This document shows positions 1-37,929 of a DNA stretch of 37,929 nucleotides, in pieces. Numbering within the stretch: position 1 is the stretch's first letter; each line of letters starts with the position of its first letter. Both the position numbers and the translations under genes were made by a program. Source of the DNA: Candidatus Caldatribacteriota bacterium (GTDB lineage: Bacteria; Atribacterota; Phoenicimicrobiia; Phoenicimicrobiales; Phoenicimicrobiaceae); NCBI GenBank assembly GCA_034660595.1, contig JAYEJO010000095.1, forward strand, positions 1-37,929, in the 5' to 3' direction. A model generated the notes under the pieces. The model was not told the origin of the DNA. It saw only the letters and a list, made by a program, of their open reading frames with translations, and made no database searches.

Positions 1-24
1 AGTTAAAATTTCTTTTACTTTCAA
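1..24 (-). CDS. 5' end of a gene running off the window (MKVKEILT...), product unknown
   Basis: Minus strand reads AGGAGG-GAAAAA-TTG AAA GTA AAA GAA ATT TTA ACT, a strong RBS plus TTG start, open to the window edge. Confidence 0.55.
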
Positions 25-52
25 TTTTTCCCTCCTAATTTTTAAAATTCGT

Positions 53-90
53 CAGTCTTCCAGTCTACCAGTCACCCGGTCTACCAATCA
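53..90. repeat. Degenerate octamer tandem array
   Basis: cagtcttc-cagtctac-cagtcacc-cggtctac-caatca. Confidence 0.6.
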
Positions 91-112
91 ATTTAGTCGT
101 TAGCAAATAACC

Positions 113-362
113 TAGCGTCGAGCGTATAGCGTTTAGCGTATAGAAATATAGTGATAAGTAATCGTAGGACAGGCGTCTCGCCTGTCTATTAAATAACTCG
201 GGTCGGATAAATCCGACTAAAAAATCTAAAAAATACATACAGAATTTTTATTTCCTCACTTCTTGAAAGAGAGATTATAGGAAAAGTTAAATAAAGTTTA
301 AATTATAAAAGGCAAATATTTTTTTATAGTACTATACGCTAAACGCTCCACGCTCCACGCTA
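113..362. repeat. Inverted pair of heptamer arrays: (TAGCGTA)n at 113-143 and (TATACGC/TAAACGC/TCCACGC)n at 332-362
   Basis: agcgtttagcgtatag is the exact reverse complement of ctatacgctaaacgct. Confidence 0.8.
151..217. repeat. REP-like palindromes
   Basis: GTAG-GACAGGCG-tct-CGCCTGTC at 164-186 and GTCGGAT-aa-ATCCGAC; both recur at 1463-1548. Confidence 0.7.
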
Positions 363-375
363 TTCTTACTATATA

Positions 376-1167
376 TTAAAAAAATCCCGGTATGGTAATA
401 TTTTTTGCTGTAGAAATTAATGAATCTATTAATTGAGGTATCTTTTCTTTATCCATTCTAACTGTGGGGACACTAAAACTTAAACCAGCACAAACTTTTC
501 CTTGCTGGTCTTTTAAGGGAACAGCTACACAAGATACTCCCTGCATATACTCTTCACTAATAAAACTATAACCCTTATCTCTAATTAATTTTAGGTCTTT
601 CTTTAAATATTCTTTACTGGTAATAGTATATGGGGTATAGGATTTTAATTTTACTCTTTGCAGATAACCATCTAACTCCTGCTCGTTTAAATAAGCTAAT
701 AAAACTTTTCCTCCGGCTGCACAATAAGCAGGTTGATGAGAGCCAATCCTTAAATCTAATTTAAGGGCATTATCGCAGCCAATATTATAAAGATAGATAA
801 TCTCGTCTCTATCCAGAATTGTCAAGTTGACTGTTTCATTAAATTTTTGCGAAAGTTTTTTCATATGGGGAATAATCTGAACCAAGCCAACTCTATCAGT
901 AACCGCGGTTCCTAATTTGAAGATTTTAACTGTGAGATAGTATTTGCGATTCTGGGGATTTTGTTCTATGTAACCGAGGTTTTTTAGAGTGCCTAACAGG
1001 CGATGTACCGTTCCTTTAGGAAGAGTTGTTTTTCTACAAAGCTCGGCAATCCCTAATTCTAATCCGTTGTCCGCTAAAACTTCCAGAAGGGAAAAGGTGT
1101 TTTCTATTGAATGAATAGGATATTTAAATTTATTTTCATTGTTATTGGGTTCGCTCATTTGTTTCAC
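376..1167 (-). CDS. IclR-family transcriptional regulator
   Basis: N-terminal HTH (LGIAELCRKTTLPKGTVHRLLGTL), ETVNL, PAYCAAGGKVLL and GVSCVAVP effector-domain motifs; start is GTG 1167 or ATG 1158. Confidence 0.93.
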   Translation of the reverse strand: MKQMSEPNNNENKFKYPIHSIENTFSLLEVLADNGLELGIAELCRKTTLPKGTVHRLLGTLKNLGYIEQNPQNRKYYLTVKIFKLGTAVTDRVGLVQIIPHMKKLSQKFNETVNLTILDRDEIIYLYNIGCDNALKLDLRIGSHQPAYCAAGGKVLLAYLNEQELDGYLQRVKLKSYTPYTITSKEYLKKDLKLIRDKGYSFISEEYMQGVSCVAVPLKDQQGKVCAGLSFSVPTVRMDKEKIPQLIDSLISTAKNITIPGFF

Positions 1168-1197
1168 TATATATACCTTTGGTCTTTATATTGAAAC
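1161..1197. promoter_or_regulatory. Candidate IclR autoregulatory operator (inverted 17-bp arms)
   Basis: gtttcactatatatacc-ttt-ggtctttatattgaaac; arms 14/17 complementary; overlaps the iclR RBS and start. Confidence 0.55.
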
Positions 1198-1429
1198 TTT
1201 TCTATCCATATAATACCACAGAATTTCAAAAAATCCTCCTTTTTCTGAAAAATATTTTAAACATTTTTTATAAATTGAGTAAAATAATTATTGTATTTGA
1301 AAAATAATTTTCAAAACGGCTGTTTATATTTAAGATAAGTAAGGGGAAAAATAAATCTATAGGTAAGATAAGAAAATTACCACCACATAAAACGGTAGCT
1401 TTTAAAGAAAAAATATTATTTCATCCGCT

Positions 1430-1697
1430 GTAAGGGTTCGATTCATCGAACCCTTAAGGAACCGGGTCGGATAAATCCGACCCCTACCACGACAGGCGGG
1501 CCTGCCCTCGTGAAAACAGGAGACGCCTGTCCTACGGTTACTTATCTCGGGCAGACACAAGATCTGCCCCTACATATTGGCTTTTAAATTCTGATTTCCT
1601 CTTTCATGACTATACGCTAAACGCTGCTAAACGCTATCCGCTATCAAGGCGTATGCAATATGCCTCTACAATGATAGATTCCCGATGAAGTTTATCC
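1430..1697. repeat. Cluster of REP-like palindromes (most ending in CTAC) plus a heptamer array
   Basis: taagggttcga-ttca-tcgaaccctta; gggtcggat-aa-atccgaccc-ctac; gacaggcg...agacgcctgtc-ctac; gggcaga-N7-tctgccc-ctac; ctatacgctaaacgct array at 1610-1643; aggcgtatgcaatatgcct-ctac. Confidence 0.8.
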
Positions 1698-1711
1698 CCT
1701 ATTTTCATTTT

Positions 1712-3766
1712 TTATAATAAAGTATGCGTCAAGAATAGAGGGAGAAGAGTAATTGAGAGGATATTCACCAGTTTAATAAGAATATGAAGTGATGGCCCAG
1801 CAACATCCTTTAGAGCGTCACCCACTGTATCGCCCAAAACTGCTGCAGAGTGTGCAGGCGACCCCTTACCTCCGTATTGTCCTTCCTCAATTAATTTCTT
1901 TGCATTATCCCACGCCCCTCCCGAATTAAACATAAATACGGCAAGGAGTGCTCCTACAATCTTTACTCCAATTAGAAAAGCTGCGAGTGGCCAAACTCCA
2001 AGCGTAAATCCTATAATTATAGGGGCTATTAATCCTACTAAGGTCGGAAGAAGCATCTGTTTCAGTGAGTACTTAGTACTTACATCCACACATGCTGAAT
2101 AATCTGGATTTGCTTTTCCTTCAAATAGTCCGGGAATTTCTCTAAATTGCCTTCTCACCTCTTCAACCATCTTAGAGGCGGCTTTACTCGTAGCCCTTAT
2201 AATTAAAGCTGAAAATAAAAAAGGTATAGTAGCACCTATTAAAAGAGCTGAGATTATGACAGGTTTAGCTATATTAAGGTTTATAGCAATATCAGAAATG
2301 CTTGTTAAAGTAATGCCTTGATACTCAGCAAGCGAAAAAATGTAAGCGAATAGTATAACCACACTGGATAGGACGCATTTTGTTAATCCATAACCTTTGG
2401 TGATTGCTTTGGTTACATTGCCAGCTGCATCAAGAATATCCAGGGATTCTCTTGCATCTTTCGATATGCCCGCCATTTGTGCTATTCCAGCTGCATTATC
2501 GACGATAGGACCAAAGGTATCTATAGACTGAATCATACCTTTCATCTCAGTCATACCCAGGGTAGCCATAGCTATACCAAAGATGCCGAGTAGACCCCCA
2601 CCTAATATTCGGTAACTAAAAAGGATAATTGCAGCTATTAGAACTATCGGAAGCACTGCGCTTTCTAATCCGTACGAAAATCCAGTGAGAACGTTGATAG
2701 ACTCCCCTGTTTGTGATGCTTCAGCTATTCTTTTCACTGGGCTTCCTCTTATACCCGTGTAATATTGCACAATTAGTGACACAATAATAACGGATAATAA
2801 GCCAGATGATAGGCAATAAAAAAGGCGTATATCTTTCATAAACCACATAGATAGTACATAAAATAATACAAGGTTTAATATTCCTGCTGAGAATAATCCA
2901 ATATTTAGTGAAGTCAAAGGACTTCTTTTACCCAATTTCTTGACAGAGAACACCCCAACAATAGTTGCTATCTTCCCAGCAGACCTAATTAAGAGAGGAA
3001 ATAGTACAGCATTCCATCCATAGATATCTACAAAAGCTAACCCAAGAATCATTGTACATACAAGATTATCAGCACTGGATTCGAAAAGGTCAGACCCTCT
3101 TCCTGCACAATCGCCAACATTATCTCCCACTAAATCAGCTATAACAGCGGGATTTCTTGGATCATCTTCCGGCATATGTAAGGCAATTTTTCCAATTAAG
3201 TCAGCACCTATGTCCGCAGCCTTAGTAAAAATTCCTCCTCCAATCTGAGAAAATAAGGCAGATAGGCTCGCCCCAAATCCAAATCCGACTAAAAGACGAA
3301 CACCCTCTGGGTTTGTTGGACTTACTCTAAATACAAGACATAGCGTAGATATGCCTATGAGGATTAGAGTTACAATGGAAAATCCCATGATCGCACCTCC
3401 TCTAAAGGCTAAAACCAGGGATTTTCCAGCAGAAGTACGCGCTGTATTTGCCACTCTTACATTTGCTCTCACAGTACTACTCATTCCCACCAAGATTGCC
3501 AACATAGAAAAAAGAACTCCTATAACAAATCCAAAAGCAATTTGCCAACCTAAAAGAAAATATAAGAGAATGGCAAGAGGTATAATTGCGTAAGAAATTG
3601 TTTTAAATTCCCTCTTTAAAAAGGTATATGCTCCTTCTTGAATAAAACTTGCTAATTCTTTCATACGAGGCGTTCCAGTGCTCTCCTTAGTGATCCACCA
3701 AAAAAGCCAAATGATAATGGGTATTCCTAAAAAACCGGTAATAAGTGGAATTAGTATAAAATTCAT
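1712..3766 (-). CDS. hppA: Membrane-bound ion-translocating pyrophosphatase, K+-independent (AVP2-like) type
   Basis: GGGIFTKAADIGADL, PEDDPRNPA, DLVGDNVGDC, GGAWDNAKK and GDTVGD motifs; Lys in GNVTKA indicates K+-independence. Confidence 0.93.
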   Translation of the reverse strand: MNFILIPLITGFLGIPIIIWLFWWITKESTGTPRMKELASFIQEGAYTFLKREFKTISYAIIPLAILLYFLLGWQIAFGFVIGVLFSMLAILVGMSSTVRANVRVANTARTSAGKSLVLAFRGGAIMGFSIVTLILIGISTLCLVFRVSPTNPEGVRLLVGFGFGASLSALFSQIGGGIFTKAADIGADLIGKIALHMPEDDPRNPAVIADLVGDNVGDCAGRGSDLFESSADNLVCTMILGLAFVDIYGWNAVLFPLLIRSAGKIATIVGVFSVKKLGKRSPLTSLNIGLFSAGILNLVLFYVLSMWFMKDIRLFYCLSSGLLSVIIVSLIVQYYTGIRGSPVKRIAEASQTGESINVLTGFSYGLESAVLPIVLIAAIILFSYRILGGGLLGIFGIAMATLGMTEMKGMIQSIDTFGPIVDNAAGIAQMAGISKDARESLDILDAAGNVTKAITKGYGLTKCVLSSVVILFAYIFSLAEYQGITLTSISDIAINLNIAKPVIISALLIGATIPFLFSALIIRATSKAASKMVEEVRRQFREIPGLFEGKANPDYSACVDVSTKYSLKQMLLPTLVGLIAPIIIGFTLGVWPLAAFLIGVKIVGALLAVFMFNSGGAWDNAKKLIEEGQYGGKGSPAHSAAVLGDTVGDALKDVAGPSLHILIKLVNILSITLLPLFLTHTLL

Positions 3767-3782
3767 TTTATTCGCCTTCTTT

Positions 3783-5015
3783 TTATTTTACTTCAGTGGC
3801 TTCTCCTGATTTAATAAGGGCATACTTGGTTAACGGCGGAGCAATCAATTCATTGATAATGACTGAGGCCAATATGGCACTTATCATTATATTTCCTATA
3901 CCTGTACCCGAGAAAGCAAGATGTTGTTTGGCTAAAAGAGCTAATCCTACAGTTACTCCTGCTTTGGGGAACAAACCAAATCCTAAATATTTCTTAATCA
4001 CTGTAGGGGCGTGAGAGACAGTAGCTCCTATTCTTGCTCCAATATATTTGCCGCTACACCTACCGGCAACAATTAATAAACTTAATATTCCTGCGGTCTT
4101 TATAACCCCTAAATCGAAATTTGCCCCCGCTAAAGTGAAGAACATAGCAAAGATTACATCATCAATATCATCAATTACCTCAAAGGCATTTTCATTAGGC
4201 CTTATCCTATTAGTTACTACAAAACCCATAACCATATTTGCTAAAATACTGGAAATATTTAATATTTTTGCCGTGCCTACGCATAATAAGATTATTCCTA
4301 AAACAATAACTGATAATCTCTTTTTTGTATCAGCAAAACGGATTAAATAGGTCATTCCAAATCCCAAGACTGTCCCTAATAATATAGCTCCCCCTATATC
4401 TAATGCCGGGACCATTACTACTCTAAGCCAGGAGACATTACTAAAACTGCCAATGGTTAATACTTCCGCAATACTCAACCCCAGGGCATAAGCAATTATG
4501 CAAAGAGCATCATCTATGGCAATAACCGCCAGTAGAGTACTGGTTAAAGGACCACTTGCTTTATACTCCCGAATTATGGCAATGGTAGCTGCCGGGGCAG
4601 TAGCGCAGGAGATGGCACCAATCACTATAGCCGGGGGGAGGTAAGTTTGATAAAAATTGGGATTGGGGATGGCAAATTTAATAATAAAAGGGGCTAGAAA
4701 AGCTAATAATGTGGTGACTAATATCCATGCCCCCATTAATTGAGAACAGGTAATTACTACAATCTGCTTCCCAAATCTTTTTAATATTCCTAAATTAAGA
4801 GAGCCCCCCACTAAATAACCGATAATCCCTAAACTAATTTCTACAATTACACTTAAGTCTCCGTTGGTTAATTCTTTAGGAATAACATTAAATACACTTA
4901 AACCCATTCCTATAATAATATATCCACTAATAGTGGGAAGTTTGAACTTTCTGGCTATAATACCGCCAAAGAATCCGATTACTAATAATAATCCTACTGC
5001 TAATATTGAATTCAC
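3783..5015 (-). CDS. Cation:proton antiporter (Na+/H+ exchanger family, CPA2-like)
   Basis: About 12 TM segments; KLPTISGYI, ATAPAA, AIDD and GLFPKAGV motifs. Confidence 0.85.
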   Translation of the reverse strand: MNSILAVGLLLVIGFFGGIIARKFKLPTISGYIIIGMGLSVFNVIPKELTNGDLSVIVEISLGIIGYLVGGSLNLGILKRFGKQIVVITCSQLMGAWILVTTLLAFLAPFIIKFAIPNPNFYQTYLPPAIVIGAISCATAPAATIAIIREYKASGPLTSTLLAVIAIDDALCIIAYALGLSIAEVLTIGSFSNVSWLRVVMVPALDIGGAILLGTVLGFGMTYLIRFADTKKRLSVIVLGIILLCVGTAKILNISSILANMVMGFVVTNRIRPNENAFEVIDDIDDVIFAMFFTLAGANFDLGVIKTAGILSLLIVAGRCSGKYIGARIGATVSHAPTVIKKYLGFGLFPKAGVTVGLALLAKQHLAFSGTGIGNIMISAILASVIINELIAPPLTKYALIKSGEATEVK

Positions 5016-5094
5016 TTATACATCTCCATTTTCATCTATGATAATTGGTAGTTATTTCTAAAACCATCGAGCTCTATACTCTTCTGATTTTACA

Positions 5095-5931
5095 TCATTT
5101 CGATACTTCCTTATCAAGCCAGTCTATTAAAAATTTGAAGACTTCTTCTTTTTCCGGCTCATTGTGAATTTCATGATAAAGACCATCCCAAATTTTAAAG
5201 GTACACTTTTCGGGTATATTGTTAGCAAATTCTTTACTTGCTTCAATAGAAATTATTTTATCAGCTCCCCCCTGCATAAGTAGAAGCGGAAGGGAGAATT
5301 CTGAAGCATGTTCTAATGCCCATTGTCCTGCTTGATAGACACTGATAAACATCCGAGCTGAAATACGGTCATGAACCATGGGGTCATTTTCATAAGTGTG
5401 GACCGCTTCTAAGTCATGAGATAGGGCCTTGGTATCTAAACCACTTTTCTGGGAAAATGAAGGCCAGATGCAATTGGTCATTTTTCCTAAAGCAATTTTA
5501 AAAGCAGGGGGCTCAAAAGCTAAACGGAGCCAGGGAGCGGTAGCAATTACTCCCTTAAGGTGTGGCTGGCGACGAAGAACATAATTAAGAACTAAATTAC
5601 CTCCCAAGCTATGCCCACAAAGAAAAGCGGCTAATTGAGGAAATTTTTTATTTGCAATTTCCAACAAGAAAGAAATATCCTGCATTATAGCCTCGTAGGA
5701 AGGGATGTGACCACGCAGTCCTTCAGATTTACCATGCCCGCGTAAATCAAAAGTAAACATTGCATATCCTGCTTTAGTTAATCTATCAGCTACATGGACA
5801 TAGCGTCCACCGTGTTCTCCTATTCCATGAATCAAACAAACCACAGCCCGAGTTCGGTCTTCCGGTTGCCAGCTTTGACCGAAGAGCTGTAATCCATCAA
5901 AAGTTTTGAATTTAAATTCAGTATGTTTCAT
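5095..5931 (-). CDS. Alpha/beta hydrolase, lysophospholipase/monoacylglycerol lipase family
   Basis: HGIGEH, DLRGHG, nucleophile GHSLGG, C-terminal YHEIHNE. Confidence 0.9.
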   Translation of the reverse strand: MKHTEFKFKTFDGLQLFGQSWQPEDRTRAVVCLIHGIGEHGGRYVHVADRLTKAGYAMFTFDLRGHGKSEGLRGHIPSYEAIMQDISFLLEIANKKFPQLAAFLCGHSLGGNLVLNYVLRRQPHLKGVIATAPWLRLAFEPPAFKIALGKMTNCIWPSFSQKSGLDTKALSHDLEAVHTYENDPMVHDRISARMFISVYQAGQWALEHASEFSLPLLLMQGGADKIISIEASKEFANNIPEKCTFKIWDGLYHEIHNEPEKEEVFKFLIDWLDKEVSK

Positions 5932-5966
5932 TTTTTACCCTTTCTTTTCTTATTAAATTACTATAC

Positions 5967-6851
5967 TTAATAAAACTTTTTTATATAATCCTCAACGTCA
6001 TCTCTGGTTCCTTTAAAAGGACCGGGCTTTTCCATCTTTAATGAAACTAATGCACTGGCAAAAAGTAAGGCATCTTCAATATTTTTATTTAGTCTTTCGG
6101 TAATATAGGCGCTAAAACAGGTATCGCCCCGACCGCTTCTACCCGAAAGATTTCTCGGCTTTAAAGGAAAGGCATAATGTTTTTTGCCATTATAGATTAA
6201 TACTTCTTTATTGTGAGTAATCATAATCTCCTTTGCTCCCCACTTGAAGAGCATTTCCCCTGCTTTCTTTTTATCTTTTGTTCCGGTCATAATTTCAGCT
6301 TCAGCTGCATCAGTTTTTAGATAATCAATATAAGGGAGATATTCCTTCTTTCCCTCCCAATCTTTAAAGACCATTTCCCTATTTTCTCCTACATTCCTTA
6401 AAAATCCTTGAACATCCAGGGCAATTTTCCCTTTGTTATGCAGAAACTTTATCATTTTACTATCAAACTCCCCATAGATAAGGCCGGCAAAATGATATAT
6501 TTGGGAATCAATATTATTGGGGATATCGTCAATGGTGAAGGGTTCAGCAACCGATAGAGCAGTGCAGGTCCTTCTCTCTCTATCTGCGCTATGATAAATG
6601 TTTCTTATGGAAGTTGTACTTTTAGAATTTAAAGCGAAAATATTTTTTTCGGGAATGTTAAATGCTTCTAAGCAATTTTTATCCTGGAAGGATAATTTAG
6701 TTAAAATACCGGTTTTATGACCAATGGCATGGGAAGCACAGGATGAATAGATCACCGCTCCTCCAATTTCCTTTACAGCTTCTCGCTGATAAATATTTTC
6801 ATCGATAGAGACATGACCCATTATAAAAGTATCGTAATTTTTCATTTTCAC
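5967..6851 (-). CDS. PfkB/ribokinase-family kinase, probably PPi-dependent (TM0415-like inositol kinase)
   Basis: GHVSID, GGAV, DVQGFLR, LKTD, GRSGRGDTC in place of DxxGAGD, SLKME. Confidence 0.8.
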   Translation of the reverse strand: MKMKNYDTFIMGHVSIDENIYQREAVKEIGGAVIYSSCASHAIGHKTGILTKLSFQDKNCLEAFNIPEKNIFALNSKSTTSIRNIYHSADRERRTCTALSVAEPFTIDDIPNNIDSQIYHFAGLIYGEFDSKMIKFLHNKGKIALDVQGFLRNVGENREMVFKDWEGKKEYLPYIDYLKTDAAEAEIMTGTKDKKKAGEMLFKWGAKEIMITHNKEVLIYNGKKHYAFPLKPRNLSGRSGRGDTCFSAYITERLNKNIEDALLFASALVSLKMEKPGPFKGTRDDVEDYIKKFY

Positions 6852-6961
6852 CTCTTACCCCTTTTTTCACATAAAACAATTATACTCCTAAAAATCTCTT
6901 TTGAAAAATATTTTTTAGAAAGAATTTTATTTGCTAATACATATAATTCAAATAAATTAAA

Positions 6962-7193
6962 TTAGTCGTTAGTGAATAGTGAATAGTCGTTAGTCTTAAA
7001 TACAATTTTCCAGTTTTCAGTTATCATTATACAGCAAAAAACTTAAAGCCAAAAACGCAAAACCATAATTCAAAACTCAAAACTTTTTCTCTTGTATTGC
7101 GTATTGCTTGTTACGGATGTGTTTTCCTTTTTTTTATTCTGACTCCTGGATTCTGGCTACTCACTTCTATTCTCTTCACGAGATATGAAATAC
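6962..7193. repeat. Patchwork of degenerate heptamer arrays
   Basis: tagtcgt-tagtgaa-tagtgaa-tagtcgt; caaaact-type run; gtattgc x2; ttctgac-tcctgga-ttctggc; cacgagatatgaaatac. Confidence 0.6.
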
Positions 7194-7347
7194 AAATTAG
7201 GACTTGCAGAAAAAGGAAATTCCTATACAATTAAATTAGTTATTATTTGAAATTTCAATCTGGACATGTAGGTCTTTCTGGCGGAAAATTGAGCTAAAAA
7301 ATGAAGAAAAAAGGGGATAAAAATATTGGTAAGTTTAACTTATTTGT

Positions 7348-8010
7348 TTAAAAATTTATAATTTCTAATAATTTAGTTAGTGTAATATCACCTATTTTTT
7401 CAAAACGAAAGCGGGCTTTTCCTACCCTTTCCTTCGGACCAATACCGATAGGCAGCATATTACCTGCCAAAGCAGCATCAATCCCTGCTTCCGCATCTTC
7501 TACTACTGCACAATCTTCTGGCTTTACTCCTAATTCTTTCGCCGCAAATAAGAATATATCCGGAGCGGGTTTAGTATTCTTTACACTATGTCCATCTGCA
7601 ATGACATCAAATAGATTCTCTATTCCTGTTCTTTGTAATACTGTTCTCGTATTCTTGCTAACCGAAGCAATGGCTGTTTTTATCCCTCTTTTTTTTAGTT
7701 CCAAAACTATTTCCTTTGCCCCGGAAAGAATATTTTCAGAAGTCATCTTTCTTAATAGTTCCACATAATATTCGTTTTTTCTATCCATCATTTCCTGAAA
7801 TTTTTCAGCCGAAACTTGTTTCCCTTTTAATAATATTTTTAGGCACTTATTTCGGGAAACACCCCTTAATTTATCATTATCATCTCTGTTAAAAGGAATT
7901 CCTTCTTCATCAGCCAATCTTTTCCATGCCTGATAATGATATTCAGAAGTATCCGTAATTACTCCGTCGAGGTCAAAGATAACCGCTTTTATTTTCTTAC
8001 TCATTTTCAA
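7348..8010 (-). CDS. pgmB: Beta-phosphoglucomutase
   Basis: FDLDGVITDT, HYQAWK, LRGVSR, KPAPDIF and EDAEAG motifs; adjacent to GH65. Confidence 0.92.
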   Translation of the reverse strand: MKMSKKIKAVIFDLDGVITDTSEYHYQAWKRLADEEGIPFNRDDNDKLRGVSRNKCLKILLKGKQVSAEKFQEMMDRKNEYYVELLRKMTSENILSGAKEIVLELKKRGIKTAIASVSKNTRTVLQRTGIENLFDVIADGHSVKNTKPAPDIFLFAAKELGVKPEDCAVVEDAEAGIDAALAGNMLPIGIGPKERVGKARFRFEKIGDITLTKLLEIINF

Positions 8011-8021
8011 ATATTCCTTTC

Positions 8022-10370
8022 CTAGTAAGTCACTTTCAATATCTCATTATGACGAAGAAAATAATCTTTGCCATAAATTTCCACAAGCAATGGCTGTATT
8101 ATAGAAGATAGCGGCTTTAAGGTAATTGTATTTCTAGTAATATCAACACAATACTCTTCATTCTGCCACTTAATCTTAAATCTCAATCTTTTCCATTTTT
8201 CTGGTAGATGAGGATTAATTCTCAATCTTCCTTTATTTGTAATTCGAACTCCCGCAAAACCATTTACTACTGCCTGCCAGTTCCCGCCAAGTGAGGCCGC
8301 ATGAAGTCCATCCCAGGAACTTTTTAAATTTTCTCCTAAATCAATCCGTATTGATCTTTCAAAATATTCATATCCTTTTTTAATATCATCTATATCTAAA
8401 GCTAAAATAGCATGTATGCTTTGGCTTAATGAGGAGTCATGAAGAGTCCTTGGCTCATAATAATCCCAGTTAAGACGTTTAGTTTCTTGAGAAAAATCAT
8501 CACCTAAAAGATACAGAAGCATAATAATATCTGATTGTTTTAATACTTGCATCTGGGTGATTTCTTCCCAGTTATAATCCTGGGTAATTGCTCCTACTTT
8601 TCCTTTATATTTTAAAAGATCGACTTCCCTCTTATCTGTAAAACCTTCATACTGATGGATAAAACCTGAAGCGTTATCCATACCAATATATATCTTATCT
8701 GCCTTTTCTTTCCAGTCACTCAATTCATTCGAATTAAGTTTGATTTTAAAAGTAACTTTCTTCCATACTTCCAGTTGATTCGCTTTAACCCATTCAGAAA
8801 ATTGTATAGTTTTATTAAGCTGCCACTTTACCATGTAGTTTGTGAAGGTATTATTATTTATATGTTCACTATATTCATCCGGTCCGGTAACATCATTTAT
8901 TTCATATTGGTCTTTTTCCGGATTATACTCCAATCTGCTTGCCCAGAAACGAGAGGTTTCCAACATAATTTCTAACCCATAGTTGTACATAAAATCATGA
9001 TCACAGGTTGCCTGGAAATAATGCCAAATACTGTATACTATATCACAAGTTATATGTTGCTCTAACTCACCAGTCCATATCCTTTGAGGTTTACCTGTTT
9101 TAAAATCTACCCCACCCCATTTAGGAGTAACCTCTCTTCCTGTATCCGCACATTCCCAGGGATACATAGCACCCTTAAAACCATTTTCTTTAGCTTTTTC
9201 CCTTGCTCCATCCAAAAAGTGATAACGATAAAAAAGTAATCTTCTGGCAATCTCCGGAAAAGTATAAATAAGGAAAGGAAGGATAAAGATTTCCATATCC
9301 CAGAATACATGACCTTTGTAGCCTTCGCCGGAAAGTCCTTTTGCCGCAATACTTAATCTCTCATCATGAACAGGGGTCATCTGATAGATGTGAAATTGAG
9401 AGAAACGAATGGCTAATTGGTCAAAATCTGGTCCATCAAGAACAATATCAATCTGTTCCCAAAGTTGATTCCATCTTTTTTTGTGGGCTTCAAAAAGCTT
9501 ATCATAACCAATTTCTATAAGTTTTTTTAAATTATCTATCGCTGTCTTCTCTATTTCTTTGTCTGAAAGTTTTTCTTTCCCCTTAAAATCAGGATCACGG
9601 GTTGTATATACGATAACCATTTTTGTAAAACTAAACTCTTCATTCTGTTTAATTTTATATCGGGAAGATAAAAAAATCTTTCTTCGTTGACTTCCTACTT
9701 CTTCTTTTACTTCTGATGTCTCGCCATTCAAATAAAAAATGTGTTTGGTAGCAACAACGAGACCGATGTTTGATTCCTGGGTCCTGGAAGTCATTGAGAT
9801 AATCCCTTCAGGAGAAAATCGTAATTTTCCTTCTTTAAAATGCTGTACCCCGCTATTGGTAACCTGCCCATTAATTCCTGAACAAATTTCAATATCTCCG
9901 GAATAATTAAGGGGAATAATCTTTACTTTTAGGGCAGCAAAATGTATATTATCCAGAGATACAAATCTTTCAAAGGTTAATCGCATTTTCTTGCCTTTTG
10001 GACTTTTCCATTCAATATTCCTTATCAGTTGTCCATCTTTAATATTAAGTTGTCTTCGATATGATAGAATTTTACCGGTCTTTAAATTGAATTTTTCGCC
10101 GTCTAATTTTAATTCTATATTTAACCAATCATGAATATTAGCTAATTCTGTAACTTCTCCAGGAAATTTATCGAATACTCCGGCGACATAACATCCTCTT
10201 GCTTCTTCTTGGTAAGTTTCTTCTGTTGCTGCCCTTACTCCTATATAACCATTGCCAAGAGTAAAGATTGTTTCATATTTTTCTAAATACTCTGGTTGAA
10301 AATCGGCTTCTCCTACTATCCAATTTCGGTATTCATTTTTTCCAATATCATATTTAATTATCATAAACAA
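8022..10370 (-). CDS. GH65 alpha-glucoside phosphorylase (kojibiose/trehalose phosphorylase-like)
   Basis: LGNGYIGVR, AKGLSGEGYKGHVFWD, GAMYPWE, catalytic GPDEY, KQSD, HDSSLS. Confidence 0.93.
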   Translation of the reverse strand: MFMIIKYDIGKNEYRNWIVGEADFQPEYLEKYETIFTLGNGYIGVRAATEETYQEEARGCYVAGVFDKFPGEVTELANIHDWLNIELKLDGEKFNLKTGKILSYRRQLNIKDGQLIRNIEWKSPKGKKMRLTFERFVSLDNIHFAALKVKIIPLNYSGDIEICSGINGQVTNSGVQHFKEGKLRFSPEGIISMTSRTQESNIGLVVATKHIFYLNGETSEVKEEVGSQRRKIFLSSRYKIKQNEEFSFTKMVIVYTTRDPDFKGKEKLSDKEIEKTAIDNLKKLIEIGYDKLFEAHKKRWNQLWEQIDIVLDGPDFDQLAIRFSQFHIYQMTPVHDERLSIAAKGLSGEGYKGHVFWDMEIFILPFLIYTFPEIARRLLFYRYHFLDGAREKAKENGFKGAMYPWECADTGREVTPKWGGVDFKTGKPQRIWTGELEQHITCDIVYSIWHYFQATCDHDFMYNYGLEIMLETSRFWASRLEYNPEKDQYEINDVTGPDEYSEHINNNTFTNYMVKWQLNKTIQFSEWVKANQLEVWKKVTFKIKLNSNELSDWKEKADKIYIGMDNASGFIHQYEGFTDKREVDLLKYKGKVGAITQDYNWEEITQMQVLKQSDIIMLLYLLGDDFSQETKRLNWDYYEPRTLHDSSLSQSIHAILALDIDDIKKGYEYFERSIRIDLGENLKSSWDGLHAASLGGNWQAVVNGFAGVRITNKGRLRINPHLPEKWKRLRFKIKWQNEEYCVDITRNTITLKPLSSIIQPLLVEIYGKDYFLRHNEILKVTY

Positions 10371-10390
10371 CCCCTATCTTGTATAAAAAT

Positions 10391-11776
10391 TTATCCCTTT
10401 ATCCCGCTGAAACTTGCTCCTTCTACAAAATAACGTTGAAAAACGATAAAGAGGATTATAATCGGTAAGGCTGAAATAATTGCTCCAGCCAGAATTGGCC
10501 CCCAATCAAAAGCTCCGGATGCATAGGTTTCTTTAAAACTCAACAGACCAATGGTTAAGGTAAATTTATCCATTGGTGAAGTTATTATTACTAAAGGCCA
10601 GAAAAAATCATTCCAAACTCCCTGGAAAGTTAAAATGGTTAGAGCTCCCAAAGCAGGTTTAGCCAGGGGCAGCATTATTTTTGAGAAAATTTGATAAGTA
10701 CTGGCACCATCAATACGGGCTGATTCTTCCATCTCTTTAGGTAACCCTTCAAAAAATTGTTTCATTATAAAAACTGCACTGGCACCTACTAAACCTGAAA
10801 TAATTAAACCGGTAAAAGTATTCAGAAGGCTTCCCCCGCCAAGCAATTTGGTTAATCCAAAAATACCGTCCCGTAATACCAGATAATTTGAAATAAAAGT
10901 TACCTGTCCGGGGATCATCATGGAAAAAAGTATTAAAACAAACAGATAATTTTTACCAAAAAAATTAAGTCTGGCTAAGGCATATCCAGCCATCGAAGCA
11001 AATGCCAGGGTGGTGATAACTTTAATTATACAAATGAAAAAGGAATTAAATATCCAGGTGGTAAAAAGGCTCTTCCCGGTAGTACGGCTATAATTTTCAT
11101 TAAAAACTCTAAAATGATTATGAAAAATGTAAGGGATGACTCCACTTACTAAATTATTCCAGCTCTGTATTCTTCCTAATCGTTCTATCCTATTCGGAGA
11201 AAGAGTAGCTGATAAAAAATCAACTTTATAGGGAACCAATAAATCTAACGGTAATTCATCAAAGTCTTTTTGGCTGGAATTTATTATAGTTATCTTATAA
11301 CTAATCAGTATACCATCATTATCTGAAACACGATTAATCTCTTCGACTGGTTTAGTTTTTACAAAATCAGCAACGAATTCCCTATCTAATTCTAAAGCAG
11401 CTCTTCCTGTCCCTTTAAATCTTTTTGGAACAGTCACCCGGGGTGGTACAATTCTAGTTCCCGTCGGATATTTAAAAGTAATCTGAAAAGAGACTTCACA
11501 ACCGGACTTCAATTCACCAAAAAAACCACTTCCTCCGCCTTGTCGGGCAAGCGTATAAGCTCCTATCCAATTTTTTGGTGATAATTGTTCAGTCTTTAGA
11601 GTAGGTGGCCAGCTACTGGGATTATCTTTTAAGCTCGAAAGCGCTCCAAAGAGAAAAGTCCCCATAAAAAGTACTGAGAATAGTAATAAAATTAAATAGA
11701 TTGCTCCCACATTCGTCCAACGCCTACGTTTAATTTTCAGATTTACATCACTGGCGCTATTTTGTTGGATTTTCAT
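10391..11776 (-). CDS. Carbohydrate ABC permease (MalG-like) with a large extracytoplasmic insertion
   Basis: EESARIDGAS EAA motif, WNDFFWPL; about 190-aa hydrophilic segment after TM1. Confidence 0.9.
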   Translation of the reverse strand: MKIQQNSASDVNLKIKRRRWTNVGAIYLILLLFSVLFMGTFLFGALSSLKDNPSSWPPTLKTEQLSPKNWIGAYTLARQGGGSGFFGELKSGCEVSFQITFKYPTGTRIVPPRVTVPKRFKGTGRAALELDREFVADFVKTKPVEEINRVSDNDGILISYKITIINSSQKDFDELPLDLLVPYKVDFLSATLSPNRIERLGRIQSWNNLVSGVIPYIFHNHFRVFNENYSRTTGKSLFTTWIFNSFFICIIKVITTLAFASMAGYALARLNFFGKNYLFVLILFSMMIPGQVTFISNYLVLRDGIFGLTKLLGGGSLLNTFTGLIISGLVGASAVFIMKQFFEGLPKEMEESARIDGASTYQIFSKIMLPLAKPALGALTILTFQGVWNDFFWPLVIITSPMDKFTLTIGLLSFKETYASGAFDWGPILAGAIISALPIIILFIVFQRYFVEGASFSGIKG

Positions 11777-12900
11777 TAATCTCTTAAATCCTTTCCTTCT
11801 CCGGAAAATTTTTTCTGGATCAGAACTATAGCCAGAGTTAAGACTGCTAATATAACAGCTGCAGCACTGGCCATACCAACTTTTGGTGCAGAAGCACCTG
11901 GAAATGCGCTATCATAAACATAATAAGCCAGGGTTATGGTGGATTCCAGGGGCGCTTGACTGCCTATAATTTTAACTTGATCAAACATCTGCAAGGTGCC
12001 GATTAATCCCAAGGTAACTACTAAAAAAGTTATATGTTTAAGTTGTGGAACGGTGATATACCATAATTTTTGCCAACCTTTAGCTCCATCTACCTCGGCA
12101 GCTTCATATAAGGCTTTAGGGATACCCTGTAATCCGGCTAAATATAGTATCATAAATGTGGGAATAGTAGTCCAGATATTCAAAATCATAATAGCACCAA
12201 GGGGTCGTGGAAAAGCAAAGAGGCCTGCCCAGGAAGGAACTTTTTCCCTGGTATTTAACCAAAAGATGTCGACTGCTTTTACTTCAGCAAGTTTAATAAT
12301 ACCAAAATCTTTAAGTATATAGGTAATAATGGAAGCTAAAATAATAGATATAATAATATAACTGGGTTCAAGATATTCAACTGTCCTTCCCCTTAATTTT
12401 TCTTTTAATACTAATAAAAATTGTATCCCTGCCAAGAGTGCCAGAAAAATTCCTATTATTAAACCATACTGATGAAATAGAGTTAAAAGATAATTAATAA
12501 CTCCTTTTCTTTGAAACATCCACATGAAAATTAGAGTAATAACGATGCTGGAAGTAACGCTGGGCATATAATAAGCAGTTCTAAAAAAATTAATTCCTTT
12601 TATTTTTTGATTCATAACCACTGCCAGAAGTAATGCAAATATGGTCTGGAAAGTAGTAACAATAATAGAAAAGGTTAATGAATTTTTCAGAGCTGTGGTA
12701 AATAAACGTTCTTTAAAGAGATTTATATAATTTGTAATACCAACCCAATTGGCTACGGAAAAAAGATCATAATCGGTAAAACTAAAATATAATGACCTGA
12801 TAAAAGCATAGCTAAAAAATATTATAAATCCAAATAAAAAAGGAGATAAAAGAACGTAAGGAGCTGTTTTCTCATTTAAAGAGCTCCATCTATTTCCCAT
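11776..12900 (-). CDS. Carbohydrate ABC permease (MalF-like)
   Basis: LYEAAEVDGA EAA motif, SFTDY, FRTAYYMP; stop overlaps the next start (TAATG). Confidence 0.92.
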   Translation of the reverse strand: MGNRWSSLNEKTAPYVLLSPFLFGFIIFFSYAFIRSLYFSFTDYDLFSVANWVGITNYINLFKERLFTTALKNSLTFSIIVTTFQTIFALLLAVVMNQKIKGINFFRTAYYMPSVTSSIVITLIFMWMFQRKGVINYLLTLFHQYGLIIGIFLALLAGIQFLLVLKEKLRGRTVEYLEPSYIIISIILASIITYILKDFGIIKLAEVKAVDIFWLNTREKVPSWAGLFAFPRPLGAIMILNIWTTIPTFMILYLAGLQGIPKALYEAAEVDGAKGWQKLWYITVPQLKHITFLVVTLGLIGTLQMFDQVKIIGSQAPLESTITLAYYVYDSAFPGASAPKVGMASAAAVILAVLTLAIVLIQKKFSGEGKDLRD

Positions 12901-12970
12901 TCTTTTAACCTCCGCTTATTATTCTAACATTATCTTAATTTTAATAAAAATTAAAAAAACAAATAAATGA

Positions 12971-13010
12971 AATAAAAAGGGGAAGAGACGATCCTCTCCC
13001 CCTTTTTATT
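12971..13010 (-). terminator. Stem-loop 3' of the SBP gene (partial terminator or stabiliser)
   Basis: aataaaaaggggaagag-acgatc-ctctccccctttttatt, with a U-tract on the minus strand. Confidence 0.75.
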
Positions 13011-13019
13011 AAGTTCTTA

Positions 13020-14270
13020 TTATTTCATTAACTCGTCTAATTGTTCCTGGGCTATCTCTAGTGCTTCATCAGCTGTCTTCTGTCCACTCATTACCTCAGA
13101 TAAAGCTACATTAATCGGGTCCATCCATTTGCCGCCATATTCTTTAAACTTAAATGGTTTTACATTTCCTGCAGACGCACCAAGAAAAACTATTTTATTG
13201 GCTTGTGCTTCCGCTGTATCTTTTTTGAAATAAGGATTATCGGCTAAAGCCTTACGACTTGGTATAGCTAATCCTCGCTCTAAAACCCATTGCTGAGCCG
13301 CTGGACTGGTTAATGCTTCCATTACTTTAAAGGCGGCATCTTTATTCTTAGAATTTGCATTTATACCCCAGGCTACAGTATAAATAAAATTACCTGACTG
13401 ACCAGTTCCGGGGTTTTTAGGTAATAAAGTTGCCCCGTATTTTAAGTTAGGGGCATTATCTCTTAAGAAACCGAGAATCCAGGCACCCTCTAAAGCAGCA
13501 GCTACTTTTTCAGTAGTAAGGGTACCTCCACCCCAACCCTGTCCAATATCAGCTGGCATAACTCCTAAGCCTTTTTCTTTTAATCCGGTATACCAGTTAA
13601 ATGCTTCTTTGAAAGCCGGGTCCATAAGATTAGTTTTACCGTCTACAAAGGGTTCCCAACCAGCAGCATAGGCAAATGCTCCAAATCTGGCAAATTCAGG
13701 TGCCAATGCTAAACCAGTTACTTCACCATCAAAGGCTTCCACAACTTTTGCTAATTTATTTTCTAAATCATCCCAGGTATCATTTTCATTAGGATATTGT
13801 ATGTAAGCAACATCAAAAAGGTCCTTATTGTAGACTAAGGCAAGGGAATTAAAATCTTTCGGAATACCATATACTTTACCTTCAAAGGTAAATGCATCCA
13901 ATAGTGAAGGAATTATATCGTCTTTATTTAATACCTCTGATTTAGCTAAATAATTATCCAGGGGTTCCACTTGGCCTGCTTTAATTATATATTCTGCCCA
14001 GAAGATATCCATATAAAACAGATCTCCAGCTGTGCCGGCAGAAAGGGAATTAATCAAATTCTTCTGAAAATCATCAACAATTGGTTCATAAACTGCTGTG
14101 ATTCCTTTGTCAGCTAATTCAGGAACCACAAACTTATTAATTAATTCTTCTACGATAGACTGATCGGTTCCACCCCAACCTACGATTCTTACCTCAGTTT
14201 CCGCCATGCTTACAGCAGAAAAAACAAGCAGCATGGTTACGATTAATAAAATACTTAAATTCTTTTTCAT
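13020..14270 (-). CDS. Sugar ABC solute-binding protein (CUT1 family)
   Basis: Signal peptide (...AVSMA), GDLFYMD, YGIPKD, YNKDLF and EGAW motifs. Confidence 0.92.
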   Translation of the reverse strand: MKKNLSILLIVTMLLVFSAVSMAETEVRIVGWGGTDQSIVEELINKFVVPELADKGITAVYEPIVDDFQKNLINSLSAGTAGDLFYMDIFWAEYIIKAGQVEPLDNYLAKSEVLNKDDIIPSLLDAFTFEGKVYGIPKDFNSLALVYNKDLFDVAYIQYPNENDTWDDLENKLAKVVEAFDGEVTGLALAPEFARFGAFAYAAGWEPFVDGKTNLMDPAFKEAFNWYTGLKEKGLGVMPADIGQGWGGGTLTTEKVAAALEGAWILGFLRDNAPNLKYGATLLPKNPGTGQSGNFIYTVAWGINANSKNKDAAFKVMEALTSPAAQQWVLERGLAIPSRKALADNPYFKKDTAEAQANKIVFLGASAGNVKPFKFKEYGGKWMDPINVALSEVMSGQKTADEALEIAQEQLDELMK

Positions 14271-14392
14271 TTTTCTCCTCCATAAAATTTATTTTCAAAA
14301 TTACCGAACGAGTATACATCTGTAATAATTTTTACAGCATCTATCCCCTCCTTTCATTTTTTAAATTTACTCTCGAGTATTTCTTTAAGTTG

Positions 14393-15421
14393 TCAATCTA
14401 ATTTATTAATATTAACGGCGCTACAGGAATCTCTAATTATCAACTTTGGTTCTAACAAATATTTTTTTTGTGGTTCTTGTTTTTTTAACTTATTTAAGAT
14501 TAATCTCACAGACCATTTCCCCATACCAACAGCATCCTGTCCAACGGTAGTTAACCTCGGCATGGAATAATCTCCCATAGGGATATTATCAAACCCAACA
14601 ATAGACATATCTGTAGGTAAATTAAAACTATTTTTTTTAAAGGCTCTCATGGCTCCCAATGCCATCAAATCACTGGCAATGAAAATCGCAGTTGGCAGTT
14701 TTTCTAACTTCATTATCTTTTCTGCACATTGATAGCCGCTATCTTCGGTAAAATCCCCTGTAAAAACCAATCTCTCATCGTAAACTTCTCTCTCTTCTAA
14801 ATAACCTTGATAAGCATTTAATCTATCCCAGGAAACCTGAGCATTGCAATGACCATTAATCATAGCTATTTTACGATGGCCAAGTTTCCATAAATAATCT
14901 AAAGCTAACCGAACACCTAATTTATTATCAGTGCTGACAAAATTAACGTTTTCACCTTCTATAAAAGTATCGATAATTGAAATAGGGAAAGTAGAATTCT
15001 TAATTTTCTTGATATGGGGATCATCTAATCGTAAGCCCGTAAATATTGCTCCTTCAGCCCTTCGTTCCTTACATAATTCTATATATGACTTTTCGTTTAG
15101 AAGGTCGCTATCAATGGAAAAAAGAACGATGTCATAATCGTTTGTATTAGCTTCTTCTAAGATACCACCTAAAAACTGTAAACCTAAATCATTACTAAAA
15201 GTATGTTCCTGTCTGCTAAATACAAACACACCAATTGTATTGCTTTTATTGGTTACTAATCTTTTTGCAATTGAATTAGGGGTGTAATCCAACTCTTTTG
15301 CCGTTTCACGAACCTTTCTTTTAAGCTTTTCACTTATATCTTTTCTGTTATTTAAGGCTTTAGAAACTGCTGCGGCGGAAATTCCTAATTTTTTAGCAAT
15401 GTCTTTAATGTTAGAACTCAT
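14393..15421 (-). CDS. LacI-family transcriptional regulator
   Basis: NIKDIAKKLGISAAAVSKALN HTH, YTPN, SIVGFD, IIRDS; likely start is ATG 15421 (AAAGGAG upstream) rather than 15478. Confidence 0.93.
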   Translation of the reverse strand: MSSNIKDIAKKLGISAAAVSKALNNRKDISEKLKRKVRETAKELDYTPNSIAKRLVTNKSNTIGVFVFSRQEHTFSNDLGLQFLGGILEEANTNDYDIVLFSIDSDLLNEKSYIELCKERRAEGAIFTGLRLDDPHIKKIKNSTFPISIIDTFIEGENVNFVSTDNKLGVRLALDYLWKLGHRKIAMINGHCNAQVSWDRLNAYQGYLEEREVYDERLVFTGDFTEDSGYQCAEKIMKLEKLPTAIFIASDLMALGAMRAFKKNSFNLPTDMSIVGFDNIPMGDYSMPRLTTVGQDAVGMGKWSVRLILNKLKKQEPQKKYLLEPKLIIRDSCSAVNINKLD

Positions 15422-15435
15422 CGAGGGGGTTTCTC

Positions 15436-15528
15436 CTTTAACGTTTAAGTAATTTACTAAAAAAATATAATCTTTCAATTACCAAGTGTTTAAAATTTAA
15501 AATTTGAGGGTTTCTTTAACGTTTAAGT
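15436..15528. promoter_or_regulatory. Two identical LacI-type operators, CTTTAACGTTTAAGT (15436-15450 and 15514-15528)
   Basis: Exact 15-bp duplicate, quasi-palindromic about a central CG; one copy overlaps the lacI RBS, the other lies just after the promoter. Confidence 0.75.
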
Positions 15529-15541
15529 GTATTGCTTAATA

Positions 15542-15570
15542 ATAATACACCATAAAATAAAAAAATGCAA
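15542..15570 (-). promoter_or_regulatory. Sigma70-type promoter of the lacI-ABC-GH65-pgmB operon
   Basis: TTGCAT-N17-TATTAT on the minus strand. Confidence 0.6.
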
Positions 15571-15623
15571 ATTATTTTTTCGTATCTAATTTTCCATTCG
15601 TAAATAGAGTAAAATATTATTTT

Positions 15624-15758
15624 TGTCATTCCGCACTTGATGCAAAATCCACAAGTAGGGGCGTATTGCAATACGCCCCTACAATAATAGATTCCCGCTA
15701 CAGTTTACACTCACACCCACTTTCGTGAGTGTAAACTGCAATGGGAGCGGGAATGACA
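15624..15758. mobile_element. MITE/REPIN-like composite repeat with TGTCATTCC...GGAATGACA ends
   Basis: Terminal inverted repeats; internal perfect 28-bp palindrome GTAGGGGCGTATTGCAATACGCCCCTAC (15655-15682); nested 14-bp stem (15701-15738). Confidence 0.6.
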
Positions 15759-15783
15759 CTGACAAAGCAAAAATTACATTACC

Positions 15784-15810
15784 ACCTGGCACTCAATTTG
15801 AGTGCCAGGT
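15784..15810. repeat. Perfect palindrome/hairpin
   Basis: acctggcactcaa-t-ttgagtgccaggt; may terminate the upstream TIM-barrel gene. Confidence 0.65.
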
Positions 15811-15916
15811 AGATTTCTAAGTTTAATCAAAAAATATTTAATTTACTGAACAAGCTTTAAATATATTGGTTTCATTTAAGAGGAAATAATTTTAACTGTG
15901 ATATTGATCTGTTTTT

Positions 15917-17014
15917 CTAATGATGGTGCTTGGAAAAAGGTGAGATTTTTTTTATCTTGTGGTTGTTATTAGTGCTTTCTACAAGTTCCTCGAGTTTTTG
16001 TAAGCTATATTTATAAAATTTCTTATAGCGGGGTTTTAATTCCAAATTTAATACTCCCTGATAATTCTTTAGAATACGGAATATTTTATTATAAGGAATC
16101 GCCCCCCAACCTACAGGCATATGTAAATCGCCAATACCAAACTGAATCAGATTAATGTCCTGTTCTTCATATGACAGTTTGGGTTTACCGAAACAATCGT
16201 GAATATGCACATGTTTTATATATGGTAGGGCTAATTTTATAGAATCCAAAAATTTGAAGTGATAATATTTAGAAGCCAGATAAGCATGGCCAAAATCGAA
16301 AGTAATTCCTACATTCTCGCGATCAATCTTCTTAACTTGTTCAACTAATTCTTTAATCTTTGTGCCATAATTATATTTACTAATTTCTCGTAATAAAGTG
16401 GGCTTTGGTGTTTTTGGAGTAAGAACTGAGGGAGGAAGCATTTTATCATTTTTAAATCGTTTTGATAATTCCCAGATAGACTCTTCTTCTACATCTGGAG
16501 AGAGATTTTCAATAGCAATGGTTACTCCTAAATCTTTAGCAAAAGTAGCTAATTCTTGTAAGGTTTTTATTTCTATCTTCTTTAATCTATTAATTTTTCT
16601 TGGAGAAGGTAACTTTAAAAATTTATTTTGTATAATGTTCTTAGTTTTAATTTCTTCCTGTAAAGGAATTTTCCCACTATGGTATACAAAAATTTCTGCG
16701 CCTATAGCATTAGTAAACTCAATTCCCGACTTAAAGATATCCTTTTGTAACTGAAAATTGCTGGGATCCATTAGATTTAATAGATTAGGACCATGAACAG
16801 TGTATTTTAATTTAAATTTCTTCAGGATGTCTGTAATGACCCTGGTCTGCAGCCAATTTAGCCTCCCCTTGAAGATAGCATCAACTCCATGGACAGGTAT
16901 CTCTACATAATCAAAGCCTATATCCTGAAAATCGCCTAAAGCCTCTTCAAATAAATCCAAATCTCCATCTATTGTAGGGGAATCTATATTTATTCCAATC
17001 CCTTTTATATGCAT
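15917..17014 (-). CDS. Xylose-isomerase-like/AP-endonuclease-2 TIM-barrel metalloenzyme with a full EndoIV-type ligand set
   Basis: TVHGP, VYHSG, IEN, FDFGH, HIHD, GDLH, LEL. Confidence 0.8.
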   Translation of the reverse strand: MHIKGIGINIDSPTIDGDLDLFEEALGDFQDIGFDYVEIPVHGVDAIFKGRLNWLQTRVITDILKKFKLKYTVHGPNLLNLMDPSNFQLQKDIFKSGIEFTNAIGAEIFVYHSGKIPLQEEIKTKNIIQNKFLKLPSPRKINRLKKIEIKTLQELATFAKDLGVTIAIENLSPDVEEESIWELSKRFKNDKMLPPSVLTPKTPKPTLLREISKYNYGTKIKELVEQVKKIDRENVGITFDFGHAYLASKYYHFKFLDSIKLALPYIKHVHIHDCFGKPKLSYEEQDINLIQFGIGDLHMPVGWGAIPYNKIFRILKNYQGVLNLELKPRYKKFYKYSLQKLEELVESTNNNHKIKKISPFSKHHH

Positions 17015-17057
17015 ATCTCCATCTACAAACCAAATATATTTTTACTAATTATTTCAC

Positions 17058-17085
17058 ATTATAGCACAATCAATTTCATATACAA
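17058..17085 (-). promoter_or_regulatory. Possible internal promoter for the TIM-barrel gene
   Basis: TTGTAT-N16-TATAAT with an extended TGn. Confidence 0.4.
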
Positions 17086-17135
17086 GGCCTTCACAGTCTT
17101 TACATAAATATATTTTAAAACTTTTTTAAAACTTT

Positions 17136-18020
17136 CTACCTCCCCCCCTTTATACCTCCTAAGGTAATTTCCATTAAATATTTCTGAGTAAATATGAAAA
17201 AGAGTATAACTGGCACCATATAAAATAAAGAAACTGCTGCCAAAAGACCATAATCACTAAACCTATAATCTGAAACAATAGCACTTATATATGAAGTCAA
17301 GGTCCAACTGGAGTAACTTCTATTGAAAGTAATTACAAAGATATATTCTGACCAGCCCATCAAAAAAGAGAAGATAGAAATTGCTGCAATTCCTGGTTTA
17401 ACTATTGGTAACATCACTTTATGCCAAGCTTGAAAACGAGTAGCCCCATCAATTAAAGCAGACATCTCCATATCCCAGGATATTCCATCAAAAAACCCCT
17501 TCATTATCCAGATTCCAAAAGGAGTAAAGAAACCGGCTTTAGCCAAAACAACTCCGGTTATTGTATCCAACAAATTGAGAGTTTTTAAAATATAATATAA
17601 GGCTATTAAAAGGGTAATTGCTGGAAAAGCGTGGAGAACAAGGGTAGAAGCCAATAAAAAGGATCTGCCAGGAAATTTCATTCGAGAGATTACATAACCA
17701 CCCAAGGTGGAAACTGTTACTACTATTACGGTTACCCCCAAACCAAGATAAAGGGTATTAAATAAAATTGGCCAGATGCTTGGCCAGTCAGGATTTTCAG
17801 GAAAAGGATTTTCCCATAGGAAACGCCAATTTTTTAGGGAAAAACTTTTAGGAACAATTCCATATACTAATTCTCCACTAAATGAACCAGCAAAAAGCCA
17901 GAGGTAGCCCATCACAATCCCAATCGAAATTATAGTTAAAAAGATAAAAATCCCAACTTCTCGAAAATTAATTTTTTTTCTTCTTCTATTTATAATTTTA
18001 TTATTGGATTCTTTAAACAT
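17136..18020 (-). CDS. Carbohydrate ABC permease (MalG-like)
   Basis: EMSALIDGATRF EAA motif, PGIAAISIFSF, about 6 TM segments. Confidence 0.9.
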   Translation of the reverse strand: MFKESNNKIINRRRKKINFREVGIFIFLTIISIGIVMGYLWLFAGSFSGELVYGIVPKSFSLKNWRFLWENPFPENPDWPSIWPILFNTLYLGLGVTVIVVTVSTLGGYVISRMKFPGRSFLLASTLVLHAFPAITLLIALYYILKTLNLLDTITGVVLAKAGFFTPFGIWIMKGFFDGISWDMEMSALIDGATRFQAWHKVMLPIVKPGIAAISIFSFLMGWSEYIFVITFNRSYSSWTLTSYISAIVSDYRFSDYGLLAAVSLFYMVPVILFFIFTQKYLMEITLGGIKGGR

Positions 18021-18036
18021 AATTTATTCCCCACCA

Positions 18037-18933
18037 TCAAACAATTTCAATTTTAGGTTCTTCCATCATTTCTTTAAATCTAAATATTCGCCAATAAAAT
18101 ATAGAAGCAATAATGCCCACAATAACTAATATTGTTGCCAGGGCTGCTCCATAACCAAATTCGTAAGTTCCAGCATAAGAACTAAAAGCTACTTTATAAG
18201 AATATAAAGACCAAACGGTTGATTTGAAATACGGACCACCTTCCGTAATTAGTAATATATATTCATAGGAAGTTAATAGAGATAGAGTTTGATAAGCAGT
18301 TATAAAAGCTAAAGGCCAACGGATCATAGGTAAAACTATATAGCCTATCTCTTGTAACCAGGTCGCCCCATCAACTCTAGCAGCCCATAAGTAATCTTTA
18401 GAAATAGACTTTATGGCCGAGGCAAAAATTACCATTCCCATTGAAGCTCCAATAATACCATTAGTTATAATAATTACTTGCCAAGGGAAATTTGAAATCC
18501 AGGGCATATAATCATATCCTAAGAACGAATTTAGTAAACCCTCTTTCATAGGAGATAAAATCCAAAGCCAAATAACTCCATAAACTACAGGGGGCGTAAA
18601 TCGAGGTAAAAGCCAGATAGTCCTAAAAAATATACCATTTTTTTCTCTTATACTGGTAGTCAATATAGCTAAAATCAAACCAAAAGTAACATTAAAAATT
18701 AATAATGTTCCAAAAGTATAAACAAAGGTAGTTAATACTATTTTTTGTACTAAGGGATCAATAAGCATCTTAAAGTAATTATAAAGACCAACAAAGTTCC
18801 ACTGAAAACGATAGTCCATATTAGTAAAACCCATAATAGTAGTCATAACAGCGGGGGTAATAAAGAAGATTACAGTAAATAATATAGCTGGTAATAGGAA
18901 TAAAAAAATCTTTAAATATGCACTTCTACCCAA
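18037..18933 (-). CDS. Carbohydrate ABC permease (MalF-like)
   Basis: WAARVDGA EAA motif, YGAALA; likely start is TTG 18933 (AAGGAG 7 nt upstream), because ATG 18969 sits in a hairpin. Confidence 0.88.
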   Translation of the reverse strand: MGRSAYLKIFLFLLPAILFTVIFFITPAVMTTIMGFTNMDYRFQWNFVGLYNYFKMLIDPLVQKIVLTTFVYTFGTLLIFNVTFGLILAILTTSIREKNGIFFRTIWLLPRFTPPVVYGVIWLWILSPMKEGLLNSFLGYDYMPWISNFPWQVIIITNGIIGASMGMVIFASAIKSISKDYLWAARVDGATWLQEIGYIVLPMIRWPLAFITAYQTLSLLTSYEYILLITEGGPYFKSTVWSLYSYKVAFSSYAGTYEFGYGAALATILVIVGIIASIFYWRIFRFKEMMEEPKIEIV

Positions 18934-18967
18934 TAATTTTCTCCTTGTTTTAACTATAAAAAGATAC

Positions 18968-19004
18968 ATAGAGAGGCCTTTGAATTTAAAGAAGGCCTCT
19001 CTAT
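18968..19004 (-). terminator. Stem-loop 3' of the SBP gene
   Basis: atagagaggcctt-N11-aaggcctctctat, perfect 13-bp stem, no clear U-tract. Confidence 0.65.
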
Positions 19005-19023
19005 AGTTATTTATTAATCTTTG

Positions 19024-20406
19024 CTACTTCACAATTACTTGATCGCCTAATTCTGATTTCATCCTATCAACCCAGAAATTTAAGGCATCTTCAGGGCTAA
19101 CCTCTCCAGTTTCTACACCTGCAATTGCTTCGAATAAAGTTTCCCAATAAAATGGTGCTTTAGCATGATTCGGAGCAAAATTAGTGTATTTTAATACTTT
19201 AGTAATTTCTTTTACATATCTTGCTTCTGCATATGGTCTAAAGGCTAACTGAGATTCTCTGATTGCCAGATGTCCACTTCCCAAAGCATGTTTAGTGTTC
19301 AGGTCAATGTCAGAGGCTAAAGCAATTATTAAGAAAGCCAGGTCTTTATGTGGCGAAGCCTTAGTAATTAGATGTACTATAGGATGAGATACTGATACTG
19401 GTTTTCCTCCTTTAACTGCAGCAGGTATCGGAAACCATCCGATATTCTTCCACTCATCCTCTTCAGAAACTTTGTAGGGATCTCTTTGCCATTCGGCCCA
19501 ATTCCAGGAACCACCGGTAAGAAATATTCCAACTTCTCCTTTTGTCCAGGCAGTATGAATATCTCTCCAAGCTATCTGAGACATAGCCCCCGGGGTTACC
19601 CCTAAATCAACTAATTTCTTAATATACTGTAAAACTTTCAGGGTAGCACTTTTATCTACTACCAGTTTACCGGTCTCCGAATCCGAGATTTCTCCACCAT
19701 AAGAGAAAATAAACTGGAACCAATCAGTACCCGGAGTAGGACGATGCCAGATACCTTTTCCTTTTTCCACTACTCCAGCATCTACCATTTTCTTACCTAA
19801 TTGGGCTAGATCATCAAGGGTGAATTCTCCTTTTTCCACCTTTATTGGAAGATTTACAATCTCTTCTTCGCTCCAACCTAAGGCCCGTAATTTATCTTTT
19901 CGGAACCAGGTTATTCTACATTCTGTATCCTGAGGAATCCCCCATATTTGTCCTTTAAATTTTGCGCAGTTCCAGAGAGCCGGGAAAAAGTCTTCATATA
20001 CTTCTGAATATTTTGCAATATAATTATCCAAAGGTATTATATAGTCAGCCAAGGCATAAGGTCCAATATCTTCATGCCCGGTTACAATTATATCGGCAAT
20101 TTTTTCTGGGTCTTTACTTTGCAGGGCCAATAAATTACTCAGTTTAAAGTCAGCCCATTTAGTAGTACAGAAAGTAGCATCCATCTTTACTCTTATGTTT
20201 GCTCCCGTTGCCTCCAGATATTTATTTAAACGAGCAGCTGCCTCTTCTAAATTAGTCTTTCGAGTAATAGAGGGGTCATCTGGCCCCACCGTCCAAGCTT
20301 TAATGGTTACAGTTTTAACTTCTCCCTGAGCGAGAGCAATACCCGCAACACTTATTACGAATATTACAACTAGTATAAAGCTAATCAAACTCTTTAAAGA
20401 TTTCAT
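19024..20406 (-). CDS. Sugar/polyol-phosphate ABC solute-binding protein (resembles Thermotoga/Thermococcales inositol-cluster SBPs)
   Basis: Signal peptide (...GIALA), GIPQDTE, IWHRP and SHP motifs; inositol specificity is inferred from context. Confidence 0.85.
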   Translation of the reverse strand: MKSLKSLISFILVVIFVISVAGIALAQGEVKTVTIKAWTVGPDDPSITRKTNLEEAAARLNKYLEATGANIRVKMDATFCTTKWADFKLSNLLALQSKDPEKIADIIVTGHEDIGPYALADYIIPLDNYIAKYSEVYEDFFPALWNCAKFKGQIWGIPQDTECRITWFRKDKLRALGWSEEEIVNLPIKVEKGEFTLDDLAQLGKKMVDAGVVEKGKGIWHRPTPGTDWFQFIFSYGGEISDSETGKLVVDKSATLKVLQYIKKLVDLGVTPGAMSQIAWRDIHTAWTKGEVGIFLTGGSWNWAEWQRDPYKVSEEDEWKNIGWFPIPAAVKGGKPVSVSHPIVHLITKASPHKDLAFLIIALASDIDLNTKHALGSGHLAIRESQLAFRPYAEARYVKEITKVLKYTNFAPNHAKAPFYWETLFEAIAGVETGEVSPEDALNFWVDRMKSELGDQVIVK

Positions 20407-20544
20407 TTTTCTTCCTCCTTTAAGATTTGAAAATTTTTCCTTAAAATATAGATTGATTGCTTTTCCTTTTTACCACCTCCTTATAAATTTATTTGTCCTG
20501 TCAGAATTCTCCGTCTTCTCTATTTTGTAAATGACAGTAATATT

Positions 20545-21642
20545 CTAATTTAATAATAATGATTTTTCTGTATTTTTGTCAAAAAGATGAATCTTACTTG
20601 TATTAAAGTGTAGTTTGACCTTTTCGCCCATCTCTTTTGTAAATGGGGGAAGGGTTAGCACCTTAATTTGCAAATTTCCCAGTTTAACAGTGACTAAAAC
20701 TTGCATCCCCATAGGTTCAACCACATAAACTTCCGCCTCTTCTCCTTTTTTGTGGTCAATCTTTACATCCTCCGGCCTGATACCCAATATTACTTCTTTA
20801 TCTTGAGAACGAGAATGAATAAGCTTACCAATCTTTGAGGGAATTTCAATGGTAATATCTTCATTCTTTAAAAAATATTTTTCTTCTGCCTGTTCCAAAG
20901 AAACATTAATAAGATTCATGGGTGGGCTTCCTATAAAACCGGCTACAAACAGATTCACCGGTCGATTATATAGCTCATCAGATGAACTATATTGCTGAAG
21001 TTCCCCTAACTGTAGCAAGGCTATTTTATCAGACATAGTCATAGCTTCTATCTGGTCGTGAGTTACGAAAATGGTGGTAATGCCCAATTTTTTCTGTAAT
21101 CTCTTAAGCTCCGCTCTCATCAAGGTTCTAAGCTTGGCATCTAAATTGGAGAGGGGTTCATCTAAAAGTAAGATATCTGGCTTCTTAATTAAAGCTCGAC
21201 AAAGAGCCACTCTTTGTTGTTGTCCCCCGGAAAGTTGAGCAGGTTTTCTATCTAATAATTCTTCTATCTGAACTAATTTAGCTACTTCTTTGGCTCTTCT
21301 CTCTCTTTCGTCTTTAGGGGTCTTTCGTAACTTTAAAGGAAATACTATATTATCTAATACGGTCATATGAGGATAAAGGGCATAACTTTGAAAGACCATA
21401 CCGATTTTTCTATCTTTGGGTGGAACTTCATTTACAATATTGTTCCCGAAATAAATATTTCCAGTAGTGGGCTTGTAAATTCCAGCTATCATAAGTAGGG
21501 TGGTGGTTTTTCCGCATCCTGAAGGCCCAAGTAAAGCTACAAATTCACCATCGTTTATCTCGAGGTCAAAACTATTTACTGCTTTTACTTTTCCAAAGTG
21601 TTTACTTAAATTTTTAAGCATTACTTCCATTTTCTTTGCCAA
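20545..21642 (-). CDS. MalK-type sugar ABC ATPase
   Basis: GPSGCGKTT, VFQSYALYPH, LSGGQQQR, DEPLSNLD, FVAGFIGSP, C-terminal TOBE region. Confidence 0.95.
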   Translation of the reverse strand: MAKKMEVMLKNLSKHFGKVKAVNSFDLEINDGEFVALLGPSGCGKTTTLLMIAGIYKPTTGNIYFGNNIVNEVPPKDRKIGMVFQSYALYPHMTVLDNIVFPLKLRKTPKDERERRAKEVAKLVQIEELLDRKPAQLSGGQQQRVALCRALIKKPDILLLDEPLSNLDAKLRTLMRAELKRLQKKLGITTIFVTHDQIEAMTMSDKIALLQLGELQQYSSSDELYNRPVNLFVAGFIGSPPMNLINVSLEQAEEKYFLKNEDITIEIPSKIGKLIHSRSQDKEVILGIRPEDVKIDHKKGEEAEVYVVEPMGMQVLVTVKLGNLQIKVLTLPPFTKEMGEKVKLHFNTSKIHLFDKNTEKSLLLN

Positions 21643-21683
21643 TCTCTTTATTATTTTTATGCCTTACTTAAACTAAAAATTAT

Positions 21684-21714
21684 ATTTTACATTAACTTTA
21701 TGCATATAGAGCAA
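21684..21714 (-). promoter_or_regulatory. Candidate MerR-activated promoter (19-bp spacer with dyad)
   Basis: TTGCTC-N19-TAAAAT containing the dyad CTATATG|CATAAAG. Confidence 0.5.
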
Positions 21715-21723
21715 TGAAAAATT

Positions 21724-23046
21724 TTACTTACTTTTATAAAAAATTAAAATTCTTCTTATATTCTCTGTATTCATTAATAAAGCAATAATAAACAAAACTA
21801 AAGCTGGCTGATTTATTAAGGTCCCTATAAATATAATACCTATTCGAACATCACGTCCTATTCTAAAGTAGTGTTTTCCGCGAGTAAGATTTTTTTTCAT
21901 TAAACCATCATATTTATCAGCAGTATAGCTATTCATAAAAGCACCGATGATAGCCAAAAATCCTATAAATAGATATAATAAATTTTCTCCTAAAAAATAT
22001 ACATAATAAGTTAAACCAAAAAGAAGGAAGGCATCTGCATAACGGTCCAAGACCGCATCATACCACCCTCCAAATTCTGAGGTTTGAAACTTTAAGCGGG
22101 CAATCTCTCCATCACAGCCATCAATAATAGAGGCTATTTGCGCCAATATTCCGCCAACTAGTAAATTAGCATATCCCCCAAAAAAGAAAAAAAGAGCACC
22201 CATCATAGAAAAGATAAAAGAAAATAAAGAAATCTGATTAGGGGTAATACTTTTTTTTAAAAGATATTTTGAAATTCTAATGGAAATTGGACGGTTTAGA
22301 TATCTGGATACAGGTCCGTCAGACACTTTTTTTAAATTAGCTAAAAGAATATTTTCTGCCTTCTTAAATGCATTTTCATCATCTACATCAATCCAATATT
22401 TACCTTTAATATCAAAGACTCTTGACTTTTTCTGTTTGGCTAATATTTTTATTCCCGCTGAAAGAGAAGTATCACCATTGTCTGAACTTTCTTCTAAAGC
22501 CTCAAATATTGCCGGCGAACAAAGAAATATTCCGGTATCATAAGCATTATATTTTTTAATATTCTTTCCGATGTTTATAATTCTTCCTTTATCATCAACC
22601 AAAACTTTGGTAACATCATCAATATCAACAGTTTTGTTCTTAAGATTATGATCTACTGCCAGTATAATTTCTCCGTCAGCAGCTTTCTCCTGAAGCAACT
22701 CTCTCAATATAGATTCGTCAAAGATATGGTCACTCATCAGTAGAATAAAATTCTCATCTATCTCTCTTTTTGCCTTAAGAACAGAAAGTCCATTTTCTTT
22801 TTCCCATTGATTATTTATAAGATGAGTTATTTTTAAGTCTCTGTTCCGGGCAAATTGGTCAAGGCGGTTTCTTAGTTTTTCTCCATTATAACCAGTTACT
22901 ATGTAGAAATCGGTAATACCTGCTCCCTTAGCATTTAATATTACTCGTTCGATAAGGGGTATTTCTAAAAGGGAAACGAGCGGTTTAGAGTTACCCCTGT
23001 TAGATAATCTACTTCCTTCTCCTGCAGCAATTATCAAACATTTCAT
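21724..23046 (-). CDS. Bifunctional inositol-phosphate cytidylyltransferase / di-myo-inositol-phosphate-phosphate synthase (IPCT/DIPPS)
   Basis: N-terminal nucleotidyltransferase (IAAGEGSRL..KPL, NGLS, MSDH, DTG, WIDVD) fused to a CDP-alcohol phosphotransferase (DGPVSRYLNR, DGCDGEIAR..GGWYDAVLD, RDVR). Confidence 0.88.
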   Translation of the reverse strand: MKCLIIAAGEGSRLSNRGNSKPLVSLLEIPLIERVILNAKGAGITDFYIVTGYNGEKLRNRLDQFARNRDLKITHLINNQWEKENGLSVLKAKREIDENFILLMSDHIFDESILRELLQEKAADGEIILAVDHNLKNKTVDIDDVTKVLVDDKGRIINIGKNIKKYNAYDTGIFLCSPAIFEALEESSDNGDTSLSAGIKILAKQKKSRVFDIKGKYWIDVDDENAFKKAENILLANLKKVSDGPVSRYLNRPISIRISKYLLKKSITPNQISLFSFIFSMMGALFFFFGGYANLLVGGILAQIASIIDGCDGEIARLKFQTSEFGGWYDAVLDRYADAFLLFGLTYYVYFLGENLLYLFIGFLAIIGAFMNSYTADKYDGLMKKNLTRGKHYFRIGRDVRIGIIFIGTLINQPALVLFIIALLMNTENIRRILIFYKSK

Positions 23047-23150
23047 TTCTAATCATCTCTTTTTTTATAAGGATGCTAAAATAATATTGCCTATTAAATT
23101 TAATTCCTAATACTTGTAGTACAATTTTACTTTTTTTCTCTTTCTTCCAC

Positions 23151-23993
23151 TTAAAGATTAATCCCCATCAAAGAAGCCCTTTTAATAAGTCTGTCAAAAT
23201 CAGGTATCCCGGCTGTCCCTTTTTCCTCTACTGCAAAAGAAGCAACACAATTAGCAAAACGCGATGATTCTATAGGATCATCTGTCTGATAGTATTTTAC
23301 TAAAAAGGCAGCTGCAAAAACATCTCCTGCCCCCGTCGGGTCTTTTTCTTCAGTTTTAAAAGCTGAAAAGATAAATTCTTTACCTCTCCAATATAAAATC
23401 GAGCCTTCTGCTCCTCTGGTTAGAATCACTATTTTTATTAAGGACTTATAATTTTCCAATACTTCAGGAAAAGCTGCAATATCTTCTTCACTAAATATCA
23501 ATACATCTACCTGGGAGTGAACTTTTAAAACAGGCATCCATTTCTTAGGATAAACCTGACCCTTCTCGTCCCATCTTCTCATTAAACCCTGCGGGGTTAA
23601 ACAAATTAAACTATCTTTAAAAAGGGTGAATATTTCCTGATCAACTTCATCAGCTACCGGACAAACATGCACAATTTTTGCCTTATGCCATCCCTGAGGG
23701 ATTTGCTCTTTTTTTATCCTATTTGCTACCTCATTAATAATCTGTTTTCTTTTTCCTTGATAATAAGAATTGTGAAATGTAGTAGTATGAGGAGATACAG
23801 AACCGGCAATATTAATTCCCTTCAACAAACCATCACAAGAAAAGTCTAATCCTTTGCTGGTAATTATTCCAGTAGATAGACCAAGTTTACAAGCGGCAAG
23901 AGAAGAATAAACCGCTGAACCACCAATTAATCTCTCTCCAGGATAAATATCATAAGTTACATGACCTATAGAAATAAATTCTGGACACTCCAT
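23151..23993 (-). CDS. PfkB-family kinase, ATP-type, related to archaeal myo-inositol kinases
   Basis: GHVTYD, GGSAVY, PVADEV, PQGLMR, canonical DPTGAGD; directly upstream of IPCT/DIPPS. Confidence 0.82.
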   Translation of the reverse strand: MECPEFISIGHVTYDIYPGERLIGGSAVYSSLAACKLGLSTGIITSKGLDFSCDGLLKGINIAGSVSPHTTTFHNSYYQGKRKQIINEVANRIKKEQIPQGWHKAKIVHVCPVADEVDQEIFTLFKDSLICLTPQGLMRRWDEKGQVYPKKWMPVLKVHSQVDVLIFSEEDIAAFPEVLENYKSLIKIVILTRGAEGSILYWRGKEFIFSAFKTEEKDPTGAGDVFAAAFLVKYYQTDDPIESSRFANCVASFAVEEKGTAGIPDFDRLIKRASLMGINL

Positions 23994-24053
23994 TATTTAT
24001 CCCTCCCTTTTACTTAACTCATTCTTTTCAGCTTTTTATTACTTTTTATCCTT

Positions 24054-24470
24054 TTATATTTTTTTTCGCTTCTCCAAAAATCCTATTACCTCTTCTAATC
24101 CTTTCTTCACTTTAATCGTCTCGTTTAATCTCTCTTCTGTTTTTATCAATTGAGACTGTAAAAATTTAATCATCTTATCTAATTCGTTATCATCTACTTT
24201 TTCAAAAATATTTTCTTCCACAATCCCGTTTATTTCTTCCATCTCTTTCACTTCTCTTAAGGAAAACCCGGCTTTTTTTAATTGTCTAATTCTTTCAACT
24301 AATTTCACTTTATCATTTTGGTACAATCTGAAACCGCCTTGAGTTTTTTTAAAAGGTTTCAGAAGTCCTTTATCCTCATAATGTTTAATCGTTCGGGGAG
24401 TAACCCTCGTTTTTTTTGCTAATTCTCCTATCTGGATAAATTTTTCCTCTTTTTCCTTTTTATTCTCCAT
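24054..24470 (-). CDS. MerR-family transcriptional regulator (short, no cysteines)
   Basis: IGELAKKTRVTPRTIKHYEDKGLL...GFRLY, GFSLREV, C-terminal coiled coil. Confidence 0.92.
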   Translation of the reverse strand: MENKKEKEEKFIQIGELAKKTRVTPRTIKHYEDKGLLKPFKKTQGGFRLYQNDKVKLVERIRQLKKAGFSLREVKEMEEINGIVEENIFEKVDDNELDKMIKFLQSQLIKTEERLNETIKVKKGLEEVIGFLEKRKKI

Positions 24471-24524
24471 AACAATTTTCCCCTTTGAAATATTTAATAA
24501 ATCCTCCAGTAAAAACCTATCTAT

Positions 24525-24553
24525 TTTATATCATACTTGTACGTATAGGTCAA
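24525..24553 (-). promoter_or_regulatory. merR promoter with an overlapping dyad operator
   Basis: TTGACC-N17-TATAAA with TGn; dyad ACCTATAC|GTACAAGT at 24535-24550. Confidence 0.65.
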
Positions 24554-24575
24554 ATTTAACATAACATTTAGGAGA

Positions 24576-24605
24576 TTGCTTTTCCGCTTTACTCTTTGTT
24601 ATAAT
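24576..24605 (+). promoter_or_regulatory. Promoter of the divergent PfkB gene
   Basis: TTGCTT-N18-TATAAT with an extended TGn. Confidence 0.55.
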
Positions 24606-24663
24606 AACTGGACAAAGAAAATAAAATTATTAGATTATTTAGCTTTATGTTGGAGATGATGAA

Positions 24664-25557
24664 ATGGGAAATAACATTAAGTTTTATGATATTGCCTTCC
24701 TGGGACATTACACTAAAGATACGATTGTTTCTTCCACCGGCACCAGAATTGTTGATGGCGGGGCTTTTAATTACGGTGCCAATGTGGCAACAAGAATGGG
24801 ACTCAAAGTGGCTGCGGTTACCCATCTGGCAAAAGAAGATTTTCATGTAGTAGAAAAACTAAAAGACTTAGATGTTGATGTATTCGTAAAGATCACCCCT
24901 CAGTCTACTTGTCTGCGCCTGGAATACCCTACTTCTAATGTGGATGAACGGGTCATATATGTAACCAGCTCAGCAGGTCCCTTCACTCCCACTGAAGTAG
25001 AAAAAATTCAAGCCCGGGCATTCGTGGTAGGTGCATCTATGCGTGAGGAAGTTAGTCTGGAAGTCATAAAAGAACTGGCGAAAAAGAAAACTATTCTGGC
25101 CGCTGATGTGCAAAGTTTTATCCGGGTAAATGATAATGGTAAATTAGTACCTAAAGAATGGCCTGAAGAACAAGCTGTACTTGCTCTCTTAGACATACTA
25201 AAGACTGATGCGGTAGAAGCAGAGATGTTAACCGGCACATCTGATATTCGGGAAGCTGTCCGAAAAATAGCCGACTTAGGCCCCCGCGAAGTGGTAATCA
25301 CCCACCGAAATGGTCTTTTGGTTTATGCTGATGGTAAATTTTACGAAGAAAAATTCTTTCCTAAAGAAATCAGAGGAAGAAGCGGCCGGGGCGATACCTG
25401 TATTGCCTCCTATGCAGCCAAGCGATTAAATACATCTCCTCAAGAAGCAACTATCTGGGCTGCTGCTGTAACAAGTTTAAAGATGGAAGCAGAGGGCCCT
25501 TTCCAACAAACGATAAAAGAAGTTGATAATCTTATTTTAAGTAAATATAAAAATTAA
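24664..25557 (+). CDS. PfkB/ribokinase-family kinase, probably PPi-dependent
   Basis: GHYTKD, DVQSFIR, LKTD, FFPKEIRGRSGRGDTC, SLKME; GGAG RBS; the only real plus-strand gene. Confidence 0.85.
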   Translation: MGNNIKFYDIAFLGHYTKDTIVSSTGTRIVDGGAFNYGANVATRMGLKVAAVTHLAKEDFHVVEKLKDLDVDVFVKITPQSTCLRLEYPTSNVDERVIYVTSSAGPFTPTEVEKIQARAFVVGASMREEVSLEVIKELAKKKTILAADVQSFIRVNDNGKLVPKEWPEEQAVLALLDILKTDAVEAEMLTGTSDIREAVRKIADLGPREVVITHRNGLLVYADGKFYEEKFFPKEIRGRSGRGDTCIASYAAKRLNTSPQEATIWAAAVTSLKMEAEGPFQQTIKEVDNLILSKYKN

Positions 25558-25562
25558 AAAGA

Positions 25563-25619
25563 AATAGGATTGTATCCTATTGTTTAACATTTATGAAAAT
25601 ATTAAGATACGACCCTATT
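25563..25619. terminator. Imperfect hairpin between convergent genes
   Basis: aatagga-ttgta-tcctatt, and the longer pairing aataggattgtatc...gatacgaccctatt. Confidence 0.4.
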
Positions 25620-25631
25620 AAGTTTATTAAA

Positions 25632-26675
25632 TTACAAAATAAGAAGCTTGCCTTGAGGATTTAATTTAGAATACAAAGCTTTTCTTATCTCCTGTTTTTC
25701 CCTATAAGATCTTATGTGGTTATAATTATCTTCTTGCCAGGGAGGAGAAGTAAGGAGCGATTTTTTAAATGCCTCTAAAAGCTTATCTTCAAATTCCCCT
25801 TTATATTTTCTCTTTATAAATTGTTGAAATGCTTCAGGAAAATTATTCCAGGCTTCCTGTTCATGGCTAGGTGGAGTAGGGTAAAATAATCCGTTATTTT
25901 CTTTTACTGCCTTTAAATCTCCCCCTCCATCACCAATCATTAATACCTGATCATCTTCATACTTACCGGCTTTTTTAGCTACCTCAATATGATGTCCCTT
26001 TGAGCCCATTTCCTGGCCGGCAATAATCTGAACATATTTGGCAATTCCTTGATCTTCCCAGTAATTTGATAAATCTGCATAGGGAGTCTTAGAGACAATT
26101 AATATATCCGTATGTTGAGCCATTAATTCCAAACATTCTTCAACTTTATCAAAGGGAGGAATCTTGGCGGAAATATGGGGAAACATTCGGTTTACTGCTT
26201 CACTCCAACCTAAAAGTTTATATATAGCCAAATCTTTCGAATTTAGATTGAGAAATTCTTCCAAACTCGGATTTCCTAAACCAAATTTATTTTCTTTGGT
26301 ATAAGCAATATACTCATTTAAAGGTTTTATATTGGGTAATTTTACATGCCTTTCCTGTAAAACTTGTTGAACATCTTTTCTGTTCTGAAGAGCGGTAAGG
26401 GTAAGCTGAATAGCAATAAATCTGTTACAACCCCGATCCACAGAAAAAAGGTTATAGTATTCAGCAACTTCTCTAAAATAAGACTCAATCGCCCACAATT
26501 GATAAAATTCCATAAATTGGGGGTGAAAGATTAACATCTGCTTTCCGTTCATATTATCGGTAACACAGCCATCGGTATCAATGGCTATTAAAAAATCTTT
26601 AGTCCTTTTAAAATTTTTTAGCTGTTGCTCCGGATCTTCCTTGATTTGTTTATCAGTAAGCCGGGGTAAGGCCAT
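25632..26675 (-). CDS. HAD-superfamily protein (phosphatase or phosphotransferase)
   Basis: Motif I IAIDTDGC, motif II IVSKT, Lys in GSK, motif IV MIGDGGGD. Confidence 0.82.
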   Translation of the reverse strand: MALPRLTDKQIKEDPEQQLKNFKRTKDFLIAIDTDGCVTDNMNGKQMLIFHPQFMEFYQLWAIESYFREVAEYYNLFSVDRGCNRFIAIQLTLTALQNRKDVQQVLQERHVKLPNIKPLNEYIAYTKENKFGLGNPSLEEFLNLNSKDLAIYKLLGWSEAVNRMFPHISAKIPPFDKVEECLELMAQHTDILIVSKTPYADLSNYWEDQGIAKYVQIIAGQEMGSKGHHIEVAKKAGKYEDDQVLMIGDGGGDLKAVKENNGLFYPTPPSHEQEAWNNFPEAFQQFIKRKYKGEFEDKLLEAFKKSLLTSPPWQEDNYNHIRSYREKQEIRKALYSKLNPQGKLLIL

Positions 26676-26696
26676 GATCTAACTCCTTTCTAATAC

Positions 26697-26830
26697 AAGT
26701 AATGAGTGATGAGTAATAAGTAATATGATTCTTTATTTCTTTGCTCATTGCTACTCACTCCTTGCTTCTCATTCTTGATCTTTCATTTGCTACTTATTAC
26801 TGTTTACTTATTACTTGTTACTTGTTACTT
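26697..26830. repeat. Inverted heptamer arrays (AAGTAAT)n / (TTACTTR)n spanning the pfk-HAD intergenic region
   Basis: aagtaat-gagtgat-gagtaat-aagtaat ... ttactta-ttacttg-ttacttg-ttactt; the right arm includes the pfk stop codon. Confidence 0.8.
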
Positions 26831-28141
26831 ACTTCTATACTCCACCGGTATATATTCTCGGCATTTTTTGGGAACATAAATCTCTTTAAACTTGGCAAAT
26901 CGTGGGAGCGGACTTCCGATAAGAGGCAAAGCCCATTCGATAAATTCATCAGTTACATCTACTTTATCTACACTAATCCACCCTTGGGGGAACTTCCTTT
27001 CTGAATTTGCCACGACATCCAGTGGCACTTTGTCATAGGTAATTTTATAAATTCCACCGGGCTTTCTTATTATGGTTGACATAAAACCATTTTCTCCGGA
27101 TAGAGCAGTTTGGGCGGCATGTGCTCCCACCCGGTAGGCTTCTTCTCTGTCAACTTCCGATACATAGGCAATCTCGCGCCGCTGGCGGGTACCCGGTCTT
27201 TCCGAGCGAGCTATCCCTTTAACTATTAGTCTACTCTCAGCTCTTCCCTGATTATCCTTTCTGTCTGTCCCATTTAGATGATTAATCAGTAATTGTTCAA
27301 CTGTTCTTTTGGATGCACTAAATTGAGGATGACCAAAATTATCCCGCAATATTCCTAAATCCCCAACATTTATTCCCTCCCCGATAACCACTATACATCT
27401 ACTATAATCCTTCAATTTTCTATTAACTTTCTCAGTAATAAATTCCAGATTACCTGAAAAATCATCTTTAGATAAAGCTTCAGGAAGTATAATGAGTAAG
27501 GGCATCTTTCTTTCCGGATCAGCTAAACGCGCTGCTGCCGGGATAAAACCAATCTTTCTGCCCATTACTCCGATAACCAGGATCGGGTCACTGGTATAAC
27601 TGGCCTTATTCTCTTCATTTGCTTCCAAAATATTAATAGCTAAATTCCGAGCCACACTTCCATACCCCGGGTCATGGTCACAAATCGCAAATGTACCATC
27701 TTTCTGTAAAGGTCCTCCCACGTCATTATCAATAGTTTTAGGTATGCCGGTACAAATCAGTTCTAAATTTTCTTTTTGAGCTAATTCACTCACTTTGTTG
27801 GCTGTATCCATGGAATCTCCGCCACCACAATAAAAGAAATATCCCACATTATGTTTTTTGAAGACTTCGATAATACGGACTAAATCCTCATCATTTTTTA
27901 TTTTATATCGGCAGCTGCCGATGGTGCCAGCTGAAGGAGTTTCCGCTAATAAAGCTATCTGGTGAGGTTCTTGAGCAGAGATATCCATCAACTCTTCTTC
28001 TAAAACCCCCAGGATACCCATTTTTGCACCATATATCTTATCAACTTTTTTAGAGAGAATTAATTCATCAATTGCCCCTTTAACGCTATTATTTATTACT
28101 GAGGTGGGGCCGCCTGATTGGGCTATAATTGCATTTTTCAT
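26825..28141 (-). CDS. pfp: Phosphofructokinase-family enzyme, PPi-dependent signature (clade B2-like)
   Basis: AQSGGPT, GSCRYK, GGGDS (Asp) and PKTIDND (Lys), the two PPi determinants; MGR present. Confidence 0.85.
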   Translation of the reverse strand: MKNAIIAQSGGPTSVINNSVKGAIDELILSKKVDKIYGAKMGILGVLEEELMDISAQEPHQIALLAETPSAGTIGSCRYKIKNDEDLVRIIEVFKKHNVGYFFYCGGGDSMDTANKVSELAQKENLELICTGIPKTIDNDVGGPLQKDGTFAICDHDPGYGSVARNLAINILEANEENKASYTSDPILVIGVMGRKIGFIPAAARLADPERKMPLLIILPEALSKDDFSGNLEFITEKVNRKLKDYSRCIVVIGEGINVGDLGILRDNFGHPQFSASKRTVEQLLINHLNGTDRKDNQGRAESRLIVKGIARSERPGTRQRREIAYVSEVDREEAYRVGAHAAQTALSGENGFMSTIIRKPGGIYKITYDKVPLDVVANSERKFPQGWISVDKVDVTDEFIEWALPLIGSPLPRFAKFKEIYVPKKCREYIPVEYRSK

Positions 28142-28166
28142 TTGTTTAATCTCCTCCTTTATGGTT

Positions 28167-28200
28167 GATTACACAGATTATGAATAGATTACATCGATTA
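28167..28200. repeat. Short GATTACACA-type tandem repeat
   Basis: gattacaca-gatta-tgaata-gattacatc-gatta. Confidence 0.5.
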
Positions 28201-28212
28201 TAGGAAGATTGC

Positions 28213-29334
28213 TCAGATTAGACCTGGGTGTAGTAAGGTTTTAATTAAATAGATATTTTTTGTATCAAATTCTAAAGAAACCTTTTCTCCTTCTTTATAT
28301 ATACCATGCCTAAGCGGGTTAGAAATCTGCACAGTAAGGGTTTTTTTATTTGATTCCACCTCATAAATAACCTCTAAACCTAAATAAGTTACCAATTTTA
28401 CCTCTCCGGAAAAAACGCCTTTACCTTCAGGTAATAAATCGATCATCTCCGGCCTGACAACCAACATAACCTCATCTCCTTTAGAAAATTCAGGAAATCC
28501 TTTAAAGGTAAACATTTTATTCCAGATTTCTACTTCTACTTTACCATTACTACTTTCCATCACTTTTCCATTCAAAAAATTGGTTTGCTTTCCGATAAAA
28601 TCGGCTACAAATTTATTCCTGGGTTGAGCATAAATCTCTTCCGGTGTTCCCAGCTGTTCAATTCTTCCCAGATTCATTACTACAATCTTGTCGGATAAGC
28701 TCATCGCTTCTTCCTGATCATGAGTTACGTAAATAGAAGTTATATTCAATTTTTTCTGCAATTTTCTGATTTCAGTTCTCATCTTTACCCTTAATTTAGC
28801 ATCTAAATTAGACAAAGGTTCATCAAATAATAACACCTTGGGTTCATTGACTATTGCCCGGGCGAGAGCTACTCTCTGCTGCTGGCCGCCAGAAATTTGA
28901 GCCACCGGCCGATTTTCCATCCCCTTTAGACCGATTAACTCTAATATCTTCCGGACTTTTTCTTTTATCTCCTGCTTGGGGAGTCCTTTTATTTCGAGGC
29001 CATAACTTATATTCTGATAAATATTCATATGAGGAAAAAGAGCATAACTCTGAAATACCATAATAGTTTCCCTTTTATTGGCCGGGATATCATTTATTTT
29101 GACTCCATCAAGATATATTTCGCCCTTGGTTACATCTTCAAACCCCCCAATCATTCTCAAGGTTGTGGTCTTGCCACAGCCCGAGGGACCTAGGAGGGTA
29201 ATCATTTCCCCTTTATTTATTTTGAGGTCAACCTTATTTACTGCAATAATTTTTTCTTCCTCATAGGGGCTGGTAAATTCTTTAGTTACGTTTCTTAATT
29301 CTAAATAGACTTGGTTCATTTTTTTCAACTCCAA
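28213..29334 (-). CDS. ABC ATPase, FbpC/AfuC/PotA type
   Basis: GPSGCGKTT, FQSYALFPH, ISGGQQQR, DEPLSNLD, TOBE region. Confidence 0.94.
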   Translation of the reverse strand: MELKKMNQVYLELRNVTKEFTSPYEEEKIIAVNKVDLKINKGEMITLLGPSGCGKTTTLRMIGGFEDVTKGEIYLDGVKINDIPANKRETIMVFQSYALFPHMNIYQNISYGLEIKGLPKQEIKEKVRKILELIGLKGMENRPVAQISGGQQQRVALARAIVNEPKVLLFDEPLSNLDAKLRVKMRTEIRKLQKKLNITSIYVTHDQEEAMSLSDKIVVMNLGRIEQLGTPEEIYAQPRNKFVADFIGKQTNFLNGKVMESSNGKVEVEIWNKMFTFKGFPEFSKGDEVMLVVRPEMIDLLPEGKGVFSGEVKLVTYLGLEVIYEVESNKKTLTVQISNPLRHGIYKEGEKVSLEFDTKNIYLIKTLLHPGLI

Positions 29335-31026
29335 TTACTGTAAGGTAATTCTTTTCCCCTGGGCTATTCTATCAACTAGAAGTTGTATTAATCCAAGGGC
29401 TAATAAAATAAATATAATAATGGTTATAGAAAAAGCCGCAGCCTGGGAAAGGTCCGCATTTTCCACAGAACCCAGGATGGCTACGGTAATCAAATTCCAT
29501 TTTCCGGATACTACAAAAATAATTGCACTTATGGCGGTCATACATTTAACAAAAGAAAAGGCTAATCCGGAGAAAAATGCCGGAGTTATCATAGGAAGAG
29601 TAATTTTTCTAAAAGTAGTTGAACTATCTGCTCCTAAATCGGTGGAAGCCTCTTCAATATAAGGGTCAATCTGCTGTAACTCGGCAATCCCTGCCCTAAT
29701 ACCTACCGGAATCCTTCGAAAAATAAATAAAATAATTATTATGGAAGCAGTCCCGGTCAAAAGCAAAGGACGTTGGTTAAAGGCTAAAATATAACCGATA
29801 CCCACAACTGTTCCGGGAACAGCAAAACTGAGCATGGAAACTACCTCCATTAACCCCTTGCCGGGGAATTTTTTTCTTACTACCAGAAAAGCAATAATCA
29901 TTCCTAAAATCCCGGAAATGGGAGTGGCAATAGAAGACAAAAGCAGAGTATCTTTAATAAACTCCCAACCGACTGTAAAGACATGCCGGTAATTATCTAA
30001 AGTCAAAGCATTATTCGCTCCCCAGACCTTCACAAACGAACCCCCTACAACCATTCCATAAAATAGCAATATCACCCCGGTTAAAAAGAAACATATTCCT
30101 AATACTGAATACTTAATTGCTGGTTCATCTGTTTTTATCCGTCCAGCAGATGGTTTACCGGTAACAGTAACATAAGATTTTTTACTAACCCAGTATTTTT
30201 GTAAGAAAAAAGCAATTAAAGAAGGGATTAAAAGTAAAAGGGCCAGGGCTGCTCCTCCTTTTAAGTCATACATACCGGTTATTCTTAAATAAGCCTGTAC
30301 CGAAAGTACTGAATAATTTCCGGAAATAATCATAGGATTTCCGAAATCAGCAAGTGATTGAGTAAATACTAAAAGCAAAGCACTGGCAATCCCCGGAGTA
30401 GCCAGGGGGAGGGTAATAGTCCTGAAAACCTTACCCTTGGAAGCACCTAAATCCAAGGCGGCGTCTTCTAAAGCCGGATCTATTGCTTGTAACACCCCAA
30501 AAAGGGTTAAAAAGGCAGTGGGGAAATATGCCAGAGTCTCAACTATTACCAAACCGTTAAATCCATAAATTTCAAAATTAAAATATTCATTGAATAAATG
30601 TTTAGTGATTAATCCATTGTTTCCGAACAACATAATTGCTGCTAGAGAAATTACAAAAGGCGGGGATACTATAGGAAAGGTAGCTACCACCCTAAAAAAT
30701 TTTTTAAAAGGTATCTCTACTCTGGTAATGGCATAGGCAAAAATAAATCCGATCGCTGTCCCTAAAAAAGAAACAGTCATTCCTAATTTAAGACTATTAA
30801 ATAATGGACGTCGATTATAACTCTTGCTTAGCAATTTCCAGAAAGTTGCTAAAGTAAAATGGCCGTCTTCAACAAGACTAATCTGAAATATCTTATATAA
30901 GGGGAGTATTACAAATAAAAAAAGCGAAATTCCAATCAGAGTTATAACACTTAATAATAACGGTTCTTTTAATAGTTTCTTGATGTCGATCTTGGTTTTT
31001 TTAAAGTATAAAGTAATACTATTCAT
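29335..31026 (-). CDS. Fused two-domain ABC permease, FbpB/AfuB type
   Basis: Two EAA motifs (LEDAALDLGA, IEEASTDLGA), LADFGNP, VPGTVVG. Confidence 0.92.
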   Translation of the reverse strand: MNSITLYFKKTKIDIKKLLKEPLLLSVITLIGISLFLFVILPLYKIFQISLVEDGHFTLATFWKLLSKSYNRRPLFNSLKLGMTVSFLGTAIGFIFAYAITRVEIPFKKFFRVVATFPIVSPPFVISLAAIMLFGNNGLITKHLFNEYFNFEIYGFNGLVIVETLAYFPTAFLTLFGVLQAIDPALEDAALDLGASKGKVFRTITLPLATPGIASALLLVFTQSLADFGNPMIISGNYSVLSVQAYLRITGMYDLKGGAALALLLLIPSLIAFFLQKYWVSKKSYVTVTGKPSAGRIKTDEPAIKYSVLGICFFLTGVILLFYGMVVGGSFVKVWGANNALTLDNYRHVFTVGWEFIKDTLLLSSIATPISGILGMIIAFLVVRKKFPGKGLMEVVSMLSFAVPGTVVGIGYILAFNQRPLLLTGTASIIIILFIFRRIPVGIRAGIAELQQIDPYIEEASTDLGADSSTTFRKITLPMITPAFFSGLAFSFVKCMTAISAIIFVVSGKWNLITVAILGSVENADLSQAAAFSITIIIFILLALGLIQLLVDRIAQGKRITLQ

Positions 31027-31056
31027 ATTTTATTATAAGATACCTCAATTTTTATT

Positions 31057-31088
31057 CCCTGCGGGAGAGCAAAAACCCTCCCACAGGG
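31057..31088 (-). terminator. Stem-loop 3' of the SBP gene
   Basis: ccctgcgggag-N10-ctcccacaggg. Confidence 0.6.
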
Positions 31089-31101
31089 TTATTTCTGATT
31101 T

Positions 31102-32106
31102 TTATTGGCCTATTCTATCTCTCCATCTTTCAATTAATCTTTCTTTATTATTTCCTGCCCAAACTGCATCAAATTCAATCAAATTAATCTCTGAAGCCGG
31201 AATCGCACCTTCAACAATCTCTGCTTCGGGATTTAAAGGTATTCTAAACCAGGCTTTCATTAATTCTTGAGCTTTTTTTGATAATATCCAATCGATAAAT
31301 TTTTTAGCCAGCTCGGGTTCCGGGCCGCCTTTAATTAAGGCCATAGCCCCAATTTCATAACCGGTCCCCTCTGAAGGTAAAGTCAATGCAACGGGATAAC
31401 CTGCGGAAGGTCCTTTCTTTATAACATCATGTGAAAAAGCAATACCTACCGCTACCTCACCTAAGCCCACCTGTGTAACACAAGCAGAACCTGACTTATT
31501 ATAGTGATGGATATTTTTATCCAGTTTTTCCCAATAGTCAAAGGCTTCGTCCTCTCCCATCAATTGCACCAAAGTAGCTAAAACAGTATAAGCAGTTCCT
31601 GAAGTATAAGGATAAGCCAAAGAGATCTTTCCTTTTAGTTCGGGTTTTAATAAATCTTGCCAGGAAGTAGGATATTCCATCCCTATTTCTTTAAAGAATT
31701 CGGTATTGCTGGCAAAACCTATTCCTCCGAAATAAAAACCAGTCCACATATTATCCGGGTCTTTTTGACTAGGAGTTAAGAAGCTTTTACCTACCGGAGA
31801 TTCATAAGGAGCTAAAAGACCAAAATTGTTGGCAGCAATGTATTCGGGAGAAGGTCCGCCAAACCAGAGACTAACTTGAGGATTATTTGCCTCGGCTCTT
31901 AATCTGGTTAGAACTTCACCAGCTGACATTCTGACCCAGTCCACTTTAATTCCCGTATCTTTTTCAAATGCCTCAATATAAATCTTGGCTTCATTGGTAT
32001 CAAGAGCAGTGTAAGCATGTAAAACCTCTGCTGCTAAAGCCTGTCCGCTAAATACTAAAACAAAAGTGAGCAATAATGCCCAAACTATCATTTTTGAAAA
32101 TTTCAT
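31102..32106 (-). CDS. ABC solute-binding protein, Fe3+/sugar-phosphate (FbpA/AfuA-like) family
   Basis: Signal peptide (...QALA), MSAGE..RLRAE.NPQ, WFGG, PYTSGTAY, EGTGYEIG. Confidence 0.88.
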   Translation of the reverse strand: MKFSKMIVWALLLTFVLVFSGQALAAEVLHAYTALDTNEAKIYIEAFEKDTGIKVDWVRMSAGEVLTRLRAEANNPQVSLWFGGPSPEYIAANNFGLLAPYESPVGKSFLTPSQKDPDNMWTGFYFGGIGFASNTEFFKEIGMEYPTSWQDLLKPELKGKISLAYPYTSGTAYTVLATLVQLMGEDEAFDYWEKLDKNIHHYNKSGSACVTQVGLGEVAVGIAFSHDVIKKGPSAGYPVALTLPSEGTGYEIGAMALIKGGPEPELAKKFIDWILSKKAQELMKAWFRIPLNPEAEIVEGAIPASEINLIEFDAVWAGNNKERLIERWRDRIGQ

Positions 32107-32329
32107 TTAATACCTCCTTGATATTTTTAAAATTTTTACGAACTTCAATTATCAACTAAAATTAATGACTTTCTTCAATCTTTCTTCTTTTCCACCCCCC
32201 TTGTTTTTATTTTGGTCGGTTATTCCTAAAGACCTAAGTTAAGTAATGCACGCCCTCTTATATAAATTAATTTTTCTGAGTTTATTTTATTATATCAAAT
32301 TGAAAAAAATTTAGCAGTAATTTCGCGTT

Positions 32330-33616
32330 TTAGTCTTCTGTCTTTCTTTTTAAAAGGTATTTTCCCCCATTTTCAATCCATAGTTTCCTTGGACTGATAA
32401 AATCTTCCTTACGGATTGAATCAGGATTACGATAACCTAATCCTACTGATTCACAAATATCTTTAGAAATTCCGGTCGCTAAAGTGACTTTAAAATTAAA
32501 CTCTTCTTTCCCGGAATTAACATCAAAACTTCCCGCTCCTCTTACATTTATAACATGGGCAGCAATATTCTTACTAAATTCGGGATTTGATTCTAAATAT
32601 TTCTTCACATAATCTTTACAATGATATCCTATCTGTCTTAAGGCAAGATCCATCTCCGGTCGAGAATGAAAACAATTAATATGAGGTGCATAAATAATAA
32701 TCTCCCCACCTGAAGCCATAACTCCAGGACTCTGCAATTTATAAGAACCTTTCCCGGCAGTCCAAATCTCATCATAACTTTTATCAATCACCTGGACAGC
32801 ACACTCAAGAGGTTTATCTATGTAAACTATATGGAGTTGAGAGCTCGCTTTTGCCGCTTGTTTATAAGCCTTGATAAAACCATCGAACCCCCCACCTACA
32901 TATAGACCTTTTGGTATTACCCGATGTCCTGTTTCCTCAAAAACCATATTAAATGAGAGGGCTGGTACTTTTATTTTATTAAAAACATAAGAAGAGCCTT
33001 TATTTATAACTTCCCGGGCTGAATTATTAATAGAACCAATTATTTTAGGAATCCCCACGATAACCGCTGCCCAGTGAAAAAAATCAATTACTCCAGGACC
33101 GGAGATACCGGGAAAAAATACTTTTAATCCACCGGCATAACCGGCAGCTTCATGGGGAACTGTTCCACTTAAGGTAATAATCAAATCATAATCTTCCGTA
33201 ATTAATTTATTTACCACTACCGGAATAGACTGAGAAAGTTCACCTTGAGTTTTTTCCGCTACAAAAGAGGCGGGAATCTCCCCCACCGTCATCAGTTGTT
33301 GGGGGTCATTATATTCATGATTGTAATAATTATCAAAATTAATCTGAGAGGGAAGGCCCAATTTACTCCGGATCTCTTCTTCGGTCATTGACCGGTGGGT
33401 ACCACCGGCATTTAAAGAATCAATTTGACTCATTCCTTTATTTTTTAACTCTTGATAGATAAGGGGAATTAATTTATCGGTAAAGTCTGTTCTGGTGTAA
33501 TCAGGATGAATTAAAAGAACTTTTTTTACAGATTTAAAATCTTTGAGGCTTTCCTTTACAATTTCCTCTAATTGTTCTTCTGTTAATTCTCCTTTAAGAT
33601 TTTCGATTGATAGCAA
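32330..33616 (-). CDS. LarA (lactate racemase)-superfamily epimerase; candidate mannonate/gluconate 2-epimerase
   Basis: PDYTR, GTH, PHEAAGYAGGLK, FHW and AGKG match the Asp/Arg/His/His/Lys/His/Lys nickel-pincer site; substrate inferred from context. Confidence 0.82.
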   Translation of the reverse strand: MLSIENLKGELTEEQLEEIVKESLKDFKSVKKVLLIHPDYTRTDFTDKLIPLIYQELKNKGMSQIDSLNAGGTHRSMTEEEIRSKLGLPSQINFDNYYNHEYNDPQQLMTVGEIPASFVAEKTQGELSQSIPVVVNKLITEDYDLIITLSGTVPHEAAGYAGGLKVFFPGISGPGVIDFFHWAAVIVGIPKIIGSINNSAREVINKGSSYVFNKIKVPALSFNMVFEETGHRVIPKGLYVGGGFDGFIKAYKQAAKASSQLHIVYIDKPLECAVQVIDKSYDEIWTAGKGSYKLQSPGVMASGGEIIIYAPHINCFHSRPEMDLALRQIGYHCKDYVKKYLESNPEFSKNIAAHVINVRGAGSFDVNSGKEEFNFKVTLATGISKDICESVGLGYRNPDSIRKEDFISPRKLWIENGGKYLLKRKTED

Positions 33617-33679
33617 TTTTTTATTACCTCACAAAATCATCATTAAATATTTTTTAATCTTTACAACTATTCTGGTATC

Positions 33680-33829
33680 CAGAAGTCAGTAGTCAGAATT
33701 CAGGATTCTGGCTCCTGACTTCTATTTTCTTTACGAGATACTATCCACGAGATACGAGATACGAATTCAATTTTGCACTTTTCGTTTTTCAGTATATCCT
33801 AAACGCTATACGCTGTCCGCTCTACGCTA
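33680..33829. repeat. Mixed heptamer arrays between gnd and the larA-like gene
   Basis: cagaagt-cagtagt-cagaatt / ttctggc-tcctgac-ttct; acgagat x3; taaacgc-tatacgc-tgtccgc-tctacgc abutting the gnd stop. Confidence 0.8.
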
Positions 33830-35320
33830 TTACTTTGTCCATTCCTCTTCCGGGCGTCCGGGCAGCATCCATTCGGTATGAAACTCTCTAATCTTTCCCT
33901 CTGGGGCAGTCATTACTTCCGGATCATCTACCCCTTCTAATTTAAAGTAACCATGTGCCCCAAAATAATCTCGTTGCAGGGCTGATACCTGAGCAGATAC
34001 CATAACCGGACTGGCCAGTTGAAGAATATAATCAAAAGCATTATCCATAGCTGGAGCAGGCACCCCTACCCGATGAGCAATCTCCATAAAGTTGGCTAAT
34101 TTTTTAAGGTCTTGTTTAACCACTTCAGCGAATCGAGGAGCAGTTAAAAGATTGGGTATTTCCGGATTTTTTTCGTAGGCCTTGGTAACTTCATCTAAAA
34201 ACTGAGCCCGAATTATACACCCACTTCGCCACCCCTTAACAATTTCTCCTAAATTAAGGTCCCATTTATATTCCCTGGAAGCAGCCTGTAATAAAGCCAT
34301 GCCCTGGGCGTAAGAAGAAATCTTAGCCAGATATAGGGCATCATGGGCGATTTCGACAAACTGTTCTTTTTCTCCTACATATTTTCCCTTAAAAGTAGAT
34401 AATTTTTTGGATACTTTTAGTCTTAAGTCTTTATCCTGGGACATCTCCCGAGAGAAAACCGCAGCAGTAATAGTGGGTATAGGGACTAACAGTTCTAAAG
34501 CACTTTGCACTGTCCAGGTCCCAGTTCCTTTCATCCTGGTAATGTCAGCAGTTCGGTCAACCAGATACTCGCCACTCTTCTTATCCTTCTCTTTCATACT
34601 TTCCCCGGTTATTTCTATCAAGTAAGATTGAAGTACGTCATCATTGCTGTTCCAACTGGTCATAATCTGAGCAATCTCTTCCGAATTCATATCTAAAGCA
34701 TTTTTAAAAACCCAAACACATTCTCCTATCAACTGCATATCTCCATACTCAATGCCATTATGGACCATCTTTACAAAATGACCTGCTCCGTCCGGACCGA
34801 TATAAGAAACACAGGGAACGCCATCATAAGCTTTAGCTGCAATCTTTTTAAATATATCTTCCACTAGATTATAGGCTTCTCTTTGCCCGCCAGGCATTAT
34901 AGCAGGGCCCCTTAAAGCCCCTTCTTCCCCTCCAGAAATACCTGTTCCGATAAATAATAATCCTAAATCATTTAATTCTCTATTACGTCTTACCGTGTCT
35001 TTGAAATAAGAATTACCCGCATCAATAATCAAATCACCTTTATCTAATAAAGGAATGAGTTTTACTATAAAATCATCAACGGGTTTTCCCTGCTTTACCA
35101 GTAAAATTATCTTACGAGGAGATTCCAAAGAATTTACAAATTCCTCTAAAGAATAAGCGGGTAATATATTTTTACCTTTAGCTGCGCCTTTGGCAAAATC
35201 TTCTGTTTTAGCGCTGGTTCTATTATAAACAGCTATCGAATAGCCTTTATCCTCCATATTTAAAATTAAATTTTGGCCCATTACTCCCAAGCCAATCAAT
35301 CCAATATTTTCTTTTTTCAT
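33830..35320 (-). CDS. gnd: 6-phosphogluconate dehydrogenase, decarboxylating, NADP-type
   Basis: GLGVMG, YNRT, SGGEEGA, GHFVKMVHNGIEYGDMQ, KGTG, GCIIRA, QRDYFGAH. Confidence 0.97.
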   Translation of the reverse strand: MKKENIGLIGLGVMGQNLILNMEDKGYSIAVYNRTSAKTEDFAKGAAKGKNILPAYSLEEFVNSLESPRKIILLVKQGKPVDDFIVKLIPLLDKGDLIIDAGNSYFKDTVRRNRELNDLGLLFIGTGISGGEEGALRGPAIMPGGQREAYNLVEDIFKKIAAKAYDGVPCVSYIGPDGAGHFVKMVHNGIEYGDMQLIGECVWVFKNALDMNSEEIAQIMTSWNSNDDVLQSYLIEITGESMKEKDKKSGEYLVDRTADITRMKGTGTWTVQSALELLVPIPTITAAVFSREMSQDKDLRLKVSKKLSTFKGKYVGEKEQFVEIAHDALYLAKISSYAQGMALLQAASREYKWDLNLGEIVKGWRSGCIIRAQFLDEVTKAYEKNPEIPNLLTAPRFAEVVKQDLKKLANFMEIAHRVGVPAPAMDNAFDYILQLASPVMVSAQVSALQRDYFGAHGYFKLEGVDDPEVMTAPEGKIREFHTEWMLPGRPEEEWTK

Positions 35321-35344
35321 TTTTTTCCTCTCCTATATTAATAG

Positions 35345-35590
35345 TTGTCTAGTTAACTGGTTTGTCGGTTAATTGGTTATTAATATTAATTTCAATATAC
35401 TTATTCCTCAGCCAGCTAACCAGATAACCAACTAATTATCTAACTCTTTACTTATTACTCATTACACATTACTTGTTGTAGTATTTATTAACTACATACT
35501 CGCTCGATACTATTTTCTTCAGAACTTCTGACTTTTTCTTTCTTAATTTTATTTTTTCACGCGATACTCGATACGCGATACGCGATACTA
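35345..35590. repeat. Mixed octamer/heptamer arrays between the SDR gene and gnd
   Basis: ttaactgg-tttgtcgg-ttaattgg / ccagctaa-ccagataa-ccaactaa; ttactta-ttactca-ttacaca-ttacttg; cgcgata-ctcgata-cgcgata-cgcgata abutting the SDR stop. Confidence 0.8.
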
Positions 35591-35591
35591 A

Positions 35592-36416
35592 TTAGACTCC
35601 CGAAAATGCACTAAACCCTCCATCTATGGGAACAATAATTCCGGTTACAAATTTTGAGGCATCAGAGGCCAGCCAGACACACGCTCCGATTAAATCTTCC
35701 GGGTCACCAAACTTATCCATGGGAGTGTGGGCAATAATAGTTTCTCCTCTGGGGGTTAGACTGCCATCTTCATTGGTAAGCAAAAAACGATTCTGGCTGG
35801 TGAGAAAAAATCCCGGGGCAATTGCATTTACTCGCAATCTTTTATTATATTCCTGGGAAAAATGAACCGCTAACCACTGGGTAAAATTACTCACTGCTGC
35901 CTTGGCGGCAGAATATCCGGGTATCCGGGTAAGCGGACGGAAGGCGTTCATAGACGAAATATTTATAATAGACCCGCCATCCTGATTTTTTATCATATCC
36001 TTTCCAAAAACCTGTGAAGGAAGTACAGCTCCTCCAAATAAATTAAGACCAACTACTTTCTCCAAAGCAGAAAGAGGAAGGTCAAAAAATTTTAAGTCTT
36101 CTGAAGTAGTCGCCTCTTTCATATTCCCCCCGGCGGCATTAAGTAAGATATCAACTTTACCAAAATCTCTGATTACCTCATCTCTGCAAACTTTTACTTT
36201 CTCAATATCCATTACATTTATGTAATAACCTCTAGCTTCTGTCCCTTCTGATTTTAATTCTTGTGCCGCTTTATCGGCATTTACAATATCGCAAAGGGCT
36301 ATTTTAGCACCGGCCTTACCTAATCCCCTGGCAATAGCAGAACCTAAAACCCCGGCACCTCCGGTAATTACTGCAGTCTTACCTTCCAAGCTAAACATTT
36401 CTAAAACTTCTCTCAT
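35592..36416 (-). CDS. uxuB: SDR D-mannonate oxidoreductase / fructuronate reductase (UxuB-like)
   Basis: TGGAGVLG, NAAGGN, NISSM, PLTRIPGYSAAK, PGFFLTSQNR; next to uxaE. Confidence 0.82.
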   Translation of the reverse strand: MREVLEMFSLEGKTAVITGGAGVLGSAIARGLGKAGAKIALCDIVNADKAAQELKSEGTEARGYYINVMDIEKVKVCRDEVIRDFGKVDILLNAAGGNMKEATTSEDLKFFDLPLSALEKVVGLNLFGGAVLPSQVFGKDMIKNQDGGSIINISSMNAFRPLTRIPGYSAAKAAVSNFTQWLAVHFSQEYNKRLRVNAIAPGFFLTSQNRFLLTNEDGSLTPRGETIIAHTPMDKFGDPEDLIGACVWLASDASKFVTGIIVPIDGGFSAFSGV

Positions 36417-36474
36417 TGATGCCCTCCTTCTTACTATTCTTAAATTCGATAGTTTTATAAATAACTATATATAA

Positions 36475-36580
36475 AGTTAGTTGGTTACCTGGTTAGTTAG
36501 TTAAAACAGACTTAATTAGTTTTTTGCTTCTTGTTTTTTTTATAAAACCAATTAACCAAGTAACTAGCTAACCAAATAAC
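36475..36580. repeat. Inverted octamer arrays between uxaE and the SDR gene
   Basis: ttagttgg-ttacctgg-ttagttag ... accaatta-accaagta-actagcta-accaaata. Confidence 0.8.
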
Positions 36581-36585
36581 AAAGC

Positions 36586-37929
36586 TTATGCCCCTAAAAG
36601 TTCTAAGTGTTTTTTTATATGATTAGAAAGTTCCCGGTAATGGTCTTCCTCATACTGAAATAATATTTTATAAATTCTGTCTTTAAAGATATATTTTCCC
36701 TCATTATCCTTTATCTTTAGAATAGAACCATAAGTTATGTGGATAAGCTGACGAGAATCTGGCTCATTAAAAAGGTCAACCAATTGCTCATCAGAAAGTT
36801 TATCTATATTCGGAACACGTGAAAGGTCGGTAGTTAAATTATAAGATGCTCTATCTTTGGCAAAATTCTCCAAAGCAAAACGATGAATCTCTCGATAAAG
36901 AGCTGGGTCTTTCATGGCAACCACTTTTACTTCCTCTAACCAGCTGGTCCCGGCTGTTTTTATATGGCAAAGACCGTCTGTCCCCCGGGAAAAAATAGGA
37001 TAAACTGAAAATTTATCACTCCCGGTGTGAAGAGAAAGTTTGTATCCTCCAATATTTTTAGCGATAGCTGCATGTAAAGAAAATTCCCCGGTAAATTCTT
37101 CTACATTTCCTATGTATTCTATCCCCTTTTGCCAATCTCCCAAGAAATGAAGGGCCAAGTTCTGAAAATCTACCCCTCTTCTTTGAAGCTCCAAAACAAT
37201 AAATAAATGGGCTAAAGGAGAAGTTACTGTGGGAGTTTCGTCTACGGAGATCTCCAAATCAAAATCATCCTTCTTATAACTCTTCAAAAATTCGTAACAT
37301 TTCACCACATGATTTAAGGCTTCAGAATAAGTTAATATAATTTCAGGCAAAGAATTATCATTAAACATCAATCTCTGCCCGGTAAAATTGTAAGTCTTGT
37401 TTAAATATAATCTTTCTAAATCTTTTCTCTCAGATATTTGTTCATAGAGATTGTTTATCTCTTTTTTATTTAATTTTAGTAAATCTTTTCTAATATAATC
37501 GGAAGGGTCTAAAGTGAACATGGTGAAGCTGCAATCTGCTGCTTCTTTTAACTCTTTAGTATCTTTTACGTGGTCGGCATCAGCCCCAAAAGGACCAATG
37601 TAGCCCTCCTCAAAACAACCCCATATTGTATCATCTAAAACTTTCTGCCAGTTTCTCTCTGTTCGAGCCATCTCTCTTACCGATTGCTGGGCTAAAACAG
37701 GGAAAATATCTTTATCTTTAAAGGCCCGGATATGGGCCGGTGTAGCTATCCCCAAACGGTCTCCTGTACCAAAAGAAGCTCTAAGGCCGCAAAAAGAAGG
37801 ATTAAGATGAGGAAATATTTCTCTTAACAGAGATAAATTATGGTGATTCAAAGAGCATTTCTTTATAATCAATTTATTCTCGCCTACTTCGTCTACTTTT
37901 TTTTCTTCCAAAATGCTACCTTCAAATTT
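36586..37929 (-). CDS. uxaE: Tagaturonate/fructuronate epimerase (5' end lies beyond the window)
   Basis: SFGTGDRLG, AQQSVRE, GADADH, EISVDET, KLSLHTGSDKF, HIKTAGTSWLE, RQLIHITYG; frame open to 37929. Confidence 0.93.
   Translation of the reverse strand, partial: KFEGSILEEKKVDEVGENKLIIKKCSLNHHNLSLLREIFPHLNPSFCGLRASFGTGDRLGIATPAHIRAFKDKDIFPVLAQQSVREMARTERNWQKVLDDTIWGCFEEGYIGPFGADADHVKDTKELKEAADCSFTMFTLDPSDYIRKDLLKLNKKEINNLYEQISERKDLERLYLNKTYNFTGQRLMFNDNSLPEIILTYSEALNHVVKCYEFLKSYKKDDFDLEISVDETPTVTSPLAHLFIVLELQRRGVDFQNLALHFLGDWQKGIEYIGNVEEFTGEFSLHAAIAKNIGGYKLSLHTGSDKFSVYPIFSRGTDGLCHIKTAGTSWLEEVKVVAMKDPALYREIHRFALENFAKDRASYNLTTDLSRVPNIDKLSDEQLVDLFNEPDSRQLIHITYGSILKIKDNEGKYIFKDRIYKILFQYEEDHYRELSNHIKKHLELLGA

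Follow-up and report, generated by a model that had tools for sequence, protein, structure and literature searches.

Synthesis of di-myo-inositol phosphate (DIP) in Thermotoga maritima, Archaeoglobus fulgidus and the Thermococcales reportedly proceeds via inositol-3-phosphate synthase (MIPS), the bifunctional IPCT/DIPPS and an IMPase-type phosphatase, a pathway attributed to Rodionov and to Rodrigues, both in 2007. TK2285, a gene credited to Sato in 2013, is said to lie near MIPS in Thermococcales, and the paper on structure 3wqo is said to place the same nine residues as in endonuclease IV in MJ1311 of Methanocaldococcus jannaschii, with the DNA-binding groove absent.

The iol/ino locus of T. 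maritima holds the catabolic genes TM0411-TM0416, among them the PPi kinase TM0415, together with the InoEFGK transporter, according to the relevant passages of PMC5931981 and PMC3750489. MIPS and IPCT-DIPPS were reported from two JS-1 Atribacteria MAGs in the inositol and osmolyte passages of Glass et al. (bioRxiv 10.1101/536078), which like the present analysis treat IPCT/DIPPS of this phylum as an osmolyte pathway, in sediment bacteria that are not thermophiles. Those passages do not mention an inositol kinase or ABC linkage, and the word MerR is absent from the preprint's text as available. Published work thus already covers DIP genes of Atribacteria; neither the kinase-fed operon nor the TIM-barrel association appears to have been described.

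Gene content of the window

The window, the whole stretch of 37,929 nucleotides that was analysed, originates from a JS1-type Atribacterota MAG of 98.5% completeness. Brine, cold seep and sediment are the labels of the sequencing runs in which the stretch occurs, and the host organisms do not lead a hyperthermophile lifestyle. A first-pass annotation had listed nine genes between 15917 and 25557, and all of them, PPi-type kinase included, were recovered from the ORF list at those positions with Pfam, NCBIfam and PDB matches:

15917..17014, minus strand, TIM-barrel metalloenzyme of the MJ1311 type (AP_endonuc_2, 113 bits)
17087..21705, ABC cassette of malK, substrate-binding protein (SBP) and two permeases, an insertion/deletion relative to sister genome G014
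17136..18020, minus strand, ABC permease, MalG/UgpE-like (BPD_transp_1)
18037..18969, minus strand, ABC permease, UgpA/MalF-like (BPD_transp_1)
19024..20406, minus strand, substrate-binding protein SBP_bac_1, InoE family by the names of 36-62% identical homologues
20545..21642, minus strand, MalK/UgpC-type ABC ATPase (ABC_tran, OB_MalK, TOBE_2; UgpC subfamily, 406 bits)
21724..23046, minus strand, bifunctional IPCT/DIPPS (NTP_transferase and CDP-OH_P_transf; NF041135, 309 bits over 1-438)
23151..23993, minus strand, ATP-type PfkB kinase of the myo-inositol 3-kinase (TK2285) kind (3w4s match)
24054..24470, minus strand, MerR-family regulator (PF13411, 66.9 bits)
24523..24553, minus strand, predicted MerR-type promoter upstream of merR (TTGACC, 19-nt spacer, TAAAAT)
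24664..25557, plus strand, PPi-dependent ribokinase-family kinase of the TM0415 type (PfkB; 5ysp/1vk4, E about 1e-48)
5967..6851, minus strand, second TM0415-type kinase, PfkB3, outside the 15917-25557 range

The block is a lineage-specific mosaic of three inositol-related modules and not one conserved system. Module A, the conserved core (24470-21724), comprises merR, the ATP-type myo-inositol kinase and IPCT/DIPPS; module B comprises the ABC cassette and the TIM barrel; module C is the divergent PPi kinase. Gene identities, motifs, distribution and synteny were observed directly. The eight same-strand genes are separated by gaps of 16-138 nt, and no terminator-like site was found in any intergenic gap of this run. 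As the 81-nt gap between IPCT and malK contains neither an intrinsic terminator nor a clear promoter, co-transcription is possible in this genome. The block is flanked by carbohydrate clusters, with LacI, a maltose/trehalose-type ABC, GH65 and beta-PGM on one side.

A probable kinase-fed operon for DIP synthesis

The IPCT/DIPPS, annotated as CTP:inositol-1-phosphate cytidylyltransferase / CDP-inositol:inositol-phosphate transferase, resembles the hyperthermophile enzymes in being a fusion of cytidylyltransferase and CDP-alcohol transferase of about 440 aa. It aligns full length to the A. fulgidus protein (4mnd; E 2.4e-55 over 1-432) and keeps the catalytic motif DGxDGxxAR...G...D...D. The NF041135 score is below the equivalog cut-off of 580 bits of this Thermococcales-built model, which was counted against the main reading.

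Full-length alignment of the neighbouring kinase to the T. kodakarensis myo-inositol 3-kinase (3w4s/4xf6) gave E 7e-10 over residues 7-239. All five inositol-contact residues (D12, G26, Q136, R140 and D219), as listed in the pertinent part of PMC5931981, are kept, and the kinase has no PPi signature. With TK2285 (3w4s, 4xf6, 4xf7) the kinase shares the PfkB fold, these contacts, an ATP-type donor site and linkage to DIP genes. It differs in being distant and bacterial and in carrying N in place of L77 of the pocket; given this exchange and the low overall similarity, its specificity for the 3-OH stays putative. It also differs in lying immediately beside IPCT/DIPPS, where it seems to take the place of MIPS instead of occurring along with it.

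Among 86 genomes of the phylum IPCT/DIPPS was found in 10 and the kinase in 9, every one of them IPCT-positive. Of the 8 IPCT genomes with an assembled upstream side, 7 have the kinase gene next to IPCT. These are G020 and six genomes in which merR lies upstream of the kinase as well (G000, G004, G006, G009, G024 and G036), a Sir2 gene being inserted within the unit in G006. MIPS occurs in 3/86 genomes (G000, G003, G079), just two of which are among the IPCT carriers. The partner of IPCT/DIPPS in 7/10 IPCT-bearing Atribacterota is an inositol kinase and not MIPS, unlike in the hyperthermophiles; the hyperthermophile arrangement is resembled in G079, where MIPS occupies the slot directly upstream of IPCT. 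The proposal that inositol is salvaged into DIP via kinase and IPCT/DIPPS is supported by these distributions. The first-pass annotation was also correct that the block holds neither ino1 nor an obvious DIPP phosphatase, yet the genome-wide search located ino1 elsewhere, on contig C73 (PF01658, 125.6 bits; TIGR03450, 450 bits), and salvage is therefore not obligatory in the host. A gene of the IMPase family was found nowhere in the host genome nor in any of the 25 genomes of its family, a further departure from the hyperthermophile pathway, while a second family (f2) carries one in 15/16 genomes.

A third difference from hyperthermophile DIP genes is that the operon is headed by a MerR regulator, here of 138 aa and free of cysteine. 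The stretch upstream of it, presumably a promoter, has an imperfect dyad (CGTAC-AA-GTATG) centred in its spacer; the TTGACC-19-TAAAAT pattern has a single exact match within the window. G009 and G004 share this stretch without a difference, whereas G006 departs from it by one change (alignment A4).

The likeliest reading of module A is kinase-fed (salvage) DIP synthesis from the MerR-type promoter, and the conserved regulator-kinase-synthase operon probably makes DIP as a stress solute from scavenged inositol. Substrates, kinase regiochemistry, regulation and co-transcription are what we infer here. The cysteine-free MerR would act at the 19-nt-spacer promoter, and the PfkB kinase would use ATP to convert free myo-inositol to inositol 3-phosphate. 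IPCT/DIPPS would then activate this product with CTP and join it to another inositol phosphate, giving DIP-phosphate; dephosphorylation to DIP would fall to a phosphatase predicted to lie outside the IMPase family. In most synthase-bearing Atribacterota the source of inositol phosphate would be the kinase and not MIPS.

Transporter, TIM barrel and PPi-type kinases

The transporter is of the same SBP family as that of the T. maritima iol/ino locus, and homologues of the SBP carry the JGI label 'inositol-phosphate transport system SBP'. As in Thermotogaceae MAG loci, the gene after the transporter encodes an EndoIV-like TIM barrel. The locus differs from that of T. maritima in that malK lies ahead of the SBP and not behind the permeases and in that the SBP belongs to a different clade; in a quick tree it falls in a clade of 11 rows separate from the iol-linked one of Thermotogota. 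None of the other 10 rows in its clade has iol genes nearby and three have GH130, for which reason the ligand could be a glycoside. No match to iolG, iolM or iolN, as seen in locus L094, was found in the window. InoE-family cassettes of Thermotogota, Dictyoglomota and Thermoproteota have iol-type catabolic genes and TM0415-type kinases as neighbours.

Across phyla, the flanks of 80 InoE-family cassettes yielded 113 ORFs, in which AP_endonuc_2 (17) and GDPD (10) were the commonest Pfam families, followed among others by GH130 (6) and GFO_IDH_MocA (5). Among the 80 loci, those flanked by a TIM barrel (12) and those flanked by GDPD (14) do not overlap; chance would give about 2 shared loci, the lack of overlap is not significant, and the related genomes counted are not independent. 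An Acetothermia locus is ordered GDPD-GH130-SBP-permeases-MalK, its SBP being 66% identical to that of the window. The TIM and GDPD flanking frequencies hint at import and cleavage of inositol-phosphate esters, and the neighbourhood statistics make it plausible that an inositol phosphodiester is taken up and hydrolysed.

In a profile search against the PDB, the best relative of the TIM barrel was MJ1311 (3wqo, E 6e-18). The nine His/Asp/Glu metal positions of endonuclease IV are kept: H74, H112, E169, D240, H243, H270, D296, H298 and E325 match the ligand positions of the genome's own Nfo and are invariant among 30 homologues, in agreement with the earlier call of an EndoIV-like fold. Against it, hhalign to Nfo reached only 51% probability over 76 columns. 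The protein is distinct from the DNA-repair enzyme; its score with the Nfo model was 21 bits vs a cut-off of 333, and a separate Nfo gene resides on contig C167. From its sequence it is a candidate small-molecule phosphoesterase.

The divergent kinase, transcribed away from merR, keeps all five PPi signature residues (K171, F221, R229, R232 and M266), as does TM0415, and its earlier designation as PPi-type holds. Its acceptor site departs from that of TM0415 by N78L, S89I and L116S, changes that resemble 'homolog No. 49'. PfkB3 is 33% identical to it, keeps K, R, R and M with F221 replaced by L, and has I, N, C and L at the acceptor site.

Linkage between the modules is variable. Homology of G014 to the window ends at 17086 and resumes at 21706, that of G008 breaks at 21658 and 21705, and one contig of run X4 joins 17010 to 21731; in G014 and in the run X4 strain the TIM barrel is thereby the next gene downstream of IPCT. 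The gene downstream of IPCT changes from genome to genome (GH130, RRM, DUF6804, RpiR, TPR, TIM barrel or ABC cassette), and the transporter directly follows IPCT/DIPPS in one of the 10 IPCT genomes. A TIM homologue is present in 19/41 relatives vs IPCT in 9/41, is missing from three of the nine IPCT genomes examined (G006, G009, G024), and in relatives most often adjoins TM0415-type inositol kinases, with PfkB3 directly beside it in G001, G005, G022 and G002. Relatives devoid of IPCT/DIPPS commonly have the TIM barrel and the PPi kinase; in G001, G002, G010 and G022 PFK, HAD-like, ABC2, PPi kinase, TIM and PfkB3 genes occur together without IPCT. IPCT, the kinase or MIPS were found at none of the 80 InoE-family transporter loci elsewhere. 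Of the earlier interpretation, kinase-fed salvage and the PPi-type and EndoIV-like calls stood, and the 'single regulated locus' did not, in view of the sharp breakpoints and these distributions.

Competing explanations

With moderate confidence, we favour a juxtaposition of modules A (kinase-fed DIP synthesis), B (inositol-phosphate import and cleavage) and C, whose linkage is not conserved. Module B combines an InoE-family ABC importer of the CUT1 type with a TIM barrel whose trinuclear metal site is EndoIV-like; its cargo, most likely a compound containing inositol phosphate (inositol phosphate, glycerophosphoinositol or a DIP-like diester), would be cleaved in the cytoplasm. Module C is one of the window's two PPi-dependent kinases of the TM0415 type. 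As the three modules lie end to end here, imported material could be cleaved, phosphorylated and built into DIP in succession.

An unlikely alternative is that the ABC cassette and TIM barrel have no relation to inositol and serve to import and convert some rare sugar or glycoside, such as a beta-mannoside handled with GH130 phosphorylases, the TIM barrel being a sugar isomerase/epimerase in a variable carbohydrate region that adjoins the DIP operon by accident. The carbohydrate flanks, GH130 in the same slot in G009 and L067, GH130 beside the nearest non-Atribacterota SBPs, the public annotation of the TIM barrel as 'sugar phosphate isomerase/epimerase' and sugar binders as best PDB matches of the SBP (E 6e-9 or weaker) argue for it. 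However, the TIM barrel has the nine-residue EndoIV metal set and not the four-residue set of ketose epimerases/isomerases, IolO, IolE and other isomerase models reached 19-24 bits vs cut-offs of 290-300, and the kinase neighbours of the TIM barrel and GDPD as second commonest transporter flank also argue against a sugar.

It is rather improbable that all nine genes form one co-regulated system in which DIP or another phosphodiester is imported, hydrolysed by the TIM barrel and rebuilt to DIP via the kinases and IPCT/DIPPS. Such a system would accord with the closely spaced same-strand genes, an inositol link in each module, the IPCT-TIM adjacency in two relatives, the GDPD or EndoIV-like enzymes flanking InoE-family transporters, and the missing canonical IMPase, a gap that the TIM barrel might fill. 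Against this, the conserved promoter sits before merR only and the breakpoints of the modules are independent, in addition to the rarity of transporter linkage noted above.

That the IPCT/DIPPS homologue makes another CDP-inositol product (inositol phospholipid or glycerophosphoinositol) for the membrane and not for osmo- or thermoprotection is improbable: matches of its C-terminal domain to archaetidylinositol-phosphate and PIP synthase models (62-91 bits), the score under the DIPPS equivalog cut-off, the lack of an IMPase-type DIPP phosphatase in the host genome and the non-hyperthermophilic settings favour it, but the full-length fusion aligns best with the A. fulgidus enzyme (E 2.4e-55, vs 1e-6 to 1e-10 for PI/PIP synthases), G079 pairs IPCT with MIPS like known DIP producers, and the osmolyte passages of Glass et al. 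(10.1101/536078) interpret the Atribacteria genes as DIP synthesis.

The kinase-synthase unit and its distribution

Each gene that the first-pass annotation had placed in the inositol locus was recovered at its position. The window is AT-rich (G+C 33-39%) with almost all genes on the minus strand. Judged by the names of its close homologues the organism belongs to Atribacterota, and the sequencing runs that contain the stretch nearly whole bear the label brine metagenome.

Genes of the locus. Identification is by family-profile matches.
24664-25557, plus strand, divergent PfkB gene
24054-24470, minus strand, MerR regulator
23151-23993, minus strand, PfkB kinase of 280 aa
21724-23046, minus strand, nucleotidyltransferase fused to CDP-alcohol transferase (IPCT/DIPPS; NF041135, 309 bits, full length)
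20545-21642, minus strand, MalK/UgpC ATPase
19024-20406, minus strand, SBP_bac_1 binding protein (SBP)
18037-18969, minus strand, permease
17136-18020, minus strand, permease
15917-17014, minus strand, AP_endonuc_2 TIM barrel

In IPCT/DIPPS an N-terminal nucleotidyltransferase domain (PF12804/PF00483, residues 3-233) is fused to a C-terminal CDP-alcohol phosphatidyltransferase domain (PF01066, residues 268-379). The protein aligned with the crystal structure of the A. fulgidus enzyme (4mnd) over residues 1-432 (E 2.4e-55), and a 30-residue stretch matched the CDP-alcohol transferase motif of 4mnd in this alignment. We take that motif to be DGxxDGxxAR...G...D...D. The score of 309 bits lies below the NF041135 equivalog cut-off of 580 bits, a model built on Thermococcales. 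Based on these matches the protein is predicted to make CDP-inositol and DIP-phosphate (DIPP), the precursor of di-myo-inositol phosphate (DIP).

The 280-aa kinase aligned along its length with the myo-inositol 3-kinase of T. kodakarensis (3w4s, E 7e-10). The inositol contacts of the latter, given as D12, G26, Q136, R140 and D219 in the available text of PMC5931981, were all matched (D15, G25, Q135, R139 and the GAGD aspartate, in an alignment counted by hand). The hydrophobic pocket L77, L87 and V112, thought to set 3-OH specificity, was occupied by N, I and V, of which one in three counted as different (L77 to N). The donor site was ATP-type, with P, A, A and V at R229, R232, F221 and M266, and the signature of pyrophosphate (PPi) dependence was absent.

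Distribution was evaluated in 86 Atribacterota genomes at thresholds of E <= 1e-40 for IPCT/DIPPS and E <= 1e-30 for the inositol kinase, with PF01658 marking inositol-3-phosphate synthase (MIPS). IPCT/DIPPS was present in 10 of the 86 genomes and the kinase in 9, all nine of them IPCT-positive. No kinase match was obtained in the tenth IPCT genome, G014, whose contig breaks off where IPCT begins. MIPS was found in 3/86 genomes (G000, the window's own, G003 and G079), only two of which carry IPCT. The gene upstream of IPCT was assembled in eight of the ten IPCT genomes and was the kinase in seven and MIPS in one (G079); a Sir2 gene sits between kinase and IPCT in G006, and MerR lies upstream of the kinase in 6 of the 7 kinase-IPCT genomes. 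As the slot before IPCT is filled by one or the other of two feeder genes, and kinase and synthase strictly co-occur, there is strong support for the kinase providing IPCT/DIPPS with inositol phosphate, and the DIP pathway would accordingly run on scavenged inositol in most of these bacteria. Co-occurrence and synteny give good support to the earlier proposal that a regulated kinase-synthase unit salvages inositol into DIP. Presence within genus g1 was patchy (6/19 genomes, G000 counted), which argues for repeated gain or loss, though related genomes are not independent. In G004 (contig C96, 3067-3816, locus L019) the kinase orthologue occupies a single frame of 257 aa and aligns as two segments (residues 1-146 and 177-280), with about 30 internal residues missing.

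The first-pass annotation had reported no MIPS in the block. This held for the block itself, and a search of the rest of the genome did find MIPS, on another contig and 82% identical at the DNA level to that of G003. The N-terminal MIPS domain PF07994 gave no match in the genome, a misleading result since PF01658 and TIGR03450 find MIPS there. Both the de novo and the salvage route are thus open in this genome.

The merR product has a MerR helix-turn-helix by profile match and zero cysteines, so that a metal signal is unlikely and it is not a CueR/ZntR-type metal sensor. Upstream of merR, at 24523-24553, a promoter-like site conserved in four genomes consists of TTGACC, a 19-nt spacer with a dyad at its middle, and TAAAAT, a layout that would be expected for a MerR-activated promoter. 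Scans of the window gave 46 promoter-like sites (38.5 expected) and 6 terminator-like sites (7.0 expected), none in intergenic gaps of the minus-strand genes, so that the scans were uninformative.

DIP has long been regarded as a hyperthermophile hallmark whose de novo synthesis starts from glucose 6-phosphate. In Thermococcales, Sato (2013) is reported to have described kinase genes in the vicinity of MIPS. In their available text, Glass et al. (10.1101/536078) describe two MAGs of JS-1 Atribacteria with MIPS and IPCT-DIPPS, for which they propose DIP as an osmolyte, so DIP potential in Atribacterota was already known; MerR is not mentioned in that text. IPCT/DIPPS is also reported from deep-sea Thaumarchaeota. 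Among the 12 of 15 matches listed in a literature search, inositol 3-kinase and IPCT or DIPPS were never combined in one paper. It appears that a widespread subsurface phylum makes DIP mainly from scavenged inositol, through a kinase route with a MerR-type switch and with the usual phosphatase absent. This changes how metagenomes should be scored for DIP potential, as the kinase is the better marker and MIPS is dispensable, and it points to necromass inositol as a resource.

Pyrophosphate-type kinases and the missing phosphatase

DIPP phosphatase in known DIP producers belongs to the IMPase family. Among genomes G000-G040, IMPase/SuhB was found in 0/25 members of the window's family and in 15/16 of the sister family, and the family was detected in 14/14 control genomes. 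The last step, from DIPP to DIP, must therefore use another enzyme in the window's family. The TIM barrel was set aside as an obligatory DIPP phosphatase, as it was not found in the IPCT-bearing genomes G006, G009 and G024.

The divergent kinase (24664-25557) is close to TM0415 (E ~1e-48) and has 5/5 of the residues K171, F221, R229, R232 and M266, proposed in the available text of PMC5931981 as the signature of PPi-dependent ribokinase-family kinases; T204 and D234 are also retained. Of the TM0415 acceptor contacts D11, N78, Q141 and R145, the D, Q and R are kept and N78 is changed to L, with S89I and L116S in addition, so the TM0415 acceptor-contact set is not fully matched. The resulting pattern (N78L, S89I, L116S) is that of 'homolog No. 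49', an enzyme that yielded more than one inositol phosphate. Its authors express doubt about the true acceptor and also leave the physiological role of PPi kinases open in the text available (PMC5931981). A second copy, PfkB3 (5967-6851), is 33% identical to the divergent kinase and has a TM0415-like acceptor site and 4/5 of the signature (F221 to L).

Four PPi-linked genes lie within 38 kb, namely an H+-pyrophosphatase (1712-3766), a PPi-type phosphofructokinase (26825-28141; NF010675 347 bits, cut-off 273) and the two TM0415-type kinases. Between the divergent kinase and the phosphofructokinase, 25632-26675 encodes a 347-aa protein that has no NCBIfam match and resembles HAD_2 only weakly (26.7 bits over residues 142-259). 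Relatives keep this HAD-like gene next to PPi-PFK and PPi kinase whether or not they carry IPCT, and its product is a possible candidate phosphatase.

Modularity of the transporter cassette and its family

Linkage of the transporter to IPCT was not conserved. The gene downstream of IPCT was different in each of seven genomes, being the ABC cassette in the window (G000), the TIM barrel directly in G014, GH130 in G009, an RRM protein in G006, DUF6804 in G020, RpiR in G004 and a TPR-like ORF in G024. In DNA comparison with the window, homology to G014 stops at 17086 and restarts at 21706, while homology to G008, which has a 92% SBP orthologue on another contig, breaks at 21658 and 21705. These breakpoints indicate that the cassette 17087-21705 is an insertion or deletion and that the IPCT-malK junction is specific to G000. 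One contig from run X4 of the same study connects the TIM barrel start with the IPCT end. Repeats at the cassette borders were chance-like short AT-rich matches only and did not indicate a mobile-element mechanism. The single import, hydrolysis and resynthesis system put forward by the first-pass annotation could thus not be sustained as a conserved unit; such a chain is physically possible in G000.

The TIM barrel was present in 19/41 relatives (E <= 1e-10), as compared to 9/41 for full-length IPCT. In G001, G002, G010 and G022, where IPCT is absent, the order is PPi-PFK, HAD-like gene, second ABC system, divergent PPi kinase, TIM barrel and PfkB3. Three other genomes (G003, G004, G018) have a malK-SBP-permease-permease-TIM string whose malK and TIM barrel share about 90% identity with their counterparts in the window, against just 40-45% for the SBP and permeases, which looks like a cassette swap. 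The corresponding slot of L067, a locus of an oil-field Atribacterota MAG, is filled by a CoA-enzyme activase, malK and SBP in truncated form, permeases, the TIM barrel and a pair of GH130 genes. These differing contents make the interval from the PPi kinase to the LacI gene a variable region.

Within L067, at 9718-10765, malK is truncated to 115 aa, and of the SBP 254 aa remain, which share 95% identity with the C-terminal half of the window's SBP, while permeases and TIM barrel are intact; an RNA-library contig of run X21 has a matching 1559-nt skip from 19788 to 21348. Second, more distant cassettes occur on G003 contig C206 (L047) and G018 contig C134 (L049), with an SBP 30-33% identical and one or two TIM paralogues 28-37% identical; two of the TIM paralogues have N at ligand position H298. 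On G020 contig C62 (24815-25879, L046) a TIM barrel orthologue, 68% identical, contains one in-frame TAG.

The reads compared were contigs in all four runs, and depth can thus not rank genes. RNA-library contigs of X19 and X21 cover the TIM barrel, permeases, SBP, malK, merR and PPi kinase at 5-15% divergence from the window; they were not counted as proof of expression or co-transcription owing to this divergence and possible DNA carry-over. One X19 contig joins 21633 to 24567 (32 nt on the shorter side), which no more than hints at a form lacking merR, kinase and IPCT/DIPPS. Low cover of 17196-20435 in X5 was not used as a sign of absence.

By profile matches the transporter has CUT1 architecture and an SBP of the InoE family. 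Many SBP homologues (36-62% identity) bear the JGI name 'inositol-phosphate transport system substrate-binding protein', a label that presumably originated with InoEFGK of T. maritima. A quick tree placed the SBP of the window outside the Thermotoga InoE clade, in a separate 11-row clade (SH-aLRT 99%) with GH130 neighbours and without iol neighbours. The SBP may bind inositol phosphate.

An SBP-profile scan of species-representative genomes yielded 80 loci in many phyla. IPCT, kinase and MIPS were found within 10 kb of InoE-family cassettes at 0/80 loci, a TIM-barrel homologue at 12/80 and a TM0415-type kinase at 8/80. Genes resembling iolG, iolM, iolN and iolO occur near cassettes in Thermotogota, Dictyoglomota, Thermoproteota and others, and one Thermotogaceae locus (L094) reads ADH, GFO/IDH, creatininase-like, TM0415-like, IolO-like TIM, PCC, SBP, two permeases, MalK and EndoIV-like TIM. 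Among ORFs immediately beside the 80 cassettes (113 of 118 scanned, five above 800 aa dropped), the families tallied were AP_endonuc_2 (17/113), the glycerophosphodiester phosphodiesterase GDPD (10/113), ABC_tran and HTH_11 (8/113 each), GH130 (6/113), and DeoR and GFO_IDH_MocA (5/113 each). The order GDPD, GH130, SBP, permeases, MalK occurs at a locus in Acetothermia, where the SBP shares 66% identity with that of the window. The recurrence of GDPD neighbours suggests that the transporter family may carry glycerophosphodiesters and the compound imported here could reasonably be guessed to be an inositol phosphodiester. The position of the SBP in a clade with GH130 and without iol neighbours speaks against this.

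GDPD genes lie directly upstream of InoE-family binding proteins in L061 (8184-9786), L086 (99-1698) and L074 (1425-2108), with GH130 too in two Bipolaricaulota loci; one locus is from cultured Halanaerobium saccharolyticum. The non-overlap of TIM-flanked and GDPD-flanked cassettes was rejected as a statistical argument, with 0 overlaps where about 2 were expected and the genomes being related.

The TIM barrel enzyme and possible inositol recycling

The closest solved relative of the TIM barrel is MJ1311 (3wqo, E 6e-18). Residues H74, H112, E169, D240, H243, H270, D296, H298 and E325 of the TIM barrel occupy the nine metal-ligand positions of endonuclease IV (EndoIV), 9/9 aligned to the ligands of the genome's own Nfo (H66, H107, E146, D180, H183, H217, D230, H232, E262). 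These were invariant across 30 TIM-barrel homologues and retained in 15/17 further homologues drawn from the surveyed loci, among them neighbours of transporters in Thermotogaceae and Dictyoglomaceae. Alignment of the TIM barrel to Nfo by hhalign reached 51% probability only, and a protein atlas search returned generic AP_endonuc_2 clusters only.

The TIM barrel scored 19 bits against the IolO model (cut-off 300) and 24 against IolE (cut-off 290), and matched IolI (1i60) at E 0.0015 with no significant stretch. DNA repair was rejected, since the Nfo model NF002196 gave 21 bits at a cut-off of 333 and a separate Nfo (220 bits) lies on contig C167. A CbiR cobamide phosphodiesterase was rejected likewise (33.5 bits, cut-off 105; no cobamide genes in the window). 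With the EndoIV ligand set kept and the isomerase and epimerase models far below their cut-offs, a metal-dependent small-molecule phosphoesterase is more likely than an isomerase, judging by residues and profiles; the low hhalign probability speaks against it.

A wider reading, which we regard as tentative and rather improbable, brings the TIM barrel and the DIP operon together. MJ1311-type TIM barrels would be inositol-phosphate esterases that, along with a kinase-fed, MIPS-independent DIP operon, recycle inositol solutes. They would form a hitherto uncharacterised class of small-molecule esterases with an endonuclease-IV metal centre, taking the place of GDPD phosphodiesterases next to importers of the InoE family across at least four phyla and cleaving imported glycerophosphoinositol, DIP or glycosylated DIP; in Atribacterota lacking IMPase they may also dephosphorylate DIP-phosphate. 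If true, subsurface bacteria would turn the inositol solutes and lipid head groups of other organisms into their own stress solute. The analysis as a whole offers a concrete, testable substrate class for an orphan enzyme family with a solved structure (3wqo) and likewise for PPi-dependent TM0415-type kinases. The loose ends of note are the EndoIV-like TIM family with its alternation with GDPD beside InoE-family transporters, and the missing DIPP phosphatase.

The iolG, iolM and iolN genes of the Thermotogaceae locus had no match anywhere in the window. At 32330-37911 hexuronate-type genes were found, comprising a LarA-N-like protein, 6-phosphogluconate dehydrogenase, an SDR and UxaE (tagaturonate epimerase, 590 bits), the exit enzyme of inositol catabolism in Thermotoga. 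The region 7348-15478 probably encodes a disaccharide phosphorylase pathway, with genes for a beta-phosphoglucomutase-like HAD, a GH65 phosphorylase, an ABC transporter of the maltose/trehalose type and a LacI regulator. This cluster adjoins the TIM barrel, an arrangement conserved in G004, G008 and L067.
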